This document shows, one piece after another, positions 1 through 64,000 of a stretch of DNA of 64,000 nucleotides. Made by a program: the position numbers and the translations under genes. Below the pieces are notes generated by a model. That model was not told the DNA's origin. It saw nothing but the letters and a program-made list of their open reading frames with translations, and did no database searches. Within the stretch, counting starts at the first letter, position 1, and the number at the start of each line of letters is the position of its first letter. This stretch comes from Candidatus Poribacteria bacterium. GTDB taxonomy: Bacteria > Poribacteria > WGA-4E > PCPOR2b. Location: contig OZ244950.1 in the NCBI GenBank assembly GCA_965222435.1, positions 4,075,983-4,139,982 of the forward strand. Direction: 5' to 3'.

Positions 1-780
1 ATGCCCCAACCCATTGCGAGGAAAGACCTGATGAAAAAACAACTGGAATTTTTCAAGGATAACGGTTACCTTGTCGTGCCTGATGCCCTATCCGCTGAAG
101 AGATTCGCTCCATCAACGAGGCGATTGATCGGGATCTCGTCGAGAATCCGGTGATGTGGCTAGACCGCGGACAGATGGGGCGGCGGCAGAACGCCTATGC
201 CCTACTCGCCTGCCCGGAGATGGACATAACCATGCGTCCCTCGACGCTGCTGCCGTTGATGGGCGCGATCATGGGAAAAGACCTCTGTGCGGAGGAACAT
301 TCGGTCATGCTCCGTGCACCAAACCCTGACGGCAACACCGAATGCCACTGGCACCGCGATGCGAGTCGTGATGCAAGTGGGGATATCGACCCTCCATATT
401 ATACACGCTATCTATCGGTCGTCTTTTACCTGACAGATGTGGACGACACCACGCACACCTTCAGCGTCTTGCCCGGCACAGGGCAGGCCACAGAGTGGCT
501 CCCGCTTGAGGCTTATGATCTCAGCACAGCGCAGCATCTCGTCGGCCACGCCGGCACAGCGATCTTTTTTAACGCGGCAACCTTCCACGCCGGAAATGTC
601 CGGCGCACCACCTCCGAGCGGCGTACCATCCACATCTACTGTGGCAGGACAACAGACCGATATCTCAGCAATCACACGATCTTCCCACGCCGTCTGTGGG
701 AGGGCAAGGACGAAGCCACACAGCGTTATTACAGCCGTCCCAATCCAATCACGCAACTCCTGATAGAACGGTTTCCATAG
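1..780 (+). CDS. phytanoyl-CoA dioxygenase (PhyH) family Fe(II)/2-oxoglutarate oxygenase; possibly 5' partial because the ATG is at window position 1
   Basis: 259-aa ORF with a PhyH-like HxD...H signature (WHRDAS ... TFHAG). Confidence 0.55.
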   Translation: MPQPIARKDLMKKQLEFFKDNGYLVVPDALSAEEIRSINEAIDRDLVENPVMWLDRGQMGRRQNAYALLACPEMDITMRPSTLLPLMGAIMGKDLCAEEHSVMLRAPNPDGNTECHWHRDASRDASGDIDPPYYTRYLSVVFYLTDVDDTTHTFSVLPGTGQATEWLPLEAYDLSTAQHLVGHAGTAIFFNAATFHAGNVRRTTSERRTIHIYCGRTTDRYLSNHTIFPRRLWEGKDEATQRYYSRPNPITQLLIERFP

Positions 781-903
781 ACACATTTTTTTACGCATTA
801 CGCATTACGTATTATTTCTTCGCCTCCTATATTTCTATTGTTCGAGAGTCACATCTGTGCTATTATGGGCGGGGTCATAATTCACAACGAAAGGACGCCT
901 TTT

Positions 904-2163
904 ATGAAAATCACCGAGATTGAATCAATCCTCCTGCGGGTGCCTTACGAAGAACGTATTCGCAAGCAGTATCATTATTTTGGGCTGGACGAGCAGACGA
1001 CGGTCTATAAAGTTCATACGGATACCGGCTTAATCGGGCTTGGAGAAAACCCCGGGCCACCCTTCGAGCAGGAGCTCCTCGACGCATACATCGGCACGAA
1101 TCCGTTCGATCATATCATGGGACAGGGGCGGTTCAACCTCGATATGGCGTGCTACGACCTGATGGGCAAACACTTGGACTTGCCCACATGGAAACTGATG
1201 GGGCAGCAGGTTCGTCAATGGGTGTCAATGGGTTGGTGGATGCCCTCCATGTCACCCGAAGATAGTGCCGCCGAAGTTCAGGTTGCAGCTGAACGGGGGT
1301 ATCGTGGACTCAAATGCAAAGCCAGAGCGTTCTATGACATCGTTGAGCAATCACAGGCAATGCAAGAGGTCGCACCGCCAGACTTTCGTGTGGAGTTCGA
1401 CTTTAACGGTGCATTGACCAACGTAGAGAAAGCCCTGCCCATCTTGCGAGAATTGGAGAAGATTCCGATAGTCAAAGGTGTGGAGGAGCCAATCTTCGCG
1501 TATGACGTTGAAGGATGGCGACGGCTGCATCAGGAGATTCGCATCCCATTCTATCTGCACGGCGTCGGTGTCATCCAAGAAGGCGCGTCGCGTCAACCTT
1601 CGGGACCTTGGATCGGGCTTCGTGCCGGCGATTTCGATGGCGCGCTGTGCAGCCATGAACCAATCAAAAGCGCGTTGGCGTCCAGTTGGGCTTTTGCCGC
1701 TGCAAATACACCAATTCTGTTACAGTACGTCGGCACCGGCATAACCGCAGCCTTCGCCTGTCATCTGGGAGCGGTAATGCCAACAGCGACCCTGCCGGGC
1801 GTTACGGCAAGCCACACCTACGAAGATGACCTGATTGTGCAAGGGCACACAGTTCAACGGGGATTCATGAAAGTTCCAGAGGGACCGGGGCTAGGTGTAG
1901 AATTGGATGAAGATGCGGTCAGCCGTTATTCCCAAACGCCTACGCCGGAATGGCTTCGACATATCTCCGTCGTTACGCTCCCCGGCGGCGTCAAACACTA
2001 CTACCAAAGCCTCCAGCAAGCGGAACGACTGATGAAGCAGGGGGTAGACGAATCCTTCGCGCCCGGCGTCAGGTTGGACGAATGGGAGGACGATGGGAGC
2101 GAAAGGTTCGATGGCCTCTGGCAGCGACTCCAAGAAACCGATTGGCCCCTGTGGGAAGCCTAA
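904..2163 (+). CDS. mandelate racemase / muconate lactonizing enzyme family protein (enolase superfamily)
   Basis: N-terminus MKITEIESILLRVPY...GLIGLGEN is typical of the MR/MLE N-domain. Start moved to the internal ATG at 904, which has better context than the ORF-track start at 838. Confidence 0.6.
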   Translation: MKITEIESILLRVPYEERIRKQYHYFGLDEQTTVYKVHTDTGLIGLGENPGPPFEQELLDAYIGTNPFDHIMGQGRFNLDMACYDLMGKHLDLPTWKLMGQQVRQWVSMGWWMPSMSPEDSAAEVQVAAERGYRGLKCKARAFYDIVEQSQAMQEVAPPDFRVEFDFNGALTNVEKALPILRELEKIPIVKGVEEPIFAYDVEGWRRLHQEIRIPFYLHGVGVIQEGASRQPSGPWIGLRAGDFDGALCSHEPIKSALASSWAFAAANTPILLQYVGTGITAAFACHLGAVMPTATLPGVTASHTYEDDLIVQGHTVQRGFMKVPEGPGLGVELDEDAVSRYSQTPTPEWLRHISVVTLPGGVKHYYQSLQQAERLMKQGVDESFAPGVRLDEWEDDGSERFDGLWQRLQETDWPLWEA

Positions 2164-2179
2164 ATGAGGAAAGACAACG

Positions 2180-3580
2180 ATGACGAGAAATCTGGGATAC
2201 CTTCTTGCACTTACCCTGCTGATTTCAGGGGTGATTTTGCAATCCGCGGGTATCGCTGAAGAAGGACTACCGGGTGTCAAGTCCATCGCAGACCTAGACC
2301 GTCTGGCAAACCTCCACTTCGCCATTATGAGCGATAACAAGGGGGATTCTCCGCTTAGTAGCGTGGAGTTTGCCCGAATGACCGCTTGGATTAAGGAGGG
2401 AAATCCCGCCTTTATGATAGGTTTGGGCGATCACGTCAAATATCGGTGGGAAAACACCTTTATCCCATGGCTACAATCCGATCCTTGGTGGCGTGAGCAC
2501 TTCTATCCCAACGTTGCGGACGGTGAGAACGAATACTACAGCCCTACCCACAGACAGTCGGACTACGGCGAGGGCGCACCGATACTCGATCTGGTAGAGC
2601 TAGATGCCCATGCAAGCGTCATCCGTCCAAACAAATCGGAATACTACGCCCAAATTTCGGTCGGCGATTATACCGTTCACCTGATTCAGATGCACTTCTC
2701 GGATCAGCCAATGGACGCAGCAGTCGCGTTCCCGGAGAGCAGCCAAGCGTGGATGATGGCAACCCTCAAAGACATCGAAAAAAAGGATAAGGACCTGATT
2801 ATCGTGGCGGCACATTCGCGGACAGGATCGTGGGACATGGTGCTTTCTCCAGAACGACGCCAACTCCTGCTGAACAAGACCGATCTGGTTCTCTCTGCCA
2901 CGACCCACAGATTCGAGGCATGGGTGCCGGAGGGGTTTGAGGGGGGAGACGCTGTTTGTATCAACACCGGAGCGGTGAATTACCCTGGACCGATGACCCC
3001 CAACGGCTATGTCGAAATCCACCTCATCGAATCGACGGGCGTTGTGGGACAGTACATAGACCTCACGCAGATAGGTCGTCGTCTCCAACAAGGGCGTTTT
3101 GCTTGGGTTAAACCCAAAGACGGATCGATGCGCCACCTCAACCTCCGACCACCCACCGCCGATGAAATCAATGAGCCAATCGCCAATCTCAACGAACCGC
3201 TCGAAGCGATGCAAATCGAACAGGGGCTTTCACAACTGATAAAAGAAAAGACGGGGGTGGACTTTGCCCTAGTGGGTACAAGAAATGGGCTCGATAAGGG
3301 TCCTGTAACACGAGAGGCAGCGTGGCGGGTCTTTGGGAAAAACACCAACATTAGGGTCGTCCGCATCCCGATAGCAAAAGTACTTCCTGTCCTTGGGCTT
3401 CTACAAAAGGAAGAGATTGCTTCACAGGGTGCTGCTATCCGTGTCGCAGCGCCGCATCCCACAATGACGGGGATCATCACCGTAGCGGGCATCACGCATG
3501 AAGCCATCGAACCGCAAGCGTTGGACGATAAAGGGTTGCGACAAGTTGACCTCCTCGTTGAATGGCTCACCTCTCAATGA
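2180..3580 (+). CDS. secreted hypothetical protein, possibly metallophosphoesterase-like
   Basis: Signal peptide (MTRNLGYLLALTLLISGVILQSAGIA). D/GD/H-containing blocks (IMSDNKGD, GLGDHVKY, VAAHSRTGSWD) weakly resemble calcineurin-like phosphoesterase motifs. Confidence 0.35.
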   Translation: MTRNLGYLLALTLLISGVILQSAGIAEEGLPGVKSIADLDRLANLHFAIMSDNKGDSPLSSVEFARMTAWIKEGNPAFMIGLGDHVKYRWENTFIPWLQSDPWWREHFYPNVADGENEYYSPTHRQSDYGEGAPILDLVELDAHASVIRPNKSEYYAQISVGDYTVHLIQMHFSDQPMDAAVAFPESSQAWMMATLKDIEKKDKDLIIVAAHSRTGSWDMVLSPERRQLLLNKTDLVLSATTHRFEAWVPEGFEGGDAVCINTGAVNYPGPMTPNGYVEIHLIESTGVVGQYIDLTQIGRRLQQGRFAWVKPKDGSMRHLNLRPPTADEINEPIANLNEPLEAMQIEQGLSQLIKEKTGVDFALVGTRNGLDKGPVTREAAWRVFGKNTNIRVVRIPIAKVLPVLGLLQKEEIASQGAAIRVAAPHPTMTGIITVAGITHEAIEPQALDDKGLRQVDLLVEWLTSQ

Positions 3581-3623
3581 ATCCTTCAAAAAAGACCTCC
3601 CCACTAGAAAGGAGGATAGATCC

Positions 3624-4376
3624 TTGGCAACCACACCGGAAGTTAGCAAAGATAGTGTGATTATACTCTACAAGGGCGGTCGACTGCCCACGTGGCACGG
3701 TCTCACCCCGGAGGCGCGAGATGCGCATCAGCAGGAGCATGTTGATCTCATGTTATCGGTTGCCCGTGAACACGGACTGATGCGACTGGAAGGCTTTAAG
3801 CTGATGACACCGCAGCAGTCGTGGGAACGTTTCTGGGTTATCGAGTTTCCCACACTAGCGGGCGCAGAGGCGTGGATCGATGCTGAAATGGCACCGCCCT
3901 ACGGCCGTTACGGCTACTACGAATACTACACCGCACGGCATTGGGGGCGCGACCATTTTTCCCAATGGGCAACGCGTTCTCTCAAACCGGTGGTGCCGGA
4001 CGGGAGGGATCCGCATCACGTCCCAGTGCTTCACGTGGACAGGGGGAGCGTGGTTGCCCTGCTTTTTGGTCGGTGGCGACCAGAGGCGAGCGAGGCGACA
4101 CCGGAGGAGCGGGGTGACACAGAACATATAGAGCTAATGCAGTCGGTCGCCCGTGAACACAGACTGATGCGCTTAGAAGCGTTCAAATTGATGGGGGCAC
4201 AAGATGCGTGGCATCGGGCATGGCTAATCGAGTTTCCGACTTTGACCGGGGCGGAGGCGTGGATTGATGCCGAAGTGCTTCCTCCACACGGTCGCTATTC
4301 TGCCAAGACCTTTTATCTAGCACGCAGGTGGGCACCACACTATTTCGCAGGTTGGGTGCGATACGCCCAAACCTAA
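3624..4376 (+). CDS. tandem DUF1330-like (dimeric alpha/beta-barrel) domain protein
   Basis: Two internal repeats of about 95 aa (…VAREHGLMRLEGFKLM…WVIEFPTLAGAEAWIDAEMAPPYGRY and …VAREHRLMRLEAFKLM…WLIEFPTLTGAEAWIDAEVLPPHGRY) match the DUF1330 'vIEFPs.e.A.aW.ds' signature. In-frame TTG start at 3624 follows AAGGAGG; the ORF-track start at 3498 overlaps the upstream gene. Confidence 0.5.
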   Translation: MATTPEVSKDSVIILYKGGRLPTWHGLTPEARDAHQQEHVDLMLSVAREHGLMRLEGFKLMTPQQSWERFWVIEFPTLAGAEAWIDAEMAPPYGRYGYYEYYTARHWGRDHFSQWATRSLKPVVPDGRDPHHVPVLHVDRGSVVALLFGRWRPEASEATPEERGDTEHIELMQSVAREHRLMRLEAFKLMGAQDAWHRAWLIEFPTLTGAEAWIDAEVLPPHGRYSAKTFYLARRWAPHYFAGWVRYAQT

Positions 4377-4447
4377 TTGGTTCATTGGTTCATTAGTACA
4401 TTGATGAACTAATGAACTCTTGAATTCAACAGCAAGGAGGGATTTTA

Positions 4448-5194
4448 ATGGATTTAACGGATAAGGTTGCAATTGTGACAGGCGCGGGGCAGGGGATCGG
4501 ACGGGCGATTGCGCTGCGACTGGCAGGTGCCGGCGCAACGGTTGTTGTAGCTGAACTGAACCGTAAAGTCGGTGAGACAGTTGCGAAAGAGATTGAGGCG
4601 TTGGGATGCAAGTCCCTTGTCATTGAGGTAGATGTCTCAAAGTTGGATCAGGTACAACGGATGGCGCAGCAAACGTTGGAGACCTTTAACCAGATCGATA
4701 TTCTGGTGAACAACGCCGGAATTGCAGGGAAAACAGCGACGTTGCCAGATCTGGATGAATCGGATTGGGATGCGGTTATAGATGTGAATCTGAAGGGCGT
4801 ATTCCTCTGCTGCAAAGCGGTGATTGACCATATGATCGAGAGGCAGTACGGCAAGATTGTTAGTGTCGCTTCGATCGCGGGCAAGGAGGGCAATCCAACG
4901 CTCATCCCGTATTCAGCATCCAAAGCGGGCGTCATTTGTCTGACGAAAGCCTTGGCGAAGGAGGTCACTGAGTATAGTATCAACGTCAACTGTGTTTCAC
5001 CGGCGGTAATTGCAACCCCGATTCTGGAACAGGTGTCGCAGTCCACTATCGATTATATGGTCAGCAAGATTCCGCTGGGACGGGTTGGAAAGCCGGAGGA
5101 GGTCGCAGCGGTGGTGCATTTCCTAGCGTCGGACGATGCCAGTTTTGTGACCGGGCAGTGTTACGATGTGAGCGGCGGCAGGGCAACCTATTGA
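4448..5194 (+). CDS. SDR-family oxidoreductase (3-oxoacyl-ACP reductase FabG-like)
   Basis: TGAGQGIGRAIA Rossmann motif, NNAG motif, YSASK catalytic Tyr/Lys. RBS AAGGAGGG upstream. Confidence 0.8.
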   Translation: MDLTDKVAIVTGAGQGIGRAIALRLAGAGATVVVAELNRKVGETVAKEIEALGCKSLVIEVDVSKLDQVQRMAQQTLETFNQIDILVNNAGIAGKTATLPDLDESDWDAVIDVNLKGVFLCCKAVIDHMIERQYGKIVSVASIAGKEGNPTLIPYSASKAGVICLTKALAKEVTEYSINVNCVSPAVIATPILEQVSQSTIDYMVSKIPLGRVGKPEEVAAVVHFLASDDASFVTGQCYDVSGGRATY

Positions 5195-5343
5195 AACAGA
5201 GGTTCATGTCAAAAGAAAGTGCAAAACACAAGTTAGTACATTAATGAACTAATGTACTAAATCTGTTGCACGATTTTTTAACATGAGTCGAAACGGAAAC
5301 CCAACGTAGAGATGGGCAACGCTCCCCGTATTGCTATTGTGGA

Positions 5344-6318
5344 CTAGTCATCATCCAAGGTAAACCGAATTGGAATTCTTACCCGCTGGGGTACTGATTC
5401 GCCACCTTTCTTGGCAGGAGTAAAGCGCCATTTTTTCAGCGCTTCAATCGCCGCCTCCCCGAAGCCGAACCCTTTCGGTTCTTCCTTTATCACCTTAATG
5501 TCCGCTGCTCTTCCGTCCACGCCAATAGTACACTCAAGATCAACAACACCTTCCCGCTGAGCGCGACGCCCGGCTTCAGGAAACTTTGGGTCAACCTTTC
5601 TGAGCGGGCGCGCGTTCTGATCGACCTGAACCGATACCTCCGCGCCAATGGTGCGGTCACCTGGATCCGGAATATCTCCTATTTCACTATCGTCCGGGGC
5701 AATCGATGGGTCGCGCTCAATTTTGACCCCCGGTGCTTCCGTGGGGATTTCCGGGCGCCCCTGCTCCACCTTAATGTCGCCAACCCCTTCTGGTATCGAA
5801 ACATCACTAGCGACTGGGGCATCCCCTGTACCAATCAGATTCTCAGTCGGTGGAAATTGTGTCTGCTCCGTTGGAAATTCTACAACAGGTGGCGTCGACG
5901 GCGGTGTATCTGGCACTTGAATCACCAGTGAGTCGGGAGGTGCCGCGGGTTTTATAATTCGAATTGGTGGCTTCCGAGGTTCACGGGCAAGTTCCATGAA
6001 AGCCAGAGAGACAGGCTCCGGTTCGGGTATATACTCTCGAATGGCGTATATGGTAAGTAAAAACCCCACAAAGAGATGGATACCGAGCGAGACGGGCCAA
6101 GCAAAGTGCCGGGTGACAAAGAGCTTCTTGCGCCTCGCCGTACCGATCACTTCCGTGGAAGCAATCGCCTCCTTCTCCCCTTGATTAAGCGAAACATGCT
6201 TCAACGGAACAGCAGCCGGCAAGCCCATGTTTAACCGCTTTTGGCGCTGCTTGGCTTTCCTGCGCCGATTTTGTTTGGCATCAACGTATTTAGAAAGTAT
6301 AGTGTTTCGGCTATTCAT
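5344..6318 (-). CDS. tonB: TonB-family energy transducer (TM anchor, Pro-rich linker, TonB C-terminal domain)
   Basis: Basic N-terminus, TM helix LGIHLFVGFLLTIYAI, Pro/Glu-rich spacer, C-terminal TonB-like fold (…GVVDLECTIGVDGRAADIKVIKEEPKGFGFGEAAIEALKKWRFTPA…). Confidence 0.6.
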   Translation of the reverse strand: MNSRNTILSKYVDAKQNRRRKAKQRQKRLNMGLPAAVPLKHVSLNQGEKEAIASTEVIGTARRKKLFVTRHFAWPVSLGIHLFVGFLLTIYAIREYIPEPEPVSLAFMELAREPRKPPIRIIKPAAPPDSLVIQVPDTPPSTPPVVEFPTEQTQFPPTENLIGTGDAPVASDVSIPEGVGDIKVEQGRPEIPTEAPGVKIERDPSIAPDDSEIGDIPDPGDRTIGAEVSVQVDQNARPLRKVDPKFPEAGRRAQREGVVDLECTIGVDGRAADIKVIKEEPKGFGFGEAAIEALKKWRFTPAKKGGESVPQRVRIPIRFTLDDD

Positions 6319-6455
6319 AACTGTTTTGTGGACGGGGTCGGAAGTTAAGACGCGGTTAGCGTTTACTTCCTTCCATATCTTCCATCCTTCCTTTCTTTTT
6401 TGCTGTTAGTGGAAAAAGAACAGGGAAAATCGATCCCTTTACAGTCATTGAGAAC

Positions 6456-8801
6456 CTACCCTGATTCTGCCGGTTCAATTCGTTGCTGCGATTCCGCTTC
6501 AGCCGAAATCTGGTTCCAGTCCCAAAGTTGCGGGATATACTCGACATTTGCCCACATCTCTGCCTGATCTGCATAGTGTGGGCTGCCGGGGTTGCCCGAT
6601 GCCCCCAACGGCACAATCCACCGTGAATTAGTCCAGTCTGACGGATCGTGGAGGTAACGGTTGACAGACATACCTGTGGCAATAAATTCGTTGTGGAGGG
6701 CGTAACTCCCGGCGAGCGGTGTGTCGCCATCACCGTGCGTCGGAACTGACGGAGGGTTTAACAGTTCGGCAAGTTCCGGAAACACGGGCGAAAGCGGGTG
6801 CTGTGGGTGTGTATGATGGAGCTGTCCCCACTGCCACTGCGACATATCATCACCAAGCTGCGCCCTAAGGTCCGCGACAGCAGACCGGAGCGCGGAAGCT
6901 AACACCTCCGACCAATCGTGCCCGGACGGCAGCAACGAATCGTCACCACTCTCAAGCTCTTGGTTCATTCTTATCACAATCTGACGGGCATGGGCATCGC
7001 CCCCCGCAACACCCGAAAATACTTCCTCTGCCATATCTCCCATCAGGTGATCGAGCAGGAAGCGGATCACATACGTCTTGGTCTTAGAGTAAATCAAGGG
7101 TTGGGCTTGATTGCGATTCATACTATAGTCCCACGCTCGCAGCAGCTTCAACGCCTCCAATGAATCTTCGTCAAGCGGCGTGACCCGGACCAACGCTTCT
7201 GTGAAGATACGCGCCGGATTTGAAATCCGTTCAGCATGAATACGCGCCATATCGTCGACGGTCACCGTCCCCGGTTCAAGCGAGAGGATCTGCGTTTGAA
7301 CGCGTCGGGCACGGTACTCTGGTGTGAAAGACAAGCCCACATAGTAGGGGTAGTCGTGACCGGCGACACGCTGGTTGCAGGTGACTGCGTACCCGGTGTC
7401 CGGGTTGATGGCTTTTGGTAGTTCGTCGTGGGGGATGTAGCCGTTCCACTCATATTCGCCCGTCCAGCCCGGCACCGCGCGCCAACCGTTCGATTCGGAT
7501 CGAATCGGGATTTTGCCCTCGTGTAGGTAGCCGAAATTGCCGTGCACATCGGCGACAGCGTAGTTATTCACACGATCTGTCCAGTTGCGGAACGCTTGGT
7601 GCAACTCATCTACGGACTTTGCTCGCATCGCGTCGCGGGCGGCATCAACCCAGTGAGAGCCGTCAATTAACCCCGGATCACTAATTGCCACACCTATTCC
7701 TGACGCAGGGTTCCCTGCGACAACGGGACCGTGGTGGGTAATTGTCACCTCAAGCGGTACTGCGTCAGCACCACGCACCTCGATTGTTTCGTTGAGCACC
7801 TCGGCGGACCGCCATTCGTCCTTGAACAGATACTCACGGCAATTTGCCCCCTCACGGAAACGTTCAATAAAGAGGTCCTGTGTATCCGCTCCACCATGCG
7901 TCATCCCCCACGCCACATATTCGTTGTGGCAAAAGTGGAGCGCGCCCGGCATCCCCGGCACAGCGTGCCCAATAACCGTGAAGTCGGGACAGGATAGGTG
8001 GACTTGGTAGTAAACGCTCGGTGTGTCAAGGGCGCGATGCGAGTCGCCGCCCACCAGTGGCAATCCCGATTCGGTAAGCTCACCGGAGATTGACCAGCCA
8101 TTTGACCCCGCGTCTACCTCATCAAGCCAATTTGCAGCCTCAGCCGCCGCGCTCAGTTCATCAAGCCCCTCAAGCGATGGACCTTCGTAAACCTCGCCCG
8201 GCGGTACTGTGAGCAGGTGCCCATTCGGGTATCCCTTCATCAGTTCAGCGAGTCTTTCGGGACCGAGTGCCTTTACCAAGCGCGTCCGGTAGAGTTTCGG
8301 TTCAAACGTTCCTAAAAGGGTATTGCGGATCTTGTAGACGGCGAGACAGTGCCAATTCTCCCATCGTTCAGGGATTTGATCAAGGATCGTGTATTCAATA
8401 GGCAGGGTTTGGACTGTGTCGAGATAGGCGTTCACACCAGCGGTGTAGGCGTCAATCATAATCTTGGCTTCAGGACTAGCGAGTTCGTAGTCGAGTTTCG
8501 CGGTGCGACCCATTCCTGCTGCGCGCAGCAGCCGGTCTTGAGGGACGCCACTACTCCCGGCGAACTCCGCCCATCTGCCGAGTGCGCGGTGCCGATCAGA
8601 ATCCATGTGCCACAGCCGGTCCTGCGCAGTAACAAAACCTTGTGCAAAAAACAGGTCGTTTTCGTTCTCAGCCTTGATGTGAGGGATACCCCACTTGTCC
8701 CGATACACCTCAACGGACTTGTGGAGTCCCGAAAAACGCATCGTGGTGGTGACATCGGGCAGGGCAGCTTTCAGATCTGCTTCCGTAATTTTCACTGACA
8801 T
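6456..8801 (-). CDS. penicillin acylase / N-acyl-homoserine-lactone acylase family (Ntn hydrolase, peptidase S45)
   Basis: 781 aa with a conserved beta-subunit N-terminal nucleophile context GSNGWSISG, about the length of PvdQ/PGA-family proteins. Confidence 0.8.
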   Translation of the reverse strand: MSVKITEADLKAALPDVTTTMRFSGLHKSVEVYRDKWGIPHIKAENENDLFFAQGFVTAQDRLWHMDSDRHRALGRWAEFAGSSGVPQDRLLRAAGMGRTAKLDYELASPEAKIMIDAYTAGVNAYLDTVQTLPIEYTILDQIPERWENWHCLAVYKIRNTLLGTFEPKLYRTRLVKALGPERLAELMKGYPNGHLLTVPPGEVYEGPSLEGLDELSAAAEAANWLDEVDAGSNGWSISGELTESGLPLVGGDSHRALDTPSVYYQVHLSCPDFTVIGHAVPGMPGALHFCHNEYVAWGMTHGGADTQDLFIERFREGANCREYLFKDEWRSAEVLNETIEVRGADAVPLEVTITHHGPVVAGNPASGIGVAISDPGLIDGSHWVDAARDAMRAKSVDELHQAFRNWTDRVNNYAVADVHGNFGYLHEGKIPIRSESNGWRAVPGWTGEYEWNGYIPHDELPKAINPDTGYAVTCNQRVAGHDYPYYVGLSFTPEYRARRVQTQILSLEPGTVTVDDMARIHAERISNPARIFTEALVRVTPLDEDSLEALKLLRAWDYSMNRNQAQPLIYSKTKTYVIRFLLDHLMGDMAEEVFSGVAGGDAHARQIVIRMNQELESGDDSLLPSGHDWSEVLASALRSAVADLRAQLGDDMSQWQWGQLHHTHPQHPLSPVFPELAELLNPPSVPTHGDGDTPLAGSYALHNEFIATGMSVNRYLHDPSDWTNSRWIVPLGASGNPGSPHYADQAEMWANVEYIPQLWDWNQISAEAESQQRIEPAESG

Positions 8802-9093
8802 TGTTCGATTTTTTTACAGAGGATCGGAGTTAATGGTTACTTCCGTTGTAGCGAAACGGTATGTTTATAGAATATGTGAAACGTGATGCGTAAGGAATTG
8901 AGACGACCTTTCTTACACATGACGCATTACGTATTGTTTTTCATTGGCACCGGCGAGATGAATCCCTTTCTTATCAAGATAACAACTCAGGTTATTCGGG
9001 AACAATAACTTCAATTTCCTGATACGGTTGAAAATGTTTCGCGTTGAAGGTGTAGATGCGTGTGATATCGTTCACTAGCATTGTTGCGATCAA

Positions 9094-9447
9094 CTATAGA
9101 TCAAAAATTTGCTGACGTGTCGGCGGATATTTATTGATGAGTTCCAGTAATTTGGGCATTAGGTCTGCGGTCTGATAGATTTTGCGTATGTTTTGGGATT
9201 GGAGATACCTTTCGATTTCCACACGAGCAGCCACGGGGGAAATTGGATTTGTAACACGCTTGGGATTGGTCATTACCGCATAGAACTCGGTCAAATTTTG
9301 AGGTGCCAGACAAAGTGAGATATCACCTCTGAGTCCGCGATTGATGAGATTGATCGACGGCAAGTGAAATGCAGAATCCTGATCGGCACGATAAACGAGA
9401 ATGTTGGTGTCAACCAGTCCTATCCTCTCACTCGTCGAGATAGTCAT
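9094..9447 (-). CDS. vapC: PIN-domain toxin (VapC-like)
   Basis: IGLVDTNILVY PIN N-terminal motif. 117 aa. Overlaps the upstream small ORF by 20 nt. Confidence 0.65.
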   Translation of the reverse strand: MTISTSERIGLVDTNILVYRADQDSAFHLPSINLINRGLRGDISLCLAPQNLTEFYAVMTNPKRVTNPISPVAARVEIERYLQSQNIRKIYQTADLMPKLLELINKYPPTRQQIFDL

Positions 9448-9628
9448 AGACCTCTTCCCGTGAGATCTCTCCCTTCACACCTAATGACCAACTGCGTAAA
9501 CGAATAGTTTCCGCTTCGTCTTCAGGCTGCGTGAGCGGTTTTTGATGCTTCTGACGCATAAACTCGATTAGTTGCTGTATAAATTCAATCTGATCATCGG
9601 GTAAACCGCGAACATCAAGCATATCCAT
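9428..9628 (-). CDS. putative antitoxin partner of the PIN toxin
   Basis: 66-aa acidic ORF directly upstream of and overlapping the PIN gene, the typical type II TA layout. Confidence 0.45.
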   Translation of the reverse strand: MDMLDVRGLPDDQIEFIQQLIEFMRQKHQKPLTQPEDEAETIRLRSWSLGVKGEISREEVYDYLDE

Positions 9629-9794
9629 CCTAAAATCTCCATTTCAATAGTAACTCACCAACATGGAACAACAGCAGACACATCAAACATCTTGATAGAT
9701 TAGGAATGTTATATTATATTTCAACTTTTTCCAGATGTCAATGTTCAATGGTGTTATGATGATGTCTCACGGAAAAAGTTTGCGCTAAAACGTA

Positions 9795-10661
9795 TCAACC
9801 AATCCCTAAGTGCTCGCAGACCTCATCCAATTCCCGTTGACCCATGTCATCAAGTGAGGCGGGTTGCGGAGAACGCCAGCGCGGGGATTTAATGATACCT
9901 TTGCGGTAGAGAATCTCCTTGTGGACAAGTCCTCCCACACGGAGAATCGGGGCAATCTCCCGTTCCCAGACCTCGCGGGCTGCAGTTTCGTCGCCGGACT
10001 GCCAGTGGTCCCAGACTTGGACAAAGGCGTGCGGCAGGCTGGGCCAAGGCATGGTGCCTTGCGAACCACGACGTAGTTCCTCTATAAGGTAAGTTCCGCT
10101 CGCACCACCAAAGACTGTGACCAAATCGCCGCCATGCTGAACAGCCTCGTAGACCTTCTGCGCTGGCGGTGCATTCTCGACTTTGGCATAGCGCACCCGT
10201 TCGCTCTCCTCAGCAATCTGTCGCAGCAACGCCCCACCGAGCGACGTACCGGCTTCCTGAACAAAGATCGGGACACTGACGGCGTCTGATATCGCCTTGA
10301 AAAACGCCTTTTTCTCGTCCACCGGCACATCCGCTGCAGGAGGGGTGCACATCACTGCTGTTACCCCGAGGTCTTCGGTCTGCTGGCTATACTGCACGGT
10401 TGCAGCGGTTGAGGCCGCACCGGTATTCACCACGACCGGCACCCTGCCGCGCGTCTGATCAACCACTACTTTGGCAATCTGCAACCGTTCCGCCTCAGTG
10501 AGCTTCATAATCTCTGTGGCGAACGCTATCACTACGCCGTGGACGCCGGCGTTGATATTGTACTCGACGACGCTCCTCAAGCTGTCTTCATCAATACGGT
10601 CCTGCTCATCAAAGGGCGTAATCAGGACTGGAAACATACCACGCATAGGTTGTTGGGACAT
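9795..10661 (-). CDS. dihydrodipicolinate synthase / N-acetylneuraminate lyase family (DapA-like class I aldolase)
   Basis: FPVLITPF…VHGVVIAFATEIMKLT…VVNTGAASTAATV…VMCTPP pattern of the DHDPS family. Confidence 0.75.
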   Translation of the reverse strand: MSQQPMRGMFPVLITPFDEQDRIDEDSLRSVVEYNINAGVHGVVIAFATEIMKLTEAERLQIAKVVVDQTRGRVPVVVNTGAASTAATVQYSQQTEDLGVTAVMCTPPAADVPVDEKKAFFKAISDAVSVPIFVQEAGTSLGGALLRQIAEESERVRYAKVENAPPAQKVYEAVQHGGDLVTVFGGASGTYLIEELRRGSQGTMPWPSLPHAFVQVWDHWQSGDETAAREVWEREIAPILRVGGLVHKEILYRKGIIKSPRWRSPQPASLDDMGQRELDEVCEHLGIG

Positions 10662-10896
10662 TCATATACCTCCGTGATTTTCAGTGTCGTTCATTAAAAA
10701 AATCGTGCAACAGCAATCGTAGGTGCTCCGTTTCGAGAGTTTTCAACTTGCCTCCTGATTTATCAGGGGTCACGGTCTCCTCGCCCGAACATTTCAGGTT
10801 TTAGGCTGTAGGGGCAACCCGCGTGGTTGCCCGTGTTTCATCTTTCTTTTTTTATTTGTGTAGGTTCGCGTTAATTCGCGTAGATTCGCGGATTCC

Positions 10897-12090
10897 TTAC
10901 ACCTTCTTTTTACGTGAACCTCCAGTGTCTTTTTCGATTAGAAATAGGAATTCTCGATTCGGCATGTCGGCATTCCGCACCCAATCGTGGGTCCATTTCA
11001 TCCCCGCCATCACGTTCCGCTTATAATCTATCTCAACAACTTCCATCAGAGAGCTGTTATCCTGAAGGATTTCATTGAGTTCGCCGGCGGTTGCCCGTCC
11101 CGCCGAGCTGTAAGAGAGAATAATCCATCGAGCGCGCGTGTTCCGAATCAACCGCTCAATCGCCTCAACCGCGATGAACCGTCCTGTGCAACCATTTCTT
11201 CGGAACTCCTCAAACACAGACGAAGCCAAAGTGTCCGATGTATCCTTTCGCCGCAGCGCCTTACCGAACAACTCCGGTTTGTCGTTAAGGCATACTGTCG
11301 ACCAGAGGTGGTAATATGAGGCGTACCTGACTCTGGAGGGAGGCATCTTCTCATTATTAGACCCGTAAGGTGGATCGTAGTATGCCAGATCAACAGTTCT
11401 ATCGCTTATCAATTCAAAGATGTCCTGACGCGACACTTCGTGCTGTTCGTCGGTGCAAAAGAGATTTGGCACTTCAAGGGTCAACTCATTAAAAGATCGA
11501 GGCGACCACTGCTTGAGGTACGAAGCAAAATGCCCAAGGGTGCTATCAACCCGATCAAGCGCGAGGATGAGGCTTGTGAGTGCAACCGCCCTTTCAACTT
11601 TCGTCAGGGGAAGCTGCTCGATCTCCTCCCGTATGGCATCTAATTTCCGCGTGTTATGGATCTGCCACGGTTTCTTGAGCCCGCCCCCCTGCGCCGCCAT
11701 CGGGTTCCCCCCATAGTGCGCTGTGAACCAGCCATCTTTGGGAGGCAATGCGTTGAGGTATTCAATCAGTTCAACGTAATCCGCTTTGCTTTTGCGATTG
11801 AGCAGATAGCATACCCCAAACACCTCAGACCATGCAGCGATGTCGTTGCACAATACCCGGTAGCCTACTTTAGCAAACGCTTGGGACACCCGCGTCGTTC
11901 CAGAAAAACCATCTAGGACGGTCTTGGCATCGGTCCTCTTTGCCAGCTGCAATATGTGAGGCAGGAGTTTCAGCTTTGAACCTGCATACTTCACCCCTTC
12001 CGTTGTGGGCGCGTCAATAATATCACTCAAGTTGTCCCCTAAAGCCCCAGCAAAAGCACCTATTTTTTTAACACAATGGCGCAATAGCAC
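10897..12090 (-). CDS. DNA N6-adenine methyltransferase, D12 class (Dam-like), with a C-terminal extension
   Basis: VKYAGSKLKLLPHI N-terminal motif, DGFSGTT (motif I), YYDPPYG (DPPY motif IV). No adjacent restriction endonuclease gene recognised. Confidence 0.65.
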   Translation of the reverse strand: MLLRHCVKKIGAFAGALGDNLSDIIDAPTTEGVKYAGSKLKLLPHILQLAKRTDAKTVLDGFSGTTRVSQAFAKVGYRVLCNDIAAWSEVFGVCYLLNRKSKADYVELIEYLNALPPKDGWFTAHYGGNPMAAQGGGLKKPWQIHNTRKLDAIREEIEQLPLTKVERAVALTSLILALDRVDSTLGHFASYLKQWSPRSFNELTLEVPNLFCTDEQHEVSRQDIFELISDRTVDLAYYDPPYGSNNEKMPPSRVRYASYYHLWSTVCLNDKPELFGKALRRKDTSDTLASSVFEEFRRNGCTGRFIAVEAIERLIRNTRARWIILSYSSAGRATAGELNEILQDNSSLMEVVEIDYKRNVMAGMKWTHDWVRNADMPNREFLFLIEKDTGGSRKKKV

Positions 12091-12164
12091 AAAGTTTTTT
12101 AAATTCTTTGCGTCCTCGCTTCTTAGCGTCTTTGCGTTGAAAATGCTGATACCAGAAAAACCAT

Positions 12165-13649
12165 CTACTCCTTGCTGAGTCGTAAGATCACGTGTCCAAA
12201 CTCAAACGCGCCCGGCGATGAGCCAGCGAACACTTCCGCATCAAGCCCCCACGCCAATTTATAGGCAGAAAGAATCTGGATCATGGCGTTAGAGACATCG
12301 CCGTGGCAGAGTACAGCGACCGTGCTGCCGCTGCTAGTAGCTTTCGCTCCGTAGAGACCGCCGCGGACTCCGACCTTCCGAATAGACCGAACAACTTGCT
12401 CAACTTCGGGTAAACCTATCCCGGCACGGAAACGATTGCTCCAATCCGATGCGTACATCAGTTTTCCTGCCTCTGTGAGATGGTGATGAAGGTGCTGCGA
12501 ATTGGTGTTCGCCTCTTTGAAGTGTTCAATAAAGCGTCCCACACGAGCATGTTCGTAAATCGAATGTTCGACGCGGCTGCGCACACCGTACACCTTTTGA
12601 GGCTCCACCTTTATGAGGGGATCAACTGTCTCGCCGTATCGGTCAAGGAAATCTGCCCCTTTTATCCTTGCAGGCAAGACCTTCCAGCACTTTTGACGGA
12701 AGTCCTTAGCGGACAACCGGCACAGATAGTTATCGCGTAGTTCCTCCAGATTGAGGGTCTTCTGGAGAATTGTCAATCCCATAAACGCCGCGGTATGTGC
12801 ATCAACATAGGCTGAACTAGTTGGAGCCCGTTGCGCTCTACTGTGGATGCCGATTAATCTCGTATTCAGGGGGAGGGGAACAGTTTCAAGTATCTGATCC
12901 GGTTGACTACGGATGGAAAGTGGGGTATCCTTCTGTCCGGCGGCAACAGTGATTGCATCCACGGCTTCACACGGCACGCCAACGATACGGTTTTCAACAA
13001 TCCCCCCGATCCGAGCGATGTCGAGCGCGCTTAGATTGAGTGCACACAGATGGTTAATCGCTGTGAGCGTTGCAACGCCGACCGCTGTGGAAGAACCGAT
13101 TCCTGCTTCCATCGGGATATTGCTCTTAACAACAATCGCCACGCCGTGCGGCAGGCAATCGATCAGCCCCTCTTTCAGGAGTGCGAAAAACCCGCCGAGG
13201 ACATATCCTGTCCATGGGGCTTGTGGGTTTTGCGCGAAAAGCGATTGGACCGCTTCGTAGGATTTTAGGTTCCCATCTGTGTAGAAATCGTCAATGGAGA
13301 TCTGAAAGGCGGACTGATATCCGTGTATCGCCGTGTCAAAACTTAAGGCACTCAACCGACGGTCTTGCCTCGCCTGACAACCGACAACCGCAGAACGTTC
13401 AAGTGTCAATCCAAAAGCATTAGCACCACAGTGTGCCGCAATTCCACCCATTACATCTAGTCGCGCCGGTGCTCTTGTAATGATGACCCGCCCGTTTTTT
13501 TGAAACCCATACTCGCCGAACATCTGAAAATCTTCATATCGCAGCATCGACTCAAACTCAAGTACCTCATAAGGCTTGATGTCGGGCCCCAAGATCTGTT
13601 CAACCTTCATGGGGTTGTTGCCCTTCAGGATTTCGGCGGTTGCGTTCAT
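12165..13649 (-). CDS. GHMP-family sugar kinase (galactokinase-like)
   Basis: RAPARLDVMGG N-terminal motif and PMEAGIGSSTAVGVA GHMP ATP-binding motif. Confidence 0.55.
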   Translation of the reverse strand: MNATAEILKGNNPMKVEQILGPDIKPYEVLEFESMLRYEDFQMFGEYGFQKNGRVIITRAPARLDVMGGIAAHCGANAFGLTLERSAVVGCQARQDRRLSALSFDTAIHGYQSAFQISIDDFYTDGNLKSYEAVQSLFAQNPQAPWTGYVLGGFFALLKEGLIDCLPHGVAIVVKSNIPMEAGIGSSTAVGVATLTAINHLCALNLSALDIARIGGIVENRIVGVPCEAVDAITVAAGQKDTPLSIRSQPDQILETVPLPLNTRLIGIHSRAQRAPTSSAYVDAHTAAFMGLTILQKTLNLEELRDNYLCRLSAKDFRQKCWKVLPARIKGADFLDRYGETVDPLIKVEPQKVYGVRSRVEHSIYEHARVGRFIEHFKEANTNSQHLHHHLTEAGKLMYASDWSNRFRAGIGLPEVEQVVRSIRKVGVRGGLYGAKATSSGSTVAVLCHGDVSNAMIQILSAYKLAWGLDAEVFAGSSPGAFEFGHVILRLSKE

Positions 13650-13876
13650 AAAAACGGTCTCCGGTCAAGAAATCAGATGGTTAGCGGTGAAGATACAAAT
13701 TGCGGCGGGCATCTGTTCGTCATTATAATGGGGTAGGATTGCGTTGTCAACACCTTTGTTGCCTTTTTGATTTACATTGTCTTTTAAGAAGGAATTTGCT
13801 ATCATTAAGTCTGTTCTACAACAAATTAAACTGCGATTCTTGAAATAGATTAAACTTCACGCAAAAGGGCGAATTT

Positions 13877-14998
13877 ATGGCACAGGCATACACCCCCGGA
13901 CTCAAAGTTGCGGCGGGCAGGACAATACGCAATGAACGCCGACTCCCAATTGAGGGAGAGGTGACTGTCCAAGTCGGGGATAGAATCGAGGCAGAGGCTG
14001 TCGTCGCAAAAGCAGCGCTGCCGGGGAACGTTCAACTTGTGAATATCACAAATTTACTGAGTATCCCCACCGAAGATATAAGGGACTACATGCTCAAAAA
14101 AGAGGGAGAACCGATCGCAAAAGATGAAATTATCGGCGAGACAAAGGGCTTGTTCGGACTGTTTAAGTCCCAAGCGCGCGCCCCGATTGATGGAACGATC
14201 GAAAGCATCTCCGATATCACGGGTCAGGTGATCATTCGTGAAGCACCAATCCCTGTCGACGTCGTGGGTCACATCTCCGGGTCGATTGTCGAGGTTATCT
14301 CCAACGAAGGTGCGGTCGTAGAAACGTACGGGACGCACATCCAAGGAATTTTCGGAATCGGTGGGGAAACGGTTGGCGCACTCGAAGTCGTTGTAGATTC
14401 TCCGGACGCTCCATTGACCAAAGCCCTCATTCACCCCACACATCAAGACAAGATCCTTTGCGGTGGTGCCGTTGTTGGGAACGATGCAATTCAGGAAGCA
14501 ATTCGGCAGGGTGTCAAGGGGATAATTGTGGGCGGCATTCATGACGGCGATCTCCGTGCCCTGTTGGGATACGAACTTGGGGTTGCCATCACAGGTTCAG
14601 AGACGCTCGGTCTGACGCTGATAATCACGGAAGGATTTGGGGAGATAAACATGGCAGCACGAACCTTCGATCTGCTCAAAGCACAGGAAGGCATGATGGC
14701 TTCGATCAACGGTGCGACACAGATCCGCGCTGGTGTCGTGAGGCCAGAAATCATCATCCCTGTCGAGGCGCGGGAGGAAACGGTTGGCACAGGAGGCACG
14801 GGCGATGCGCTCACTATCGGAACCCAGATCCGCATCATTCGTGAACCCTATTTCGGGCAGTTGGGACGTGTGACCGCCCTGCCGGTCGAACTGCAAGAGA
14901 TTGAAACGGAGGCAAAAGTACGTGTGTTGGAGGTTGAACTGGAAGATGGAAACCTGATTGTCCTGCCACGGGCAAATGTGGAAATTATCGAAGTGTAA
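13877..14998 (+). CDS. hypothetical protein (G/I/V/E-rich, no confident family)
   Basis: 373-aa ORF with coding-like composition. Confidence 0.35.
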   Translation: MAQAYTPGLKVAAGRTIRNERRLPIEGEVTVQVGDRIEAEAVVAKAALPGNVQLVNITNLLSIPTEDIRDYMLKKEGEPIAKDEIIGETKGLFGLFKSQARAPIDGTIESISDITGQVIIREAPIPVDVVGHISGSIVEVISNEGAVVETYGTHIQGIFGIGGETVGALEVVVDSPDAPLTKALIHPTHQDKILCGGAVVGNDAIQEAIRQGVKGIIVGGIHDGDLRALLGYELGVAITGSETLGLTLIITEGFGEINMAARTFDLLKAQEGMMASINGATQIRAGVVRPEIIIPVEAREETVGTGGTGDALTIGTQIRIIREPYFGQLGRVTALPVELQEIETEAKVRVLEVELEDGNLIVLPRANVEIIEV

Positions 14999-15269
14999 TG
15001 CGTGAAACGTGGTGCGTAATTGGTTCATCGGTTCATTTAGCACCAGAGGTGCGGCATGTGTATAGAAATGGGCAAACCAAATCCCCCAAAGCCCCAGAGG
15101 GGCGACATGTTTATAGCAATCCATGCTTTCCCGTTCTCTCGTTTGCCCACTCCCTCGCTTCCTCGCCCATTCCTCAAAGCCTCGTTGCTTTTCTCTGCAT
15201 TCTCCGTGTCTCTGCGGTGAGATCTGGTTTTCCCGCTCCCTCGCCTCCTCGCTCCCCCGTTCTCCCTTT

Positions 15270-15746
15270 TCATGCCTCACTCACCCGCTTCAACCAATCC
15301 TGAAAATTAGTCGTATGGCTACCCGCCCAAAAGAGCTTGTTACAGGTCGGGCATCGGTGAAATTGATCTTGTGTGCGATAGACGTAATCGGGCACAACCG
15401 ATTGCACCTCCGCTTTGGGAACAGATTCAATAGAGGTATTGCAATCGAGGCAACGGGTAAAGAAGGAATTGCGATTGAGCTTTAATTGAAACGTCTGAAT
15501 GACCTGCTTGAGCTGCTCGATCGGATCTTGGCTGATAAGTAGGAGATACCGTTCAACCATACGACGCTCCACAAACTCCCGATCCCGCGTCAGAATCACC
15601 CGATTTTCGCGCAACGCTTTGAGCGCGAGCTGTGCATCGAGCGCGGGGGATTGGTAGGCGACATCGTATCCTAAAATCCGCAGCCACCTACCCAATTTAC
15701 CCACATTTTCATCGGCAAGGAATTTCGGATCTGAAGCGTCTGGCAT
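15270..15746 (-). CDS. Mut7-C RNase domain protein (DUF82) with C-terminal zinc ribbon
   Basis: FLADENVGKLGRWLRILGYDV matches the Mut7-C N-terminal signature; C-terminal CLDCN…CPTCN zinc ribbon. The ORF-track start at 15821 adds 25 aa derived from a relic amidohydrolase 3' end (see finding), so the internal Met at 15746 is preferred. Confidence 0.65.
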   Translation of the reverse strand: MPDASDPKFLADENVGKLGRWLRILGYDVAYQSPALDAQLALKALRENRVILTRDREFVERRMVERYLLLISQDPIEQLKQVIQTFQLKLNRNSFFTRCLDCNTSIESVPKAEVQSVVPDYVYRTQDQFHRCPTCNKLFWAGSHTTNFQDWLKRVSEA

Positions 15747-15943
15747 GATTGGGATTTCCACAAAGCCTTCGCGCTCCTTCAAAGGGGGTTGGTAGCTGGG
15801 GACTAAGGCACCTTGTCCCACAGTTAGTAACCAGTTGAGGGAGTCACCGATAGCAATAACACATCGCTAATACCTTCAAAGCAAGGTAACAACCATGTAG
15901 CGGCTGATGACAAGGTCCAGTTATGCACATCTACCGTTGAGAA

Positions 15944-17107
15944 TTACTCAAAGACCTCAAAATTGCCGTCTTTGACGGTAAGGACTATCGGATCATAAAC
16001 CGCCTCTCCGTTGGAGTCAAAAGAGAATTTACCCAAAACGGTGTCCAAATCCGCAGTCTTCGCTAACGCGTCCCGAATCGCATGTGCATTAACGGATTGC
16101 GCTTTTGCAATTGCCATAGCGAGAATATAGAACGCGGCATGCGACTGCGCCGCCCAAGCAGCCGGATCTTCCCCGTACGTCTCGGTATAACTCTTGACGA
16201 ACACTTGATTTATTGGTATGTCAACCGTGCTGAGCCAACCTATAGAAGTAACTGCCCCCTCGGCAGCAGCACCCGCGGCTTCTACCTCAATACCGGTCAG
16301 TTCGGGAACAATAACGTGTATATCAGGCATGAGAGCGCGCGCTTGCATCAGAATCGGAGGTATGTAGGATCCTAAAGCGGAGATAAAGAGGGCATCAGGA
16401 TTTAACTTCATTATCCGAGTTAATTGCGCCGAAAAGTCGGTTTCGTCACCTTTGTAGATCTCTGTGGTTACAATCTCGACACCGCTCTCGATAAGCGCGG
16501 TCCTGAACGCTTCGTCGCTACGGGTAGAGTAGGTATCGAGGTGGTGATATATTGTAGCTGCCCTCTTGTAACCGTATTTCTTCCGAGTCGCCTTGACAGC
16601 AGCGGGATTAAGCACACCTGAATTAAGCCCTGAGCGGAAGATAAAATCGCCACGCGCACTCAAACCTGGGGCAGACGAGACCGAGCTAACGATGATAACC
16701 CCGTTTTCTTGGGCAATTGGAATTACCTGTTCAAGCTGAGTTGAAATAGCAAAACCAACGATAGCAGACACCCCATCTTGATGAACCAACTTGTTGACCG
16801 CTTCAACGGCGCTCACGCTCTGATCATCCTCAACGATGAAGGTGATTTTGGTATTGCCGAGTATTCCTGAGTTGTTCATTTGTTTGCGGGCTAGCTCAAA
16901 GCCATTCAGCATTGACAGACCATACGGGGAAGCGAATCGCCCTGTCTCTGCTAGAACAACGCCAATGGAAATCTCTCTCTCTACATCTTTCATCTCAGGT
17001 GGTGCGGCGACGACAAGTCGCCCAATCGGGTTATAGACGGAAAGTCCCACAACAAGTGCGACAATCGCCAAGACAGACGCGAATTTGGTGAACTGTCTAA
17101 TGTTCAT
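15944..17107 (-). CDS. ABC transporter substrate-binding protein, branched-chain amino-acid (LivK-like, PBP type I) family
   Basis: N-terminal signal/anchor, 387 aa, periplasmic-binding-protein type I pattern. Confidence 0.7.
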   Translation of the reverse strand: MNIRQFTKFASVLAIVALVVGLSVYNPIGRLVVAAPPEMKDVEREISIGVVLAETGRFASPYGLSMLNGFELARKQMNNSGILGNTKITFIVEDDQSVSAVEAVNKLVHQDGVSAIVGFAISTQLEQVIPIAQENGVIIVSSVSSAPGLSARGDFIFRSGLNSGVLNPAAVKATRKKYGYKRAATIYHHLDTYSTRSDEAFRTALIESGVEIVTTEIYKGDETDFSAQLTRIMKLNPDALFISALGSYIPPILMQARALMPDIHVIVPELTGIEVEAAGAAAEGAVTSIGWLSTVDIPINQVFVKSYTETYGEDPAAWAAQSHAAFYILAMAIAKAQSVNAHAIRDALAKTADLDTVLGKFSFDSNGEAVYDPIVLTVKDGNFEVFE

Positions 17108-17508
17108 TTTGAACCTCCAGTGGTTGTTTAAGGAAAAAATAAGTGATTCGACATCTTCATCGGTGACAGAAGTCGGCTGTCCTATTATCTTAACCTAAAT
17201 TGATAGTGATGTGCGGCGCAATAAAATTGACCCTTATTGTCCTTTTTGTTCATGAACTCTCGACAATATCCCCCGTGGATTTGTGAATCGCTTCCTGTGT
17301 TCTTTTTTAGTATCCATAACTGATACCTCTTTTAGGTTAGATTCTGTAATCACACAGGTTATATATACATAACTGAAAAATATGTGGAGATATTATACGT
17401 CCAGTCCTCAGCGAAATTCAACAGAAATGGTCGGATCTGAAGCGTCTGTCATGATTGGGATTTCCGCAAAGCCCCCGTGCTCCCTCAAAGGAGGTTGATG
17501 GCTGCGGA

Positions 17509-18360
17509 TTAAGCACCCTGTCCCACGGTCAGCAGCCGATTGAGGGAATCACCGAGGATCCGTGCCTTGTCGGCGTCTGGAATGAAGGTGCAGTGTGTGC
17601 GGAACGCTTCGAGGGAGTGTTGGTAGGTCATGTAGGAACGAACCACAGGGTAGTCCGATCCCCAGCAGAGGCGATCGGGACCGAAATGTTCGTAGAGTAA
17701 GCGAACAATCCAGCCGGTATCCGAATGAGGATAGCCCCACGGGACTTGGGAGACATACCCGAATCCAGACATCTTGATGTTGATATTCGGCACTTTCGCT
17801 GACGCAAGGATCTCGTTTAAGTTCGGATAAGGGGATTCTTCCCCGGCTCTTGCACCGCCCATGTGGTGGCAGAGAAAGGTGATGGAAGGGAACTGTGCCG
17901 CCAATTTGCGTAATGGTGCCTGTAGGTTCGGTTCCATTGCGAGGCTGGCAATCAACCCTCGATCTGCGGTGGTTTGAAAGAATCGCTGCCCCTCATCTGA
18001 AAAGAACCAACCGCCATCGTCGTCTCCCCTGAAATAGTGTGTATACCCTTTCAGCGTGTACTTATCCGCCGCCTCCGCGAGCCGATCCGCGGCACCGGGG
18101 GTGTGGTAGGTATCCGTCCACGAACAATCAACGTCGGCGAATTGGATGATACGATCTGGATACTGCTTCGCACACTCGAAAATATAGTCGTTGTTATCCG
18201 GGTTGTGATCGATTCGCGCACAAACCAGAACGGCTTGATCAACGCCGTGCCGATCCATTTCGTGGAGGAGTTGCTCAATCCTGCCACGGCTGTCGCCGTC
18301 AGGAACAGGGGGTTGGTAGGGCCAACGTGGCCACGCGTGACTGTGTGAATCAATAATCAT
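17509..18360 (-). CDS. amidohydrolase-2 family metal-dependent hydrolase (TIM barrel)
   Basis: N-terminal MIIDSHSHAW (HxH metal-ligand motif); 283 aa. Confidence 0.7.
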   Translation of the reverse strand: MIIDSHSHAWPRWPYQPPVPDGDSRGRIEQLLHEMDRHGVDQAVLVCARIDHNPDNNDYIFECAKQYPDRIIQFADVDCSWTDTYHTPGAADRLAEAADKYTLKGYTHYFRGDDDGGWFFSDEGQRFFQTTADRGLIASLAMEPNLQAPLRKLAAQFPSITFLCHHMGGARAGEESPYPNLNEILASAKVPNINIKMSGFGYVSQVPWGYPHSDTGWIVRLLYEHFGPDRLCWGSDYPVVRSYMTYQHSLEAFRTHCTFIPDADKARILGDSLNRLLTVGQGA

Positions 18361-18387
18361 AGAATTTTCCTCAATTGATGGAAGTAC

Positions 18388-18611
18388 GTAGGTTGGGTTG
18401 AACGGAAACCCACTAAAAACTATGTACAGAAAAGGGCTTCAAAGTTCATTCGGAAACCTGAAATCTCCCAAATATTAGTGAAACCCAACACTTGATCGCC
18501 GGTCGGATTGCGTGTTGGGTTTCACTATATCTATCTATAAGATTTTGTCGTTGAAAGGTGGTACTATTGTCCCTGATGGACATTCACGTTTAACCGTTCA
18601 ACCCAACCTAC
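18388..18611. mobile_element. MITE-like element, 224 bp, with perfect 18-bp terminal inverted repeats (GTAGGTTGGGTTGAACGG … CCGTTCAACCCAACCTAC) and an internal hairpin (GTGAAACCCAACAC…GTGTTGGGTTTCAC)
   Basis: TIRs read directly from the sequence. Located in the intergenic spacer between the amidohydrolase and lipoprotein genes. A partial second copy lies at 42264-42370. Confidence 0.6.
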
Positions 18612-18647
18612 ATCACTGAAGAATCTACCCACAAATTACAGTTTCAG

Positions 18648-19034
18648 CTATTGTTCAATGATCCAATGGTTAAGCCTCATCTGCTCACCGGGCGGATAAA
18701 AGACCAACAGATTCTTTTTGTATCGCTTGACATATATGAATTTCCGATCTACTTTTGTGAAGTACAGCCAAATCCGGCCGGTCCACGGTTCCCCAATGTT
18801 TTTTCCAAAAGAAGCATCATAGATTTTGTCGGGGGAACCAAAGATGGCTCGAACTTCATCGGGATTCATCCCGGTATGCAGCCGATTCGTGTTGTCTATA
18901 GTAAACGTGGTGCGGCCTGGATATGAGTAGGTATAGGACGTCGCACAACCTTGTTGGAATACTGTGAATCCAATTGCGATTAATATTAGAACTAAATATT
19001 GATTGACCCGCATAAACCTCAAGCAGTAGGCCAT
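18648..19034 (-). CDS. hypothetical lipoprotein
   Basis: Signal peptide ending in a lipobox-like FQQGC. Real start is probably the internal Met (MRVNQYLVLILIAIG). Confidence 0.4.
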   Translation of the reverse strand: MAYCLRFMRVNQYLVLILIAIGFTVFQQGCATSYTYSYPGRTTFTIDNTNRLHTGMNPDEVRAIFGSPDKIYDASFGKNIGEPWTGRIWLYFTKVDRKFIYVKRYKKNLLVFYPPGEQMRLNHWIIEQ

Positions 19035-19062
19035 TCGAGATTTCCCTTCACGACCTGAATTA

Positions 19063-20466
19063 TTACTTTATCATAACTCGAAGCCTTGCTTCCGCAGCGT
19101 TTTGCATGTCCATGTAAGGCTCAAAATCCGCCAAGATCTGCTCCCGGCACGCCTGTGAAATTGGAACATTGATAACCTGTCCCGGCTTTTTTAGATCAAA
19201 GATCTTTAGTCGAAGATTTCTAGATTTGAACACCTCTGGCAGAAACATGAACACGCCTCTTTGGGCAATATCTTTCATTCTCACTGACTTTTCAGAGAAA
19301 GAAACAGGCATCATCCGCATTCCCCTAAGTACCTCCGGGATAGCATTACCTCCATCCATCAGTTCAAGATCCTGCAAATCTGATTTAAATTCGTAAGTGT
19401 ATGAACCTTGGTAATAGGTGCCGGAGTAACCAGCTGCCGCCGCTCCAAGAATATTTAAGAGAGTGCTACCAGTCGTTTGACCGACGTCTGGCTGGACATG
19501 GATTTGCACGAGTGGACTATACTTTCCCACATACTCTCTCCATTCCATTAAGAGGTCTCCCAAAGGATCATACATCTCCTGTTGAGGGACCCCTGCAGCA
19601 GCTTCCCTGCTCCGACGTTTCTCAGTAAGAGGTCCCGTTGAAATCTTTGTGAGAAAATACCGACGCGACGGAGTAAGGATCTGTATATCGAAACCAGGTG
19701 CCTTTAGCGTATAGTTGGAGGCTTTGCCACACCGTTCGGCTGCCCATTTCATGCCTTCTATCGGAAAAGGGTCTTCAGGAGCAACAGGCAAAAGGGTGGG
19801 AGGGGGCGGTTTTTCATGGAGTCTGCCACGGGCTTGGTCAAGGAGGGGCAGGGCAAGGGATATTAGAATACTTCCTGAAACTCCGGGACCTCTTGATGGA
19901 AAGTCACCAAATGTGTTGATGGCGATGACCTCGGAATCCATGTTAATTAGGGGTCCCCCTGAATTACCGGGGTTAATGTTCACATCTGAAATAATGGCAC
20001 GTTCCTCAACTTTACTTACGATCCCAGATGTGAGAATACGGGTTTGATTTAGAGGACTCCCTATGGCGATAACTCTTTCGCCCTCGAATGCAATATCGGC
20101 AGCTGGTCTGTCGGCGATTTTAAGGATTGGCAGTTCCTTTACGGCTTCTGGGGCAACCCGTAGAACGGCAATATCCTTTTGATTGTCTTCAGCAAGAAGT
20201 GTTGCCGGGATGCGGATGTTGGGATTTAGCTGCACTGAAATACGGCTTGAAGAAGCAATCACATGGGCATTGGTAAGAATGAGCCCACCCTTGTCAACCA
20301 AGAAACCACTTCCATGTCCTCTGTCTCCGTAGATCGTAAAAACTGCGTCTTTCATTTTACGGAATACAACGGCTTCTTCAGACACTTCCCTTGCCGCGGG
20401 GACCTGACTGCATACGAGGCTGCAAAGGATTAGACTTACAATTAACGTCAGAGATTTGGCTTTCAT
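19063..20466 (-). CDS. secreted trypsin-like serine protease (S1 family, DegP/HtrA-like protease domain without an obvious PDZ)
   Basis: Signal peptide; catalytic His context LILTNAHV; Ser context GNSGGPLIN. Confidence 0.65.
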   Translation of the reverse strand: MKAKSLTLIVSLILCSLVCSQVPAAREVSEEAVVFRKMKDAVFTIYGDRGHGSGFLVDKGGLILTNAHVIASSSRISVQLNPNIRIPATLLAEDNQKDIAVLRVAPEAVKELPILKIADRPAADIAFEGERVIAIGSPLNQTRILTSGIVSKVEERAIISDVNINPGNSGGPLINMDSEVIAINTFGDFPSRGPGVSGSILISLALPLLDQARGRLHEKPPPPTLLPVAPEDPFPIEGMKWAAERCGKASNYTLKAPGFDIQILTPSRRYFLTKISTGPLTEKRRSREAAAGVPQQEMYDPLGDLLMEWREYVGKYSPLVQIHVQPDVGQTTGSTLLNILGAAAAGYSGTYYQGSYTYEFKSDLQDLELMDGGNAIPEVLRGMRMMPVSFSEKSVRMKDIAQRGVFMFLPEVFKSRNLRLKIFDLKKPGQVINVPISQACREQILADFEPYMDMQNAAEARLRVMIK

Positions 20467-20560
20467 GATGAGTGTCTCTCCCGTAGACTAACGCAAGCTA
20501 TCGCCCAAAATCCCAGCGAGAGGATAGGCATAGCGTTCAGGAATTCAATGAACTAATGAG

Positions 20561-22660
20561 CTAGAAAGTTGCGCGTCCCACGCCTGTGTTCCCTGCCGCA
20601 TCGGTGACGCGAATGGTGATGGTGTGTTCACCGGCTGGTAGGGAGTTCGTATGAAGTGACAAGGTTTCGCGCTTGGAGTCGAAGATGCCATCGTCGGGGA
20701 AGATGACCTGCCAATGTTCATCGCTGTCGATTTTGTAAACCGCTTTCTGAATGTAGCTGGCTAGATCCTCCACCGTACAGGTAATCTGATGGGTTTGATC
20801 TTCATTCGCCGTCGCAGTTATATCGGTGACCATTGGTTGGCTGTTATCAATATCGAAGGGGTCGCTAATCTTCTCGGTAGACTTCGCAAAGTTGGGAGGA
20901 TTGCTGAGTTTGTCCGTCGCGTTGACCTTGATGACGTAACGTCCGTCGGACATTGAGGTGGTGTCCAGAGCATAGCTGGTCTTGTCCAACTCTTTTTTCA
21001 AGAGTTTCCAATTTGTCTCATCAATCCCCTTGTAATAGACGTTGAACTGCAACGTATCACTATTTTCGTCCTTCACCTTCCACGAAGCGGTATATTTTGT
21101 ATTATCTCCTCCCGAATTGGAATTGGAGGGGGTCCGACTTTCCCGTGGTCTACGAATACCTTCGGGCGGACTGGGACTTTCGGGGGCACCGCCCCGCCGG
21201 ACTTCAATCGAGGTGAATCGCGGTTCGGTATTGGATTGAACGGAAGCGACGGTCACTTTTTTGAGGACAGGCGTCGCAGAAACGGCACTCGTCGTGAGCT
21301 TGGCACGCCACTGAATATATCGTGCGGAGGCACTGGTAATCTGGGAGGTTTCGGGGTCTGTTAGTTCTTCTGACCAGTCATTCCATGTGCTATTGGGTTT
21401 CTCCGTGTTGCCAGTACGAGTGGCAAAAGAGATAGCTGTCCCTTCGGGTGTGACACCCTCCCACGATAACTTACCCCACCGCGAAACGACTTTGGTATCG
21501 TGCGCCTTGGATTCAAGCGTTCCCTCAGCGAGGTAATCCGATTTCAATTCAAAAATCTTCCCGGCGTTTCCTGTGGCAAGCAAGAGCCGATCTGAATTTG
21601 CGGTGCGATGAATCGCCAAGATCTGGCTCGCGCTACATTTGCCCTTCAGTACAGAATCGCCATCTGTGTTGACCCAGTACAACTTACCACTATCCCCTGT
21701 ACCGACATAAAGACCTTCCTCCGAATCAAACACCATTGCCAGAATCAAGGGATCAGGTGCTTCCCACATAACAGATACGATGCCATCCGGCTGAATTTTG
21801 TAGACCCTCGACTTCTTTTCTTCGGGATTACGACCCCCAGGACCCGGAGGACCGGGAGGCGGGGGCGGACCGCCGGGCTGTGGTGCTGCTGTCGTGATGG
21901 TTCCTGCATAGATTAACCCCTGTGCCCCAATAACAAGCCTGCGCACCTCTTTCTGCCCCGTTTGGTAGATCACAGTAGCCGCACCGTCCTCCGTTTTGAC
22001 GCTATAGATAGTCCCTTTGCCGTCGCTACCGGCATACAGCATTCCCTGATGATAGAGCAAACATAAAATGTTACGTTCGTCGGAATCATAGAGGACGCTG
22101 GTCTGTCCATCGGGTGTAATCTTGTAAATTTTCCCACTGGTGCCGGTCGATGCATATAGATTCCCTGCCTCATCAAAGGTCATCGCCCAAACGTACTTCT
22201 CCTCCGAACTGAGTATCGTTGTCGGCGGGGTGCTACTGTCCGTGAGCTTGTAGATTAGCCCGTCCGGGGCTGTACCGGCATAGATGTTGTCATTGGAATC
22301 AATAGCCAGTGTCAAGATTGAAACCTCTGGCGAATCGTAAAAGAGCGAGGATTCACCATCGGTATTGATCCGATAAATCTTGCCACTGTTTCCTGTGCCC
22401 GCGTAGATGTTTCCTTTGGAATCCTCAGCGAGGCACCAGATATATATCTCTTTGGTATCCTCAAAGAAGGCATCCAATTTAGGAGCCAACATGAGCTCGC
22501 CTCTACTTGAGAGCGAAACATCTTTGGGCTTACCAGATTCAAAGTCCTTTTGGTTTTGTTGTTCCCAGATCCGTGTCGTCACCCCGAACACTGGTAGAAG
22601 ATGGATCGAAAAGAAAACGACGGCGACACTAAAAATATAAAAAACACGGTAAAACGCCAT
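20561..22660 (-). CDS. beta-propeller repeat protein with Pro-rich linker and C-terminal Ig-like region
   Basis: At least 7 repeats of about 40 aa (NIYAGTGNSGKIYRI, NIYAGTAPDGLIYKL, NLYASTGTSGKIYKI, MLYAGSDGKGTIYSV …). N-terminal TM/signal. PPPPGPPGPGG linker. Confidence 0.5.
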   Translation of the reverse strand: MAFYRVFYIFSVAVVFFSIHLLPVFGVTTRIWEQQNQKDFESGKPKDVSLSSRGELMLAPKLDAFFEDTKEIYIWCLAEDSKGNIYAGTGNSGKIYRINTDGESSLFYDSPEVSILTLAIDSNDNIYAGTAPDGLIYKLTDSSTPPTTILSSEEKYVWAMTFDEAGNLYASTGTSGKIYKITPDGQTSVLYDSDERNILCLLYHQGMLYAGSDGKGTIYSVKTEDGAATVIYQTGQKEVRRLVIGAQGLIYAGTITTAAPQPGGPPPPPGPPGPGGRNPEEKKSRVYKIQPDGIVSVMWEAPDPLILAMVFDSEEGLYVGTGDSGKLYWVNTDGDSVLKGKCSASQILAIHRTANSDRLLLATGNAGKIFELKSDYLAEGTLESKAHDTKVVSRWGKLSWEGVTPEGTAISFATRTGNTEKPNSTWNDWSEELTDPETSQITSASARYIQWRAKLTTSAVSATPVLKKVTVASVQSNTEPRFTSIEVRRGGAPESPSPPEGIRRPRESRTPSNSNSGGDNTKYTASWKVKDENSDTLQFNVYYKGIDETNWKLLKKELDKTSYALDTTSMSDGRYVIKVNATDKLSNPPNFAKSTEKISDPFDIDNSQPMVTDITATANEDQTHQITCTVEDLASYIQKAVYKIDSDEHWQVIFPDDGIFDSKRETLSLHTNSLPAGEHTITIRVTDAAGNTGVGRATF

Positions 22661-22811
22661 GAAAGAGAAATCCTCCGTTGAGTTAGTTCATTAGTTCATT
22701 GGTAGTTCATTGTTCAATTGTGGTTACGGCATACGGAGTATGCCTACTACTTTGGGTCATTAGTTCATTGGTTTATTTCACGCATCAGCGGAATCTATCG
22801 ATCCTGAAAAA

Positions 22812-24689
22812 TTACGGGGCATTGCGGTCAACCGTAAACCGCAAAAATCGACTGCCAGAGACCACATAGGGCGTCGTCACCTTTTCAAAATGTAGCGTTG
22901 TGCCGCGAGTGGGTCCACCTTCGCCAGATTGCGTGGGTGTGCTCATCACAGAGAGCATCGATACCGGCAGTTCAGGAAACTCTTCCCCCTGAACAGTCAT
23001 ACCCACCCTAGGCACAAACAGTTCCAAGATGATATCACTGTTGTTTTCCTCCCGCTGCAACAATTTGATTAATTGGTTGATATTGGTCGGTTGATAATTT
23101 AAGGGTGCCCTCGCCTGCTGCCAACTTTCATATAAGTCCGGACTGATAGCGAGAAGGGTGGTTAAACCTTCGGGAGCATCTTCCGGAATCGTAATCGTAC
23201 CGGTCTGGATGATCGGTGCTTCGAGGTATGGACGCAGGCGCATGGTCACCTCAATTTTTTCGCCGGGTCGGTATTGATCTTTGTCGATCCGTACCGCTTC
23301 GATGACCGCTGTTTTCCGTTTGTCCTCCATTTTGATATCGAGGTCTATACGCTCCACATCAATCTTTTCATATTGATTGCCAATTAAGCTAAACAGCGGA
23401 GTCAGTGCGCGGGTCGCCTGAAATCCCGGTGAGCCACTGGAGGAGTACACATTCCTCCGCACAATCTCGCGCGATGTCAGATTCGGCTGATCTTTCAGCA
23501 GGATTTTCGCGTCAACGTTGACGGAGTGGTCACCGGCGATGATTTCGATGCCATCAATAATGTACCAAAGCGCAATGAGGGTGTATAGCGTCGAGAAATC
23601 CCGATGGCGGATTACTTCATAGTGTGTTGGGTGGACCTTCCCATCCATTGTCTGGATGTTGGCATTAACAGGAATAAAGCTGGGATGAGAACCGATCAAG
23701 CCAGCAATTGCCGCCTGACGGTCTTGCACGAGTGTGCCAATCGGTTGTGTCGGAGAAGCTATTTTGGAAGATCTCTGTGTACTCGGTAAAATGAAGTGGA
23801 CATAACCGCCGGAAATCGGCAAATTGACGTTGCCCTCGCCGAACATCGAATGACCAAAGCCCAAGAGCTGATCTCCTTCAATATAGGTCATGGTTCCATA
23901 CCCGAAGGCGGTGAAAGCCCCACGGACAAATTCCAAACCCACAATCTGTCCCGGCTCAATCGGCGCACTACCAACGGGTGAACCTCCGCCAGCGCCTTGT
24001 ATCGGACTGAAATGATATTTGTCAAAAAACTGCTTGAAAAATCCGATCGCATCCGTCGGCAATCCTGAAAACGCTACAGGCATCTGAAGATGTGAAGGCT
24101 TCTGGAACCGATCGGGAGACGGTAAGATTCCCATTCGTGCTTCGGGGATCTGTTTTCTATCGGGCGTCAGAGGCAACATTTCGATGCCCTTTGATACCGT
24201 GTCTGTCCCGAAGTTAAAACGCGTTCCACCCCGATAGCTTAAATTGGGCTGCATCCTCCGCTGTGTCACTTCAATCATCAACTCAATCGGTGTCACTCCC
24301 ATGAGATTAGCATGTTCGCGCTGGTTAAAGTAGCCGAGAGAAATCGCGCCAATGAGCCGTCCGTTAATATACATCGGACTCCCACTCATACCGCCGGCGA
24401 CGCCTGTCTTTTCAAAGTTTTCGCCGCTGCCTTTGACCCATATCACGTGCCAATTGGGATAGAAATTGTACTCAATACTGACCACCTCAAAATTAAACTT
24501 TTCAACAGTTGTGCCCGAAAAGACGGTATATCCCTCCCCTTTCACGCCGGGCGCAATCTCTGCTAACGGCATAAATTTCGATGAATCCCATTTAATTTCT
24601 GCGCTCGCTTGAAGGGCAATCAAGCAGAGGAGACTAATTATCAATACAAAACAACTTCTTTTCAAAGTCCACCTCGTTCCATTTTTCAA
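22812..24689 (-). CDS. secreted serine peptidase, possibly S55 (SpoIVB-like)
   Basis: Signal peptide; GMSGSPMYINGRLIGAIS resembles the SpoIVB-type GMSGSP catalytic-serine motif. Confidence 0.35.
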   Translation of the reverse strand: MKNGTRWTLKRSCFVLIISLLCLIALQASAEIKWDSSKFMPLAEIAPGVKGEGYTVFSGTTVEKFNFEVVSIEYNFYPNWHVIWVKGSGENFEKTGVAGGMSGSPMYINGRLIGAISLGYFNQREHANLMGVTPIELMIEVTQRRMQPNLSYRGGTRFNFGTDTVSKGIEMLPLTPDRKQIPEARMGILPSPDRFQKPSHLQMPVAFSGLPTDAIGFFKQFFDKYHFSPIQGAGGGSPVGSAPIEPGQIVGLEFVRGAFTAFGYGTMTYIEGDQLLGFGHSMFGEGNVNLPISGGYVHFILPSTQRSSKIASPTQPIGTLVQDRQAAIAGLIGSHPSFIPVNANIQTMDGKVHPTHYEVIRHRDFSTLYTLIALWYIIDGIEIIAGDHSVNVDAKILLKDQPNLTSREIVRRNVYSSSGSPGFQATRALTPLFSLIGNQYEKIDVERIDLDIKMEDKRKTAVIEAVRIDKDQYRPGEKIEVTMRLRPYLEAPIIQTGTITIPEDAPEGLTTLLAISPDLYESWQQARAPLNYQPTNINQLIKLLQREENNSDIILELFVPRVGMTVQGEEFPELPVSMLSVMSTPTQSGEGGPTRGTTLHFEKVTTPYVVSGSRFLRFTVDRNAP

Positions 24690-24945
24690 TTGCGGAATTT
24701 TAATTCGCTTAGCGTGTAATAGAAATCCGATCTCTCATTTCTAAAATCGGGTTTATGATAACAGTTTATTTGAAACGATGTCAAGCGCAATAATTTTGCA
24801 CCCCGTAATTTTCGCATTGTCGAGATGTGAATATCGACCTACAGAAAGAATCGCTATAAACACAAAAAGCCGGGTGAAGAGGTATACTCTTTCCCGGCTT
24901 TTCGGGTGCAATTAAGGATAGGGTCGAGATAAATATAGTGAGCGT

Positions 24946-25118
24946 TATGCGCGAAGTTTTCGGTAGAGATACACGATTGCAAAACCGATCGCACCGAGCA
25001 AGATGACGGTAAAGGCGAGTTTAAACGCCCAAGTGATAACAGGTAGAATCATACTCAATGCTAGTAGAATCAAGACACATATCAGCACTAAGATGACAAG
25101 ATTTCTCAGTAATCCCAT
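24946..25118 (-). CDS. small membrane protein (about 57 aa, two TM helices) ending the PspA operon; below the ORF-track size cutoff
   Basis: ATG at 25116-25118 (reverse strand) preceded by AAGGAG. Translation MGLLRNLVILVLICVLILLALSMILPVITWAFKLAFTVILLGAIGFAIVYLYRKLRA. Coordinates approximate to within 1-2 nt at the 3' end. Confidence 0.4.
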
Positions 25119-25140
25119 TAGATGCAGCTCCTTTTCATTC

Positions 25141-25800
25141 TCACTCTTTTAGGCGGGCTTTGAGCTTGGCAAGTTCATCATCAATTTCGTCTTTCTTGTC
25201 GAGTTTGTCAAACTCATCCTCCAAACTAGGTTGACGCATTTCGCTAAGCGCTTCAGCCTCTGCTTCCGCATCAAGGACTCGATCCTGAATGCGATCAAAA
25301 GCGTTCAACGCACTCGGATCCGAAAGCCCCGATACGGTCTGATGGATTGTCCGTTCCGCCTCTGCCCGCCTTTGGCGAGCAATCAGCAACGCCCGTTTGC
25401 TCTTTGCCTCTTCAATTTTTTGTTCTAAGGTTGCCAACCCATCTTTAAGTACGGAAACGCTCCCTTGCTGCGCCTCAAATTGCTCACGAAAACCCGCTGC
25501 CAAGTCGTCGGCGGACCGCTTGCGGCGAAGGGCTTCTTTTGCGCGGGCATCATCGCCGTTCTGGATAAACACGATGGCACGCTTTTCCCACTTCTCAGCA
25601 CCCTCTAAGTTCTCCTCATACTGCGCTTCAAATTTGTTTCCGTCCCGGATAGCCGCAGCGACTTGAATCTTTACCTCTTTGAGTTCGTACTGCATATCCT
25701 CCAAGAGTTGGTTCAAGATCTTCTCCGGATCTTCAACCCGATCTAGCAGGTCGTTTATATTTGAATTGAATATCCGCCTGATTTTCTCAAAGATCGGCAT
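25141..25800 (-). CDS. pspA: PspA/IM30/Vipp1 family protein (copy 1)
   Basis: MPIFEKIRRIFNSNINDLLDRVEDPEKILNQLLEDM… canonical PspA N-terminus; coiled-coil throughout. Confidence 0.8.
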   Translation of the reverse strand: MPIFEKIRRIFNSNINDLLDRVEDPEKILNQLLEDMQYELKEVKIQVAAAIRDGNKFEAQYEENLEGAEKWEKRAIVFIQNGDDARAKEALRRKRSADDLAAGFREQFEAQQGSVSVLKDGLATLEQKIEEAKSKRALLIARQRRAEAERTIHQTVSGLSDPSALNAFDRIQDRVLDAEAEAEALSEMRQPSLEDEFDKLDKKDEIDDELAKLKARLKE

Positions 25801-25831
25801 TGGTGGTCACTCCCTTACCTACTCTCAGCGA

Positions 25832-26398
25832 CTAAACTGTATATCTGCCCAGTGTTTCTTCATCTAAATGCTCCAACTCGTCTTGAGACTGCTGCCGCTC
25901 TGCCTCCCTCAACTCTGTCTCAGGAAAGCCAATCTCTTGAACAATCGATTCTGCCACATAGATAGGCACCCCTAATCTCAAGGCGAGCGCGATCGAATCG
26001 CTTGGGCGAGCATCAATCTCCAACGTTTTGCCGTTGGCTACCACATTGATCTGCCCAAAATAGGTTGAGTCTTTCATAGTATGTACGTAGACCGCATCAA
26101 CTGTCGCATCAAGGCTTTCGATGATGTTTTTCATGAGATCATGTGTCATCGGACGTAGCGGATCTTCACCTTTGAGCTGAAATTGAATTGAGAGCGCCTC
26201 CCCCTGTCCGATCCATATAGGTAGCACCAATTTTGGATCGCCCTCTGTCTCCCTCAAAAAGAGAATCGGTGCGCCACTACTCGCATCAATAGAAATGAAC
26301 GCCACTTCCACTGCGATCATGTTCTTTCCGTTCATTTGGAGGTGTTCATCGGCTTGTTCTTTCATCTTAGACTCCTTTGTTGCTAACTTGAAATTCAA
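25832..26398 (-). CDS. bifunctional nuclease (BFN, DUF151) domain protein
   Basis: RPSDSIALALRLGVPIYV matches the BFN/DUF151 core. Start may be the internal MKEQADE…. Confidence 0.6.
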   Translation of the reverse strand: MNFKLATKESKMKEQADEHLQMNGKNMIAVEVAFISIDASSGAPILFLRETEGDPKLVLPIWIGQGEALSIQFQLKGEDPLRPMTHDLMKNIIESLDATVDAVYVHTMKDSTYFGQINVVANGKTLEIDARPSDSIALALRLGVPIYVAESIVQEIGFPETELREAERQQSQDELEHLDEETLGRYTV

Positions 26399-26514
26399 TT
26401 GGAGTCGCCGATGATGTGAACCATGTTACAAGAATGTTGCCACTTGTCTTGTCATCGACAATTCCAAATTGTCTGTCACACCGACTCCGGTTTGTCATCT
26501 CAACCAGTGCTATA

Positions 26515-28422
26515 TCATGTTGAATCTTGGTCAGTTGATTCCGGTGTTTCCGTTTTGGCGGTCAGATCCAAGCCAGGGACGTATTGGCTCACGGTCTTAG
26601 CGAGATCCTGAGCATCAATCCCCCCAAAATTCAGGACCTCTTTCAGCATTGGTAGTGCTGCACCAGCCTGCAAAATGGATCCGAAAATCTTACCCATGTT
26701 CCCGCCCGGAGCACCGTTTCCAGCTCCGTTTCCGCCAAGGTCAAGGATGCGGATGCTTTCAATCTGTTCCGCGGGTTTCATCAATTGACCTGTGACTTCG
26801 GGCAGGGATTGGATCAGTTTCAACAGCGCCTCGTTATTCAGAATCCGCTGATCCGCGGTGTTCTTCGCTTCAATAAGTGCCTCTTCCCCTTCCGCCTTCG
26901 CTTTTGCTTCAACCAAGAGTGCCTCAGCGAGCATCTTCTGCGCTTCTGCTCTGAGAGTGGCGGCTTCTCGCTCCGCTTTAGCGGCCTCGATAACAGCGTA
27001 GGCTTCGACATTTGCCAGTCGTTCCTTTGAAATGCGCTCTTCATCCGCCTCCTGTTCGGCTCCGATTAACGCGATTCGGCTATTACGCTCGGCTTCCTCA
27101 ATCGCTTCCACCGTCAAGACTTGGGCTTCAGATTTGGTCCGCTCAGCGGTTGCAGCCAACCGATCTGTAGAGGCAATTTCGAGTTCCTTCTCCTTCACCG
27201 CAATCTGAATTTCGCTTGCGGCTTGGGTCTCTTTTTCTTCTCGATTTCTCTCAACAAGCACGATTCGCCTTCTAACATTGGCTTCCTCGATTGCCTGTTG
27301 TTGACGGACGCGCGCTTCTTCAACGGTGCGTTCCTGCTCAATTCGGGCTTGTTCAATTGCTTGGTCTCGCTCAATTTCAGTAGCTTGAACTTCTTGCTCC
27401 TGAGACACACGCGCAGTCTCCAGGGCCCTTTTCTGTTCTATCTCCGCTTCTTGGATCTGCCGCTCCTGATCAATTCGAGCGGTTTCAATCCGCTGTTTCT
27501 GCTGGATCTGCGAAGATTGTACCGCTTCTTCCTGACGGATACCCGCCTCCTCAAGGGCTTGTTGTTGCTGAAGTTCTGCCTCTTTGACGATACGTTCTTG
27601 TTCCGCTTTATTCGTCTCAACCTCTTTGCGCTGTATCTCTTGGGCAAATGCCAGTCGCTTTTCGACCTCTAGGCTCTCTGTCTGCGTTGCCTCCTCCTGC
27701 TGCTTGATCGCCAAGTCTGCTCTCAGTTTATCTTCCTCTTGTTTGACTCTGTTTTCATGCTTAATTCGTTCCGTTCTTGTTTGCCGTTCTTGAACCTCTT
27801 GATTGATAGTCTGAATGGCAACCACATCAAAACGGTTGTTTGCATCAAGTTGGTCGAGAGGGGTTTGATCGAGGTTCGTCACTGCAACACTTTCGAGTTG
27901 AAAACCGTTCTGTTCAAGATCATCTTTGCAGCTTTCCCGAACCTGATCTGAAAAATCTTGACGTTTTTCATGAAGTTCTTGAAGATCCATTGTTGCTGCC
28001 ACACTCCGTAGTATCCCAACCAGTTTTCCTTCAAGCAGAGCTTTCACATTCTCCGGCTCCAAGGTTTTATCCCCAAGGCTTGCAACCGCACTAAGGACAT
28101 CCTGTTCATTGGGTTCAATCTTCACATAGAATTGGGCTTCAATATCAACACGCAGGCTGTCTTTTGTGATTAAGGCATCCGGTCCAGTCCGTTGAACTAA
28201 AAGCTGCATGGTATTCAACGAAACCAGTTGTGTTGCTTTTGTCAGTGGATTAACGATTTTACCGCCAAAGACAACACTCTTCCTTTTACCGCCTGAAATG
28301 ACCAATGCGGCATCAGCGGGTGCCTTTTTATATAGCGCTTTGTAGGTAAGAAACATAATCAGGAAAAACGCTGCAATTACAGCGATAATACCGAAAAAAG
28401 GCGTCAAGCTCAGGCCTTCCAT
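26515..28422 (-). CDS. flotillin-like SPFH/band-7 protein (YqiK/FloT-like) with long Glu/Gln-rich coiled coil
   Basis: N-terminal TM, SPFH core (…LVQRTGPDALITKDSLRVDIEAQFYVKI…), then repetitive QEEA/EQER heptad-like repeats. Confidence 0.8.
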   Translation of the reverse strand: MEGLSLTPFFGIIAVIAAFFLIMFLTYKALYKKAPADAALVISGGKRKSVVFGGKIVNPLTKATQLVSLNTMQLLVQRTGPDALITKDSLRVDIEAQFYVKIEPNEQDVLSAVASLGDKTLEPENVKALLEGKLVGILRSVAATMDLQELHEKRQDFSDQVRESCKDDLEQNGFQLESVAVTNLDQTPLDQLDANNRFDVVAIQTINQEVQERQTRTERIKHENRVKQEEDKLRADLAIKQQEEATQTESLEVEKRLAFAQEIQRKEVETNKAEQERIVKEAELQQQQALEEAGIRQEEAVQSSQIQQKQRIETARIDQERQIQEAEIEQKRALETARVSQEQEVQATEIERDQAIEQARIEQERTVEEARVRQQQAIEEANVRRRIVLVERNREEKETQAASEIQIAVKEKELEIASTDRLAATAERTKSEAQVLTVEAIEEAERNSRIALIGAEQEADEERISKERLANVEAYAVIEAAKAEREAATLRAEAQKMLAEALLVEAKAKAEGEEALIEAKNTADQRILNNEALLKLIQSLPEVTGQLMKPAEQIESIRILDLGGNGAGNGAPGGNMGKIFGSILQAGAALPMLKEVLNFGGIDAQDLAKTVSQYVPGLDLTAKTETPESTDQDST

Positions 28423-28458
28423 TTTGAACCTCCTCGCGTAAGGATACGCGTCGAACCA

Positions 28459-29163
28459 TTATAATGAAATAAGTGAACTATCCTCTTTCGTCACCTCAAA
28501 AATCCGTCCCTGCAAATCGTAATCAATGAGAATCACCGTGTCTCCCTTTACGGGAATATCCTCGCCCTCACGAATACGGCAACTGACGGTCAATTCGGGG
28601 CCATCCGGCACCGGGACACGCGCTGTTCCAAAGGTTGTTGTGACCCGACCGCTAATCACTCGACCTCTTAAACCGATTAAGTGAGAGTCGTTAGTGGCAC
28701 GGTCGCTTTCAGGAAATAGCTTTGAAAGTCCCAGTGCGAGGTAACGGGTGCCGAATATACTACACAGAAGCGCAGCCCCGACAGAAATCCAGAGCGTGTA
28801 TCGTGGGGAGTGAACGTTGACATTCAGAAACTCATTAACAATCAAGCCTGAAATTCCCCAAGTTGCAAAAAGTGCCATCAGGAGAACTGTAAAAGGTACT
28901 TTGCCAACGTTCAAAATTCCTAATACGCTGGGGATAAAGCTGCCGCCGCCCGAACTGCTGTCGACGTCAACGTCTGGATCAACATCGGCGTCAACGTCTA
29001 CATCGGCATCGACCTCCGTATCAACGTTCACATCGGTGTCTCCGCCCCCAAAATCCAGACCGCCCATGACGAGCTGGAAGATAGCAAAGAGAAACATGAA
29101 CGCAATCGGTGCTGTAAACCAAACATTATACCAGACAAAAATGTAATTAAGAAAATCGCCCAT
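28459..29163 (-). CDS. NfeD-like membrane protein (flotillin partner, YqiJ-like) with D/V-rich spacer and C-terminal OB-fold
   Basis: N-terminal TM helices, (DVDV)n tract, C-terminal GRVISGRVTTTFGTARVPV…GDTVILIDYDLQGRIFEV characteristic of NfeD C-domains. Confidence 0.6.
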   Translation of the reverse strand: MGDFLNYIFVWYNVWFTAPIAFMFLFAIFQLVMGGLDFGGGDTDVNVDTEVDADVDVDADVDPDVDVDSSSGGGSFIPSVLGILNVGKVPFTVLLMALFATWGISGLIVNEFLNVNVHSPRYTLWISVGAALLCSIFGTRYLALGLSKLFPESDRATNDSHLIGLRGRVISGRVTTTFGTARVPVPDGPELTVSCRIREGEDIPVKGDTVILIDYDLQGRIFEVTKEDSSLISL

Positions 29164-29182
29164 ATCTGCTCCCGCTCACAGG

Positions 29183-29569
29183 TCATTCGCGGCAAGAGAC
29201 AATCAACGTCATTGCGCGTTTAGCATCACGGTAGCTGATGTTGTCAATTAGATATTTATCCCCGTTCACTGTAATTTCAAGGGCAGCTTGTCCAAAGATG
29301 CGGTGTTTGAGACTTTGGTTCAGTTCGATCGCGGTAATCTGAGAAAACGGGAGGTTGCACCGAATGTTGATGTAGGAAGCACTCATACTTCCCATCTGAC
29401 GCTCCTCTAACACCAACACCCGGTCAGAAGTGATGACGACGAAATCGGGATTCAGCAGGCTAGATCTCCCAAGCGTACACAACCTGATCTGCTCATCTGC
29501 ATTTAGTTGCGCTTGGGCTGTCTCCTGAATGCGAAACGGTAACCGATGAAAATCAGCCATCCACGTCAC
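29183..29569 (-). CDS. hypothetical protein, possibly a bacterial PH-like (bPH) domain
   Basis: 128-aa ORF between PspA copy 2 and NfeD; beta-rich sequence pattern. Confidence 0.3.
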   Translation of the reverse strand: MTWMADFHRLPFRIQETAQAQLNADEQIRLCTLGRSSLLNPDFVVITSDRVLVLEERQMGSMSASYINIRCNLPFSQITAIELNQSLKHRIFGQAALEITVNGDKYLIDNISYRDAKRAMTLIVSCRE

Positions 29570-29573
29570 TCCG

Positions 29574-30257
29574 TTAGGGATCTTGATTCTCAGGATGGAC
29601 TTTGGTTTTCAATGCCGTAAGATCTGCCTCGACCTTTTCGTTGTTCTCAAGTTCATGAAACTTCTGCTCAAGGTCATCACCTTGTGTCAACTCAGCCAAC
29701 GCTTCCGCATGCACTTCGAGATCGCGAACACGATCAACTAACCGATCGTAAGCATCAAATGCGGTGGTGTCAACGACTGTATCAGCCGGTGACGTCGCGC
29801 CGACAGTGGACTGCAACACCCCTAAACTTTCAGCGGCAGCCAATTTCGCAGTTTGATAGCGCGTCGTGTCTAGCTTGGTCTCTAACGTTTTCAAACTGGA
29901 CTTGAGAGAGTCGATGATCTCCTGCTGCGTCTCGATCTGCTCACGATACAGGTCTGCCTTGTTTGCATGCTCACCTTTGCGGGTGAGTGCCCGGCGAGCG
30001 AGATCTTCCTCCCCTTTTTTCAAGGCGAAAACCGCTTTCTTCTCCCACCTTTTGGCTTCAATTCCGTGCGCGTCGATCTCCCGTTCTATCAACTTGAGAT
30101 CGGCAATCGCCCCCGCGATTAAAGCCTTTACATGGCGCACGTTTTGGCGCATCTCTTCCACCATCAGACCGCGTGTTTTGCGCGTATCTTCCGCTTTCTC
30201 TAGGAGATCGTTCACATGCGATCTCACAATGAGCTTGGCTCGATTTAACGTTTGCAC
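29574..30257 (-). CDS. PspA/IM30 family protein (copy 2)
   Basis: MQTLNRAKLIVRSHVNDLLEKAEDTRK…; PspA-like coiled-coil. Confidence 0.75.
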   Translation of the reverse strand: MQTLNRAKLIVRSHVNDLLEKAEDTRKTRGLMVEEMRQNVRHVKALIAGAIADLKLIEREIDAHGIEAKRWEKKAVFALKKGEEDLARRALTRKGEHANKADLYREQIETQQEIIDSLKSSLKTLETKLDTTRYQTAKLAAAESLGVLQSTVGATSPADTVVDTTAFDAYDRLVDRVRDLEVHAEALAELTQGDDLEQKFHELENNEKVEADLTALKTKVHPENQDP

Positions 30258-30420
30258 AGTTCAGTTCCTCCTTGTAACATTGTTAGACATCAAAATGATT
30301 AACTCAATTGTGTCTGACAGGAGGCTACAAGGATATTGCCATTATAGAAGGTGAAACATGAAGCCAATGTACATTGGCTTCATCAGTTCAATGAACCAAT
30401 CAACTAAAATCTTAAAAAAA

Positions 30421-31010
30421 TGGAGGTGGCGGGACACGTTAATCCCCCGGTTTCCCAGAGGCGTGGACTATATCTTCATCCAACCAAAATGATGGAGCCT
30501 AGCGTATTATAGGAGACCTAGATTTGTCGCTGACATTATCTCCTATCATTACAGTCTCTACAGGACCATACAATCCCTCGGTATTGCCATAAGATGTCTC
30601 CATCTCTTAGGTTTCACCGATGTAAGCTAGATTTAATCGAGGAGGTTGCCCTCCAAGTCGACCAAACTGATCGAACCCGCGTCCGAGAACACTTCAATAA
30701 AGGCTACTACATGCTTAGCATAAGTTTTAGTGTTTCGTCCACAGGACTCACTTATGCAGGATTCACCGCGGACTATCTCAAGTTAATTCTCGCGCCATGC
30801 CCCTTGAGAACAAGTAAGGCGCATAGCCCGTTTGTTGACGTCGGGCTAACTCGACGGGACCGCAAATTAGCCGGACGAGCCACTTTATTAAGCGGCTAGA
30901 GCCAATTCTTCATCGGCAATTAAATTGTTTCCGCCTGTTTAACGAGGCCTGCGGAGACCTCGGCATGCAACCTTTATGTCATCTACTCTCGTCGAAACCT
31001 TTTCACCCCC
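30421..31010 (-). ncRNA. ssrA: tmRNA (ssrA) gene interrupted by a group I intron in the T-loop. 5' exon 30670-31010, intron 30435-30669, 3' exon 30421-30434. The CCA end is not encoded
   Basis: Reverse strand reads 5'-GGGGGTGAAAAGGTTTCGACGAGAG…GGTTGCATGCCGAGG…GCCTCGTTAAACAGGCGGAAACAATTTAATT-GCCGATGAAGAATTGGCTCTAGCCGCTTAATAA…CTAAAACTTATGCTAAGCATGTAGTAGCC…GGACGCGGGTTCGAT. This tracks E. coli tmRNA block by block, with a tag reading frame ending …ALAA-TAA-TAA. The T-stem 3' strand, acceptor strand and discriminator (TCCCGC-CACCTCC-A, with the G3·U pair) sit 235 nt further on. Confidence 0.85.
30435..30669 (-). other. group I intron (235 nt) inserted in the tmRNA T-loop
   Basis: 5' exon ends in U, which pairs with G of the intron guide sequence GGTCGA against exon TCGAT. 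P2 hairpin GGAGG-GCAA-CCTCC. R-like element GTAGAGACTGTAA and the conserved S/P7 element AAGATATAGTCC. Intron ends in G. Joining the exons regenerates the canonical T-arm GCGGG-TTCGATT-CCCGC. Confidence 0.75.
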
Positions 31011-31040
31011 GTATGTAAGTAGGTAACTATCCCGATTTTT

Positions 31041-31487
31041 CTATTTGCTCAACAACTCAATAACCTTGGCAATGCCTAAACAAAGCACACCAAGAGTACA
31101 GAAATAAAACGTCATACCAAGTGCTGTTACAACCCCGCCAAGAGACAATTCTGCCGTTGGAGAAGAAGAGCTGGACGATACAGATTGACTGAATAAGATA
31201 AGCATAGCTATTCCTGCGATAACCCCGAAAATTACTGATAGTATACCGATTATGCGTAATGCCTTAGCTATAGGTAGACTTTTCGTGGGGCCATCATTGA
31301 TACTTTCTGCCGATTCGGAAATAGAAGCCTTAATCATAAGTTCTGCGGCTTCGTCATCAATGCTTTCCGCTGATTCGGGAACAGAATTACTTGCCCCGCA
31401 GTTTCGGCATTCGGCAGCCTCACCAACTTTCAAGAACCTAACAGCAATGTCTTCGCCACAGTTTTTACACTGAAATTTCAAAGCCAT
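31041..31487 (-). CDS. hypothetical membrane protein with N-terminal zinc ribbon
   Basis: CKNCGEDI…CRNCG Cys4 motif, acidic linker, two C-terminal TM helices, Ser-rich tract. Confidence 0.4.
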   Translation of the reverse strand: MALKFQCKNCGEDIAVRFLKVGEAAECRNCGASNSVPESAESIDDEAAELMIKASISESAESINDGPTKSLPIAKALRIIGILSVIFGVIAGIAMLILFSQSVSSSSSSPTAELSLGGVVTALGMTFYFCTLGVLCLGIAKVIELLSK

Positions 31488-31528
31488 AATTGTCCTTGCT
31501 CCTAACCTATAATCGGTATATGCAGATG

Positions 31529-31993
31529 CTACCGAAGATACGATTGGATTGCCCGTTGATCTGCTTCCCTCCGCATATCTTCGCGCTTGTCGTAATCGTG
31601 CTTACCACGCGCCACCGCAATTTCGACCTTTACCTTGCCGTTACTGAAATAAGCCTTCGTTGGAACAATCGTCATGCCGGTAGATCGAGTTTTTCCCTCG
31701 AGCTGCTTAATCTCTCGACGGTTCAACAGGAGCTTCCGTTTCCGCTTCGGCTCATGATTCTCGCGATTGCCTTGCTCGTAAGGACCGATATGGGCATCAA
31801 TCAAAAAGACCTCCCCTCCATCAACACGAGCGTAGCTATCAGTCAAATTCATCCTGCCAGTACGAATCGCCTTGACTTCCGTTCCCTGAAGCACCATCCC
31901 AGCCTCGAAACGATCCATCAAGTGATAATCGTATCGCGCTTTCTTATTTGTAGCAACTGGACCCGTGGTCGCAACAGACTTCGCATCTTTCAT
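31529..31993 (-). CDS. smpB: SsrA-binding protein SmpB
   Basis: NKKARYDYHLMDRFEAGMVLQGTEVKAIR… matches SmpB family across its length. Internal Met chosen as start. About 0.5 kb from ssrA. Confidence 0.85.
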   Translation of the reverse strand: MKDAKSVATTGPVATNKKARYDYHLMDRFEAGMVLQGTEVKAIRTGRMNLTDSYARVDGGEVFLIDAHIGPYEQGNRENHEPKRKRKLLLNRREIKQLEGKTRSTGMTIVPTKAYFSNGKVKVEIAVARGKHDYDKREDMRREADQRAIQSYLR

Positions 31994-32163
31994 AGTGCGT
32001 GAATTATAGCATAAACACAAAGGTGGCGCAAGGGCAAAAAGGCTTGATTATTCCCCGCATCCGTTGTAGAGTTATAGACAAAAGATGTGTGAAACGTGAT
32101 GCGTGAAACGTGAATGAGCTAGTGAACTAATGAACCAATGAGCCAATATAACGGGAGAAATAG

Positions 32164-32685
32164 ATGCCGAAATCCAAGGATAAAATTCAAACCGGCTGGG
32201 AGGGACGTTTCTATGAAGATTTTGAAGTCGGGGATGTCTACCGAAGCAGATTTGGACATACGGTTACGGAAACAGATAACGCACTGTTCACCCAACTTAC
32301 CCATAACACCAACCCGTTGCATTTTGACCAGCACTACGCCCGACAGACAAAGTGGGGGCAAATCCTCGTCAATAGCACCTTCACGCTGGCACTGATCACC
32401 GGCATGAGCGTTCCAGATGTCAGCGAAAATGCGATGGCAAATCTGGGCTGGGAGGAAATTAAACTGCCGAACCCAGTCTTTATAGGGGATACCCTCTATT
32501 GCGAAACGGAGATGTTATCGAAGCGCGAGTCGAATTCATATCCCGAAGCGGGTATTGTCAGGGTTTGTTCGCGGGGCGTTAATCAGAACGGGGCAGTGGT
32601 CATTGATCTCGTGCGGGCTATCATGGTCTACAAACGGAACAGTGCCCCTAAAAAAGAGCTTTTCCCTGAGATAAAGGAAAAATAG
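32164..32685 (+). CDS. MaoC-like (R)-specific enoyl-CoA hydratase / hot-dog fold dehydratase
   Basis: FYEDFEVGDVYRSRFGHTVTETDNALFTQLTHNTNPLHFD… MaoC dehydratase signature. Confidence 0.7.
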   Translation: MPKSKDKIQTGWEGRFYEDFEVGDVYRSRFGHTVTETDNALFTQLTHNTNPLHFDQHYARQTKWGQILVNSTFTLALITGMSVPDVSENAMANLGWEEIKLPNPVFIGDTLYCETEMLSKRESNSYPEAGIVRVCSRGVNQNGAVVIDLVRAIMVYKRNSAPKKELFPEIKEK

Positions 32686-33903
32686 ATGACAGCAGTGCAG
32701 AAAAACACCGATGCTCGCCCGCCTCTGGAAGGGGTGCGGATTATTTCGGTCGAGCAGTTCGGCGCGGGTCCCTGGGGAACGATGATGCTCGCAGACCTAG
32801 GGGCAGAGATTCTCAAAATTGAAAATCCCGAAACAGGCGGAGACGTGGCGCGTTATGTTCCCCCCTACACGGTTGAGAGTGATAGCGTTTATTTTCAAAG
32901 CTTCAACCGAAACAAAAAGAGCATCACCTTGAATCTGCAAAACCCCAATACAACCGAAATCTTCCACCGACTGGTCTCCATTTCGGATGGCGTTTTTAAC
33001 AACCTACGAGGCGACCTACCCGCCAAACTCGGCTTGGACTATACAACACTCGGAAAAGTAAAACCGTCAATGGTGTGCTGCTCCCTCTCCGCCTTTGGAC
33101 GTAACGGTGCCCGTGCCGCGGAACCGGGCTACGATTACCTGATGCAAGGGTACGCTGGCTGGATGAGCATAACAGGTGAACCTGACTCTCCGCCCCAGAA
33201 GACCGGGCTATCGTTGGTTGACCTGAGCGCAGGAGTGATGGCGGTACTCGGCTTGGTGAGTGCCATCCTGCGGGCGCGGGACACCGGTTTGGGCTGCGAT
33301 GTCGATGTGAGCCTATTCGACACCGCTCTGTCCCAATTGGGTTATGTGGGGGCTTGGCACCTAACGAAGGGCTATCAGCCGCAACGGATGGCAGATTCCT
33401 CACATCCGTCTCAAGTGCCGTTTCAGGTGATGCCGACAAAGGATAGCTGGATTGTCGTGGCGTGTGCAAAGCAGAATTTCTACCAAAGTCTGGTGCGGAT
33501 TTTGGGTGCACCGGAACTAGCGGACGACCCACGCTTTCGAGGCTTCGCGGATCGGTTGGAGAATCGTGAGACACTAGTGCCGATCCTGAAAGATCTGTTC
33601 CGTCGTCGGACAACCGCCGAGTGGTTGGGCCTGCTCAAAGGTAAAGTGCCGTGTGCCCCCGTAAACACAGTCGAGGAAGCATTCCGTGACCCACAGGTGG
33701 CTGAAGATGAGATGGTGCTTGAGATTCCGCATCCGGAGTTCGGCGTTGCGCGTCAAGTCGCAAGTCCGATTAAAATCAGCGATTCCAAAACTGAACATCG
33801 CCGCGGACCGAAGCTAGGTGAGCATACAGACGAAGTGCTTAGAGATTATCTCAACATGTCCCCGCAAGAGATTAAGACACTCCGTCAGAAAGGAGCACTT
33901 TAA
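32686..33903 (+). CDS. family III CoA transferase (CaiB/BaiF)
   Basis: LEGVRIISVEQFGAGPWGTMMLADLGAEILKIENPETGGD N-terminal signature. Start codon overlaps the stop of the MaoC gene, so an operon. Confidence 0.8.
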   Translation: MTAVQKNTDARPPLEGVRIISVEQFGAGPWGTMMLADLGAEILKIENPETGGDVARYVPPYTVESDSVYFQSFNRNKKSITLNLQNPNTTEIFHRLVSISDGVFNNLRGDLPAKLGLDYTTLGKVKPSMVCCSLSAFGRNGARAAEPGYDYLMQGYAGWMSITGEPDSPPQKTGLSLVDLSAGVMAVLGLVSAILRARDTGLGCDVDVSLFDTALSQLGYVGAWHLTKGYQPQRMADSSHPSQVPFQVMPTKDSWIVVACAKQNFYQSLVRILGAPELADDPRFRGFADRLENRETLVPILKDLFRRRTTAEWLGLLKGKVPCAPVNTVEEAFRDPQVAEDEMVLEIPHPEFGVARQVASPIKISDSKTEHRRGPKLGEHTDEVLRDYLNMSPQEIKTLRQKGAL

Positions 33904-34027
33904 GAATACAAGGTTCAAATCCGAAACGTGATGCATGAAAGGTGAAACGAAAATCAATCTATTCCGTATTCCTATCACGGGAGTGGCTTAGACAACTTTA
34001 ACCTAAGCATTCTTAAAAAGGAAATAT

Positions 34028-37000
34028 ATGAATAGACGATTTTTTCGTGGCATCTGGTATGCGATCATGATCGGTCTTACCGGTGGCGCACTCAGCGTAG
34101 CTGCGGCCGCCTCTCAGTCATCAGAAGGAAACGATATACACTATTGCGCTGTTATTGATAGTCAGTCGAACACACAGCATTCAGACCAATTCTCCAACCG
34201 CAATTATGCCCGATCCGCTGCGGCGAGTGTGAATTCCGGCGAACCCCGCACAGTGCGAATGATTTACTTCACTCCCAAGGGTCGTCCCTATCGTGCTGAT
34301 ATCATTCAGCAGATGAAAAATGGGATCCGCAGAATTCAGACTTTCTATGCCGAACAGATGGAGACACACGGCTACGGGCAGACAACCTTCCGCGTTGAGA
34401 CCGACTCCCAAGGCGAGCCGATAGTCCATCGTGTGGAGGGGCGACACACCAATCGCCGCTATCTTGATGAAACGGACGATACTGTGTATGCCGAGATCGG
34501 GGAAAGGTTCGACTTTTCTGCGAACGTTTATCTCATCTTTATTGATAATAGTATCAATGCAATTAATATTGGCAATAGAAATTTCGCAGGTGTCGGAGAC
34601 AGAGGCGGCAAAAATAGCGGCTATGCGTTGATTGCTGGCAGATTTAATCGGGGGTTGGTGATACATGAACTGGGACACGCCTTCGGACTGCAGCACGATT
34701 TCAGCAACAGTGCGTATATCATGTCGTATGGCAAAAGACCAAATCAGTTATCCTCATGCAGTGCCAAATTCCTGTCCACGCATTCCTATTTCAATCCCGA
34801 TACTTCAATTGCAGAAAGACGTCCACCAACCATCAAACTCATTTCATCGCGTAGATATCCGGCGGGTTCAAGGAGCACCCCGATTCACCTCGAAGTCAGC
34901 GATTCAGAAGGACTTCACCAGGTACTCCTATGCGTTACAACAAGAGGATTTCACGAGGCTGCCGGATACATGGAAGTAAAGGAATGTCGTGAATTGAGGG
35001 GCAAAAGAGATGCCGTCGTTAGATTCGACTATGATGGCGTTATTCCGTCTAATCGCTCTACAAGCCTTTCCAATCCTAGGGCGCATCCGATTCGTATCGA
35101 AGCCGTTGATATGAATGGGAATATGAGCCGAACCGATTTTATACTGTTTTCTGAAACGCTTCAGCCGCTGTCGAAAATCTCAGGAGATAACCAGCGTGGC
35201 TTACCCAATACACCGCTACCCATCCCACTTATCGTTGAAGTGCGGGAGGTGAACGACGGTTCTGCACGCAGGAAAGTTCCCGTCACTTTTACCGTCACCG
35301 CAGGCGATGGATCGCTCAGTGTGAAGCGCACTGAAACTGATAAAAATGGACGGGCACAGAGCACACTCACACTAGGACCAAATCTGGGAACAAACACCGT
35401 TGAGGTGTCTGCTGCGGGATTTACAGTCACCTTTAACGCCGTGGCGGAAGCTGCGGTACACATTCCCGATGCCAACCTTCGCACTGCGATTGAGACCGCT
35501 CTCAAGGTAGCACCGGGCGGACCGATAGCCCCGGTAGAGATAGAAACCTTGCGATCCCTTGAGGTAAGGGAGACGACGATCCGTAATTTGACCGGGTTGG
35601 AGCTAGCAACCAATCTGAGCGATTTGAGACTGGTGGAAAACGGTATAGTAGATGTGTCGGTACTTTCGGGTTTGACCAACCTGACAAGGCTAAATCTTGG
35701 GGGCAATTCGATATCGGACCTCTCACCTCTTGAGGGATTAGCAAATCTGACAGAGCTGCTTCTTGGAAACAACAACATCTCAGACATCTCACCCTTGTTA
35801 ACCAATACCGGATTGGGGAGTGGAGATACTGTTAATTTGCGGGGAAACCCCCTGAGTTATCAATCTATCCATACACATATTCCAACCCTCCAGAGCAGAG
35901 AGGTTACGGTGGAGTTTGACAACCGAACGCCTACGCCCCCTCTGAAAATTTCAGGTGATAACCAACAGGGCACCCCCGGCGCAGCACTCGATCGACCGTT
36001 TGTCGTTGAAGTGCAGGATGGAGCGAGCACCCCATTTGAGGGGGTTCCAGTCACATTCACCGTCACCGCCGGCGGTGGGACAGTCCAGCCAGAAACCACT
36101 TTGACCGATCAAAACGGCAGGGCAGAAAGTACCCTTACCCTAGGCATCGAGGCAGTTACTAACACCGTTGACGTGAGTGTTGAAGGAATTTCGGAGCGGG
36201 AGACTTTTAACACAGCTATCGAAATTGAGTTTGACCTCTCCATACCATCAAACATCAGCCTGATTCACGTCCCCCTAAAGGTGACAACCGTTGACGGTGT
36301 GGCACAAAATATCACATCTATCGCCGAACTCTACGATGCACTCGGTAGCGCGTCAAAAATCAACTTCCTCATCACCTATGACTCACAAGCTCAAGAATGG
36401 CATAGCTATTTCGGTACTGCCGACACAGGCACTTCTGCCGACAAGGCATTGACCGATGACATGGGGATTATCGCCGGTATGATAGCCTCAGCTTCTATCC
36501 GTCTGAGTGGAAATCCCCTAGGGACAAACGGAAACAGTACCATCACCTTAAACCAAGGTCTCAATCTTGTGGGGCTGCCATTGAGAGATTCAAGAATAAC
36601 CCGTGTGAACCACCTGCTTGCGCTCGACGGGATTGGGGGTAACGTCCCTGCGATTATCCTCACCGATAGCGGAGAGTTTAAGTCGGTCGGACAGGTAGAC
36701 GACCCCAGTAATATACCCATCATTGGAGGACAATCCTTTATCCTGAACGCTCAGGGGGCAGCGACGGTTGAAATTTCCGGCGAGGGATGGTATAACAACT
36801 CTGCAATCGCCACCGCACCACCCGTAGGGAATGCAGATTTGCATTCCTCAATTACACGTATCAAAGTAACCAATACCACTCCCGTCTTGGCGTTGAGAGG
36901 TTCAATCGTTGATGAAAAAGTGGGCTTAAAGATGGAAGGTTTCCGTGTAACCGTCAAGAACCTTTCAACAGGCAGAGAAATTACCACTGTTACAGGTACT

Positions 37001-37384
37001 GATGAGATAGGTTATCGAATTACCACCGTTGACATAAAAACAGGACGAGCGGCTACGATTGGGGATATCCTTGAAATCTCGGCTGAGTCTTCCGATCCGT
37101 TAATCGGTGTGCAGCCGTTGTGGTATACCATAACCGCCAAAGATGTGAAGCGGAGTCAGATTCAATTGCCGGGACTGGTCGCTTACGAGATACCAACAGA
37201 AACGGAACTGTTGTCCAACTACCCAAATCCGTTTAACCCGGAGACATGGATTCCGTATCGGTTGGCACAGGACGCTTTTGTTACCCTGACAATCTACGAC
37301 GTGAACGGTCGGATTATCCGTACCCTCGACGTGGGGCATCGGATTGCTGCGGCCTACGAAAGTCGGTCAAAGGCAATCCGCTAG
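34028..37384 (+). CDS. large secreted metzincin-type zinc metalloprotease with Ig-like (Big) domains, leucine-rich repeats and a T9SS C-terminal sorting domain. The reading frame is interrupted by an in-frame TAG at 37382-37384 inside the sorting domain and would otherwise run to 37489
   Basis: Signal peptide; HELGHAFGLQHD (HExxHxxGxxH metzincin motif); repeated SGDNQ…FTVTAG Big-like modules; LRR tract (LTNLTRLNLGGNSISDLSPLEGLANLTELLLGNNNISDISPL); C-terminus NYPNPFNPETWIPYRLAQDAFVTLTIYDVNGRIIRTLDVGH…ESRSKAIR[TAG]DGKNRLGEPVTSGIYFYALTAGDYFATRKMVILK matches the T9SS/Por secretion tail. Confidence 0.7.
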   Translation: MNRRFFRGIWYAIMIGLTGGALSVAAAASQSSEGNDIHYCAVIDSQSNTQHSDQFSNRNYARSAAASVNSGEPRTVRMIYFTPKGRPYRADIIQQMKNGIRRIQTFYAEQMETHGYGQTTFRVETDSQGEPIVHRVEGRHTNRRYLDETDDTVYAEIGERFDFSANVYLIFIDNSINAINIGNRNFAGVGDRGGKNSGYALIAGRFNRGLVIHELGHAFGLQHDFSNSAYIMSYGKRPNQLSSCSAKFLSTHSYFNPDTSIAERRPPTIKLISSRRYPAGSRSTPIHLEVSDSEGLHQVLLCVTTRGFHEAAGYMEVKECRELRGKRDAVVRFDYDGVIPSNRSTSLSNPRAHPIRIEAVDMNGNMSRTDFILFSETLQPLSKISGDNQRGLPNTPLPIPLIVEVREVNDGSARRKVPVTFTVTAGDGSLSVKRTETDKNGRAQSTLTLGPNLGTNTVEVSAAGFTVTFNAVAEAAVHIPDANLRTAIETALKVAPGGPIAPVEIETLRSLEVRETTIRNLTGLELATNLSDLRLVENGIVDVSVLSGLTNLTRLNLGGNSISDLSPLEGLANLTELLLGNNNISDISPLLTNTGLGSGDTVNLRGNPLSYQSIHTHIPTLQSREVTVEFDNRTPTPPLKISGDNQQGTPGAALDRPFVVEVQDGASTPFEGVPVTFTVTAGGGTVQPETTLTDQNGRAESTLTLGIEAVTNTVDVSVEGISERETFNTAIEIEFDLSIPSNISLIHVPLKVTTVDGVAQNITSIAELYDALGSASKINFLITYDSQAQEWHSYFGTADTGTSADKALTDDMGIIAGMIASASIRLSGNPLGTNGNSTITLNQGLNLVGLPLRDSRITRVNHLLALDGIGGNVPAIILTDSGEFKSVGQVDDPSNIPIIGGQSFILNAQGAATVEISGEGWYNNSAIATAPPVGNADLHSSITRIKVTNTTPVLALRGSIVDEKVGLKMEGFRVTVKNLSTGREITTVTGTDEIGYRITTVDIKTGRAATIGDILEISAESSDPLIGVQPLWYTITAKDVKRSQIQLPGLVAYEIPTETELLSNYPNPFNPETWIPYRLAQDAFVTLTIYDVNGRIIRTLDVGHRIAAAYESRSKAIR

Positions 37385-37948
37385 GATGGGAAAAACAGGT
37401 TGGGCGAACCCGTGACGAGCGGAATTTACTTTTACGCCCTGACTGCGGGGGATTACTTCGCCACGCGGAAGATGGTGATCCTCAAGTAGGAGGCATACTC
37501 CATAGTAGTAGGCATACTCCGTATGCCGTAACCTCCACACACCCCGTAGGTGGGGCATCTTGCCCCACTCTCCACTGACCTCACTCCCTCATCGTAGGCG
37601 GGGCCTCCCCGGTGACGGGATCCTCTCGGGCTTGCTCCGCCCACGGCACCGCCAGTCGTTTGAGCTAATTTCGTGATATTTTGAGCGTCGGAAACCTAGT
37701 TGGACAATTCATTGTCCGTCGGAATGCACAATAAGTCGTGCTACTATTATCTCAATCCATCCTTCGCTCCAGAGGAGCGATATGTCTATAGAATGCCGAC
37801 ATCTCTGATCCCCGCGCTCCAGAGGAGCGCAATGTGTATAGCAATCTCAATTCACCACAACTTAAGACCCATCGGAGTGTTAGGTATATAACAAGAGAAC
37901 TCGCATTTATCTCATCTGAACTAACATCGCAAAAATATAGGGCATATC

Positions 37949-39496
37949 ATGAACAATTTAATCCGCAAAAAGATTATTCTGTGCTTACTGGATTCGGATC
38001 CCAAGTCCGCCGATGAAATTGCCAATGAGATTGGCGAATCATTGGAAACTGTAGATAATCTACTTACAGGATTGGTATCAGAAAGCATCTGTGAAAAAGT
38101 AAGCCAAGATGAGATCAGTCAGTACGCTATCAAAAAAGATGTTGAAACTTTTGCAAAACTAGCTGAAGATTTCCTTTCAAGCCCAGAAGAGCATGTGCAG
38201 GAAACAGAACAGTTTATTAGTTCCAACTATTACCTAACCAGAATTGACTATGAATTAGTCGATCATGTTCTTAGCCGCTTTCATCTTGGTTCAGTATATG
38301 GAACTAATGAAATGAAAAACGTTCTAGGACGAATCTTGCTCGCGTCACCCTCAGCTTTGATTTCTGCCTTACATGATGACACCACATTCTTTGATGGAAT
38401 GCAGTCAAGCCGGAGTCAGTTCGATTCTTCGGACGCAACTCGTGACTGGCTGAATGGAATCCTTTATTCACAGTTCCAGATGCCACTATTGGAAAAACTT
38501 ATTGCTGATATGAAAGTTCTCACTTACGGTATTCTCTTCGCTAAACTTCAACTGCAGGCAGTAAAGATAAGCATCCAAGTCGGCTTGGCAACCCCCACCG
38601 GAATGTATGTTGAATCAATGGGAGGAAGTATTTCATGCTTAAATAGAGCAATGGAGGAATTGTCCGCTGGACAACCTGTTTCGGCTGTTAATCCGATGGC
38701 TTTTTCCTATGATGGTTTAGCATTGATGTATCTTGGGGAGTTCCAAACCGCTCTGGAAAATTTCGATAAAGCACTTGCATTAATGCAAGCCCCAATGCAA
38801 AAAGCAATTATATTGAACAACAAAGGAGTAGCTTTTCTCAGGTTCAACCAATATCAAAAAGCAATTGAATATTTTGAAGAAGGTATTGCATTTGATTCAG
38901 ATGGCAACATTCCTCAATTACATGAAAACAAACAGGTAGCTGAAGAATACTTAGCTCGTGCGACTGACACTGATAACTTAACTGAACCGACAAAAATTCG
39001 TTTTATTCATGGGCAACCTGTTCCTTTTGAGGAAACACTGTTCTACGAATTTAAGGAAATTAAGGGCGTAAATCCAATTCGTGCGATTATAAAAGATTCT
39101 AACGAATACGCTGTTGCTTTTCTCAATCGTGAAGGTGGACGTATTTTTTGGGGAGTAAGAGACAGCGATAGAACCACAATAGGTGTAATTCTTAATGAAC
39201 AACAGAGAAATGAGACACGAACTAAAGTATCTGAAAAACTGGGGGCCGTACAACCCTCAATCAGCGTTGAAGATTGGCACCTTAAATTTCATGACGTTTA
39301 TAATTTACAGGGGGAAACTGTCGAAGATTTGTGGGTTATTGAACTGGTAATCCCACCTCCACAGGAAATAGATGTTTTTTATACAGGCAGCAGTGACCTT
39401 TTCGTCAAGACTGAAGGTGGCAGACATAAATTACAAGGACAGCAAATAACAGAGTTTATACGCAGGCGTTTTCAGAATGATACAGAAACAAGCTAA
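37949..39496 (+). CDS. winged-HTH / TPR / AlbA_2 (Schlafen-like) domain protein, putative regulator or defence-associated sensor
   Basis: N-terminal wHTH (KKIILCLLDSDPKSADEIANEIGESLETVDNLLTGLV). Central TPR-like helices (…YLGEFQTALENFDKALALMQ… AIEYFEEGIAF). C-terminal AlbA_2 signature (ETLFYEFKEIKG…AVAFLNREGGRIFWGVRDSDRTTIGV…LWVIELVIPP…LFVKTEGGRH). Confidence 0.55.
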   Translation: MNNLIRKKIILCLLDSDPKSADEIANEIGESLETVDNLLTGLVSESICEKVSQDEISQYAIKKDVETFAKLAEDFLSSPEEHVQETEQFISSNYYLTRIDYELVDHVLSRFHLGSVYGTNEMKNVLGRILLASPSALISALHDDTTFFDGMQSSRSQFDSSDATRDWLNGILYSQFQMPLLEKLIADMKVLTYGILFAKLQLQAVKISIQVGLATPTGMYVESMGGSISCLNRAMEELSAGQPVSAVNPMAFSYDGLALMYLGEFQTALENFDKALALMQAPMQKAIILNNKGVAFLRFNQYQKAIEYFEEGIAFDSDGNIPQLHENKQVAEEYLARATDTDNLTEPTKIRFIHGQPVPFEETLFYEFKEIKGVNPIRAIIKDSNEYAVAFLNREGGRIFWGVRDSDRTTIGVILNEQQRNETRTKVSEKLGAVQPSISVEDWHLKFHDVYNLQGETVEDLWVIELVIPPPQEIDVFYTGSSDLFVKTEGGRHKLQGQQITEFIRRRFQNDTETS

Positions 39497-41111
39497 AAAC
39501 GCTAAAGATGCTACGTGGAGGGAAACTATGTCTAACACAAATACCGCACGCAACGAAACAGCAAAGCCCGAAAATCAATCCCTACCCACCTTTGAACCAC
39601 GCGGCGATCGAAAACTGATCTACACAAGCGATCCGTCCAATCTCGCATTCTATCAGGTGGGACGACAGGTCGATCACATGACCAATGCAGCAATAGCGAA
39701 GGCAGACCCCGCCCGACGGGAAGATCTGGTCCAATGGGTGGATGCACTGGCGCATCACGGCGTAGACACCTACGCACAAGCGATCTACGCACAGGGATGG
39801 ACAGTCTTTTTCCGTTCAGATCGGTTTGAATACGACGCAAGACCCCAACATCAACGTTTTACCTCCATGATGGACGCCGGTATCACACCGTTGGAAGTGC
39901 TGATCGAGCAAACACACAAGCGAGGCATGGAGTTCGTCGCAAAGTTTCGCATGAACGACCGCCACGGCAACGGAGATCAGGGTGCGCGGTTCATACTGGA
40001 CAACCCTGCGTGGCAGCTAGAGGAATTTCCCGGCGGTCAGGACTTTAGCTTTGAGCCTGTACGAGATTACGTCTACTCCGTCGCCGATGAAGTAGTAGAA
40101 CGGTTCGATGTTGACGGTTTGCTGTTCAACTATATCCGGCACGGACACTGTTTTCCCACCGACGTTGCCCGCGACCGTCACCCGGTGATGACCGAGTTTT
40201 TGCGACGGATACGCGAGATGTTAGACCGGCGCGGAGCGCAGCAACGGAAAACCCTAACGCTGGGGGTAATGATTCCGCAAACGTTGGAAGAGTGCTATAA
40301 CTTAGGGTTCGATATCCCCACATGGATTCGGGAAGGTCTCATCAACTACATCTGTCCCTGCGACTTCCACTATGCCGATTTCAACGCGCCCTATGAGGCA
40401 TTCAGCGAGTTGACACGCGGATCGGATTGTCTGTTGTACCCTACGCTGGCCCCCATGATGTGTCGTGGGGATGCAACGACACTACTCAAGCCTGAAAATT
40501 ATCGGGCACTCGCACAAAATTTTTACGGCGCAGGTGCTGACGGCGTTTCGGTTTTCAACTACCAGTACCACTGGGCACGAAAGGGAGGGACCGCCCGCTA
40601 CCCGGGACCCGTCGAAGGCTATCCGCTCTCATTGAGCTATCTGCGCGATCTACGTGACCCAAAAACAGTAGCGAGTCGGACGCGCCACTACCGTTTCCAC
40701 CCTCTATGGGGCGGCACATCACCAACCGGAGCTATGAAGGACGACAAACTAACCCTCACCCGCGAGGTCGGCTCAACTGGAGAATACCGTTTCCGCCTCT
40801 GCGAACAATTTGCACACGGAACGCAAGTCGTCCTGTACTTCAGCGCACAGGGATTGCTCCCCACAGATGAAATCACCGTCGAACTCAACGGGACCAAAAT
40901 CCAAGATCTTCAGCGCGTCTTCCATCCAGATGGTCGATTGGAAACATTCGGACGACCGCTGCCACCGTTTTCAAGCGTGTGGTTCAACCTGAATCAGGAG
41001 ACGCTTAACAACGGGGACAACCCTCTAAAAATCCAACTCACACACATTGCCGCCGATACAAACAGCGAAGTTGTCATTGACGAAGTTGAGGTAGTGGTGA
41101 TGCCTGCGTAG
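39477..41111 (+). CDS. hypothetical protein, possibly a glycoside-hydrolase-like TIM-barrel (GHL-type) protein
   Basis: 544-aa ORF overlapping the AlbA_2 gene by 20 nt; the start may be the later Met at 39527. MNDRHGNG and other blocks weakly resemble glycoside-hydrolase-like families. Confidence 0.3.
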   Translation: MIQKQAKNAKDATWRETMSNTNTARNETAKPENQSLPTFEPRGDRKLIYTSDPSNLAFYQVGRQVDHMTNAAIAKADPARREDLVQWVDALAHHGVDTYAQAIYAQGWTVFFRSDRFEYDARPQHQRFTSMMDAGITPLEVLIEQTHKRGMEFVAKFRMNDRHGNGDQGARFILDNPAWQLEEFPGGQDFSFEPVRDYVYSVADEVVERFDVDGLLFNYIRHGHCFPTDVARDRHPVMTEFLRRIREMLDRRGAQQRKTLTLGVMIPQTLEECYNLGFDIPTWIREGLINYICPCDFHYADFNAPYEAFSELTRGSDCLLYPTLAPMMCRGDATTLLKPENYRALAQNFYGAGADGVSVFNYQYHWARKGGTARYPGPVEGYPLSLSYLRDLRDPKTVASRTRHYRFHPLWGGTSPTGAMKDDKLTLTREVGSTGEYRFRLCEQFAHGTQVVLYFSAQGLLPTDEITVELNGTKIQDLQRVFHPDGRLETFGRPLPPFSSVWFNLNQETLNNGDNPLKIQLTHIAADTNSEVVIDEVEVVVMPA

Positions 41112-41234
41112 CACGCTTGTGAAGCATCAACTCATTTTCATCTCTTATTTTTTCAGGAATCGTGCTATAATTTTACTGGCTATCCCTAAGTCTTAACCTA
41201 GCGCAGATTCCAAATAAATTGGAGGTAATGAAAG

Positions 41235-41969
41235 ATGGAAATGAGAAGCTGGTTACAATCCCCCTCAAGTCTCACACACGGTAACATCATTAGACGAGAA
41301 ATCTTCTCCAAGAAAGACCCCGACGATCCCCACAAACCGGGGGCAATCCTCAACTCGATTGATAGCTTCTCCCGGTGCTATCTTGAATCACGAATCGCAT
41401 CAATACCAACCGCTTTCGACGATCGGCAACTGATTTTCTACATCGTTGATGGAGAGGCAATTTTCGAGGGCGGCGACCTCAAGCAGGAGGTCCGCGAAGG
41501 AGACGGCATTATCGTGCCGCCGGGAACGACGCATGTCTTAAACAACGAGGCAAACACAACGCCCTTAGAATTTCTGATATTGGAAGAAACCCTTGCCGAT
41601 GCTCCAGGAACACCCCGCGAAGATGTCCTTATCAGAAACTACCGGGAGCAACACCTGAATCAAGGGCATTGGACCCATCTCGTCCACCCCATCTTCGGAG
41701 AGGTTGATGGACTTGCCAAGCTACATTTCGTCCTAATGGTAACAATCGACGCAATGCAGACCCCCGATACCCATGGGCATGCCGACGATATGGATGAGGT
41801 GTGGTATATGCTCGAAGGCAACGGCATCCACGTGGTAAGCCAGAATGTCTACCGGCAAGTTCCGGGCGATGCGGTCTCTGTCGCACCGTCAAACCCAGGA
41901 CATACCCTCATCAACGATACGGAGGAACCGCTCAAGACGTTCTACTTTCGACGCAGTGCAGACCCCTGA
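41235..41969 (+). CDS. cupin (bicupin-like) domain protein, copy 1. The 3' end is altered by a frameshifted 202-bp tandem duplication
   Basis: About 90% aa identity to the ORF at 42512-43240. GDGIIVPPGTTH and HGHADDMDEVWYMLEGNGIHV cupin motifs. Ends …FYFRRSADP where the paralog ends …FYFARYSR. Confidence 0.5.
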   Translation: MEMRSWLQSPSSLTHGNIIRREIFSKKDPDDPHKPGAILNSIDSFSRCYLESRIASIPTAFDDRQLIFYIVDGEAIFEGGDLKQEVREGDGIIVPPGTTHVLNNEANTTPLEFLILEETLADAPGTPREDVLIRNYREQHLNQGHWTHLVHPIFGEVDGLAKLHFVLMVTIDAMQTPDTHGHADDMDEVWYMLEGNGIHVVSQNVYRQVPGDAVSVAPSNPGHTLINDTEEPLKTFYFRRSADP

Positions 41970-42263
41970 TACCCATGGGCATGCCGACGATATGGATGAG
42001 GTGTGGTATATGCTCGAAGGCAACGGCATCCACGTGGTAAGCCAGAATGTCTACCGGCAAGTTCCGGGCGATGCGGTCTCTGTCGCACCGTCAAACCCAG
42101 GACATACCCTCATCAACGATACGGAGGAACCACTCAAGACGTTCTACTTTGCCCGTTACACGCGGTGATACGATGAGAGGAGAAAGCGAATGTCCACGCT
42201 GAAAGCGGGTGCCGCACAGACCAATATCACGCCGCCGCTCGGCGCATACCTCGCAGCAGTTCA

Positions 42264-42370
42264 GTAGGTTGGGTTGAACGGTTAAAAAGCGAATTCCTAT
42301 CAACGACAATAGAGATGCCGCCTGTCAACAACCCCATCTTATAGATGAGTGTAGTGAAACCCAACACTTT
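42264..42370. repeat. partial copy of the 18388-18611 MITE (5' TIR plus internal GTGAAACCCAACAC block, no 3' TIR)
   Basis: GTAGGTTGGGTTGAACGG…AGTGAAACCCAACAC read directly. Immediately follows a truncated copy of the start of the 43262 gene (MSTLKAGAAQTNITPPLGAYLAAVQ-stop). Confidence 0.5.
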
Positions 42371-42511
42371 AATCCAACTCACGATTAAGTGTTAGGCAGG
42401 TACAAGACCTGCCCCTACGTTGGATTCATGCTCTGTAGGGGCAACCCTCGTGGTTGCCCTTGTTACATAAAGTGCATAACTCCCCATTAGACAAATTGGA
42501 GGTAACGACAA

Positions 42512-43240
42512 ATGGAAATGAGAAGTTGGTTACAATCCCCCTCAAGTCTCACACACGGCAACATCATCAGACGAGAAATCTTCTCCAAGAAAGATCCCGA
42601 TGATCCTCACAAACAGGGAGCAGTCCTCAACCATATCGACAGTTTCTCCCGGTGCTATCTTGAGTCGCGAATCGCGTCAATACCAACGGCTTTGGACGAT
42701 CGGCAACTGATTTTCTACATCGTTGATGGAGACGGCATTTTTGAAGGCGGTGACCTCAAGCAGGAGGTCCGCGAAGGAGACGGCATTATCGTGCCACCGG
42801 GGACCACACATCTCCTAACAAACGAAGCGGAGATGCCCTTAGAATTCCTGATATTAGAGGAGACCCTTGCCGATGCAGAAGGAACACCACGAGAAAATGT
42901 ACTCATCAGAAACTATCGGGAGAACCCCCTTAGTCAGGGGCATTGGACCCATCTCGTCCATCCCATTTTCGGAGCGGACGATGGACTTGTGAAACTGCAC
43001 TCAGTACTGATGGTAACAATTGACGCGATGCAGACCCCCGATACCCACGGCCATGCTGACGATATGGATGAGGTGTGGTATATGCTAGAGGGCGACGGCA
43101 TCCATGTGGTGAGCCAGAACGTCTACCGGCAACTTCCGGGCGATGCGGTTTCTGTTGCACCATCAAACCCGGGGCATACCCTCATCAACGATACAGAGGA
43201 GCCACTCAAGACGTTCTACTTTGCCCGTTACAGTCGGTGA
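42512..43240 (+). CDS. cupin domain protein, copy 2 (intact paralog)
   Basis: 242 aa; same motifs as copy 1; RBS GGAGGTAACGACAAATG. Confidence 0.6.
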   Translation: MEMRSWLQSPSSLTHGNIIRREIFSKKDPDDPHKQGAVLNHIDSFSRCYLESRIASIPTALDDRQLIFYIVDGDGIFEGGDLKQEVREGDGIIVPPGTTHLLTNEAEMPLEFLILEETLADAEGTPRENVLIRNYRENPLSQGHWTHLVHPIFGADDGLVKLHSVLMVTIDAMQTPDTHGHADDMDEVWYMLEGDGIHVVSQNVYRQLPGDAVSVAPSNPGHTLINDTEEPLKTFYFARYSR

Positions 43241-43261
43241 CACCATAGGAGGAGAAAGCGA

Positions 43262-44560
43262 ATGGCTACGCTAAAAGCCGGTGCTGCACAGACCAATATC
43301 ACGCCGCCACTCGGCGCGTACCTTGCAGGTTCACTGAAGGCGCGCCATGCGACGGAAGTCCACGACGAACTCCACGCAAAGGCACTGGTACTTGATGATG
43401 GGACCACGCAACTCGCCTTTGTTATCTGTGATGTTATCTGCATCCCCCGCGAAGTATGTGACGCCGCCAAAGCCTTGATCGCGGAGCGGGTCGGGATTCC
43501 GGGCGAACAAGTGCTGATAGCGGGCACACACACCCACTCCGCGCCTGCAATGAAGCCGGGGTTTGAAACCATTCCCCACCAAGGCTACCTCGATTTCTTT
43601 TCGGTGCGCGTCGCCGATGCCGTTCAGCTAGCAGCGGGACGGGCGCAGCCGGCGAAACTCGGTTACGGCGTTGGAACAGAGTCGCGCTGCGTGTTCAATC
43701 GGCGGTTTCGCATGAAGGACGGCACGGTAAAGATGAATCCGGGGGCTAACAATCCCAACATCGTTGAAACCGTGGGACCCACTGATCCAGACATTGCCGC
43801 GCTTTTCGTCGAGACAGTTGATGGTCAACCGATAGCCGTCCTCGCTAACTATGCTCTACACTATGTCGGTGCGCCGGGTCACACGGTTTCCGCAGACTAT
43901 TTCGGGCTGTTTGCCGAAGAGATTCAAAAGATGGCAGGCGCAGGATTCGTCGCAATGCTCTCCAACGGTTGTTCCGGCGACATCAATAACATCAATGTCC
44001 ATCACCCGCTGACGGACCGACGCCCCTTTGCCCAGACACGGAAGGTCGCCCGGATAGTTGCAGCAGAGGTGTGGCGAACGTGGCAGACCACCCCAATGCA
44101 CGATGACTTGGGGCTTTCGGCGGCACAGACGGAAATTACGTGCGGCATACGGAAACCGACCAGCACAGAACTCGCCGAGTACGAGGCAAAATGGGCAAAC
44201 GCAAGCGATGATCCGACTGTCGATGAACTCTACGCACATGAACGCATTATAGTCAACGGGTGGGAAGATACCCGCACGACACCGATCCAAGCCTTCCGTA
44301 TCGGAGACTGCGGGGTCGCTGCATTGACGGGAGAAATCTTCTGTCAATTCGGTATTGACCTCAAGGCTGCCTCGCCGCTCAAGCCGACGTTTATCATCGA
44401 GCTTGCCAACGACTACACCGGCTACGTCCCAACCCCGATTGGGCATGAGCATGGCGGCTATGAGACATGGCTAGCGCGGAGCAGCTACCTCGCTCCCGAC
44501 GCCGGTGGACAGATGGTTGATGCGGCGTTGCAATTACTGAACGGTTTCACCGCCCCGTAA
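43262..44560 (+). CDS. neutral/alkaline ceramidase-like N-terminal domain family hydrolase (hypothetical)
   Basis: N-terminus KAGAAQTNITPPLGAYLAG…HDELHAKALVLDDGTTQLAFVICDVI resembles the ceramidase-like N-domain family. 432 aa. Confidence 0.45.
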   Translation: MATLKAGAAQTNITPPLGAYLAGSLKARHATEVHDELHAKALVLDDGTTQLAFVICDVICIPREVCDAAKALIAERVGIPGEQVLIAGTHTHSAPAMKPGFETIPHQGYLDFFSVRVADAVQLAAGRAQPAKLGYGVGTESRCVFNRRFRMKDGTVKMNPGANNPNIVETVGPTDPDIAALFVETVDGQPIAVLANYALHYVGAPGHTVSADYFGLFAEEIQKMAGAGFVAMLSNGCSGDINNINVHHPLTDRRPFAQTRKVARIVAAEVWRTWQTTPMHDDLGLSAAQTEITCGIRKPTSTELAEYEAKWANASDDPTVDELYAHERIIVNGWEDTRTTPIQAFRIGDCGVAALTGEIFCQFGIDLKAASPLKPTFIIELANDYTGYVPTPIGHEHGGYETWLARSSYLAPDAGGQMVDAALQLLNGFTAP

Positions 44561-44589
44561 TCAGGAATAACCCAATTCCTTGACACAGC

Positions 44590-44618
44590 CCTAATGAACC
44601 AATGAACCAATGAACCAA
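44590..44618. repeat. tandem octamer repeat (AATGAACC)x3, one member of a dispersed intergenic (W)ATGAACYA family
   Basis: Same motif, often as inverted pairs or palindromes, at 4378-4425, 5233-5260, 15021-15045, 20546-20563, 22681-22720, 22750-22775, 30388-30408, 32112-32148 and 56851-56872. Confidence 0.6.
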
Positions 44619-44637
44619 CATATTAGAAAGGACAAAT

Positions 44638-45702
44638 ATGGCTAAATACAAAATTGCAGTAATTCGAGGAGACGGCATTGGGATCGAGGTGATGGAGGAG
44701 GGGCTCAAGGTTCTCAACATTGTCGCCGACAGATACGGCATCACATGGGACTTTGTCGAGTTCCCTTGGGGGTCAGACTACTACTTCGAGCATGGGCACA
44801 TGATGCCACCCGATGCCCTCGATATACTGGCGGAGTTCGACCAGATCTATCTTGGCGCAGTCGGGCACCCTGACATCCAAGACCACCTTACACTCAACGG
44901 GCTTTTGCTGCCTATCCGGCGCAAATTCGATCAGTACGTCTGCGAGCGACCAAGTGTCCTCTATCCCGGTATCAACGCACCGCTCAAGGACAAAGAGGCT
45001 TGGGACATCGATCTCGTGGTGATAAGGGAGAACACAGAGGGCGAGTATGCCAACGTCGGCGGATTTCAGTACCAAGGGTTCCCCGAAGAGATCGGCGTAC
45101 AGGTCGGCGTATTCACCCGCCACGGCAGCGAGCGCGTCATCACCCACGCCTTCGAGCAAGCGCGGGTACGAAATAAGAAGCGCAAAGTCACATCGGTCAC
45201 CAAGTCCAACGCACAGGGTTACGGCATGATTGTATGGGATACCGCCTTCGAGCGAGTTGCGGAAAAGTATCCCGACATAGAAACGGAATCGTTGCTTGTG
45301 GACGCAGCGTGTATGGATTTCGTCCGGAGGCCGGAGGACTTCGATGTTGTCGTCGCTAGCAACCTGTTTGGGGATATCCTCACGGACATCGGCGCGATTA
45401 TCACGGGGAGCATGGGACTGGCTCCGAGCGGCAATCTCGATCCACAACGCCGATTCCCGTCGATGTTCGAGCCGGTTCACGGTAGCGCACCGGACATTAT
45501 GGGTCAAGGCATCGCCAATCCGTTGGCAGCAATTACCTCCGGTTCGATGATGCTGCGCTTCGTCGGCGAGACGGAAGCAGCAGACACGATAGACGCAGCC
45601 GTATTAAAGGTAGTCGAAAAGGGCGAAACCCTTCCCCCCGACCTCGACGGTCAAGCCACAACCTCACAGGTCGGGGACGCAGTAGTAAGCGCACTCAGCT
45701 AA
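44638..45702 (+). CDS. tartrate dehydrogenase / 3-isopropylmalate dehydrogenase family (beta-decarboxylating dehydrogenase)
   Basis: MAKYKIAVIRGDGIGIEVMEEGLKVL N-terminus; NLFGDILTDIGA substrate/metal motif; 354 aa. Confidence 0.8.
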   Translation: MAKYKIAVIRGDGIGIEVMEEGLKVLNIVADRYGITWDFVEFPWGSDYYFEHGHMMPPDALDILAEFDQIYLGAVGHPDIQDHLTLNGLLLPIRRKFDQYVCERPSVLYPGINAPLKDKEAWDIDLVVIRENTEGEYANVGGFQYQGFPEEIGVQVGVFTRHGSERVITHAFEQARVRNKKRKVTSVTKSNAQGYGMIVWDTAFERVAEKYPDIETESLLVDAACMDFVRRPEDFDVVVASNLFGDILTDIGAIITGSMGLAPSGNLDPQRRFPSMFEPVHGSAPDIMGQGIANPLAAITSGSMMLRFVGETEAADTIDAAVLKVVEKGETLPPDLDGQATTSQVGDAVVSALS

Positions 45703-45876
45703 TATGCCTTTCGTGAAAAACTCAATTTTAACTTGACCTGTCCAATCCCTTTTTGATATAATTACGCTTATCAGTAATGGGAATTATTACTAATATAATC
45801 CAAGTTGTTAGTCGTTGAAAGCCCATCGGTTTTCTTGTAGGGGTGGGGTTTCCCTGCCCGTCTGGTAAAGCCTTTG

Positions 45877-46100
45877 TCTTTCGCTCCAGAGGAGCGATAT
45901 GTCTATAGAAAGCGATGCGTCCAATCTCCGCGCTCCAGTTGCTTTGAATCCCGATCTTATCGGGGAGGAGCGCAATGTGTATAGCAGCAATAACAAATCG
46001 TCGCAATCCAAGCCCCAGAGGGGCGACTGCATGTTTTGTATAGGAGGGAATTCCGATTCCCGACTCTTGCGTCGGCTGCTAACGCTTGGTTTATCAACTA
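45877..46100. repeat. composite dispersed intergenic repeat: hairpin-ATGTNTATAGMA units plus a conserved 70-nt module (TGTRTAGGAGGGAATTCCGATTCCCGACTCTKGCGTCGGYTGCTRACGCTTGGTTTATCAACTAGCA)
   Basis: Related copies at 15036-15125, 37765-37850, 45877-46100 and 51400-51600. The 70-nt module is about 90% identical between 46030-46100 and 51520-51590. Confidence 0.6.
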
Positions 46101-46121
46101 GCAGCCTACGTTAAACTTACT

Positions 46122-46550
46122 ATGCGTACCAATATGAAAGAATTAAGCGAAGGACTGAGGCAAGAAGGCTATCGATTTACCCGTCAACGCCGGATTATCC
46201 TCGAAGAGGTGCGACGGCAGCAATGCCACCCAAGCGCGAAAGAGGTTTATGATGCGGTGAAGGTTCGTCTGCCAAAGATTAGCTTGGGCACTGTCTATCG
46301 GAGCCTCGGCGTTTTGGTCCACCTTGGTCTGATTCGCAAGGTGGAGCACGGCGAATACGCTCGCTTCGACGCGAACCTTTCAGAGCATCACCACCTAATC
46401 TGCACGGATTGCGATCAGTTACTTGACATTGAGGTGCCGCTCTCTAATCCACTTAACACACAGCAGTTCAAAGCAGATGGGTTTGAAGTTCAAGGATACA
46501 AACTGGAGTTATACGGCTTGTGTCCCACATGTGCGACCGAACGAAGTTAA
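46122..46550 (+). CDS. Fur-family metalloregulator (Fur/PerR-like)
   Basis: RFTRQRRIILEEV…HPSAKEVYDAV…ISLGTVYRSL…HHHLICTDCDQ…CPTC: DNA-binding helix, regulatory HHH site and two CxxC pairs. Lies upstream of katG. Confidence 0.8.
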   Translation: MRTNMKELSEGLRQEGYRFTRQRRIILEEVRRQQCHPSAKEVYDAVKVRLPKISLGTVYRSLGVLVHLGLIRKVEHGEYARFDANLSEHHHLICTDCDQLLDIEVPLSNPLNTQQFKADGFEVQGYKLELYGLCPTCATERS

Positions 46551-46596
46551 TCCAAACTTAGCCTTTTGAAAATGCGCTACACAAGGAAATATTACA

Positions 46597-46878
46597 GTGA
46601 ACTATAAGGTAACATTTATTTTTACACCACAACCGGAAGGTGGTTATACAGTAACATGTAAGGAATTGCCTGGGTTAGTCACCGAAGGTGATTCAGTAGA
46701 TGAGGCGTTAGCGAACCTCAAGGATGCCTTTGCCGCAATTCTTGAGCTATATGAGGATTTAGGACGTCCATTGCCCGAAGGTATTCAGGTTCCCGATGAA
46801 GAGGTCTCCATTGGAAGCATGCCACTACAACTGGAAACAGTTCTACCCGGATTAGAACCAACACTATCCCCTCAATGA
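46597..46878 (+). CDS. hicB: HicB-family antitoxin
   Basis: MNYKVTFIFTPQPEGGYTVTCKELPGLVTEGDSVDEALANLKDAFAAILE typical HicB (UPF0150) N-domain. Stop TGA overlaps the ATG of the next ORF (ATGA). Confidence 0.7.
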   Translation: MNYKVTFIFTPQPEGGYTVTCKELPGLVTEGDSVDEALANLKDAFAAILELYEDLGRPLPEGIQVPDEEVSIGSMPLQLETVLPGLEPTLSPQ

Positions 46879-47087
46879 GATACCGAGAAGTTACACGCAA
46901 GCTAAAAGCACTCGGGTGCCGTGAAATAGTCAGGAAAGGGCACGGATCTCATAGAAAATGATTCAATCCACTTACTAACGGATTGGCTTCCATACCGGAT
47001 CATGGCACCCGCGACCTGAAAACCGGAACCCTCCGTGCAGCCATCCGCTACCTAGGAATTGATTGGCAAGACTTCAACAACGCCTAA
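46875..47087 (+). pseudogene. hicA: HicA-family toxin gene disrupted by an in-frame TGA at 46959-46961 (codon 29, a conserved Trp position)
   Basis: MRYREVTRKLKALGCREIVRKGHGSHRK[TGA]FNPLTNGLASIPDHGTRDLKTGTLRAAIRYLGIDWQDFNNA. The full HicA-like sequence continues in the same frame after the stop. Confidence 0.6.
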
Positions 47088-47104
47088 TCGGTTAATCGAT
47101 ACTG

Positions 47105-47584
47105 ATGTACCGCTCTCTGAACCGTACCTGGAGGTCCTGCGTGAAAGGATTGAAGTTTCGCAAGGCACAGGCAACTGACAGCGAATTTGCTTTTGCCGTT
47201 AAGGAAGCAGCGTTCCGTGAATATGTGGAGCAGATCTGGGGTTGGGATGATGCCTATCAAAGGGATTTGCACAATAGGCGGTTTGATGCGCAAGATATCT
47301 GCATTATCCAGTTCTACGGAACCGACGTTGGTTTCTTATCAACGTCTAACGCCTCTGACACGCTCAACGTCAAGCAACTCTATCTCCTGCCTGAGTACCA
47401 AGGGAGGGGAGTTGGGGCAGCGTGCATGAAACGCATTATCGACGATGCCAACCTTGAACAAAAGCCTGTGACGCTTCAGGTGCTAAAAATTAACACCCGT
47501 GCTACTGCCTTCTACCAAAGATTGGGATTCACAATCGTCGATGAAAATTCCACACATTTTCAGATGAAAAGACAGCCCGAATAA
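47105..47584 (+). CDS. GNAT-family N-acetyltransferase
   Basis: QLYLLPEYQGRGVGAACMKRIIDDA acetyl-CoA binding motif (Q/RxxGxG/A). Confidence 0.7.
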   Translation: MYRSLNRTWRSCVKGLKFRKAQATDSEFAFAVKEAAFREYVEQIWGWDDAYQRDLHNRRFDAQDICIIQFYGTDVGFLSTSNASDTLNVKQLYLLPEYQGRGVGAACMKRIIDDANLEQKPVTLQVLKINTRATAFYQRLGFTIVDENSTHFQMKRQPE

Positions 47585-47837
47585 ACCGTAGGGGCATTTA
47601 TGGTGAATGAGACAAATAAGCGGACATTTGCCAAAGTCCCCCTCTTTCCCCCTGATAAGGGCGCTAGGGGGTTACGGATTTAGGCGGTTGTTTGTAGGTA
47701 CAGATTGCCTAATCTGTACATGGGCATTGACACTGTATAAGTAATTCTAAAATTTACCATAGTTCTCCTGTAGGTTGAAAACTCTCGGAACGGAGAGAGA
47801 TCTCCGAATCCCGACACCTAACGCATTCGGTGATTGA

Positions 47838-48416
47838 GTGGAAATTCCAAGCATCGTTATAATCGGTGATGAATCACAAGCAGGAACCTATATCCTGCGG
47901 ATTCACCTCAAAGCGGATACCGTATTACGATTCGGACGGTTCAAGAAAGGGAAGTTGATTTCAACCCCCGCCGGTGAATACGCCTATGTCGGCTCCGCGC
48001 TCGCAGAGAAGGGAGCGACCACGTTGGCGCGGCGGCTCATTCGACACGCAACGCGAAGCGGCGATCAACGCCCACACCGTATCCGCGAGACGATGCTCCG
48101 CCGATTTGCTGAATGCGGTTTGGGAGACGCGAATCTATTGCCACGACGGGGCAAAACCTTGCATTGGAACGTTGATTTCCTCTTGGACTTGCCATCGGCG
48201 GAACTTGTGGGCATCTCCGCAATCCGCTCACGTGAGCGATTGGAAGGTAGACTCGCCAAGCAGCTAGAGGAAGACCCACATACGGGGGTTATCGAGCACG
48301 GCTTAGGCGCGAACGATGTACCGGGCAATACCCACCTGTTACACGTCAATGCAGTGGAGGCATGGTGGACATCACTGCCGAATCTGTTTGCTAGCGTGGC
48401 TGAAGGGAACTCATAA
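47838..48416 (+). CDS. hypothetical protein, possibly DUF123/GIY-YIG-like
   Basis: GEYAYVGSA block resembles the DUF123 (Uri/GIY-YIG-like) core. Start uncertain. Confidence 0.3.
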   Translation: MEIPSIVIIGDESQAGTYILRIHLKADTVLRFGRFKKGKLISTPAGEYAYVGSALAEKGATTLARRLIRHATRSGDQRPHRIRETMLRRFAECGLGDANLLPRRGKTLHWNVDFLLDLPSAELVGISAIRSRERLEGRLAKQLEEDPHTGVIEHGLGANDVPGNTHLLHVNAVEAWWTSLPNLFASVAEGNS

Positions 48417-48566
48417 CGAGAGCCGTAGATACCAAGCGGGGCAAGGTGCCCCGCCTACTGCAAAATTGAATCTGCAAAGATCTTTTACAGAAGTCCGGCA
48501 GGCACCTTGATGCCGGAGTTACCCTTTGCCGTTACATCTCCCGATAAATCGGGACGGCAAGGATAG

Positions 48567-50807
<2,241 letters not shown>

Positions 50808-50851
50808 TCTCGGCGAGGCTTGGAACGATAAAACAAACGTTTAACAGACTA

Positions 50852-50883
50852 GGGGTGTGTCTTCGGATGCACCCCCTTTTTTT
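50852..50883 (+). terminator. rho-independent terminator after katG (UUCG tetraloop hairpin plus T-run)
   Basis: GGGGTGTGTCTTCGGATGCACCCCC followed by TTTTTTT. A near-identical copy is at 55001-55031. Confidence 0.7.
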
Positions 50884-51613
50884 ATGGCGCGTTGGTTTTT
50901 CGATGAGGGCTATCAACAACGAACCGATGAGCTAGTGCATTAATTGAGTGAGTAGGTGTCGAGTATGGGGGTGCTTGAGTATAACATAACGCAAGTTGCT
51001 AGGTTCTGTTGACATTTCATCGCAATCAGATAATCGAGAGGTGTGCACAAACACATGGTCCTTTGTAGGGGTTGGGTTTCCCAACCCTTTGGTCACACAT
51101 CATAGACGATTTTGAACTGCTGTAGGTCGATTTTCCAAAATCGACGGTTCGGTGTCGAGATATGAATCTCGACCTACAATCAACTCAACCCGTATGGTTT
51201 GGGGGGTCCAACCCACGTTGGTCAATGGGCGAGGGGACCCCGCCCCTACGATTACGGACAGTTTTACATAAATGTCAACACGCCCTAGTCATACACGGCG
51301 TGATAAAAGGCAAACCCCGATATCCGTGGGTCGGTCATCCCCGGTCACGCCTGGTCTCGCCTGTCCCGATGAAATCGGGGGTACGGACGGATCCTCTCGG
51401 ACTTGCCCGACCTACAAAGCCCCAGCGGGACGACATGTGTATAGCATACGTGAAACATCATGCGTAAATGGTCAGAGCCGTGATTTAGAAAATACACTCT
51501 CTACTGCATGTCTTGTGTAGGAGGGAATTCCGATTCCCGACTCTGGCGTCGGTTGCTGACGCTTGGTTTATCAACTAGCAACTTGGAGTAATAGTAGTAG
51601 ATTGGGGGTATAC

Positions 51614-52879
51614 CTAGCTGAAACGACGGCGTCCACGAATTGTCCCATCGCGTCCAATGGGAATCGAGTCCGCAGCGGGAGTGGCTCCCGGTTCCGGCAT
51701 CTCCCACGGAGAGAGGGACGCACCGGTTGGACGAGTGCTCGTCGGTCGTCGAAGTTGGGATTCGGCAGGAGTATAACGTATCGCCAAGTGAGGGGTTTCG
51801 ATCTGTGCGCCGCCGCTGCCGTGGGAACTCATCACCGCCTCCAAGATACCAATCGTCAGATAGGTTCGCTCAACCGGACTGGGGGCGCCACCGGTCAGGA
51901 AGAAGTCCTCAATATTCAGCCCCATATAGCTGAAAACCGCATGCGTCGGACCCGAATCGGTGTGGTATTCCATTGCATCAATGACACTGCCGCGCTTTGC
52001 TGCGTAGGCGAATTTTCGGACATAGCCGTTATCGCCGAGCATCAACGCCGCGCCTTTCAACCCGTCGCAATACTCAATTAGAAAGACGTGCGGATCTTCG
52101 ACCTGCGACGGATCGAGGCGCTCGGGTCCATCCTCAATCACATTGAGAGCAGACTCAGCGAGTTCGATCGACCACCGCCCTTCGTCGGCAGCACGCCAGA
52201 CCGCATCGCCGGACAGGCACTGAACCGAACGAATACCCGTTTCGCCACCGTGCCGCCGTTCCACCTGACACTGTAGGCTTTCCAGTGCATGGAAGCCGTA
52301 CCGTTCAATCATATGAAATCCGATAGACAAGGCTTCGTCAATCGGTGCGTCAAGCGGATGCTCAAAGTTCGGTCGCCGCCATCCCACCGGCAATGCAGAT
52401 CCCGCCCAGAGCGGTATACCGAGCTGCTTGGCGGTCGTGTACATCCAATGTGCATCGTCCCAACGGTAGGAGAGATGTTTGTCGTTATAAACAGGGACGG
52501 GACGACCGGATTCGGCAATAACACCACAGATTTGTTCAAAAAAGTATCGCCGCGGCAGCATCTCTTGACCTAGGGCAGAGCGTGGGTAGTCGCCGTGCTC
52601 ACCGATGAGCAGCACCGCATCCACAGCCAGACTATCTCCGCCGAGGGTGAGTGCAGCACGAATGCCCTCGTAGATAGGTATATCATATTCGTAAGCAATC
52701 TGCCGGCCGACATCATTTTGATGGATTTGGTCAATGAAAAGTGAAGCGAGTTGGGTGCGCGGCGCAATCAGTCCATCGTCGGTGGGAAAGCCACGCAGGA
52801 ATTTGGGGACTATCACGCCGGCATGACTGTTTGGAAAAAAGGTGGTTACAATAGCGGCAACGCGAAAGGGTTTTACCAT
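51614..52879 (-). CDS. hypothetical protein (421 aa, no confident family)
   Basis: Long ORF with coding-like composition. Low-complexity C-terminal 50 aa overlaps a dispersed repeat, so the true 3' end is uncertain. Confidence 0.35.
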   Translation of the reverse strand: MVKPFRVAAIVTTFFPNSHAGVIVPKFLRGFPTDDGLIAPRTQLASLFIDQIHQNDVGRQIAYEYDIPIYEGIRAALTLGGDSLAVDAVLLIGEHGDYPRSALGQEMLPRRYFFEQICGVIAESGRPVPVYNDKHLSYRWDDAHWMYTTAKQLGIPLWAGSALPVGWRRPNFEHPLDAPIDEALSIGFHMIERYGFHALESLQCQVERRHGGETGIRSVQCLSGDAVWRAADEGRWSIELAESALNVIEDGPERLDPSQVEDPHVFLIEYCDGLKGAALMLGDNGYVRKFAYAAKRGSVIDAMEYHTDSGPTHAVFSYMGLNIEDFFLTGGAPSPVERTYLTIGILEAVMSSHGSGGAQIETPHLAIRYTPAESQLRRPTSTRPTGASLSPWEMPEPGATPAADSIPIGRDGTIRGRRRFS

Positions 52880-52914
52880 AATATCAGCAAACCGTTGATT
52901 TTATTAAAAAAGTG

Positions 52915-53129
52915 TTGACAGATTTTTCAAGATGGTATAGAATGGAGGATTGTGGGAGCCCCGAGTCTGCAGCTCGAAGCTCCCTGAAGCAACACGAGAC
53001 ACGACCTCGAATCGCTTCGTAATTGTTAGGATAAATGCCTAACAATTGAATTATAGTATACCCTTTGAAACCATTAGTTTCAACTTAAAACAAAAAGGGC
53101 TGCGCGATTTGAGGGCGCAGCCCTTTTTT
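52915..53129 (+). promoter_or_regulatory. candidate leader/sRNA unit: sigma70-like promoter (TTGACA-17-TAGAAT, 52915-52943), about 180-nt structured transcript, intrinsic terminator (53097-53129), lying upstream of the 53167 gene
   Basis: TTGACAgatttttcaagatggtaTAGAAT. Hairpins GGGAGC…GCTCCC and TTGTTAGGataaatgCCTAACAA. Terminator GGGCTGCGCGatttgaggGCGCAGCCC followed by TTTTTT. RBS AAGGAGATTCACTATG of the downstream gene follows 25 nt later. Confidence 0.45.
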
Positions 53130-53166
53130 GTTTTCGGTTGGAACGATGGTATGAAGGAGATTCACT

Positions 53167-53577
53167 ATGTTGGCAACAAAAGGACGGTTGAAAGTTGCGT
53201 TGTTGGGGTATTGTGGGGTATTGGTTGTAGGGCTTGGGATGTATGGGGCCTTTCAGGAACAGGATGCTCAGGCACATATCCCCGGCAAAAGGATATGTCG
53301 GTTTTACGGACACAGGGATGTGACCGGAACAGCGACGGGGAACCGTACAGATCATTATGAGTCAGCGATAGAGGCCTGTCCTTATTGTGGTTCTCAAGCG
53401 TATGTGACATGGAGCATTGATAACGTTTATGAAATGGATGTTGTAGCGACCATGCACATGTCTGGTAATGTTATGCAGATTCCTGAGTGTCATTTCCATA
53501 TAACCAATGAGACTTTTTTATACCAGGAAGTTAATGTGGAAAATGTGGATTGCTCCAGTTATAGTTGCGGTGGTTAG
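53167..53577 (+). CDS. small secreted Cys-rich hypothetical protein
   Basis: N-terminal signal/TM (LKVALLGYCGVLVVGLGMYGA); 8 Cys in 136 aa. Confidence 0.35.
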   Translation: MLATKGRLKVALLGYCGVLVVGLGMYGAFQEQDAQAHIPGKRICRFYGHRDVTGTATGNRTDHYESAIEACPYCGSQAYVTWSIDNVYEMDVVATMHMSGNVMQIPECHFHITNETFLYQEVNVENVDCSSYSCGG

Positions 53578-53632
53578 AATCTCTTTATCGGGGTGTTAGT
53601 CCCCCAACACCGATTTTTAGGAGGTTAATGTG

Positions 53633-54946
53633 ATGCTTAAACGTCGTTTCATCCCCTATATGGTTGGGGCAGGTATTGTTGCGCTTATTTCGCTCTCTTT
53701 CGTAGGCTATAGGGCTTACCAAAACCATGTTGAGTTTAAGGCATTTATGTCGAAGGCTCAGGCATTTAATCGTTCTGTTGAACTCGAAGAAACAGATGAA
53801 CATCTTCATGCAGAGGAGGGACATCCACATGGCGAGAAAAATATACATCCTTTCTCTACAGCGAAGTCTTCTTCTAATTCATTTGTCTTTAAGGGAAAAC
53901 AGGGTGATGAATATGTTTATGAGATAAATGGCATCCCAGTCTACTCCAAGGGGACTCTGGATAAAGAATTATCCGGAGGGATAGTGTGGGCTTTTACTGG
54001 GCGACTGAACCCAGAAGCTGAGGACTACCTAAAGAATCATCTTGACTCTAAGAGGGCTGCGATAGTCCAACGTGTCGTAACCCCTGATGGCAAATTACAT
54101 CACGTTGTTGTTCCGAGTTTTAGCATGTATGAGGATGGGGATGCGATCTTAGAATCAGAAACTCGCCGTGGTCGTGAGGTGTTCAATGGTCCGAGTCTAG
54201 AAGATCCTGTTTGGCGCACATTATCTATTGCTGGTGTTCAGCATCCTGTGCCTGATGAGTATTATGATATTGAGGATCAGTATGCGCGTGAATTGTATAT
54301 CGAGAAATTTCGCTTGTCTGTAAAAACAGGGATCTCAATGGAGGAGGTAGATAGAAAGATAGCGGACGGGGAAATTTCATTAGATAAGTTATCCGACAGT
54401 GCTCGACGTTTTATTGAGAGTTCCAACGAGCACCAAGAGAAAGTGCTGGAAAGACTCCGAATGATAGCCCCTGAAATACCACCACTGTCCGATAAGCCCC
54501 CGGTGAAAGTGAGTTTTCTCAGAGATGAAGGTAAAGATGCACGACCGGGATGGAAGCGTAAAAGAAGGTTGCCTAAAGAACCACAACAAGCCGCTGAGGG
54601 AGGCAATTCTCTTGATACAGATACTGTTTCTGAGGGTGGCTTGCCCGTTGATACACAAGGGACGCCGCTTTCAGAATCGGATTTGCCCGATATGACCACG
54701 CCGACACCTTCTGCTCCCACCGTGGCAGACCTCGAAAAACAGTTGACGCCGGAGGGGATTGAAGCGGAACTGAGCGAAGGGCTATCAACCGATCGCTTTG
54801 ATAAAGCGCAAGATTTGATAGACCAATTCGGCACAGAGGAAGGGCTTCGTCGTCTGAGGGAGACTGACCCTGAAGCAGCTCGTCAATTTGAACGGGAGCG
54901 TTCTCCTAAACCACCTCGTGATGTGCCTAATGACGAACAACCCTGA
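53633..54946 (+). CDS. membrane-anchored hypothetical protein with acidic/Pro-rich C-terminal tail
   Basis: TAGGAGG RBS 8 nt upstream of the ATG. N-terminal TM anchor. Terminated by the duplicated terminator module at 55001-55031. Confidence 0.4.
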   Translation: MLKRRFIPYMVGAGIVALISLSFVGYRAYQNHVEFKAFMSKAQAFNRSVELEETDEHLHAEEGHPHGEKNIHPFSTAKSSSNSFVFKGKQGDEYVYEINGIPVYSKGTLDKELSGGIVWAFTGRLNPEAEDYLKNHLDSKRAAIVQRVVTPDGKLHHVVVPSFSMYEDGDAILESETRRGREVFNGPSLEDPVWRTLSIAGVQHPVPDEYYDIEDQYARELYIEKFRLSVKTGISMEEVDRKIADGEISLDKLSDSARRFIESSNEHQEKVLERLRMIAPEIPPLSDKPPVKVSFLRDEGKDARPGWKRKRRLPKEPQQAAEGGNSLDTDTVSEGGLPVDTQGTPLSESDLPDMTTPTPSAPTVADLEKQLTPEGIEAELSEGLSTDRFDKAQDLIDQFGTEEGLRRLRETDPEAARQFERERSPKPPRDVPNDEQP

Positions 54947-55000
54947 TAGGATCGGGATTCAAAGCAGCCTGAACACTAAAAATAAACGCTTAACAGACTG

Positions 55001-55031
55001 GGGGTGTATCTTCGGATGCACCCCCTTTTTT
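55001..55031 (+). terminator. rho-independent terminator, near-identical copy of the katG terminator module
   Basis: GGGGGTGTATCTTCGGATGCACCCCC followed by TTTTTT. Confidence 0.65.
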
Positions 55032-55427
55032 GTGCCCCGTTAGCGTGTCAAAATAACCGCAATTACTAGGATGTGTTGACATTTTGATGTTGCTAATTTG
55101 GTAGACGCTATAATCATCGGACAATCCGCCAAATGTAGCGTTCCGACGCGTTGGGATTAGTTTGCGGGCTCCGATTTATCGGAGTCCTCCCCGACTGCAT
55201 CGTCCGATATATCAAGACCAGGGGGACAGGCGGAACGGGACTGAGATCACAATCTAACAGATCGTGCTACAAAAGACTGCTTGCCAACACCGGGCGTGAA
55301 ACACTAAAAATGTACCAATGCACCAATTGCGTAGATGTCGAGTATGGAAACTCGACCTACAGGCAGGCAATTATTCACGTTTCACGCCTCCCCCTGCTTG
55401 CGGGGGGATACAGGGGGGTATCACGTT

Positions 55428-56315
55428 TCACGCTGCGTCCGGCAGCCAAAGAAACGAAAGCACCTGATTCATGCGGGGTAATCGGCGGGATTGCTCAATG
55501 AGGGGTTGATCTGATTGGGTCGAACACCAATGAGACAACGGAACCTTCCGCCGGCGTTCTTTCACCTCTTTCGATTCACCTTTGGTAAGTAGGCCGGCGA
55601 CCGAGTCGGGATGGAGGGGTTTGTTTGTGTCAAGATAGCAATCGCTGTTCTGACGAAACCGCTCTGAATAGGCAAAATATTTAATCTGTCCTCGCTCAGA
55701 CAGTACAATCGCACAGACATGGGAACTCAAACGGGTGTAGCGGATGGCTGTGCTGGTCAAAGAGGTGGAATAATTAGCAGCGAGGGCATCAATCGCCGGC
55801 AAACCGATTTCAGGCAGATCGGTAGCGTCCGCTCGGAAAATGGGAGAGGGCATCAGCAGCTCAACTGCGAACTGATTGGCACGTTGTTCCTCTGATCGGT
55901 GCGAATCAAATCCACGCAGATCCTCGCGCTGACAGCGGTGCTGAGGGACAAATTCCGCCACCTTGCTCTCTTCACCTGTGGTGGAATTATGTCTCTCGGT
56001 TTGACCACCATCCAAATGGTAATGCCCCAATTCGTGAGCGATTGTAAAGTTTTTTCGGGACTCTGATTGAATCAGATTGTTGAGCAGGATGCCCCAAGCA
56101 TCGCCGACCCGCATTAAACAACCATCGTACTGGCTTTCCATCTCCCGTTCCCAAACGACGATTTGCAGCTGTTCCGCAATTTCTCGCGGTTGGATCGGGA
56201 TGCCCTGAACGTTTAGTTCACGCAACAACTGCCGCGCACTCTCAGCAGGTTCTAGAGCGGGTTTGGAGGACACCTGTTTTGCAATCTGACCTTTTCGGGA
56301 AGGTCTCTGATTCAT
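55428..56315 (-). CDS. ImmA/IrrE-family zinc metallopeptidase
   Basis: FTIAHELGHYHLDG (HExxH) in the position typical of the ImmA/IrrE family. Immediately downstream of an XRE HTH gene. Confidence 0.6.
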   Translation of the reverse strand: MNQRPSRKGQIAKQVSSKPALEPAESARQLLRELNVQGIPIQPREIAEQLQIVVWEREMESQYDGCLMRVGDAWGILLNNLIQSESRKNFTIAHELGHYHLDGGQTERHNSTTGEESKVAEFVPQHRCQREDLRGFDSHRSEEQRANQFAVELLMPSPIFRADATDLPEIGLPAIDALAANYSTSLTSTAIRYTRLSSHVCAIVLSERGQIKYFAYSERFRQNSDCYLDTNKPLHPDSVAGLLTKGESKEVKERRRKVPLSHWCSTQSDQPLIEQSRRLPRMNQVLSFLWLPDAA

Positions 56316-56344
56316 GTTCAGGCAGCAGATCCTTCGTAATTGCT

Positions 56345-56677
56345 CTATTTCTCGTTTTTGTCTTTAAGAAATTGGTAGAACTCGATCAGCGTTTCCTTAT
56401 TTTCCTCGGAAAGATCCATGATGCCTCTAAACATAACACTGACTTTCGGATCTGCCAAAAGATCATCGTAGCCATGCTCCTTTTTACCAAGCAGGTAGTC
56501 CGTAGTAACTTTCAGCGCATCAGCGAGGCTCGAAAGCGTGTCGAATGCCGGTTTGCGGGCACCAGACTCAAACTGTGAAATCGCCGCAGGGGTCAGTTTT
56601 GCCGCTTTGGCGAGTTGTGTTTGTGTCATTCCGAGTCTATCACGACGTTTCTTAATACGTGTTGAAACAGACATAAT
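56345..56677 (-). CDS. XRE-family helix-turn-helix transcriptional regulator
   Basis: IKKRRDRLGMTQTQLAKAAKLTPAAISQFESGARKPAFDTLSSLADAL HTH_3/XRE motif. Start taken at the Met preceded by AAGGAGGT rather than the longer ORF-track start. Confidence 0.65.
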   Translation of the reverse strand: MMSVSTRIKKRRDRLGMTQTQLAKAAKLTPAAISQFESGARKPAFDTLSSLADALKVTTDYLLGKKEHGYDDLLADPKVSVMFRGIMDLSEENKETLIEFYQFLKDKNEK

Positions 56678-57039
56678 CATATACCTCCTTACTGGGTTAG
56701 GGAAAAACGGTGTACGATCGCAGAAAAGCGTGTTTATTGCGCTTTCTAACGATTGTGATTCCCATTTTAACATATTACGCCGTTCCAGTGCAAGGTCTAA
56801 AATAGAATTAACGAAAATTTATGTAAAAACGATTCACGCATCACGTTTCACAGATGAACTAATGAACCAATAGCGAATATAAATCTAAAAAAAACATACC
56901 GTCCATAATACTCACTTTTGTGAATTAGATCCGTTTTGCATCTTGACAAGACTTTGCGACTATGATAGAATCTGACAGATCTAAATACGATAGCATATTA
57001 TGTGCCGGTCAGCCTATTAAAAAATTCGGAGGAATCACC

Positions 57040-60000
57040 ATGATCATCAAGAGATATTATTACATCAGTCTATGGCTTTGCATCCTTGCACTATTGTCTC
57101 CGCACGGCAGTTTCGCTGTTGACGAGCAGCTGTCTGTCGGGCTTTCGGAGGTTGCAGTCAAAATCAGTGACAAAGTCGATATCGGTCGAATGCGAAAAGA
57201 CATCGCTCGACTCTCCAATCTTCCCACCCGCGTTACTGGCTACGATGAAGCCGCATCAGGCAGCAAATATATCTTCGATCAATTTGTCGAGATCGGTTTA
57301 CAAAACGTCGAGAGCCGCGAGTTTCCTGTTTCTGTTCCGATAGACCACGGTGATGGGAAAGTAGAAATTCTCTCCGAAGATCAAACGCTTCTGAAGACTT
57401 ACCGAATCTGGTCCATCTGGCCCAACCTTGTTCGCACCTCCTTCCTTCCCAACGGCGTCTCTCATGTAGTTGTTCAAGGCGAAACCTTAGACGGCATTGC
57501 CAAATCCTATCGAGTTGACCCGCAAGCCATTTTAGCTGACCCGCATAACCAATACCTCCGTGACCAAGCAACTGATGGCAGCGATAACGATGATGATGGT
57601 GAAATCGACGAACCGGGCGAGTTAGTGCTGGTCGAAAACAACTCGCTCTTTATTCCTACCGGCGGACTGACCGCCCCCCTCTTTTACGGCGGAAGTGGTG
57701 AACTCGCTTCGTTCAACGGTAAAGATATCGGAGGTTTCTGGCACAAGGTTGAACCTGACGATACGCTGGAAGACCTCGCCCATCGTTTTCGTATCGGTGT
57801 CGGTAGCATCACGGACGACGTTCTTAACGGTCATCTCCAAAAGACGCAAGATGGCATTGACAACAATGAAGACGGGCAGATTGACGAATACGGTGAGATT
57901 CCCCCGCTAACTGAGATCGCGCAATGGGATACCGACGGCATCGACAACGATGGTGACGACTTCGTAGACGAACGCCCCGGCGACGCGACTGATGGTATCG
58001 ATAACAACAACGATGGGCAAATTGACGAAGAAGGCGAGTTTATCGCCGCCTATGAATCCAGCATCTTTATTCCCCAAGGTAGTGTTGCACTCATTGACTT
58101 CAACTCCAGCACCAAATGGATTAACGCCGCAATGCTTGGCGCGAAAGCTGTACTTTTCATCGAGCCAGAGACCACGATCCGCGGGGAGGCTGAGAACAAA
58201 TTTCTGACGGTCCCTGCCAACATCCCCCGCTTCTGGATTGCTAAGGAGGATGCCGGCGAACTCTTGGCTATGCTTGGTGAAGGGGCAACACAAGTCGAAG
58301 ACTCTCGGTCTACCGGAGCGGAATCGTCCTCTCAGAAACTTTATGCGCGTCTCACCAGTACCATTACTTGGGAACAGCGTATTGGGCAGAACATTCGTGG
58401 TTTCCTTGAAGGTGGCGACCCAACCCTAAAGGACGAATTGGTCGTTATCACCGGCTATTACGACTCAATGTCTGTTGTTCCCGCGATGGCACCCGGCGCG
58501 GATCCCACCGGCGGCATTGCCACGTTGTTGGAACTTGCTCGCATCTTTAGCCAAGAGGAATTCCGCCCGGGCCGCTCCCTTCTGTTTGTCGCAACAGATG
58601 CCCACTTTCAAGGGCTGGGTGGTATGCGAGCATTTATGGAAGGGATTGGTCAAGATATCGTCGGACGAGAAGCGGATTCGCCCGGCACACCGACAATGCG
58701 CGGGCTGCGTCGCGGTTTAAGTACTGACCTCTTTGAGTTTGAAGAATTAGGACGCAAGCTGCTACTGTCGATCGACCGGAATGTGCTGGTAGACCTACCC
58801 CCGAACTTCTTCCACGATGTCCACGCACTCAAAGCAAATGTCGATTCCCTAGCAACAACCCTCTCCGATTTGCAGACGACAAAGGGAAACATTGACTCGT
58901 TGCGTAACGCCCAGCGTGAAGCAAAAGAGAAAGAGAAGAAAAAACTCGAAACAACTAAAAAACGGGAGAAGCAGGGATTTACCGAAGAGGAAAAATCACG
59001 ACTGGGGGTCAACCTCGCGAAGTTCAAAAAGGATGCGCTGCAGACCACTCAATTCCTTCGTTCAATGCTTCATCGCACCCTAAGATTGCGTTCACAGGCA
59101 TTGGAGGAGTGCCGCGAAACCCAGCGTGAACTGATTGAACAGATAGCCTTGCCGATGGCTCGGTTGGATGTCTGGGCAATCAACAAATTGGTAGCAGATT
59201 TGGCAGCAAAACGAATTGAAGGAAAATATGCACAAACGCCAGATAGCAGCTATCTCGCACCTAAGGAAAGGGAGGAGGGAAGTTATTATTTACCGACACC
59301 GAGTGACCTACCATCGCACTTGGAGATGGATCTCCAGCGACTCTCGGAAAACTTGCAGGATTGGGAATTTGAAGATCCACGGAAGTTCACCCTCCAGTAT
59401 GCCCAGGAGAAGTTGTTAGACCGCCATCTTGACTTTAAGGGTTTGGAACGAATCAAGTCTGCCCGTAGGGTTGTCCACCGCGCCGAAAAATCTCTGGAAG
59501 CCTACATCGAAGAAGAACGACAACTCCTTGAACGGGCACTCACAAACATTCCCACAACCAGCAGCGCAGAGGATCGCATCAAAAACGCCATCACTCAGTT
59601 AGGAGCTCAACCGGATCATGTCCCCCAAGGCTTTGTTGATGAGCTAAAACTCTTCCTCAATGAATCAACCCTCAAGCAGTTCGAGATAGTCCAGAACCAA
59701 CTCCACCAGAAATTGGAGATGATGGACCCGACAACGGGAACAGCAACCTCACAAGAATTAGACCAAGTCCTGATTGATGACCTGACCAGAGATAAACAGA
59801 GTATCCTCGAAACCGCGATGCGTAACGCTCGCCTTGAGCACTATCGAATTGAATCCCTCCTCATACGCCATGCGTCGCTGAACCGTCCCTACCTCGCCGA
59901 AGAGGCACTCGTCCTCCGCCACTATCTCCCTGAAGATGCCGCAGACCGAGCGATGGCCGTCCGAGAACAAATCTTTGGTCAGCTTGAAGAACAACATCTA

Positions 60001-63000
60001 CTAGAGATGGTAAAGCGGCGAGCCAAGAACGATATTGTCGAACTCCAGAACCTGCTGAACATCCTTGACCGCCTCGACCGCGATCCGGACGAGGAGACCA
60101 AGATCCTGCTGCGCGACAACCTGCTCACCATGCGTAACGCTCGATTCCGCAATCTACAGAAACGGGTGGAGAAGATTGCACGCATCAGCGAATCGGAATA
60201 CACCCGGAAGATACGTTCTATCGAACAAGCAATCGCACTGCAAGACATCTTCAATCGCTACTACACCTCTCTCTTTATCTCTATCGACCTCTCCAGCCAG
60301 AACGACCAGTTCGGCGTATTCAACAAAGGTTGGTTCTACGACCAACAGCCCGAATTTGTTCTCCGTCGCGAGTTCGCTTCCATCGGAAATAAACTTGCGG
60401 AATACGCGCAGGGTGCCGATTTCGGTGAGCGTATCCAGAAACTATGGACATTCACTGACGACCAGATCCGCCAAGCGGTGATGAATACCCAGTGGACAGT
60501 TGCAGCTGGCATCGATCCGAAAAAAGCCATCGAAGGCAAGAGCCTTGAAAGCTTAGTTACCGAACATTACGCAACATTGGTCGGGCTCTCTGGGGTTTCT
60601 CGATTGATGAAGATGCAGTTTGAACAGATGAAAAATCAGGGCGAACCTTCCGAGGATATGCTCAAGGATATGGACTACATCCGTAAGGAGGTTGAACGAT
60701 TCATCCGAAACGATATCCGGGAGGCGCGGAAGAACCGCAAGAATAGGGTTCGCCTGCTCAATCGCTTAGATGCGATGCTTGCCCTGCGCAACGAGGACCC
60801 GTCCGAATTTACGCAAGAGGAAGTTGATGATATTAAGGCACTCATTGAGATTGCCGGTTTCGGTGGTGAAACCAACTTCGTCAATGCAATCTCCGCCAGC
60901 GGCGGTAAGATCTGGAAGACCTACATCCCCGGTAAAATTGCCTTTGATAGCGAGGTGGCAACCCTCACCGGCTTTACCGGAATCGCTTTTGCCACAATTG
61001 ATGATGCGCGCGTGCTGACCGATACCCCGCTTGATACAATTGACCGAATGGATTTGAGCCAAGATGGTGCTTTGCACAAACAGGCGAAAACCCTCGCCGC
61101 TGTTCTCATCCAAGCGATGCGCGATCCGAAGATGCCCACCGCCGCGCGGGTGGGGAACTTCTACTGCAACCTATTTGGCGATGTAGTTGAATATGATGCC
61201 CGCGAGAGTGCGCTTCCAAACAAGCCGGTGGAATATCCTGTCCTCGCCTTACGGAGTCAGCACAAAACCATGATGGGGGTGCGAGGCGATCTCATCGCAA
61301 TGGGAGACAATAAAGGTAACTTTGAGGTCGCAGGCCTCGCGATGGAGGGGCGTGCCACCATCCGCCTCAAAGGAACGCAGGAGGTGGAAGCCTACATCCT
61401 CCACCCGGATTCCGGTGATATTGTCTACGCACCGGATCTCGGCAACTTCGGCGCGAAACTTTTGCCGAACCTAATACCGATCAACACCCATCGTCGTGGG
61501 TGCCGTATTGTGGTTTTCCCCTGCGTGTCCACGACCATCTTCGACCTCGTTGATCAGCGATACCTACGGACGCTTCGTGAACTGGAAGTTTATGATGCTG
61601 CAAGCGATAGCTCACCAGAAAAGTATGGTGTGTCGAAACCGTGGCAACAGGAAGGTGTCTCGGCGACTGAGCCAATTGCGCTCGTCTATTCGGAACCCAA
61701 CAGTCGTATCAAGGTTGGCATGGCGTATGGACAAATCGGCAAACGGTTGCTGTTGATTAAAGCAAGCAAGAGTGGAACGAAGAACCCTACACTCTATACT
61801 GGGGAAGGATTTGTTGTCCGTGAGAACGGAAGCATTCGCGTGACCCCATACGTTGTTGTCCGCGACATGTGGTGGCTCGATGAGAACCGGGCAAGTTTGT
61901 ATAAGCGGTTCGGTATCAGCAGTGATCGGCTCGATCAGCTCCACCAATTCGCCAACGAACATCTGAATCAGGCGGAGGCTGCCCTCGCCCGAAAAGACTA
62001 TCAGCAGGCACTCAAACTCGCTCGCGCCGCTTGGGGATACGAATCCCGCGCCTACCCCGATGTGAAGAAAACGGGGAATGACGTGGTCAACGGTGTGATG
62101 TTCTATCTCGCGCTCCTGATCCCGTTCGCCTACTTCATGGAACGGTTGATATTCGCCTTCCCCACCGTCCAAAAACAGATTATGGGGACAGGCGCGATTT
62201 TCCTCGTCGTATTTTTCTTCTTGGCACAGGTGCACCCCGCGTTTCAGATTACTACAACCCCGGTTATCATCCTGATTGCGTTTGTCGTCCTTGCATTGAC
62301 GGCAATTGTGATCAGCATCATCGTCCGGAAGTTTGAAGAACAGGTGGAAAAAATTAAGCAGGAGGGCTCACAGGTGTACAAGGCGGACGTGGGACGTTTG
62401 TCTGCCTCCGCTGCCGCTTTCAGCTTGGGTATTTCCAATATGCGTAAGCGGAAGGGGCGTACCATCCTCACCTGTAGCACACTCGTCATTCTCACCTTTA
62501 CGGTCATCTCCTTTACATCGGTGCGTACCTTTATGCACCCCAACAGCACTAACCTACCTTCAGTGACGCCGCGGTACACCGGGATGCTTATCCGAGATCA
62601 GTATTGGAATCCGCTTGAGGAACCCGTTGTCAACTCAATCACGAATGATTTGCAGAAAACGCAAATCGCTGAGAAAGATTTACGGCTACTCCTGAGGAAA
62701 CGATTGAGTCAAAAAGGTAAATCTGGAGAGCAGATTGACGTAGAAATTGAAGCAATCACAGCCCAATTACGTCAGCAGGGAACATTGATAGAACAGGGTG
62801 AAGAAACCATATTGCGAGTGTACAACATCGTCGCACCACGCGCGTGGTATCAGTCTGCAGGAACCGGTGATCAGTCGTTTGTGCAGCTAGAGCGCACCGC
62901 CAACCCGCAAGATCCCGTACCGCCTGTCAATACCACCACCGGTCAGCCAAAGACCTACTCCGCCACGATGCTGGTCGGGATGAGTCCAAATGAACCCGGT

Positions 63001-64000
63001 GTCACAGGAATTGACCGCTACCTCCAATACGGTCGATGGTATCACCCCGACGATGAAGAGGAGTGGCCCACACAATGGCCCTACGCTTGTATCCTGCCCA
63101 AAGGTATGGCGGATCTGCTCGGCATCACCGAAGCAGATATGGGCAAAGCGACCGTCTCCGTATACGGCGCGGATTTCACCGTTACCGGCGTCCTCGGTAT
63201 CGGCTTCAAAGACCTACAGGATAACGATGGCGAGGAATTGACACCCGTTGACTACCAACTGATGCAGCAGCAGGAGGCGCGAGGCGGCGGCGCACAGGGG
63301 CAGAACCAAGCCATGGAGGGAGAATTAGAAAAATATATCCATCTACCTCCTGACGCTGTGGCTATCCTTCCGTATGAGGTGGTAATGAATCAGGGTGGAA
63401 CGCTACGCTCGGTTGCTGTCAACATGGAAACACAGCCCGGCGATCCAGCAGTTTTCAGTGCCGCAGATAAACTGGACCTAATCATGGCACCTCTGATGAA
63501 TCGAATCGCACTCGACTTCTTCGTTGGAAAAGATCGGGACACCTATCTCTACAGCTCAATCGGAATGACCTCTTTCTCTGGTATGGGTAATCTGTTCATA
63601 CCGATTCTCATTGCGTCGTTGATTGTTCTGAACACGATGCTCGGTGCGGTCTACGAACGGGTCCGTGAAATCAGCATCTACAGTTCTGTCGGGCTTGCCC
63701 CTGTGCATATCGCCTTCCTATTCCTCGCAGAAGCGTGTGTGTATGCGATTGTCGGTGCTGTGCTCGGTTACTTGCTTGGTCAGGCTGTTGCAACCGTCCT
63801 CGTCAATTTCGGCTTACTCGCTGGATTGACCCTCAACTACTCGTCAATGTCAACAGTGGTAGCAACCATTATTGTGATGATTGTCGTGATTGGAAGTACA
63901 CTGTACCCGGCAATTAAAGCCAGTCGCATGGCGGTACCTGACATCGAACGGAAATGGCAGCTGCCGGAGCCTGAAGGCGACGAGTGGCACTTCGATCTCC
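57040..64000 (+). CDS. giant multidomain envelope protein, 3'-truncated by the window (at least 2,320 aa). Contains a signal peptide, two LysM-like domains, four EF-hand-like Ca-binding repeats, an M28-family peptidase-like domain, about 1,000 aa of alpha-helical/coiled-coil sequence, three TM helices, and an FtsX/MacB-type permease module (TM1, about 330-aa extracytoplasmic domain, TM2-4)
   Basis: Frame 1 is open from the ATG at 57040 (RBS GGAGGAATCACC) to the window end. No frame-1 ORF is listed in the track because there is no stop in the window. LysM-like VVQGETLDGIAKSYRVDPQAILAD and VEPDDTLEDLAHRFRIGVGSITDD. Repeats DNDDDGEIDEPGE / DGIDNNEDGQIDEYGE / DGIDNDGDDFVDERPGD / DGIDNNNDGQIDEEGE. 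M28-like GYYDSMSVVPAMAPGADPTGGIATLLELARIF…LLFVATDAHFQG. FtsX-like NMRKRKGRTILTCSTLVILTFTVISF… and …LYSSIGMTSFSGMGNLFIPILIASLIVLNTMLGAVYERVREISIYSSVGLAPVHIAFLFLAEACVYAIVGAVLGYLLG. Confidence 0.7.
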   Translation, partial: MIIKRYYYISLWLCILALLSPHGSFAVDEQLSVGLSEVAVKISDKVDIGRMRKDIARLSNLPTRVTGYDEAASGSKYIFDQFVEIGLQNVESREFPVSVPIDHGDGKVEILSEDQTLLKTYRIWSIWPNLVRTSFLPNGVSHVVVQGETLDGIAKSYRVDPQAILADPHNQYLRDQATDGSDNDDDGEIDEPGELVLVENNSLFIPTGGLTAPLFYGGSGELASFNGKDIGGFWHKVEPDDTLEDLAHRFRIGVGSITDDVLNGHLQKTQDGIDNNEDGQIDEYGEIPPLTEIAQWDTDGIDNDGDDFVDERPGDATDGIDNNNDGQIDEEGEFIAAYESSIFIPQGSVALIDFNSSTKWINAAMLGAKAVLFIEPETTIRGEAENKFLTVPANIPRFWIAKEDAGELLAMLGEGATQVEDSRSTGAESSSQKLYARLTSTITWEQRIGQNIRGFLEGGDPTLKDELVVITGYYDSMSVVPAMAPGADPTGGIATLLELARIFSQEEFRPGRSLLFVATDAHFQGLGGMRAFMEGIGQDIVGREADSPGTPTMRGLRRGLSTDLFEFEELGRKLLLSIDRNVLVDLPPNFFHDVHALKANVDSLATTLSDLQTTKGNIDSLRNAQREAKEKEKKKLETTKKREKQGFTEEEKSRLGVNLAKFKKDALQTTQFLRSMLHRTLRLRSQALEECRETQRELIEQIALPMARLDVWAINKLVADLAAKRIEGKYAQTPDSSYLAPKEREEGSYYLPTPSDLPSHLEMDLQRLSENLQDWEFEDPRKFTLQYAQEKLLDRHLDFKGLERIKSARRVVHRAEKSLEAYIEEERQLLERALTNIPTTSSAEDRIKNAITQLGAQPDHVPQGFVDELKLFLNESTLKQFEIVQNQLHQKLEMMDPTTGTATSQELDQVLIDDLTRDKQSILETAMRNARLEHYRIESLLIRHASLNRPYLAEEALVLRHYLPEDAADRAMAVREQIFGQLEEQHLLEMVKRRAKNDIVELQNLLNILDRLDRDPDEETKILLRDNLLTMRNARFRNLQKRVEKIARISESEYTRKIRSIEQAIALQDIFNRYYTSLFISIDLSSQNDQFGVFNKGWFYDQQPEFVLRREFASIGNKLAEYAQGADFGERIQKLWTFTDDQIRQAVMNTQWTVAAGIDPKKAIEGKSLESLVTEHYATLVGLSGVSRLMKMQFEQMKNQGEPSEDMLKDMDYIRKEVERFIRNDIREARKNRKNRVRLLNRLDAMLALRNEDPSEFTQEEVDDIKALIEIAGFGGETNFVNAISASGGKIWKTYIPGKIAFDSEVATLTGFTGIAFATIDDARVLTDTPLDTIDRMDLSQDGALHKQAKTLAAVLIQAMRDPKMPTAARVGNFYCNLFGDVVEYDARESALPNKPVEYPVLALRSQHKTMMGVRGDLIAMGDNKGNFEVAGLAMEGRATIRLKGTQEVEAYILHPDSGDIVYAPDLGNFGAKLLPNLIPINTHRRGCRIVVFPCVSTTIFDLVDQRYLRTLRELEVYDAASDSSPEKYGVSKPWQQEGVSATEPIALVYSEPNSRIKVGMAYGQIGKRLLLIKASKSGTKNPTLYTGEGFVVRENGSIRVTPYVVVRDMWWLDENRASLYKRFGISSDRLDQLHQFANEHLNQAEAALARKDYQQALKLARAAWGYESRAYPDVKKTGNDVVNGVMFYLALLIPFAYFMERLIFAFPTVQKQIMGTGAIFLVVFFFLAQVHPAFQITTTPVIILIAFVVLALTAIVISIIVRKFEEQVEKIKQEGSQVYKADVGRLSASAAAFSLGISNMRKRKGRTILTCSTLVILTFTVISFTSVRTFMHPNSTNLPSVTPRYTGMLIRDQYWNPLEEPVVNSITNDLQKTQIAEKDLRLLLRKRLSQKGKSGEQIDVEIEAITAQLRQQGTLIEQGEETILRVYNIVAPRAWYQSAGTGDQSFVQLERTANPQDPVPPVNTTTGQPKTYSATMLVGMSPNEPGVTGIDRYLQYGRWYHPDDEEEWPTQWPYACILPKGMADLLGITEADMGKATVSVYGADFTVTGVLGIGFKDLQDNDGEELTPVDYQLMQQQEARGGGAQGQNQAMEGELEKYIHLPPDAVAILPYEVVMNQGGTLRSVAVNMETQPGDPAVFSAADKLDLIMAPLMNRIALDFFVGKDRDTYLYSSIGMTSFSGMGNLFIPILIASLIVLNTMLGAVYERVREISIYSSVGLAPVHIAFLFLAEACVYAIVGAVLGYLLGQAVATVLVNFGLLAGLTLNYSSMSTVVATIIVMIVVIGSTLYPAIKASRMAVPDIERKWQLPEPEGDEWHFDL

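Follow-up and report, generated by a model that had tools for sequence, protein, structure and literature searches.

What does a run of seven genes that joins two PspA proteins, a flotillin and a protein from a family labelled as nucleases do for the cell that carries it, and is it read as a single operon, as an earlier note on this DNA proposed? The genes lie on the minus strand of a 64-kb window (the whole stretch of DNA analysed here) from a Candidatus Poribacteria bacterium, a member of a sponge-associated phylum. Only in a few model bacteria is there a good understanding of Psp/ESCRT-III membrane repair, and the partners involved vary widely between phyla. Our analysis suggests, with a probability of roughly 0.6, that the cluster is a lineage-specific Psp (phage-shock) membrane-stress system found across Poribacteria, with two sigma-54-type units, two partnered PspAs, an optional flotillin pair, and a BFN (DUF151) protein as partner or regulator of PspA2.

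All seven reading frames described between 24946 and 30257 are present (Table 1), and the gap range of 4 to 116 nt given earlier is borne out by gaps of 4, 19, 36, 116, 31 and 22 nt. Two starts differ from those first called. BFN almost certainly begins at the ATG listed in the table, which has an AAAGGAG ribosome-binding site and is the start chosen by gene callers on an identical contig; with this start the gap between flotillin and BFN becomes 149 nt and holds the predicted promoter P2. For bPH, comparison with homologues points to the ATG at 29560 as the probable start, giving 125 aa. The small two-helix gene TM57, too short for the earlier ORF list, is real: standard gene callers report it, and it is kept in more than 12 related loci, lying at the same position in L001-L004, L089-L092, L095, L098, L105-L107, L115 and L135. 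No Pfam profile matched it.

Table 1. Genes and predicted signals of the cluster, in order of transcription; positions are those of the window.
Feature	Position	Strand	Basis or remark
P1, predicted sigma-54-type promoter (-24/-12), TGGCAATATCCTTGTA	30326..30341	-	69 nt upstream of PspA1 start
PspA1, 227 aa, GTG start, divergent PspA/IM30 paralogue	29574-30257	-	PF04012
bPH, small soluble bPH_3 protein, 128 aa as called	29183-29569	-	PF14470
YqiJ-like membrane protein, 234 aa	28459-29163	-	PF21001 YqiJ_N
Flotillin, YqiK/FloT-type, 635 aa	26515-28422	-	PF15975 Flot
P2, predicted sigma-54-type promoter, TGGCAACATTCTTGTA	26427..26442	-	62 nt upstream of BFN ATG
BFN/DUF151, 177 aa from ATG 26365 (almost certain start)	25832..26365 (first called 25832-26398)	-	PF02577
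PspA2, 219 aa, canonical-looking PspA/IM30 paralogue	25141-25800	-	PF04012
TM57, 57 aa, two predicted TM helices, C-terminal YLYRKLRA	24945-25118	-	conservation in relatives
Intrinsic terminator hairpin, then UUUUUGUGUUU	24863..24909	-	RNA folding; closes cluster

Which protein families are these? Profile searches against Pfam uphold the earlier domain calls for both PspAs, bPH, the flotillin and BFN. PspA1 and PspA2 match PF04012 over the whole profile with 115.9 and 162.8 bits (cutoff 33.9), while neither reaches the NCBIfam equivalog cutoff for E. coli PspA or that for LiaH, so that by profile score they are members of the PspA/IM30 family and not orthologues of either. They had been described as divergent paralogues, and indeed they are only about 32% identical and fall into two distinct orthologous groups. 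The bPH protein scores 32.1 bits against PF14470 bPH_3 (cutoff 23), and its AlphaFold2 model (pLDDT 86.4) has the seven strands and C-terminal helix of a PH-like fold, with the bacterial PH domains 3dcx and 3hsa as the top PDB matches and eukaryotic PH domains next. Its family comprises only 229 clusters, and every named one is from Poribacteria.

The gene called NfeD is an NfeD-like flotillin partner, lying immediately upstream of flotillin with a gap of 36 nt, as expected of the partner in pairs of the E. coli yqiJK and B. subtilis yuaFG type, but its family is YqiJ (48.2 bits against PF21001 YqiJ_N, cutoff 23); a search for PF01957 (NfeD) gave no match even at E ≤ 5, and no PDB sequence matched. 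An OB-like C-terminus may be expected from its membership in the YqiJ family. The protein also carries an acidic DVDVD low-complexity loop. The flotillin has an N-terminal TM segment, a probable SPFH domain, a long E/A/Q-rich coiled coil and a Flot domain; it scores 75.8 bits against PF15975 Flot (cutoff 27), slightly under the cutoff for Band_7 (22.1 against 23.6 bits), and 61 bits (1e-16) against NCBIfam FloT, far under the equivalog cutoff.

The earlier note regarded a single operon of two PspAs, a flotillin scaffold and a nuclease as unusual. For PspA with flotillin taken by itself this does not hold, since PspA with band-7/flotillin and YqiJ/YuaF operons has been described (Ravi et al. 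2024, PMC11237479), as has PspA with Band7/FloT and NfeD in Acidobacteriota (Popp et al. 2022, PMC9239133), and those systems, like ours, place a PspA in a cluster with a YqiJ-type membrane protein and a flotillin of the YqiK/FloT type. Nor is the scaffold central to the module. Most relatives lack the YqiJ-flotillin segment, carry a shortened form of it or have other sequence in its place, and it is absent even from strains that share 97% identity in BFN. Full-length flotillin occurs only in the window (and L131), L091 and L009, being truncated or absent elsewhere, and relatives carry a second type of YqiJ paralogue or fragments only. Judged from these comparisons, the pair is an optional part of the cluster. 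The published PspA-flotillin clusters, moreover, centre on CesT/Tir-PspA (YjfI-YjfJ), often with an AAA+ ATPase, and Pfam searches found neither CesT/Tir (DUF2170) nor an AAA+ ATPase among the cluster genes. In Poribacteria the cluster can do without the flotillin pair, and its constant partners are BFN and bPH; neither DUF151/BFN nor bPH is mentioned in the two Psp surveys (PMC11237479, PMC9239133).

What, then, is conserved? Gene order was compared across about 45 related loci, all from one phylum, so that part of the conservation must reflect shared descent; several of them come from near-identical strains and are not independent. The comparison bears out the expectation that the arrangement would recur in relatives, with a phylum-wide core of PspA1-bPH ... 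BFN-PspA2(-TM57). The bPH gene comes after PspA1 in every locus but L005. In all 23 loci retrieved with the PspA2 query (at least 51% identity; one of them is a contig-edge fragment), BFN is the gene immediately upstream of PspA2. BFN is absent from all 19 loci with more distant PspA homologues, 12 of which extend 600 nt or more upstream. The BFN-PspA2 link is kept from 97% down to about 40% BFN identity with differing flanks. Outside the phylum, 79 BFN loci had no PspA, flotillin, YqiJ or bPH within 8 kb; the neighbours there are MiaB, MetK, PtsI and ParA-like genes. As far as gene neighbourhoods can tell, the fixed and unusual links are thus BFN-PspA2 and PspA1-bPH, and both are confined to Poribacteria. 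The cluster usually adjoins smpB/tmRNA.

Could this order simply be inherited synteny of a single phylum, with BFN a housekeeping gene that sits among psp genes beside smpB-ssrA and has no functional coupling to them? The restriction of the linkage to Poribacteria, the housekeeping-like settings of BFN in other phyla and the usual smpB/tmRNA neighbour would all fit such an account. We nevertheless consider it very unlikely, because the BFN-PspA2 pair is kept without nearby smpB and with other flanks (L008 and the L100 group), because it outlasts repeated deletions and insertions around it, and because BFN comes first after a second copy of the psp-type promoter. BFN has also been duplicated in place, as tandem copies inside the cluster in L007 and L009, and at least one relative has a separate BFN paralogue elsewhere, so that the cluster copy is not the sole one. 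Coupling of BFN to the psp genes remains our preferred reading, although BFN is not strictly dependent on an adjacent PspA, since L009 and L004 have BFN with YqiJ/flotillin or TM58 and without PspA nearby.

We now turn to how the genes may be transcribed. An exact search of the 64-kb window for TGGCAA-N5-TTGTA found two occurrences, against 0.02 expected; the first precedes PspA1 and the second BFN. The predicted promoters P1 and P2 are nearly identical, lie on the coding strand and stand at a suitable distance from their genes. The P1 motif is found upstream of PspA1 in all 16 relatives with sequence there, as the sole invariant block in otherwise diverged intergenic DNA, and P2 is kept together with conserved flanking blocks in eight related loci (including L001, L003, L007 and L089-L092). 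The -12 element is TTGTA in the clade of the window, compared with the canonical TTGCA; a freshwater clade has the canonical TGGCAA-N5-TTGCA. Downstream of TM57 a terminator hairpin folds with -25.1 kcal/mol (z = -4.33), and none of 200 shuffled sequences folds as well. No sigma-54 activator or rpoN lies in the 64-kb window, where no reading frame contains the GAFTGA motif, but a related locus encodes a bEBP with a Sigma54_activat domain, from which it follows that the phylum uses sigma-54.

Because near-identical P1 and P2 are conserved amid diverged DNA and a terminator follows TM57, the cluster is better read, on the strength of these predicted promoters, as two co-regulated tandem units rather than one operon. 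The single seven-gene operon proposed earlier would have all genes transcribed from the promoter upstream of PspA1, with P2 non-functional or a minor internal promoter. Its observational basis stands, in that all genes share a strand with short gaps, and it gains something from the lack of a U-run terminator between flotillin and P2 and from the freshwater clade, which has the P1 motif only and in which PspA1-bPH-BFN-PspA2 looks like one unit. However, the internal P2 matches the P1 pattern exactly, at the chance expectation given above, it is conserved with its flanking blocks, and it is retained wherever the YqiJ-flotillin segment has been deleted, so we regard a single operon as unlikely.

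Is BFN a nuclease, as its family label would have it? That it carries the BFN domain is clear (127.4 bits against PF02577, cutoff 27), and it resembles TM0160 (1sj5/1vjl) both by profile (5e-35) and by fold, with an AlphaFold2 model of pLDDT 83.6 that Foldseek superimposes on 1sj5 at TM 0.88 (E 6e-14). It also has a conserved C-terminal tail, LEHLDEETLGRYTV. If BFN were a true DNase or RNase effector, in a cluster induced by membrane damage (e.g. by phage or toxins), it would degrade nucleic acid, in an abortive-infection-like manner or for RNA recycling, while PspA and flotillin dealt with the membrane. DNase and RNase activity has been reported for the plant DUF151 proteins OmBBD and AtBBD1/2 (PMC7249048), and the gene stands behind a stress-type promoter; BFN moreover retains the family's invariant polar residues (E56, R71, H75, D76, D118, R120, S122 and D123), which leaves room for an enzymatic role. 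On the other hand, the only bacterial DUF151 protein assayed, M. tuberculosis Cor, a protein with no domain besides DUF151, is a dimeric stress-resistance factor with a conserved cleft whose recombinant form has no DNase or RNase activity, and the authors of that study suggest that the plant nuclease activity is perhaps not located in DUF151 (PMC3870250). The fold resembles no known nuclease in the Foldseek search, TM0160 being the sole match, a search of all seven proteins against the PADLOC defence models gave no hit at E ≤ 0.01, and the 79 loci from other phyla place BFN in housekeeping contexts (MiaB, MetK). An effector nuclease is in our view improbable, and the nuclease label, though the domain call stands, is doubtful.

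The analysis above establishes the gene content, the domains and folds, the patterns of conservation, the promoter motifs and the terminator. It leads to the following model, in which stress induction, the activator, all contacts between proteins and the role of BFN are what we infer. P1 would drive PspA1-bPH-YqiJ-flotillin and P2 would drive BFN-PspA2-TM57, and an enhancer-binding activator encoded outside the window would turn on both units together under membrane stress, in parallel with the action of PspF and sigma-54 at E. coli pspA. PspA1 and PspA2 would form ESCRT-III-like polymers that attach to damaged membrane and seal it, and each would have a small fixed partner of its own: for PspA1 the soluble PH-domain protein bPH, and for PspA2 a dimeric BFN/DUF151 protein along with the two-TM protein TM57, probably a membrane anchor of the LiaI or PspB kind. 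The NfeD-like/SPFH pair YqiJ-flotillin may serve as an optional scaffold, repeatedly lost or truncated, that helps recruit PspA to membrane patches much as YdjI does in B. subtilis. BFN most likely serves PspA2 as a protein partner or regulator, perhaps by way of its conserved, disordered C-terminal tail, and probably not a nuclease.

How does this compare with known systems? The membrane-stress role proposed earlier is a reasonable one given the PspA and SPFH families, the Psp-like sigma-54-type promoters and the precedent of B. subtilis, where coupling of SPFH protein and PspA was shown experimentally and YdjI recruits PspA (PMC8581546). With E. coli pspF/pspABCDE the cluster shares a PspA/IM30 protein (PF04012) behind a sigma-54-type -24/-12 promoter, small membrane proteins and a predicted role in membrane-stress protection; it differs in having no PspB or PspC homologues (by Pfam and NCBIfam) and no adjacent PspF, in having two PspAs rather than one, and in its partners bPH, BFN/DUF151 and the novel TM57. 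In B. subtilis pspA-ydjGHI, too, PspA and an SPFH protein are genetically hard-wired with small membrane proteins, but YdjI is a short SPFH protein rather than a flotillin, neither YdjG nor YdjH is related to YqiJ or TM57, BFN and bPH are both missing, and regulation is of the sigma-W/LiaRS type, as against the sigma-54 predicted here. BFN itself shares its domain, its fold (E 5e-35; TM-score 0.88) and its small stand-alone form with TM0160 (1vjl, 1sj5) and Cor/Rv1829, a stress-survival factor. The actinobacterial DUF151 copy lies among MerR/FHA genes and that of most phyla beside MiaB or MetK; only in Poribacteria is DUF151 fixed beside PspA behind a psp-type promoter.

More generally, the cluster adds two PspA partner families, DUF151/BFN and a phylum-specific PH-domain protein, that are absent from the Psp surveys PMC11237479 and PMC9239133, and it is an example of a Psp system not of the pspF-pspABC type in which sigma-54 promoters appear to be used. 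It also shows the flotillin/YqiJ scaffold to be an accessory of PspA systems that lineages acquire and lose within short evolutionary times. Since Poribacteria are uncultured, tests would have to be heterologous and the immediate impact is limited. The association of BFN with PspA2 yields a specific hypothesis, open to test, about the function of DUF151, a domain of many phyla and of plants that includes an M. tuberculosis pathogenesis gene and for which the name nuclease is doubtful. We put forward tentatively, at clearly less than even odds, the wider proposal that the DUF151 domain, rather than being a nuclease, partners or regulates ESCRT-III-like PspA polymers as a dimer, or acts more widely in membrane and redox stress, and that the bPH of Poribacteria is a new PH-domain adaptor for bacterial ESCRT-III. 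If this is true, the BFN-PspA2 pair would give a first genomic hint of what the DUF151 proteins, a widespread orphan family to which the M. tuberculosis virulence factor Cor belongs, do in the cell.

Our analysis points to a Poribacteria-wide Psp-type membrane-stress regulon as the best-supported reading of this cluster. The seven minus-strand genes described in an earlier note are indeed present: the recomputed ORFs run head to tail at 24945-30257, with gaps of 4, 19, 36, 116, 31 and 22 nt, and encode, in 5' to 3' order, a PspA/IM30 paralogue (PspA1), a PH-domain protein (bPH), a YqiJ-like protein, a flotillin, a DUF151 protein (BFN), a second PspA/IM30 paralogue (PspA2) and a 57-aa two-TM protein (TM57). 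Profile searches, which that note proposed for part of the set, bear out both PspAs, bPH, flotillin and BFN, and the note's observation of gene set and domains stands, one name apart: the protein called NfeD is not matched by the Pfam NfeD model and belongs to the YqiJ family. The start codons of BFN and, probably, of bPH are corrected as well (table below). The note's interpretation, a single-operon membrane-damage or microdomain repair module, is supported in part only. PspA1 and PspA2 share about 32% identity and form two clean orthologous groups. An AlphaFold2 model of bPH (pLDDT 86.4) has a PH fold, closest to the bacterial PH domains 3dcx and 3hsa, and TM57, conserved in more than 12 loci, has a pair of hydrophobic helices and ends in the basic stretch YLYRKLRA. 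PDB sequence searches with the YqiJ-like protein and with flotillin found nothing.

Features of the cluster and its flanks, in window coordinates
Feature	Position	Strand	Evidence or description
smpB	31529-32020		upstream of cluster, with tmRNA gene
148-aa protein	31041-31487	-	between smpB and tmRNA gene
tmRNA gene	30421-31002	-	adjoins cluster; T-loop split by group I intron
Rfam tmRNA match	30668-31002		lacks last 15 model positions
Intron_gpI match	30444-30679		35.9 bits, E 2e-7; below gathering score 50
tmRNA 3' exon	~30421-30436		GTCCCGCCACCTCCA
Palindrome	30360-30385	-	ATGAAGCCAATGTACATTGGCTTCAT; perfect, 26 nt
P1	30326-30341	-	sigma-54-type -24/-12 motif, 69 nt before PspA1 start
PspA1		-	Pfam PspA_IM30 115.9 bits
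bPH	start probably 29560	-	Pfam bPH_3 32.1 bits (cutoff 23)
YqiJ-like		-	Pfam YqiJ_N 48.2 bits
Flotillin		-	Pfam Flot 75.8 bits; Band_7 22.1 bits, slightly below 23.6 cutoff
P2	26427-26442	-	sigma-54-type -24/-12 motif, 62 nt before BFN ATG
BFN	ATG at 26365	-	Pfam BFN_dom 127.4 bits; 177 aa; ribosome-binding site, same start on identical contig
PspA2		-	Pfam PspA_IM30 162.8 bits
TM57		-	no family matched in Pfam profile search
Terminator (convincing)	24863-24909		3' of TM57; strong hairpin then U-run, -25.1 kcal/mol, z = -4.3
625-aa protein	within 19063-24689	-	weak SpoIVB/S55 peptidase match
699-aa protein	within 19063-24689	-	beta-propeller/Ig-like; linker PPPPPGPPGPGG
Trypsin-like protease	within 19063-24689	-

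The arrangement recurs in relatives, as a neighbourhood search suggested by the earlier note might find. A first set of loci, collected through BFN homologues, is tabulated below, with genes assigned by tblastn and by iterative HMM searching; the best BFN matches (up to 97% identity) are annotated Candidatus Poribacteria, and one contig, L131, is identical to that of the window. Because loci found through BFN carry an ascertainment bias, we added a metagenome scan with a PspA2 alignment. Here BFN lies directly upstream of PspA2 in all 23 loci with PspA2 of at least 51% identity (in one of them BFN is only a fragment, at a contig edge) and in none of the 19 with more distant PspAs. The commonest order, PspA1-bPH-BFN-PspA2, may or may not include a 56-aa TM gene, and the named relatives of these BFNs are again Poribacteria. 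When genomes were scanned with the BFN alignment, the matches listed were almost all non-Poribacterial; within-phylum statistics were therefore drawn from the PspA2-based scan, and the BFN scan supplied an outgroup of at least 79 loci from phyla including Gemmatimonadota, Acidobacteriota, Cyanobacteria, Actinomycetota and Desulfobacterota. Among the matches listed, 0 of 79 have PspA, flotillin, YqiJ or bPH within 8 kb of BFN, whose neighbours there are MiaB, MetK, PtsI or ParA-like genes. Among 5.8 billion database proteins the bPH family itself accounts for only 229 clusters, and all of its named members come from Poribacteria. Confinement to one phylum is what mere inherited synteny would also give; set beside a BFN-PspA2 pair that persists while its neighbours vary, that explanation of the gene order seems very improbable.

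Gene layout at related loci found through BFN
Locus	BFN identity	Layout
L133/L134	97%	PspA1-bPH-YqiJ fragment-BFN-PspA2-TM57
L001/L002	80%	PspA1-bPH-YqiJa-(remnants)-BFN-PspA2-TM57
L135	69%	PspA1-bPH-YqiJ-128-aa flotillin C-terminus-BFN-PspA2-TM57
L003	66%	PspA1-bPH-YqiJa-YqiJb fragment-BFN-PspA2-TM57
L004 (marine)	59%	YqiJ-like-BFN-TM58, no PspA
L007	~55%	PspA1-bPH-BFN-BFN-PspA2
L005	52%	PspA1-BFN-PspA2
L006	49%	PspA1-bPH-YqiJ-BFN-PspA2
L008	43%	BFN-PspA
L009	42%	bPH-YqiJ-flotillin-BFN-BFN, no PspA

The YqiJ-flotillin pair is, on these comparisons, an optional part of the cluster. Full-length flotillin occupies this position only in the window/L131, L091 (72% identity) and L009 (55%). In L133/L134 the DNA alignment shows homology through bPH that resumes 10 nt past the flotillin stop codon, the intervening 2.6 kb (26506-29139) being replaced by a 288-nt YqiJ C-terminal fragment, and L001 retains remnants, namely the first 39 residues of a window-type YqiJ and the last 47 of flotillin. 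Throughout this erosion P2, BFN and PspA2 stay intact. From this distribution we conclude that the seven-gene form is probably ancestral for a large part of the phylum and has been repeatedly eroded. In two different lineages, L092 (800-1120) and L135 (6521-6904), the position of the full gene is taken by an intact 128-aa ORF corresponding to the C-terminal Flot domain (residues ~508-635). This ORF may represent a stable "mini-flotillin" gene, or else the DNA may have been kept for upstream elements of P2.

How is the cluster transcribed? A generic sigma-70 and terminator scan did no better than on shuffled sequence, failing to pick up P1, P2 or the true terminator, and it was after this that reading the upstream regions yielded the motif TGGCAA-N5-TTGTA. 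It occurs exactly twice in the 64-kb window, as P1 and P2, against 0.02 expected, and two matches arose in 0 of 100 shuffles. A P1-type motif precedes PspA1 in 16/16 loci having sequence there, in the freshwater clade as the canonical TGGCAA-N5-TTGCA; P2 precedes BFN in the sponge-type clade (L001, L003, L007, L089-L092), and the motif is the sole invariant block in a 15-region upstream alignment. Two tandem units under common regulation would thus describe the cluster best, the presence of P2 speaking against the single operon of the earlier note. A single operon whose internal motif is silent is unlikely, even though no U-run terminator was found between flotillin and P2, so that read-through from flotillin into BFN is possible. 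No GAFTGA-type activator is encoded within the window; a sigma-54 activator gene is present at one related locus, and therefore the phylum uses sigma-54. A shared upstream activator site for P1 and P2 was abandoned as a candidate, since the k-mer search turned up nothing beyond the tmRNA 3' exon and the intron core, both of them conserved.

The flanking DNA has features of its own. ARAGORN found no tmRNA in the window because an intron splits the gene: the Intron_gpI match begins exactly where the Rfam tmRNA match breaks off, and the missing 3' exon lies beyond it. Relatives L001, L003, L006 and L097 have conserved both the 3' exon and the core of the intron. To our knowledge, the only earlier report of a group I intron in a tmRNA T-loop is from a Clostridium species. 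The palindrome between the tmRNA 3' end and P1, which folds as an 11-bp hairpin, was dropped as an operator for lack of conservation in relatives; lying directly past the tmRNA 3' end, it is probably an ssrA terminator. L003 carries an insertion between the tmRNA region and PspA1 (3067-3607), made up of a toxin-antitoxin pair of BrnT/BrnA type and a 201-aa ORF, consistent with ssrA-adjacent entry of mobile DNA. In the 148-aa protein (64% identity in L133), a zinc ribbon of the form CxxC...CxxC at the N-terminus is accompanied by repeats of the motif SAESI(D/N)D and by TM helices at the C-terminus. Three genes on the cluster's strand, immediately downstream of it, make up a putative secreted-protease group.

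BFN is clearly homologous to T. maritima TM0160 (profile E 5e-35), its AlphaFold2 model (pLDDT 83.6) has a TM-score of 0.88 to 1sj5, and the structure search matched no other fold. The family-invariant polar residues are kept, as one would expect if BFN were the real nuclease effector that its label in the earlier note implies. However, the name "nuclease" traces to plant proteins, and among bacterial members only M. tuberculosis Cor has been tested: this dimer, which has a conserved cleft and gives stress (CO) resistance, showed no DNase or RNase activity (PMC3870250). The label is thus doubtful, and a nuclease role is distinctly unlikely. The C-terminal tail, L-x-x-L-D-E-E-x-L-G-x-Y-x-V, is conserved, falls in a low-confidence region of the model and is presumably disordered; BFNs of freshwater Poribacteria and of one cyanobacterium have a similar tail (..L.PEDF..). 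BFN is tandemly duplicated within the cluster in L007 (8001-9082; the first copy, of 138 aa, lacks the tail) and L009 (7511-8498). On the contig of L002 (L132:6001-6855), in an unrelated neighbourhood, a second BFN-domain protein is fused C-terminally to an AhpC-TSA/Redoxin/thioredoxin-like domain; the cluster thus does not hold the only BFN, and the fused domains may point to a connection of DUF151 with redox stress.

In the membrane-stress regulon that we propose, both units would be switched on by a sigma-54 activator whose gene would lie elsewhere; PspA1 would act with its PH-domain partner and PspA2 with the small TM anchor and with BFN, the latter presumably in a non-nuclease role, and the two sets would jointly act on damaged membrane. 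Where present, the YqiJ-flotillin scaffold might help to localise PspA, by analogy with the SPFH protein YdjI, which does so in B. subtilis (PMC8581546). PADLOC models matched none of the seven proteins, and a defence-system reading was dropped.

The PspA-flotillin part of the cluster is not new, since operons combining PspA, Band7/FloT and NfeD are published from Acidobacteriota (Popp et al. 2022, PMC9239133) and PspA with flotillin and YqiJ in a 2024 paper (PMC11237479). Those operons, however, centre on CesT/Tir-PspA pairs and AAA+ ATPases, both absent here. E. coli pspA offers a parallel in its sigma-54 promoters, but the cluster lacks PspB, PspC and an adjacent PspF. PMC11237479, PMC9239133 and the accessible portions of their supplements make no mention of DUF151/BFN, PF02577, bPH or Poribacteria, and a full-text literature search found no paper on Poribacteria and PspA. 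New here are the constant pairing of BFN with PspA2 and of PspA1 with bPH, the two sigma-54-type promoters, and a flotillin that can be dispensed with. The chief value of the cluster is that it gives the orphan DUF151 family a lead to its function that can be put to the test.

Follow-up and report, generated by a model that had tools for sequence, protein, structure and literature searches.

Within the 64-kb stretch of DNA analyzed here (hereafter the window), one ssrA gene is evident. It belongs to a sponge-associated Candidatus Poribacteria genome and is very probably of the known "intron form," wherein a group I intron located in the T-loop would splice itself out to yield a functional tmRNA. 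A tmRNA split in this manner had been proposed in an earlier note on this DNA, and the proposal is borne out by matches to covariance models of the tmRNA family (RF00023), of group I introns in general (RF00028), and of related T-loop introns (model R1), as well as by splicing in silico and by nucleotide covariation among 15 introns. All of the minus-strand features described in the earlier note are present and correctly placed to the base.

Results

Organization of the interrupted tmRNA gene

The complete intron-form gene occupies 590 bp and consists of a long first exon, an intron, and a short second exon (Table 1). The acceptor stem formed by its two ends (GGGGGUG/CACCUCC) has 7 bp and carries the G3·U70 pair that confers alanine identity. 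The ssrA coding sequence does not include CCA, and TTTTTTT is located directly after the discriminator A. A consensus scan for promoters and terminators spanning 30250..31150 yielded no sites.

The tmRNA covariance model RF00023 matches positions 31002..30668 of the minus strand with a score of 139.4 bits (E = 1.7e-54; cut-off 47). This alignment stops within the T-loop, after GGACGCGGGUUCGAU, and the final 15 positions of the model, which represent the 3′ strands of the T-stem and the acceptor stem, are deleted. ARAGORN reported no tRNA and no tmRNA in the native 64-kb window. When run with its intron option on the unspliced gene, ARAGORN likewise made no call, which is expected because this option covers introns in the anticodon loop. 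After deletion in silico of exactly positions 30669..30435, the same program calls a 355-nt tmRNA that has a complete tRNA-like domain and the tag ADEELALAA. Thus, the ARAGORN check suggested in the earlier note is blank for the native gene even with the intron option, but succeeds once the intron is excised exactly. The tag, its GCC resume codon, and its tandem TAA stops are as the note had read them, and removal of the 235 nt regenerates the T-arm GCGGG-TTCGATT-CCCGC that it had predicted. The junction predicted for the spliced RNA is ...GGGUUCGAU joined to UCCCGCCACCUCCA (30670 to 30434).

Splicing in silico yields a tmRNA of the standard, one-piece kind, whose elements are colinear with RF00023 positions 1 to 374. 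This colinear order and the one-piece product rule out a permuted (two-piece) tmRNA gene.

Table 1. Features of the ssrA locus and of its intron (window coordinates; paired cell counts refer to the alignment of 15 introns)
Feature	Coordinates	Strand	Length or sequence	Remarks
ssrA exon 1	30670..31010	−	341 nt; starts GGGGGTGAAAAGGTTTCGAC, ends GGACGCGGGTTCGAT	Acceptor 5′ strand GGGGGUG, tag reading frame, pseudoknot region, T-stem 5′ strand, and T-loop nt 1-6 (GCGGG-UUCGAU)
Tag reading frame	30885..30917	−	ADEELALAA	Resume codon GCC 30917..30915; stops TAA TAA 30890..30885; ARAGORN tag call
Group I intron	30435..30669	−	235 nt	First nt C 30669; terminal (omega) G 30435
P1	30658..30674	−	Exon UCGAU plus intron C (30674..30669) with guide GGUCGA (30663..30658)	U30670·G30662 wobble at 5′ splice site
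P2	30641..30654	−	GGAGG-GCAA-CCUCC	GNRA loop; 5/5 pairs change on both sides, 100% of cells paired
P3	30626..30631 (5′ strand); 30498..30503 (3′ strand)	−	UCUAGC; GCUAGG	4/6 pairs change on both sides, 98.9% paired
P4-P5-P5a-P6 domain	30563..30620	−	P4 UCGGUG/UACCGA; P5 CC/GG; P6 GGG/UCC	
P5a			GAGAUG-GAGA-CAUCUU	GNRA loop; 6/6 pairs with changes on both sides
P7 5′ strand	30552..30558	−	G[A]GACUG, within GUAGAGACUG element	Partner UAGUCC 30470..30465, giving the P3/P7 pseudoknot
Peripheral hairpin between P7 and P3′ (P7.1/P7.2 region)	30509..30546	−	Stem AUAGGAGA/UCUCCUAU; inner UGUC-AGC-GACA	
P8 hairpin	30479..30496	−	UCCAUC...GUUGGA	One U-U or bulged U here; 5/6 pairs change on both sides
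J8/7 and P7 3′ strand	30465..30477	−	GAAGAUAUAGUCC	Matches RF00028 consensus UgAAGAUAUAGUC; invariant in relatives
P9 hairpin	30444..30461	−	CCUCUGG-GAAA-CCGGGGG	GNRA loop; 4 pairs change on both sides; in MFE fold
ssrA exon 2	30421..30434	−	14 nt; TCCCGCCACCTCCA	T-loop nt 7 (U), T-stem 3′ strand CCCGC, acceptor 3′ strand CACCUCC, discriminator A
smpB	31993..31529	−		Pfam PF01668, E = 4e-58; ends 518 nt upstream of ssrA

The earlier note had also placed smpB about 0.5 kb upstream of the tmRNA gene, and the Pfam match agrees with this placement. It had further dismissed as spurious a 101-aa open reading frame (30594..30899) on the plus strand that runs across the gene. This reading frame exists but has no Pfam match, and we agree that it is spurious. 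Look-ups of exact protein matches for its product, for SmpB, and for the CoA-transferase-like protein encoded nearby yielded no recorded entry.

Boundaries and group I identity of the intron

The intron is inserted at T-loop internucleotide position 7, between the sixth and seventh nucleotides of the loop. Its splice sites fall between 30670 and 30669 and between 30435 and 30434, such that the GCGGG-UUCGAU of exon 1 precedes the intron and the U-CCCGC of exon 2 follows it. Removal of 30669..30435 is the sole cut that gives the T-loop its 7 nt (UUCGAUU) and at the same time keeps a U at position −1 and a G at the intron terminus. Given that no other cut restores the loop under these constraints, the boundaries are unambiguous.

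The general group I model RF00028 (Intron_gpI) aligns from end to end (model positions 1-253) over 30679..30444 with a score of 35.8-35.9 bits, corresponding to E = 9.5e-8 in a local search and E = 1.7e-5 when both strands of the whole window are searched. Apart from this match and that to the tmRNA model, the window gives no Rfam match with E < 0.05. The Infernal and Rfam comparison suggested in the earlier note recovers the tmRNA and a full-length group I alignment, but the latter score lies under the Rfam gathering cut-off of 50, such that with Rfam alone the check is only half successful. A threshold of 20 bits has been used in published work on bacterial tRNA introns.

Because the RF00028 score is below the gathering cut-off, we sought independent evidence from a family-specific model and from covariation. 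The covariance model R1 was built from five T-loop introns (two from Omnitrophota, one from Elusimicrobia, and two from metagenome contigs), with both the window sequence and its close relatives excluded from the training set. R1 finds a single match in the window, at 30677..30429, that covers model positions 1-270 of 270 with a score of 181.7 bits and E = 3.7e-58. The calibration of R1 was shortened, which makes this E-value rough and leaves the bit score unaffected. Judged by these model matches and by the covariation described below, the 235-nt segment is a group I intron residing in the T-loop of a tmRNA gene.

Secondary structure model

A P1-P9 structure was worked out manually, guided by the Rfam alignment and by the sequence itself (Table 1). 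The intron hallmarks listed in the earlier note are all found, including the internal guide sequence GGTCGA, the P2 hairpin with its GCAA loop, GTAGAGACTG, GAAGATATAGTCC, and the terminal G. Three GNRA loops (L2, L5a, and L9) cap helices of the intron. The element composed of J8/7 and the 3′ strand of P7 is the most conserved part of the group I core. Inspection revealed no convincing P10, the helix in which the guide region would pair with the 3′ exon.

The minimum-free-energy (MFE) fold of the intron alone (z = −2.46) contains P2, P3, P4, P5a, and P9 as well as the peripheral hairpin. Folding, which the earlier note had put forward as a means to confirm P1-P9, thus recovers much of the expected structure, but P1 faces competition. 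In the MFE fold, an alternative helix of 10 bp rivals P1, wherein the guide GGUCGA, along with the P1 loop, pairs with UCGAUUAAAU located just after P2. This pairing can sequester the internal guide.

Covariation among related introns

The proposed helices were evaluated using an alignment of 15 distinct introns, from which endonuclease inserts were trimmed and in which 8 and 6 exon bases were retained at the two ends. Across the 65 pairs of 12 helices, standard pairing is seen in 92.9% of cells, and offsetting the 3′ partners by 1-3 columns as a control lowers this value to 34-49%. Similarly, 36 of the 65 pairs change on both sides, compared to 11-22 for the offset versions, and none of 500 shuffles matched the true alignment by any of five measures.

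Compensatory changes occur in P2, P3, P4, P5a, P8, and P9. For example, P4 is 98.9% paired and includes three pairs with changes on both sides. Five of the six pairs in P7 never vary, and so this helix offers no covariation evidence either way. The P1 helix covaries with the exonic T-loop, as is seen with UCAAU and the guide GGUUGA in L010 and with GCGAU and the guide GGUUGC in L008, and the U·G pair at the splice site is constant in all 15 introns. This pattern of substitutions indicates an intact catalytic core (P3-P9 and J8/7) that evolves by compensatory change.

Relatives of the intron and their genomic context

We scanned public genomes and metagenomes with a pattern in which the conserved J8/7-P7 element is joined to exon 2. 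The scan returned 17 loci, comprising 7 species representatives of Candidatus Poribacteria, 2 Omnitrophota, 1 Elusimicrobia, and 7 metagenome contigs, and gave no matches in viral contigs. At all 17 loci the insert lies after G(C/T)GGGU(U/G)C(G/A)AU and before UCCC(G/A)C, and hence at the T-loop subsite that is also occupied in the window. After splicing in silico, ARAGORN recognizes a tmRNA in 12 of 18 sequences (the window included), and the unspliced form is never called. The tag ADEELALAA is also reported by ARAGORN for loci L002-L006, L009, and L012 when spliced in this way. None of the 17 fetched loci carries an intron identical to that of the window (nearest, 95.7%), and the intron is 234 nt long in three sister species.

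Approximately 8 kb surrounding ssrA is colinear with loci from six Poribacteria metagenome-assembled genomes (MAGs), at 84-88% nucleotide identity. Besides ssrA and smpB, this syntenic region contains genes for flotillin-like, PspA-like, and CoA-transferase-like proteins, and the adjacency of smpB and ssrA is kept throughout the syntenic Poribacteria loci. On the basis of this colinearity, we assign the window to a Candidatus Poribacteria genome.

In comparisons with the six syntenic species, identities are 92.7-95.6% for exon 1 and 93.2-95.7% for the intron. Among more distant carriers, the corresponding values for exon 1 and intron are 82% and 89% for L007 and 84% and 87% for L012. The exon and intron identities fall together, which fits vertical coinheritance with selection on both parts. 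The intron in Poribacteria thus appears to have been inherited vertically with its host gene, and these identities do not suggest that it spread horizontally in recent times.

Relatives with endonuclease genes and a variable periphery

Some relatives of the window intron carry a protein-coding gene. The introns of L008 (Elusimicrobia), L010 (Omnitrophota), L015, and L017 are 638-709 nt long, with an additional 386-402 nt inserted into the loop of the hairpin that separates P7 from P3′. These inserts encode single-motif LAGLIDADG proteins (Pfam PF14528), and a LAGLIDADG reading frame is located on the opposite strand in L014. These endonuclease-bearing members have the same core, insertion site, and hairpin as the window intron, and also share with it the flanking stem sequence GAUAGGAG.../...CUCCUAUAA. 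They differ in that their loop holds a single-motif open reading frame of 134-162 codons, whereas the loop in the window is 22 nt.

The window intron has no homing endonuclease reading frame of the kind that marks a mobile intron; its longest open frame in the sense direction is 35 codons. A tblastn search of the relatives' LAGLIDADG proteins against the window intron produced nothing significant (best E = 0.31), and DNA alignment of the window loop region with the 3′ ends of the relatives' reading frames gave only about 52-60% identity. Loops of intermediate length are present in L004, L007, and L011, and a stretch in L011 (ETEKAYI) resembles the N-terminus of the endonuclease reading frame (E = 0.13). 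Loss of an endonuclease gene from an ancestor of the window intron is a plausible reading of these loops.

The periphery of the intron also varies. Introns of tRNA-Leu and tRNA-Ile belong to subgroup IC3, and tmRNA introns are assigned to IA3, as is the case for that of Clostridium botulinum. The presence of both P7.1 and P7.2 is a trait of subgroup IA. Two hairpins are found in this region in L001, L010, L015, and L008, the first of them after AGAGACU. The window has a single hairpin (30546..30509), and the first (P7.1) is absent from the group formed by L011 and Poribacteria, the window included.

Discussion

Relation to known tmRNA introns

The gene form, insertion subsite, mechanism, and phylum described here are already published. 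In the 2025 expansion of the tmRNA database, three gene forms are distinguished (standard, permuted, and intron), and 883 unique intron-form sequences from 21 phyla are catalogued, most of them with the intron at T-loop position 7 (PMC11915505). Its Supplementary Table 2 lists 114 genomes for Poribacteria, with 88 standard, 1 permuted, and 2 position-7 intron forms, along with 18 intron forms for Omnitrophota and 5 for Elusimicrobiota (PMC11915505). These numbers run counter to the view expressed in the earlier note that T-loop introns in tmRNA genes are rare. The same note had regarded the intron as unusually small, but catalogued intron-form genes go down to 545 bp (PMC11915505), compared to 590 bp here, and the sister-species introns mentioned above are one nucleotide shorter. 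The window intron is shorter than the founding-set mean of 293 bp (PMC11915505), yet it is not the shortest. A text search of the literature for Poribacteria together with "group I intron" turned up no dedicated study.

The catalogued position-7 introns share with the window intron the host gene, the subsite, the U·G wobble at position −1 in P1, and the terminal G. They also contain a region of peripheral hairpins separating P7 from P3′, where homing endonuclease genes are located in some members; overall, such genes are present in 4.1% of intron forms and are sited either in the P7.1 region or after P9 (PMC11915505). A point of difference is that the window intron has no P7.1, the first of the paired peripheral hairpins.

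A close counterpart is the tmRNA intron of Clostridium botulinum (Bacillota), likewise a group I intron in the T-loop of ssrA. That intron is 287 nt long, was studied with a 5′ exon of 338 nt and a 3′ exon of 24 nt, and is reported to self-splice (PMC2729099). Its exons are nearly equal in size to those of the window (341 and 14 nt, plus tail), whereas its intron is 52 nt longer.

Bacterial tRNA introns resemble the window intron in several respects. They are about 200-250 nt long, mostly lack open reading frames, self-splice, and reside in a loop of a tRNA-shaped RNA; moreover, their short peripheral helices are capped by GNRA tetraloops, and the rules for the U at −1 and the terminal G apply to them as well. 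They differ in that they are located in the anticodon loop, a feature that tmRNA does not have, and hence the introns of tmRNA genes are found in the T-loop.

Proposed splicing pathway

By analogy with these introns, catalysis and the order of the splicing steps would be as follows. Transcription of the minus strand would generate a precursor of roughly 590 nt, in which the 235-nt segment would fold into a group I ribozyme comprising P1-P9, the P3/P7 pseudoknot, three GNRA loops, and one hairpin between P7 and P3′. In the first step, exogenous guanosine would attack after U30670 of the T-loop (that is, between U30670 and C30669), where this nucleotide forms a U·G wobble with the guide GGUCGA. 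In the second step, the freed 3′-OH of exon 1 would attack after G30435 (between G30435 and U30434), thereby ligating the exons. Ligation would restore the GCGGG-UUCGAUU-CCCGC T-arm and the acceptor stem with its G3·U70 pair to give the 355-nt tmRNA. End processing and addition of the nonencoded CCA would be followed by charging with alanine, and the charged tmRNA, together with the SmpB protein encoded 0.5 kb upstream, would rescue stalled ribosomes by adding the tag (A)ADEELALAA.

Alternative explanations

One alternative accepts the intron as genuine but holds that it does not self-splice autonomously in the cell, wherein loss of P7.1 and of an endonuclease or maturase reading frame may have left it dependent on a host protein or chaperone. 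Several features of the window copy are consistent with this idea, including the missing first peripheral hairpin that is present in L001, L010, L015, and L008, the lack of an open reading frame, and the 10-bp helix that competes with P1 in the MFE fold. However, the core P3-P9 and J8/7 is intact and exhibits compensatory evolution. Moreover, the single-motif LAGLIDADG proteins of the kind encoded by its relatives are endonucleases to our knowledge, and we know of no maturase activity shown for them. Finally, bacterial tRNA and tmRNA introns of similar or smaller size are reported to self-splice (PMC2729099). We therefore view a dependence on host factors as improbable.

The gene might instead be a disrupted pseudogene, in which splicing of the insertion has been lost and stalled ribosomes are rescued through another copy of ssrA or by alternative factors. 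The search for a second ssrA gene covered the 64 kb of the window, within which Rfam sees only a truncated gene and ARAGORN makes no call on the native sequence. Against decay of the gene, its exons and intron are 93-96% identical across species in which the flanking protein genes are 84-88% identical, and every variable helix is maintained by compensatory changes. Likewise, the tag frame, the G3·U70 pair, and both T-arm halves are intact in every Poribacteria copy, and the position beside smpB has been kept. A pseudogene is accordingly a very improbable explanation.

Although tmRNA genes are often integration sites for genomic islands (PMC11915505), the chance that the 235 nt is instead the remnant of an island or mobile element that inserted itself at the 3′ terminus of ssrA and supplied a new 3′ end is close to nil, given that TCCCGCCACCTCCA occurs once in the 64-kb window with no displaced duplicate, that the segment holds no integrase or other open reading frame, that it aligns over its full length to group I introns and matches the family model, and that its boundaries follow the rule for a −1 U and a terminal G exactly.

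Self-splicing of an intron-form tmRNA therefore remains the reading we prefer. A more elaborate version of it can also be entertained, in which the Poribacteria copies constitute a distinct, minimized sublineage (without the endonuclease reading frame, P7.1, and an encoded CCA) that appears to be fixed and to be inherited vertically across a sponge-associated clade, and in which the clade-specific helix between the guide and UCGAUUAAAU could time or regulate the maturation of tmRNA through a switch in folding. We consider this scenario unlikely, though less so than the alternatives above.

Implications

The finding opens no new question, and its practical value is in annotation and in providing well-supported instances within one clade. 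For a gene of this form, ARAGORN misses ssrA, Rfam gives a tmRNA that is truncated at its 3′ end, and a spurious 101-aa reading frame can be called across the gene. As a result of this miss and this truncation, such a genome may be wrongly scored as lacking a tmRNA or as having a defective one. The number of intron-bearing sequences from Poribacteria now stands at 8, compared to 2 in the 2025 catalogue. These 8 examples suggest the vertical persistence of an intron without an open reading frame in a functionally important RNA gene.

A predicted alternative helix competes with P1 in the intron

The 5′ region of the tmRNA (ssrA) intron is consistent with two mutually exclusive structures. The first is P1, wherein the 3′ end of the upstream exon pairs with the internal guide GGUCGA. 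The second is a possible 10-bp helix formed by nucleotides 30666 to 30657 and 30640 to 30631 (minus strand), whose first strand comprises the guide plus a portion of the P1 loop (GUUUGGUCGA) and whose second strand (UCGAUUAAAU) lies directly 3′ of P2. The minimum-free-energy prediction selects this alternative helix over P1. Its core pairing is found in the Poribacteria clade and in the related T-loop intron loci L011, L012, and L014, being kept in L014 with a UUGAC variant, and is missing from loci L001, L008, L010, L015, and L017 among those compared.

Variation among related introns

The LAGLIDADG endonuclease ORF of L014 (OJEP01000103.1; intron coordinates about 565 to 194; tblastn E about 1e-26) is antisense to its tmRNA intron, whereas the corresponding ORFs of L008, L010, L015, and L017 are sense. 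L013 (LQAH01000355.1) and L016 (Ga0070725_10010201) form a divergent sub-group with T-loop introns of 475 to 507 nt, a GUGGG/CCCAC T-stem, a different P1 loop (UUUGAAAAAGGUCGCC), and the tag ANDNFALAA. No long open frame was found on the sense strand of these two introns (maximum 51–57 codons).

Other features of the window

Additional features of the window
Feature	Position	Strand	Remark
148-aa ORF	31041..31487	-	between smpB and ssrA
Perfect palindrome ATGAAGCCAATGTACATTGGCTTCAT	30358..30383		38 nt downstream of ssrA 3′ end
1118-aa secreted-type protein	34028..37384	+	judged by eye only

The 148-aa ORF carries an N-terminal CxxC...CxxC zinc-ribbon-like motif, for which Pfam matches are weak and below cut-off, and C-terminal hydrophobic segments. 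It is lacking at the otherwise syntenic locus L004. The palindrome, which has no following T-run and was not called a terminator by a consensus scan, could mark the transcript end or a processing site. Read by eye only, the 1118-aa protein shows leucine-rich repeats and an HExxH motif like that of zinc metalloproteases, and its C-terminal segment (NYPNPFNPETWIPYRL) looks similar to a type IX secretion sorting domain.

The CCA tail of the tmRNA

The more distantly related genes with the intron (L007, L001, L008, L013, L015, and L016) encode CCA. Past the discriminator of the window ssrA (30421|30420, minus strand), a T-rich stretch is present instead of CCA, as is likewise true of the six closest relatives (L002–L006 and L009). 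Because its CCA is unencoded, the window tmRNA is predicted to depend on a CCA-adding enzyme.

Follow-up and report, generated by a model that had tools for sequence, protein, structure and literature searches.

Predicted Schlafen nuclease and GH156-like glycosidase genes share synteny, not a defence module, at a Poribacteria locus

Introduction

Poribacteria are uncultivated and are known as sponge symbionts. Within a 64,000-nucleotide stretch of a Poribacteria genome (the window), two neighbouring genes raise the question of whether they work together. A preliminary description had read them as a translationally coupled sensor and effector pair, a candidate defence or regulatory module in which gene 1 encodes a winged-helix, TPR and AlbA_2 (Schlafen-like) protein and gene 2 a large TIM-barrel-like protein. 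Antiviral tRNase activity of prokaryotic Schlafens, which carry many fused sensor domains, was demonstrated only in 2025-2026; pSlfn proteins are described as tRNases with a defence function by Perez Taboada et al. (Nat Microbiol 2026, PMC13056530).

Results

Domain organization of gene 1

Both reading frames exist, gene 1 as an intact gene (Table 1) and gene 2 as a longest ORF of 544 aa at 39477-41111 on the + strand. The C-terminal region of gene 1 is matched by Pfam SLFN_AlbA_2 (PF04326) at 46.5 bits over aa 362-493, against a gathering cutoff of 25.3, and profile searches thus back the AlbA_2/Schlafen domain that had been proposed. The TPR repeats are likewise borne out: TPR_1 scores 45 bits (cutoff 27.8), TPR_12 and TPR_2 also match at aa 249-341, consensus-TPR structures were matched in the PDB, and the AlphaFold model has five helices here. 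The N-terminal winged helix (wHTH) stays below threshold in profile searches (E about 0.003-0.007) and is clear in the AlphaFold model, which places an H-H-H-beta-beta arrangement (H2-13, H21-28, H32-44, E48-53, E56-61) at pLDDT 87-94; the corresponding position in relatives of the N-terminal region gives TrmB, RPC82 and TFIIE-alpha wHTH matches. A Pfam search with the helical domain at aa 63-248 gave no match. No other part of the protein varies as much, column identity in the family being 0.48-0.57 at aa 141-260 versus 0.69-0.77 in the TPR and Slfn regions. The overall pLDDT of the model is 79.7, and ten-residue blocks of the Slfn region mostly reach ~66-92. We refer to the wHTH, helical and TPR regions together as the chassis.

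Table 1. Features of the locus, with positions in the window
Feature	Position	Strand	Description or basis
Secreted-type metallopeptidase-like, LRR + Big_1 protein, 1118 aa	34028..37384	+	Pfam
Spacer upstream of gene 1	37385..37948		Short dispersed (MITE/REP-like) repeats
Gene 1	37949..39496	+	515 aa, intact; wHTH, helical domain, TPR and predicted Schlafen (pSlfn-type) domain
Gene 1 wHTH, aa 1-62	37949..38134	+	AlphaFold topology; weak HTH profile matches
Gene 1 helical domain and low-confidence hairpin, family-specific, aa 63-248	38135..38692	+	Model; without Pfam match
Gene 1 short TPR module, ~2.5 repeats, aa 249-341	38693..38971	+	Pfam, PDB, model
Gene 1 Schlafen/AlbA_2 nuclease-like domain, aa 356-510	39014..39478	+	Pfam, phmmer, Foldseek
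Gene 1 motif E362-x4-E367-x-K369	39032-39055	+	Alignment to SLFN13/SLFN11
Gene 1 D405	39161-39163	+	Alignment to SLFN13/SLFN11
Gene 1-gene 2 spacer	39497..39527	+	31 nt; holds the GGAGGG Shine-Dalgarno of gene 2
Gene 2	39528..41111	+	527 aa; predicted GHL10/GH156-like, (beta/alpha)8 barrel and C-terminal beta-sandwich

When compared by phmmer with rat SLFN13 (5yd0) and human SLFN11 (7zel), E362-TLFY-E367-F-K369 and D405 align with the PF.E....EFK and GVDD motifs of these proteins, and the E..EFK / GG..F.GV.D signature noticed earlier is real. Across 29 homologues, E362, E367 and K369 never vary, and conservation of D405 reaches 90% or more. The gene 1 profile matches SLFN13, SLFN11, SLFN14 and SLFN12 chains. 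In a Foldseek search of the PDB, the leading matches are SLFN13, SLFN11, SLFN12, SLFN5, SLFN14, the SAMD9 tRNase and DIP2311, and the top 24 are all Schlafen or SAMD9 tRNase structures (E 5e-6 to 3e-4, probability 1.0). We take E362, E367 and D405 to be E209, E214 and D252 in SLFN11 numbering. One structure entry among the Foldseek matches is titled 'SLFN11 E209A'. The pSlfn nuclease motif, as described in PMC13056530, is Ex4(E/D)xK. Judged by alignment and model, the C-terminal domain of gene 1 is a predicted Schlafen fold in which the catalytic Ex4ExK and the downstream Asp are kept.

Neither gene has a significant model in PADLOC v2 (2023), but this database is older than pSlfn, so its silence says nothing about gene 1; NCBIfam gave only sub-threshold TPR and HTH matches for the window proteins; and in PHROGs the Slfn region of gene 1 has a single weak match to a 'DNA helicase' family, with no match for gene 2.

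Gene 2 is a predicted GH156-like glycoside hydrolase

Gene 2 had been said to belong to no confident family, yet it passes the Pfam threshold for GHL10 (PF02638; 36.1 versus a gathering cutoff of 27.9) and is GH156-like by fold and profile. Its AF2 model (pLDDT 90.7, pTM 0.90) superposes on the GH156 structures 6s00, 6s04 and 6rzd with TM 0.73-0.80 over ~545 columns (Foldseek E about 1e-34); for 6s00 the values are TM 0.75-0.80 and E 7e-35. Against 6rzd, the structure of EnvSia156, the family profile gives E 1.3e-31 and the single sequence E 4e-14.

The active site of the inverting exosialidase EnvSia156 (GH156) comprises Asp14, His134, Arg129, Arg202 and Asn346 (PMC6811678). Gene 2 shares with this enzyme (PDB 6RZD/6S00) its full-length fold and the RMND.H motif: R141/D144/H146, R204 and N344 align to R129/D132/H134, R202 and N346, so that the carboxylate-binding residues R129, R202 and N346 are kept and H146 is the equivalent of His134. 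H146, R141, R204 and N344 are invariant in 29 homologues, as is D35, the probable equivalent of Asp14, whose N-terminal position lies outside the HMMER alignment. The two proteins differ in that their identity is only ~19% and that Phe203 is replaced by His205 in gene 2. Taken together, sequence and model make gene 2 a predicted GH156-like glycoside hydrolase, probably of sialidase type. It belongs to a native, conserved syntenic catabolic block that comprises a CoA-transferase, the GHL10 gene, two cupins, a ceramidase-like gene and an Iso_dh gene. A scan of JGI metagenomes with gene 2 as the query gave no confirmed loci.

The junction and the proposed pair

The translational coupling had been proposed together with a 20-nt overlap, which arises from taking the longest ORF for gene 2. 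The upstream ATG at 39477 is missing in the orthologous locus L040, and the ATG equivalent to 39528 is common to all five aligned loci and stands behind a Shine-Dalgarno sequence rich in purines, which reads GGAGGG in the window; in the relatives L035, L040 and L042 the called genes are 28-31 nt apart. Overlap and translational coupling are not confirmed. A promoter and terminator scan stayed at background level, with no terminator-like site on the + strand. Given this and the 31-nt spacer, genes 1 and 2 may be co-transcribed, and some regulatory coupling may come about in this way.

The adjacency of genes 1 and 2 (context B) was seen only in the window, L035, L040 and L042, all within one syntenic clade. 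In that clade, L037 is an empty site, with no gene 1 and an intact gene 2. In L036, gene 1 is reduced to codons 426-514 (its last 89 codons), and the GHL10 gene is intact and keeps its own Shine-Dalgarno. In none of the 26 Poribacteria species loci with a gene 1 homologue does a close homologue of gene 2 lie within 10 kb; the sole match, at 24% identity, lies ~8 kb from the gene 1 homologue of L001. The check for conserved co-occurrence that had been suggested for the pair therefore came out against it. The adjacency is vertically inherited synteny in one clade and not a functional module. The AlbA_2 domain of gene 1 has held, and the pair proposal fails, since gene 2 turns out to be an ordinary glycoside hydrolase whose linkage to gene 1 is confined to one clade. 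If a sensor and an effector exist, both lie within gene 1.

Flanking DNA, composition and rate of evolution

The locus had also been described as flanked by repeat-rich DNA, which is true of the upstream side, with its dispersed elements, and not of the spacer downstream of gene 2, where repeats were sought and none found. Further copies of the upstream repeats lie at 22722-22751 (-) and 45880-45986 (+), and the element is found upstream of gene 1 in L042 as well; these repeats are not specific to the gene 1 locus. Rfam searches over the window returned a tmRNA only, and nothing in the repeat-rich spacer. The LRR/Big_1 gene is present together with gene 1 in L035, L040 and L042 and missing from L036 and L037, so that in distribution it tracks the presence or absence of gene 1.

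Gene 1 evolves fast, under constraint. Its dN/dS is 0.35-0.46; at comparable dS, gene 2 has 0.10-0.16 and the CoA-transferase 0.05-0.07. The gene 1 protein changes ~three- to seven-fold faster than those of neighbouring genes (~threefold relative to gene 2). Its GC content is about 0.40 versus about 0.54 in the flanks. Although this low GC suggested a very recent insertion, we reject that idea because dS equals that of the neighbours across four genomes and low GC (0.34-0.42) is common to the gene 1 family in every context. In a neighbour-joining tree of gene 1 copies the contexts are not separated, and the tree is too star-like to date the move of gene 1 to the GHL10 locus.

Genomic neighbourhoods of the gene 1 family

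In essence the family is limited to Poribacteria, and its usual home is in restriction/defence islands of sponge-associated members of the phylum. Among the 26 species loci, 19 have enough upstream sequence to be compared, and in 15 of these a Type IIG-like methyltransferase gene lies upstream of the gene 1 homologue on the same strand, immediately adjacent in seven (gaps <60 nt); a PLD-SNF2 helicase gene is likewise found upstream in 15/19 loci. These neighbours match the PADLOC models REase_MTase_IIG (1143 bits) and 'HKD+Snf2'/DrmD. AAA_15/21 ATPases, Schlatpase and toxin genes also occur near gene 1 homologues in the islands, a Schlatpase gene being located a few genes downstream in L008 (14478-15893).

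The window copy is an orphan outside such an island: it is flanked by the secreted LRR protein gene and the glycosidase gene with no recognisable adjoining defence gene, and tblastn with the island helicase and methyltransferase gave no match anywhere in the 64-kb window. Besides the methyltransferase islands, intact copies under purifying selection occur in three or more contexts that lack the methyltransferase, namely context B, L009 and L016/L025. Outside Poribacteria, the nearest Slfn domains are fused to N6_N4 DNA methyltransferases (L030, L031), which hints at a DNA-related function. Relatives were sought in viral contigs and none was found, so there is no evidence for phage carriage. 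Small ORFs of ~150 and 180 aa that first clustered with gene 1 have no real similarity to it and were discarded as a clustering artefact.

The gene 1 chassis is reused with other effectors

Relatives of gene 1 aa 1-250 are rare, numbering only 51 among 1.84 billion representatives (~50 clusters at 50% identity). They include proteins in which a homologous helical stretch is combined with Mrr_cat or HD-CE domains; gene 1 aa 6-331, for example, aligns with aa 223-547 of P0250 at 35% identity (E 2e-50). The Schlafen domain is placed C-terminally on the chassis, and the Mrr-type PD-(D/E)xK or HD-CE domain N-terminally. The occurrence of these domains on the same chassis argues that the variable end is an effector. 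On a metagenomic contig of non-Poribacteria type, the gene for the Mrr_cat-chassis protein P0258 begins 35 nt behind that for a distantly related methyltransferase (Eco57I/MmeI_Mtase/TaqI_C, 1277 aa) and is itself followed by an AlbA_2-HATPase_c_4 gene. A second Mrr_cat-chassis protein, P0309, has no methyltransferase gene beside it.

Discussion

With the catalytic motif, the fold, the defence-island home of the family and the sharing of the chassis with other effectors, the defence-associated Schlafen/AlbA_2 reading of gene 1 has been strengthened. We think it fairly probable that gene 1 is a self-contained, single-chain pSlfn-type nuclease, with an N-terminal sensor/regulatory chassis and a C-terminal Schlafen effector, standing as an orphan beside the unrelated gene 2. 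If gene 1 behaves like the pSlfn proteins characterised so far, its chassis would hold the nuclease inactive until a phage-derived cue appears, oligomerisation would complete the Schlafen active cleft, and cleavage of tRNA or of another nucleic acid would block phage replication. As the TPR module is short, a sensor role for the chassis is something we only infer. With no recognisable defence gene beside the window copy and neither helicase nor methyltransferase within the 64 kb, gene 1 could also be a paralogue with another role.

It is unlikely, in our judgement, that the family instead provides a nuclease or accessory subunit of a multi-gene, restriction-modification-like system together with the PLD-SNF2 helicase and the large Eco57I/Type IIG-like methyltransferase, the window copy being a displaced paralogue that either acts in trans with a methyltransferase whose gene is located elsewhere or is in the process of being lost. 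The recurrent same-strand position behind the methyltransferase, repeated at close range by P0258, speaks for such a system, as do the Slfn-methyltransferase fusions of other phyla and the decay of one context-B copy (L036). Yet intact copies persist under purifying selection where the methyltransferase is absent, P0309 lacks it as a neighbour, the non-Poribacteria association is a single locus, and defence genes cluster in islands without joint function. A broader proposal, which we put forward tentatively and consider less likely than not, is that the chassis defines a rare, undescribed modular immune family with interchangeable effectors. Its members would provide the restriction function alongside large Eco57I/Type IIG-like methyltransferases, whether or not the PLD-SNF2 helicase is present. 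If true, it would amount to a new kind of restriction-modification-like system, one whose restriction effector can be a Schlafen nuclease, and gene 1 of the window would be a displaced member, working alone or in trans.

Quite improbable is a non-cleaving, DNA-binding regulator built from the wHTH and AlbA_2 domains, controlling the GH156-like block here and the restriction island elsewhere. The N-terminal wHTH, the frequent annotation of AlbA_2 proteins as 'putative DNA binding domain-containing protein', the Foldseek match to the bacterial regulator-like AlbA_2 protein DIP2311 and the possible co-transcription with gene 2 are consistent with it. Against this, the full nuclease motif E-x4-E-x-K with its Asp is (nearly) invariant, and in relatives the chassis bears genuine nuclease or phosphohydrolase domains (Mrr_cat, HD-CE); moreover, the supposed GHL10 target block is kept where gene 1 is not intact (L036, L037), family members lie in mutually unrelated neighbourhoods, and a high dN/dS is atypical for a dedicated local regulator. 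A translationally coupled pair, with gene 1 as the sensor and gene 2 as the TIM-barrel effector, is favoured by the same strand, the 31-nt distance and an adjacency kept in four genomes at dS about 0.3-0.7. We consider it very improbable indeed, given the downstream start codon and unconserved overlap, the sugar-binding and catalytic residues conserved in gene 2 and its place in a metabolic block, its survival of gene 1 loss or decay, the absence of close homologues of it within 10 kb of gene 1 homologues in 26 other species and the ~threefold difference in evolutionary rate.

Read as a single-chain pSlfn-type protein, gene 1 resembles pSlfn1-55, such as RorSlfn5, as these are described in PMC13056530: they share the single-lobe Slfn/AlbA_2 nuclease domain with Ex4(E/D)xK and the combination with a non-catalytic, sensor-like region in one polypeptide. 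An enrichment near defence genes holds for the gene 1 family but not for the window copy, and trigger-activated tRNA cleavage would be the mechanism expected of gene 1. The differences are that the Slfn domain of gene 1 is C-terminal, that its partner is the wHTH/helical/TPR chassis, and that the window copy lies outside any defence island. The frequent partner domains named in the main text of that paper are HisKinase, HTH, DUF5929, Ig-like, DUF262 and TBP-like, and the composition of gene 1 is not among them. In mammalian Schlafen RNases (rat SLFN13, human SLFN11/12/14), it is the catalytic C-lobe fold that gene 1 matches (Foldseek probability 1.0, E about 5e-6), with three acidic residues aligned to E362, E367 and D405; identity is only 18-21%, and gene 1 is without the N-lobe, the linker and the SF1 helicase domain. 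Unlike these enzymes, bacterial single-lobe Slfn domains must oligomerise to complete the cleft (bioRxiv 10.64898/2026.05.29.728809). In Schlatpase (AlbA_2 and GHKL HATPase_c_4) and SLFN-pAgo, described in the same preprint, a Slfn effector stands under an attached oligomerisation/sensor module, as would be the case in gene 1, and Schlatpase shares Poribacteria islands with the gene 1 family; gene 1, however, has the TPR/helical chassis in place of the GHKL ATPase and its Slfn domain at the opposite end of the protein. The usual neighbours of the family match Type IIG R-M and DISARM-like cassettes (DrmD SNF2 helicase, DrmMI Eco57I-type methylase, DrmC PLD nuclease), but DrmA and DrmB were not seen beside the family, the third gene of the cassette (the gene 1 family) is foreign to both described systems, and none of the cassette genes is in the window.

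The proposed two-gene module is thus not real, gene 2 being a predicted GH156-like glycosidase of a catabolic block, and the gene 1 family offers a compact and well-conserved pSlfn example with hundreds of full-length homologues. The reuse of the chassis and its repeated placement beside Eco57I-type methyltransferases make it directly testable whether Schlafens cooperate with DNA modification and whether their target here is DNA or tRNA. The family also records defence-gene turnover in Poribacteria, visible as orphan copies, remnants, faster evolution and a persistent low GC.

Domain architecture and active site of gene 1

Gene 1 is best read as a prokaryotic Schlafen defence nuclease with a new architecture, in a class established only recently; the window carries it as an orphan. 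The preliminary description had read it as a winged helix, TPR and AlbA_2/Schlafen protein that could form a sensor and effector pair with the next gene, gene 2; this observation holds in part, and the evidence does not bear out the pairing. Both ORFs exist on the forward strand (see table). In the gene 1 product, Pfam recovers the AlbA_2/Schlafen domain (46.5 bits versus a gathering score of 25.3, residues 362-493) and the TPR repeats (TPR_1, 45 bits, residues 250-320). The N-terminal winged helix scores below threshold by sequence, but a canonical H-H-H-beta-beta arrangement is seen at residues 1-62 (pLDDT 87-94) in an AlphaFold2 model calculated with 29 homologues as input (mean pLDDT 79.7).

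When compared by phmmer with proteins of solved structure, E362, E367 and D405 fall on the PF.E....EFK and GVDD motifs of rat SLFN13 and human SLFN11. In the homologue alignment E362, E367 and K369 never vary, and D405 is kept in at least 90% of the sequences. E362/E367/K369 correspond to the Ex4(E/D)xK motif, the mark of active Schlafen nucleases, both bacterial and human (PMC13056530). In Foldseek comparisons of the model with the PDB, Schlafen nuclease domains and the SAMD9 tRNase account for the best 24 matches (E 5e-6 to 3e-4); DIP2311, a bacterial AlbA_2 protein, comes next. The residue alignment, conserved motif and Foldseek matches thus confirm the AlbA_2/Schlafen assignment, and the domain looks catalytically competent as judged from sequence and model.

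More than 120 full-length homologue clusters (58-92% identity) share one common architecture, and the named homologues, as well as every full-length genomic locus, belong to Candidatus Poribacteria. The most variable stretch, residues 141-260, is a plausible recognition surface.

Coordinates of features in the window, in the gene 1 product and in compared loci
Feature	Location	Position	Basis
Gene 1 ORF, 515 aa	window	37949-39496 (+)	
Gene 2, longest ORF, 544 aa	window	39477-41111 (+)	
1118-aa LRR/Big_1 protein	window	34028-37384 (+)	
Conserved block starting with gene 2	window	39528-45702	
Tandem bicupin paralogues	window	41235-41969; 42512-43240	
202-nt tandem duplication	window	41746-42150	
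Extra ORF fragment	window	41845-42168	
Hairpin repeat copies	window	37763-37843 and 45880-45986	
Hairpin repeat copies	window	37504-37533 and 22722-22751 (-)	
tmRNA gene	window	30668-31002 (-)	Rfam RF00023, 139 bits
Helical domain, C-terminal to winged helix	gene 1 product		AlphaFold2 model
Low-confidence hairpin	gene 1 product	aa 204-246	AlphaFold2 model
TPRs, ~2.5 repeats	gene 1 product	aa 249-341	AlphaFold2 model
Alpha/beta domain	gene 1 product	aa 356-510	AlphaFold2 model
~540-aa low-GC protein	L002	7031-8653	
~540-aa low-GC protein	L004	7170-8801	
~540-aa low-GC protein	L006	721-2355	
~540-aa low-GC protein	L007	12501-14135	
~540-aa low-GC protein	L013	2340-3968	
~540-aa low-GC protein	L018	1619-3250	
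~540-aa low-GC protein	L023	11701-13329	
Slfn + PemK/MazF toxin domain (Bryobacterales)	L027	9722-10867	
Slfn + N6_N4 DNA methyltransferase (Chloroflexi, Prosthecobacter)	L030; L031	8927-10531; 8858-10519	
Eco57I/MmeI-type methyltransferase (1277 aa), Mrr_cat-wHTH-TPR protein (621 aa), AlbA_2-HATPase_c_4 protein (457 aa)	L043 (JGI 3300031554)	1236-8629	
PLD-SNF2 helicase and IIG-like methyltransferase	L034	3132-9922	

Gene 2 resembles GH156 exosialidases

Gene 2, for which no confident family had been recognized, does pass the Pfam GHL10 threshold (36.1 versus 27.9 bits). Its AlphaFold2 model (pLDDT 90.7, pTM 0.90) displays a (beta/alpha)8 barrel and a C-terminal beta-sandwich, and the closest PDB structures, by a wide margin, are those of the GH156 inverting exosialidase EnvSia156 (6s00, 6s04 and 6rzd; TM 0.73-0.80 over ~545 columns, E ~1e-34), with Cwp19 next. 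The family profile also matches EnvSia156 (E 1.3e-31), as does the single sequence (E 4e-14). R141, D144 and H146 align to R129, D132 and H134 of EnvSia156, R204 to R202 and N344 to N346, residues that include the GH156 acid catalyst and carboxylate-binding triad (PMC6811678). H146, R141, R204 and N344 are invariant in 29 homologues, and the invariant D35, in a stretch outside the alignment, is the probable counterpart of the EnvSia156 base, Asp14. The simplest reading is that gene 2 encodes an ordinary GH156-like glycosidase, probably of sialidase type, within a catabolic block.

This conserved block also encodes two bicupins, a neutral-ceramidase-like protein and an Iso_dh-family dehydrogenase; the sialidase-like and ceramidase-like pair hints, speculatively, at the breakdown of sialylated glycolipids. 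The first bicupin gene ends in a tandem duplication of 202 nt (2.0 copies, 98% identical), which yields an extra ORF fragment; two relatives (L036 and L042) have the same repeat structure.

Pairing of the two genes is not supported

Translational coupling through a 20-nt overlap, as had been proposed, requires the ATG at 39477, which lies out of frame within the last codons of gene 1. The conserved start is the ATG at 39528, preceded by GGAGGG at the correct distance; when five orthologous junctions are aligned, all retain this ATG behind a purine-rich Shine-Dalgarno sequence, while one of them (L040) lacks the upstream ATG. Where the genes of relatives were called independently, 28-31 nt lie between the two. 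Coupling by overlap is thus unsupported. Since no terminator-like site was found between gene 1 and gene 2, their co-transcription is possible.

The gene order CoA-transferase, 1118-aa LRR/Big_1 protein, gene 1, GHL10, two cupins, ceramidase-like protein and Iso_dh recurs in three relatives (L035, L040 and L042), and two others keep the block without a full gene 1. In L037 the CoA-transferase and GHL10 genes are just 97 nt apart; in L036, whose flanks are ~90% identical in DNA to those of L042, only the last 89 codons of gene 1 (aa 426-514) survive, joined to a short spacer, and the GHL10 gene and its Shine-Dalgarno sequence are untouched. In the four intact copies, dS values for gene 1 (0.38-0.58) are similar to those of its neighbours (0.28-0.82), indicating vertical co-inheritance. 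Gene 1 has a dN/dS ratio of 0.35-0.46; the corresponding values are 0.10-0.16 (gene 2), 0.05-0.07 (CoA-transferase) and 0.20-0.24 (LRR protein). Gene 1 is functional and fast-evolving; these rates, and the intact gene 2 after loss or decay of gene 1, indicate that gene 1 is dispensable and gene 2 independent of it.

We scanned one genome per GTDB species and obtained 26 Poribacteria loci with a gene 1 homologue and 10-kb flanks. Within these flanks none of the 26 has a close gene 2 homologue, the single match being 24% identical and ~8 kb off (L001), or any other neighbour in common with the window. By the preliminary description's own yardstick, an ordinary metabolic enzyme lacking conserved linkage to gene 1, the proposed sensor and effector pair is refuted: gene 2 stays intact where gene 1 is lost or decayed, and conserved co-occurrence reduces to adjacency in the window, L035, L040 and L042.

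Across relatives the 1118-aa LRR/Big_1 gene tracks gene 1: it occurs where gene 1 does and is missing in L036 and L037. Its product has a metallopeptidase-like N-terminal region in addition to LRR and Big_1 (dN/dS ~0.2).

Genomic neighbourhoods and proposed role of gene 1

Clustering of flanking ORFs revealed a recurrent island in which a 1130-aa PLD(HKD)-SNF2 helicase ('HKD+Snf2'/DrmD-like by PADLOC) and a ~1090-aa Eco57I/MmeI-type methyltransferase (Type IIG REase/MTase by PADLOC, 1143 bits, full length) are followed by the gene 1 homologue. Farther downstream come genes for an AlbA_2-HATPase_c_4 protein, for an AAA_15/21 ATPase and its small partner, and for a DprA-like protein. Of the 19 loci with sufficient upstream sequence, 15 have the methyltransferase gene upstream of the gene 1 homologue and on its strand, and in 7 the gap between the two is <60 nt. 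Other homologues are surrounded by AAA_15 ATPase genes (L009) or lie upstream of ComF-SMC (L016 and L025), and one MAG carries three copies (L003, L016 and L017). The island helicase and methyltransferase are absent throughout the 64-kb window. In many island loci a ~540-aa low-GC protein with no Pfam or PADLOC match adjoins the gene 1 homologue on either side; its C-terminus carries a D...ELK pattern that recalls PD-(D/E)xK nucleases.

The N-terminal 250 residues of gene 1 are rare: 1.84 billion representative proteins gave just 51 matches with E <= 1e-3. Those outside the gene 1 family are 470-770 aa long and carry the wHTH-helical-TPR region, or chassis, at their C-terminal side, with an Mrr_cat restriction-endonuclease domain (7 checked) or HD-CE (2) at the N-terminus; residues 6-331 of gene 1 are 35% identical to residues 223-547 of one of them, P0250 (E 2e-50). 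That a single chassis is combined with exchangeable nuclease or hydrolase domains points to the Schlafen domain as effector, with the chassis as its probable sensor or regulator. In pSlfn proteins, a fused sensor domain was shown experimentally to recognise a phage protein and release tRNA cleavage (PMC13056530); gene 1, known from sequence and model, has a like layout of fused sensor and Slfn nuclease. Single-lobe bacterial Slfn domains need oligomerisation to form an active cleft (bioRxiv 10.64898/2026.05.29.728809), and the TPR/helical part of gene 1 would be the obvious candidate to drive it.

A second reading, also to be weighed, is that the chassis-nuclease could cooperate with large gamma-class methyltransferases in a restriction-like system, as is thinly suggested by an Mrr_cat-chassis protein, P0258, encoded 35 nt downstream of a 1277-aa Eco57I/MmeI_Mtase/TaqI_C methyltransferase distantly related to that of the island, and upstream of an AlbA_2-HATPase_c_4 gene, an arrangement like that of the Poribacteria island. 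In addition, the Slfn domains closest to that of gene 1 in other bacteria are fused to N6_N4 DNA methyltransferase or PemK. However, beyond Poribacteria the methyltransferase link comes from one locus, another Mrr_cat-chassis protein (P0309) has no adjoining methyltransferase, and several intact orphan copies of gene 1 exist. The three-gene run of L043, with its 1277-aa methyltransferase and Mrr_cat-chassis protein, resembles the Poribacteria island but has another effector.

Base composition, repeats and other features

The GC content of gene 1 is strikingly low, ~0.40 versus 0.54 in its flanks. Low GC as a mark of recent arrival was ruled out, since it is constant in the family (0.34-0.42) in all genomes and contexts (the window, L001-L026, L034, L035, L040 and L042), with neighbours at 0.43-0.56. 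The family stays GC-poor despite a dS of ~0.5 acquired in place; constraint on codons or expression might explain this, as might repeated exchange.

Of the repeat-rich flanks described earlier, the upstream spacer (37385-37948) does contain short repeats, but the spacer after gene 2 has none. Elements of the upstream spacer recur at two other sites in the window and, in L042, on the upstream side of gene 1, and are thus probably dispersed MITE/REP-like sequences rather than cassette boundaries. Two kinds of short repeat that include a hairpin, GCTCCAGAGGAGC... and GGCATACTCCGTATGCC..., are found repeatedly between the genes of this genome and its relatives; the copy upstream of gene 1 has an internal deletion with respect to that at 45880.

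Genes for tmRNA are classic island integration sites, and gene 1 lies ~7 kb from one; a SmpB gene is nearby in the equivalent block of related loci. Positions 26001-28000 show a strong AT skew of -0.27 and a GC skew of -0.12, over a 635-aa ORF (26515-28422, reverse strand).

Follow-up and report, generated by a model that had tools for sequence, protein, structure and literature searches.

The window, the 64,000-nt stretch of DNA analysed here, runs out inside a giant gene. From an ATG at 57040, preceded by GGAGG at 57028–57032, the forward-strand frame is free of stops for 2,320 codons up to the window edge (57040–64000), as an earlier sequence-only reading of this DNA had described; by our own arithmetic, taking about three in 64 random codons to be stops, such a run has a chance of ~(61/64)^2320, or ~1e-48. 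That reading had also remarked that the frame is missing from the ORF list. This is correct, and the sole reason is that the list excludes ORFs running off the end of the source sequence. A 98% identical relative supplies the 3′ end, stopping after 2,477 aa, which places ~157 aa outside the window; full-length relatives are 2,420–2,560 aa long. Splitting of the ORF by a frameshift or stop, which the reading had named as fatal to its proposal, is very unlikely, given that 80 Candidatus Poribacteria loci, complete chromosomes among them, hold the gene uninterrupted. The open frame, the 80 loci and the full-length relative together confirm that ectodomain and permease are joined in one chain. We conclude that the gene is real and that its product is a ~2,477-residue membrane protein of sponge-associated Poribacteria. 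Neither the Pfam scan of the window protein nor the sequence of the full-length relative contains a fused ATPase domain (NBD). Structural statements, in the feature list and below, refer to a model of homolog P0142 (38–40% identical overall; pLDDT 86.7, pTM 0.84); the window protein's own model has a pLDDT of 37.6.

55428..56315 (−): ImmA/IrrE-type (CapP-like) metallopeptidase gene (Pfam Peptidase_M78, 2.8e-14; PADLOC capP, 3.5e-58)
56345..56773 (−): XRE-type HTH (CapH-like) repressor gene, divergent from the giant gene (Pfam HTH_3, 4.5e-16; PADLOC capH, 1.4e-20)
56943..56971 (+): candidate sigma-70-like promoter, TTGACA-17-TAGAAT with extended −10 TG (consensus match only, 11 of 12 positions)
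57028..57032 (+): GGAGG ribosome-binding site, 7 nt before the ATG (direct sequence reading)
57040..64000 (+): giant protein CDS, aa 1–2320 of ~2,477, leaving the window (open frame, full-length relatives, 80 syntenic loci)
57040..57117 (+): predicted signal peptide, aa 1–26 (...SFA/VD; hydrophobic aa 9–27, cleavage site inferred from sequence)
57121..57441 (+): M28-like fold, N-terminal segment, aa 28–134 (aligns to P0142 aa 39–100; spliced construct lengthens the Pfam M28 match)
57463..57657 (+): LysM-1, aa 142–206, with one acidic DxDxDG loop (aa 179–194) before the last strand (Pfam LysM positions 1–25 of 43)
57739..58074 (+): LysM-2, aa 234–345, with three acidic DxDxDG loops (second Pfam LysM stretch; lineage-specific insertion)
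58075..58329 (+): putative PA (protease-associated) domain core, aa 346–430 (weak Pfam PA; homolog model nearest PA-containing M28 aminopeptidases)
58339..58653 (+): M28-like fold, central segment, aa 434–538, with Y473, D475, D488, H522 and F523 (Pfam M28 positions 1–77; 1AMP alignment)
58654..60252 (+): helix-rich charged insertion 1 in the M28 fold, aa 539–1071 (composition; mostly absent from compact homologs)
60253..60453 (+): M28-like segment, aa 1072–1138, with D1083 (D179 ligand position) and the next helix (spliced M28 match, alignment)
60454..60864 (+): helix-rich insertion 2, aa 1139–1275 (absent from compact homologs; helical prediction of low to moderate confidence)
60865..61119 (+): M28-like fold, C-terminal segment, aa 1276–1360, with D1322, R1324 and D1328 (spliced M28 match, alignments)
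61162..61767 (+): conserved beta-rich extracytoplasmic domain, aa 1375–1576 (homolog model all-beta, pLDDT mostly >85)
61843..62082 (+): helical hairpin into the membrane, aa 1602–1681 (homolog model helices 711–790)
62080..62370 (+): three linker TM helices, aa 1681–1777 (hydropathy, aa 1682–1761; homolog model)
62371..62514 (+): basic cytoplasmic linker, amphipathic helix and FtsX TM1, aa 1778–1825 (hydropathy, homolog model)
62524..63573 (+): FtsX/MacB-type extracytoplasmic domain (ECD), aa 1829–2178 (sub-cutoff MacB_PCD; alpha/beta ECD in homolog model)
63595..63903 (+): FtsX TM2–4 with ER..EI coupling-helix motif, aa 2186–2288 (Pfam FtsX, PDB sequence matches)
63904..63999 (+): start of the conserved ~190-aa cytoplasmic C-terminal domain (P0001 sequence; remainder outside the window)

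The divergent XRE/ImmA pair that the reading placed immediately upstream is borne out by Pfam HTH_3, Peptidase_M78 and the gene arrangement. By PADLOC and Pfam, it has the make-up of a CapH/CapP (IrrE/DdrO-like) pair, with genes for an HTH repressor and an M78-type peptidase lying side by side, divergent from the giant gene. From its probable true start, the XRE gene encodes 111 aa, as in L006. Of the 80 loci, 59 retain this gene upstream; the ImmA/IrrE-type gene, possibly a regulator partner, adjoins the giant gene in 25 of the 80 Poribacteria loci (>50% coverage). The CapH/CapP mechanism has been described, and such regulators are reported also to govern non-immune stress genes (bioRxiv 10.1101/2022.04.27.489752).

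Domains of the giant protein

The Pfam scan of the window protein placed FtsX, Peptidase_M28 and LysM over their cutoffs and MacB_PCD and PA under them; three of the assignments made from sequence alone therefore stood, whereas MacB_PCD (PF12704) fell short at 24.2 bits (cutoff 27). Homologs score 26.8 and 28.3 bits (P0182) with the same profile, and many among 120 relatives listed carry a precomputed PF12704. In fold searches, the top matches listed were M28 structures only, without a match to the MacB core domain. The membrane part is clearer. Pfam FtsX (PF02687) reaches 46.2 bits (cutoff 25.5) over aa 2186–2297, the PDB sequence matches of this module are LolC, MacB and YtrF, and the ER..EI coupling-helix motif is invariant among 25 Poribacteria sequences. 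Hydropathy scanning places hydrophobic segments at aa 9–27, consistent with the signal peptide that had been claimed, at aa 1682–1761 (three TM helices), at aa 1808–1826 (FtsX TM1) and at aa 2186–2288 (TM2–4). Taken with the homolog model and the basic linker before TM1, these indicate an N-in TM1, a large ECD, TM2–4 and a C-in end. The topology drawn in the sequence-only reading, namely a signal peptide, a ~1,680-aa ectodomain, three TM helices, a basic linker and FtsX TM1/ECD/TM2–4, is thus upheld by hydropathy and the homolog model. The FtsX/MacB-type ECD carries a lineage-specific helical insertion at aa 1874–1927.

The nearest PADLOC model to the FtsX membrane module is CARF_LolE_TM (162 bits), with the linker/TM1 stretch matching LolE_TM profile positions 165–254; this match is restricted to TM helices, and there is no CARF domain. 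We rejected assignment to FtsX sensu stricto, i.e. cell-division FtsEX, because the equivalog models are far from reached (TIGR00439, 11.1 bits, cutoff 255; NF038346, 19.8, cutoff 250; NF038347, 10.1, cutoff 225) and the ATPase gene is non-adjacent in Poribacteria. Membership of MacB or LolC/LolE was likewise rejected: those equivalogs are also far under cutoff (NF007826, 24.6 bits, cutoff 966; NF008076, 28.2, cutoff 473; TIGR02212, 13.2, cutoff 362), and the chain has no NBD. Two further domains are conserved. The beta-rich domain at aa 1375–1576, among the most conserved parts of the whole family, has no match in Pfam or PDB sequences, and the C-terminal cytoplasmic domain, conserved across phyla, has no PADLOC match and no meaningful PDB match.

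The two LysM-like domains with DxDxDG repeats that had been reported are recovered as two LysM stretches (summed 28.8 bits) and four acidic loops of the DGxDNxxDGxIDExGE type, at aa 179–194, 271–286, 299–315 and 318–333. The summed LysM score is 28.8–36.3 bits (cutoff 20.9), with each stretch covering only profile positions 1–25 of 43; by eye, the last LysM strand comes after the inserted acidic loop. Alignment shows that the LysM modules are absent from compact homologs. Judging from sequence, these modules, with their acidic loops of Ca-binding type, probably tether the ectodomain to peptidoglycan in Poribacteria. The Pfam PA match that follows is under cutoff, at 15.4 bits (cutoff 23.9; E 0.0067–0.02).

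The M28 Zn-peptidase-like domain of the sequence-only reading holds as a fold, although not as a canonical active site. Pfam Peptidase_M28 scores 33.7 bits (cutoff 21.3) in the window protein, and with the insertions spliced out the match widens to profile positions 1–183 of 193. Foldseek with the P0142 model returned the PA-M28 aminopeptidase 2ek8 as the best match (E = 3.6e-24), followed by BSAP, PaAP, TfR and GCPII, consistent with an M28 alpha/beta fold. In alignment with the aminopeptidase 1AMP, Tyr473 stands in place of His97 and His522-Phe523 in place of Glu151-Glu152; the His256 position lacks a His, with the invariant Asp1328 in that segment, and acidic residues are retained at the Asp117 and Asp179 positions. 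The Tyr473 and His522-Phe523 replacements are invariant in 25 Poribacteria and 119 cross-phylum sequences, and no aligned family member has the co-catalytic Zn set (His, Asp, Glu, Asp, His) and general-base Glu. Since this set is lost in every member, the label 'peptidase module' is doubtful, and the outer domain is peptidase-shaped but probably non-catalytic. Note that an invariant polar set remains in the pocket (D475, D/E488, H522, D1083 and D1328), given which a non-canonical metal site and catalysis may exist.

About 670 aa of helical sequence interrupts the M28 fold, as insertions of ~533 and ~137 aa. Composition and structure prediction support the helical character of this charged region (~aa 539–1275), which an M28 core segment divides into two blocks; insertion 1 has a KRED fraction of 0.29–0.40, with Gly and Pro scarce. 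The coiled coil of ~1,000 aa that had been proposed was not borne out: in a crude home-made test of heptad periodicity, 3.6% of 35-aa windows (aa 560–1290) lay above the shuffled 99th percentile, barely over the shuffled controls, and the region is split by the M28 core. A free-standing helical stalk of ~1,000 aa was rejected, the helices being insertions within the M28 fold. They probably act as a spacer or lever.

The family and its gene neighbourhood

The giant protein belongs to a family of 1,213 representatives (50% clustering, E ≤ 1e-30), typically of 1,450–1,700 aa, in which the match extends over ectodomain/TM region and FtsX module alike. Pfam M28 and FtsX occur together in the homologs scanned and are recorded in nearly all of the 120 relatives listed, some of which carry the database names 'Aminopeptidase YwaD' or 'M28 family peptidase'. 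By source names, members come from Armatimonadota, Fervidibacter, Latescibacterota, Thermodesulfobacteriota and others. The fusion of ectodomain and permease is thus not specific to one lineage, a possibility that the sequence-only reading had raised, since ~1,200 clusters in several phyla share it. What distinguishes the Poribacteria version is an enlargement by ~866 aa relative to the rest of the family, and the alignments identify the LysM modules and long helical insertions as lineage-specific additions in a widespread family. A search for publications on the ectodomain–FtsX fusion family found none, in agreement with the earlier remark that the architecture is not a described one.

An ABC ATPase partner had been suspected beyond the window. 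In 64 of the 80 related loci, a gene for an ATPase of LolD/MacB/FtsE type does lie downstream, at a distance of 4–8 kb and separated from the giant gene by variable insertions, and the operons of other phyla also contain one. Its best NCBIfam matches are LolD, YbbA, DevA, MacB and FtsE, with LolD (231 bits) scoring above FtsE (206 bits); it also resembles DarD and bacteriocin-exporter ATPases, and is 70–72% identical across phyla. Genes for a 665-aa protein, a 309-aa protein, a PqqD-like protein and the ABC protein follow in one order in 64–70 of the 80 Poribacteria loci. The same order occurs in other phyla as tight operons, with intergenic gaps of only tens of bases, and is rearranged in others. 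The conserved partners are an OPT-like 665-aa membrane protein, a ~300-aa cytoplasmic protein, a PqqD-like peptide-binding protein that NCBIfam likens to RiPP chaperones, those of lasso peptides included, and the LolD/MacB-type ATPase. Outside Poribacteria the operon has a second, small FtsX subunit; no gene for it lies in the window or, at any of the 80 Poribacteria loci, within 10 kb.

The OPT-likeness of the 665-aa family comes from sequence matches: one of 10 aligned members matches Pfam OPT (PF03169; 5.5e-7), 7 of 120 relatives listed carry a precomputed PF03169 and four are named 'peptide transporter'. The Poribacteria proteins have no Pfam match, and homology of the family to DUF6785 was tested and was not significant. 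A Latescibacterota member of the giant-protein family carries DUF6785 and DUF6784 after FtsX, i.e. FtsX fused to a polytopic membrane module. Gene order and this single fusion case suggest that the components associate. No peptidoglycan hydrolase or amidase occurs among the conserved neighbours in the window, the Poribacteria loci or the other-phyla loci examined, and these neighbours include no MacA/HlyD-type adaptor, LolA-type or EnvC-type partner.

A candidate envelope machine and its alternatives

It is reasonably likely, in our view, that the giant protein serves as large subunit in an as yet uncharacterised system of ABC mechanotransduction, of MacB type (type VII) and with the output domain in cis. 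The cross-phylum operon would then probably form an ATP-driven envelope machine, of which the Poribacteria protein is an enlarged member. An ATPase dimer on the cytoplasmic face would bind and hydrolyse ATP, moving the FtsX helices and ECD as in MacB, LolCDE and FtsEX, and this movement would be handed directly to the fused ectodomain, which would serve as a scaffold or as a clamp for a ligand, and not as a classical Zn aminopeptidase. Going by family names (OPT, PqqD, M28 fold), this ligand may be of peptide type, as the OPT-like and PqqD-like partners and the peptidase-shaped pocket together suggest; the machine would capture it, release it or carry it over the inner membrane. To this, the Poribacteria form would add wall-tethering LysM modules, the ~670-aa spacer or lever and a stress-responsive CapH/CapP-like regulator pair upstream. 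A fuller version, which we offer tentatively and with doubt outweighing confidence, is a widespread and so far unrecognised machine of five or six parts. In it, a MacB-type motor (large and small FtsX, two ATPases) would mechanically drive a pseudo-aminopeptidase ectodomain, working with a channel of OPT-like type and, in the cytoplasm, with the PqqD-like and 300-aa proteins, to capture or translocate a peptide-type substrate such as cell-wall stem peptides or an exported peptide. Such a machine would form a functional class of its own among type VII ABC systems, and the Poribacteria form would be its wall-tethered, stress-regulated giant.

Type VII ABC systems work mechanically outside the membrane, in TolC efflux, lipoprotein extraction and cell-wall hydrolase activation. 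To our knowledge, every well-studied MacB-type member hands force to a separate partner or substrate, whereas the presumed force-receiving module here is part of the same chain and has a peptidase fold without the classical active site, in a family of about a thousand sequence clusters from several poorly studied phyla with a fixed partner gene set. If the coupling is real, it would represent a new output type for the mechanotransmission principle and, as far as we know, the first case of an ABC motor linked to OPT-like and PqqD-like proteins. For sponge-symbiont Poribacteria, one of whose largest conserved proteins this is, it would also supply a role open to testing, with a possible tie to cell-wall attachment and DNA-damage-responsive regulation.

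The sequence-only reading had drawn a parallel with FtsEX–EnvC, a system with a literature of its own (e.g. PMC7668044), and FtsEX–PcsB; this parallel, taken literally, would make the LysM modules, degenerate metallopeptidase and helices a built-in EnvC-like switch for a separate peptidoglycan hydrolase in growth or division. Part of the parallel stands: there is an FtsX-type module with two LysM modules and long helical insertions, and by our own comparison the degenerate M28 domain resembles the degenerate LytM domain of EnvC. However, the described partners act in trans, their degenerate domain is LytM/M23 or CHAP rather than M28, and in EnvC/PcsB a separate coiled coil docks on the ECD, whereas here the helices are inserted within the M28 fold and heptad coiled coil was not borne out. 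The LysM modules and helical insertions are specific to Poribacteria and missing from most of a widespread family, which weakens the analogy as an explanation for the whole family; moreover, the conserved neighbours include no amidase or other cell-wall hydrolase, FtsX equivalogs score 10–20 bits against cutoffs of 225–255, and the ATPase is non-adjacent and closer to LolD than to FtsE. We regard such a switch as unlikely. A system for export or maturation of a RiPP-like peptide, in which the PqqD-like protein presents a precursor, the 300-aa protein modifies it, the ABC and/or OPT-like protein exports it and the ectodomain trims or holds it, would fit the resemblance to RiPP chaperones, the kinship of the ATPase to DarD and bacteriocin exporters among others, and the peptidase-shaped ectodomain. 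We give it a distinctly small chance, since the cluster has no conserved precursor gene or known maturase, the tight operons leave gaps of only tens of bases and the canonical peptidase residues are missing; a chromosomal locus, cross-phylum order and the high identity of the ATPase look housekeeping-like rather than like a natural-product cluster.

The fold nearest to secreted PA-M28 aminopeptidases, the OPT-like 'peptide transporter' partner and the database names could instead indicate an active membrane-anchored aminopeptidase for nutrient scavenging, with the OPT-like protein importing the products and FtsX as a mere anchor. This is improbable, because every member carries other residues in place of the general-base Glu and of at least two of the five Zn ligands, and a passive anchor would need neither a coupling-helix motif nor a dedicated, highly conserved ATPase. 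Least probable of all, and very much so, is a defence-like role, in which stress or phage would induce the protein as a membrane effector under control of the upstream pair. The capH and capP matches, the XRE gene adjoining the giant gene in most loci and the proximity of the FtsX module to CARF_LolE_TM fit such an effector, but that match covers TM helices only and the CARF domain is absent, the other operon proteins have no defence-model matches beyond generic ATPase similarity, the other-phyla loci examined hold the operon without CapH/CapP-like regulators, and regulators of this type, according to the preprint cited above, also control non-immune stress genes.

Relation to described families

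MacB, LolCDE, FtsEX, YtrEF and DevCA share with the giant protein a four-TM FtsX-fold permease with a large ECD between TM1 and TM2; the ER..EI coupling-helix motif is likewise common to the MacB superfamily and this protein, as is a LolD/MacB/FtsE-type ATPase encoded separately. LolC and LolE, as two different FtsX-type subunits, parallel the paired subunits in the other-phyla operons. Unlike these systems, the permease of the present family is preceded in the chain by an ectodomain of ~900–1,700 aa and three extra TM helices, and bears the ~190-aa C-terminal cytoplasmic domain. We know of no described MacB-type system with OPT-like, PqqD-like or 300-aa partners, or of any ABC system that has an OPT-type protein as its fixed partner. 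Proteins of the OPT family (PF03169) are polytopic and ~650–670 aa long, like the 665-aa neighbour, although most members of the 665-aa family, including those of Poribacteria, reach no Pfam model.

Non-catalytic M28-like proteins have precedents in transferrin receptor, nicalin and GPAA1, which resemble the giant protein in principle only, being eukaryotic, single-pass or otherwise anchored and without relation to ABC systems. The PA-M28 aminopeptidases (Aneurinibacillus AM-1 2EK8, B. subtilis BSAP/YwaD and P. aeruginosa PaAP) have Glu-Glu and a His ligand where the present family has His-Phe and Tyr. In contrast to them, the giant protein sits in the membrane and shares its chain with an ABC permease, and in Poribacteria its fold is broken by the LysM modules and helices.

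The reading frame and its domains

The giant gene (window 57040-64000, forward strand) translates for 2,320 codons without a stop before it runs off the window edge. GGAGG lies at 57028-57032, 5′ of the ATG, and a sequence match identified a near-consensus sigma-70-like promoter (TTGACA-17-TAGAAT) at 56943-56971. The ORF is absent from the mechanical ORF list because that list omits ORFs running off the end of the source. A scan of the genome collection found the gene uninterrupted at 80 loci, many of them complete chromosomes; 77 of these loci are titled Candidatus or uncultured Poribacteria, and the remaining three are titled ‘uncultured bacterium’. We conclude that the giant ORF described in the sequence-only reading is real, and that neither an assembly artefact nor a frameshift or stop splitting the gene accounts for it. 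Full-length relatives in the protein database are 2,420-2,560 aa long. One of them, the 98 % identical P0001, ends at residue 2,477, indicating that the window leaves out approximately 157 aa of cytoplasmic tail and that no ATPase domain is fused. Residues 2331-2477 of P0001 form a cytoplasmic domain past TM4 that is kept family-wide across phyla, with the motifs WLAPYDLGVS and RESG..SW.RV.R.F..LRKQ.L.WRT; this domain had no match in the libraries searched.

Pfam matches of the window protein, to whose numbering aa positions refer unless another protein is named:
FtsX, aa 2186-2297, 46.2 bits (cutoff 25.5)
Peptidase_M28, aa 451-533, 33.7 bits (cutoff 21.3), covering only profile positions 1-77 of 193
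LysM, two partial stretches, 28.8 bits (cutoff 20.9)
MacB_PCD, 24.2 bits, below the cutoff of 27
PA, 15.4 bits, below the cutoff of 23.9

In NCBIfam and PDB sequence searches, the C-terminal module was nearest to LolC, MacB, YtrF and FtsX, far under all equivalog cutoffs. A hydropathy scan bore out the topology proposed from the sequence alone: a signal peptide, three TM helices at 1682-1761, FtsX TM1 at 1808-1826 and TM2-4 at 2186-2288. The FtsX membrane module scored 162 bits against the PADLOC profile CARF_m8--CARF_LolE_TM, but only 46 against Pfam FtsX, with matches at window positions 62395-62700 and 63500-63999 (aa ~1787-1878 and 2160-2320). The TM modules of the giant-protein family and the CARF_LolE_TM family may be specifically related. 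We considered and rejected the idea that a CARF domain makes up part of the cytoplasmic tail, since a segment-wise search showed that the TM helices alone match. Searches of Pfam, PADLOC and PDB sequences gave no match for the hairpin, the three linker TM helices, the C-terminal domain or the beta-rich domain at aa 1375-1576.

Four acidic loops of the DGxDNxxDGxIDExGE type are present, one after the first LysM stretch and three after the second. Both LysM matches end at profile position 25, and by eye the final LysM strand (‘LVLVENNSLFIP’, ‘FIAAYESSIFIP’) comes after the acidic loop. Given that the last strand comes beyond the acidic loop, the LysM units appear to be complete but interrupted, and the place of interruption would be the loop that in LysM normally borders the glycan groove.

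The M28 fold and its pocket

Since Pfam M28 was matched over only the first 40 % of its profile, we tried spliced constructs. Splicing aa 1065-1140 and 1285-1420 onto 440-545 extended the match to profile positions 1-183 of 193 (42.3 bits), and without the middle piece (aa 1065-1140) it stayed at 1-78. Alignment with compact homologs placed ~866 extra aa of the window protein in defined blocks.

Blocks present in the window protein and absent from compact homologs:
aa 135-203 and 231-345, LysM and acidic loops
aa 539-1071, within which short islands are conserved, and 1139-1275, both rich in helix and in charged residues
aa 1874-1927, helical, inserted within the extracytoplasmic domain (ECD) of FtsX
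elsewhere, a few short blocks

The positions of these blocks indicate that the ‘long coiled coil’ of ~1,000 aa described earlier is two insertions within the M28 fold, rather than a separate stalk. Its helix-rich composition was supported; however, in a heptad scan with a shuffle control only 3.6 % of windows exceeded the 99th percentile of the shuffles, and a canonical long heptad coiled coil is unsupported.

An AlphaFold2 model of aa 1121-2320, built with 25 close relatives, had a mean pLDDT of 37.6, too low for use. The compact homolog P0142 (aa 1-1200), modelled from 47 diverse sequences, gave a confident model with a pLDDT of 86.7 and a pTM of 0.84, and we mapped domain boundaries in the window protein from this model. 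Read from its N terminus, the model begins with an M28 N-terminal piece followed by a PA domain and the M28 core. Next come an all-beta domain and a helical hairpin, the last helix of which enters the membrane; three TM helices and a short amphipathic helix then lead to FtsX TM1 and an alpha/beta ECD.

Relative to the Vibrio/Aeromonas aminopeptidase, ligand His97 is replaced by Tyr473, the general base Glu151 by His522 and ligand Glu152 by Phe523, and the position of His256 lacks a histidine; acidic residues are kept at the Asp117 and Asp179 positions (D488 and D1083). These features are invariant among 25 Poribacteria sequences and hold across 119 sequences from several phyla, a set in which D475, H522, D1083, D1322, R1324 and D1328 are themselves invariant. 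The pocket is thus conserved, yet has no classical co-catalytic Zn site. Our reading is that it serves for binding or is a site of a non-canonical kind, with catalysis also possible. The M28-like assignment stands as a fold, recovered by the spliced profile match, but the general base and at least two of the five Zn ligands are replaced. Overall, what the sequence-only reading observed is confirmed, and its interpretation is partly supported.

Partner genes and the spread of the family

In the closest complete genome (locus L006), the genes 3′ of the giant gene encode, in order, two copies of a 665-aa membrane protein, a WD40 protein, a 309-aa protein, a PqqD-like protein and an ABC ATPase. 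The tandem 665-aa copies lie at 17939-19936 and 20040-22037; Poribacteria most closely related to the window organism carry this gene in duplicate and more distant ones as a single copy, and variable genes such as the WD40 gene are interspersed among the operon genes in the former. Gene order is constant across the Poribacteria loci, with the 665-aa gene present downstream at 70 of the 80 loci, the 309-aa and PqqD-like genes at 68, and the ATPase at 64. Where the partner genes are missing, the locus either sits on a truncated contig or is one of a second paralog group (L018, L066, L071, L074 and L076-78) whose neighbours are unrelated. This second paralog, found in some Poribacteria genomes, is ~2,540-2,560 aa long, 68 % identical and without the downstream operon; at L018 (9938-17614) it adjoins PD40-repeat genes and a gene for a 1,392-aa LRR-cohesin-dockerin protein. 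The top NCBIfam matches of the ATPase are LolD, YbbA, DevA, DarD, MacB and FtsE, and nucleotide-binding domains of the LolD/MacB/FtsE type serve FtsX-fold permeases. An ABC ATPase of the sort anticipated beyond the window is present in these related loci.

Outside Poribacteria, the partner set forms tight operons at L083/L084, L087 and L089, in the order large subunit, 661-665-aa protein, 301-316-aa protein, PqqD, FtsX-domain protein of 209-430 aa and ABC ATPase. At L085 and L088, the large-subunit gene is directly preceded by the small FtsX and ATPase genes and directly followed by a gene for a 647-aa protein; in Fervidibacter, a 668-aa protein is encoded directly 3′ of the large subunit. Compared across phyla, the ATPases share 70-72 % identity, the 300-aa proteins 32-33 % and the PqqD-like proteins 34-43 %. 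The second FtsX-type subunit of L089 (16896-18188) has 430 aa and an extracytoplasmic insert with a faint SLBB match; at other loci this subunit is 209-285 aa and nearly devoid of an ECD. A small FtsX gene is missing both from the window and from the 10 kb around each of the 80 Poribacteria loci. That the second paralog might pair with the first copy, replacing the missing small FtsX, is pure speculation.

Most members of the 665-aa family have no Pfam match. A member with 41 % identity to the one in Poribacteria matches OPT (5.5e-7), and relatives carry the name ‘peptide transporter’ or a precomputed PF03169 match. Pfam and NCBIfam searches with the 665-aa and 309-aa proteins gave nothing beyond one chance-level match (0.015), and a PDB sequence search found no meaningful solved-structure relatives of these two proteins, the beta-rich domain or the C-terminal domain. 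In the 2,120-aa Latescibacterota protein P0224, the FtsX module is fused to DUF6785 and DUF6784, a polytopic membrane module of ~640 aa, and DUF6785 genes lie beside or near the large subunit at L086 (7966-9939) and L087 (3136-5058). This fusion and these neighbours led us to consider DUF6785/DUF6784 homology for the 665-aa partner, which we rejected as non-significant (BLASTP E = 0.014; hhalign probability 0.6 %).

An exhaustive, profile-free search with aa 1121-2320 returned 1,213 representatives of 50 % clusters at E ≤ 1e-30. The best 150 of these are mostly 1,450-1,700 aa long, and match the pre-membrane region (query 150-750) plus the FtsX ECD with TM2-4. Relatives contain M28 (N-terminal part), at times PA, MacB_PCD and FtsX; by source name they come from Armatimonadota, Candidatus Fervidibacter, Latescibacterota and Thermodesulfobacteriota; and their database labels are generic (‘M28 family peptidase’, ‘FtsX-like permease family protein’, ‘Aminopeptidase YwaD’, ‘DUF6785 family protein’). 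The family includes further giant members of 2,700-3,050 aa. With representative clusters in several phyla, the fusion is not a lineage-specific architecture; sequence comparison places the Poribacteria protein, in enlarged form, within a cross-phylum family. Literature searches on Poribacteria, DUF6785, FtsX with M28 and PqqD, and type VII ABC fusions with peptidases found no paper on this family. Each recognisable part is of a known kind; to the best of our knowledge, their combination, the conserved set of partners and the degenerate active site have not been described. Specialists in ABC systems or cell envelopes would want to learn the role of ‘self-contained’ MacB-type machines whose family spans a thousand clusters.

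Proposed mechanism, alternatives and possible upstream control

The architecture, family, operon, ATPase type and loss of the canonical M28 site are established. We consider it likely that the giant protein is an ABC mechanotransducer of the MacB type (type VII) that has a degenerate M28 ectodomain fused in cis and acts in a conserved multi-gene system. Reasoning from established knowledge of MacB, LolCDE and FtsEX, on which reviews such as PMC5985334 and PMC7668044 are available, an ATPase dimer would dock onto the coupling helices, whose ER..EI motif is invariant in the 25 Poribacteria sequences. ATP binding would zip the TM helices together and move the ECD, and this movement would be handed directly to the fused ectodomain, because the latter is tethered through the hairpin and three TM helices beside TM1. 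The small FtsX subunit of other phyla probably pairs with the large one as a heterodimer resembling LolC/LolE. Wall attachment of the ectodomain would, in Poribacteria, come from the LysM modules, and its extension from the helical insertions. Taken together, the pocket with its peptidase shape, the OPT-like partner and the PqqD-like protein suggest that the ligand is of a peptide type; it might be captured for import, exported or merely sensed; we propose peptide handling by this system only tentatively.

A cis-acting, EnvC/PcsB-like regulator of wall hydrolases is a possible alternative for Poribacteria, although it leaves the core family unexplained. Export of a RiPP-like product is unlikely, given that a precursor and a maturase are missing. 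A plain active aminopeptidase would be at odds with both the replaced catalytic residues and the dedicated ATPase, and we regard it as improbable.

The region upstream bears on one further alternative.
55428-56773, reverse strand, divergent pair encoding an HTH_3 protein and an M78/IrrE-type peptidase (Pfam)

These matches agree with the XRE/ImmA pair recognised earlier from the sequence, and in PADLOC the pair matched capH (1.4e-20) and capP (3.5e-58). The CapH repressor is cleaved by the ssDNA-activated peptidase CapP, such that DNA damage de-represses the adjacent operon, and related pairs are described as controlling non-immune stress genes too (bioRxiv 10.1101/2022.04.27.489752). The CapH/CapP-like neighbours are the sole point in favour of a defence effector, which we consider very improbable. 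The HTH gene adjoins the giant gene at 59 of the 80 Poribacteria loci and is absent at the examined loci of other phyla, which hints that the giant gene and its non-defence operon may be under Poribacteria-specific control responsive to DNA damage or stress.

Unrelated genes further upstream in the window include these two.
43262-44560, forward strand, neutral/alkaline ceramidase N-terminal domain (2.2e-10)
48567-50807, forward strand, KatG-type peroxidase (4.2e-70)

That a sponge symbiont carries a ceramidase-like gene is of some interest.
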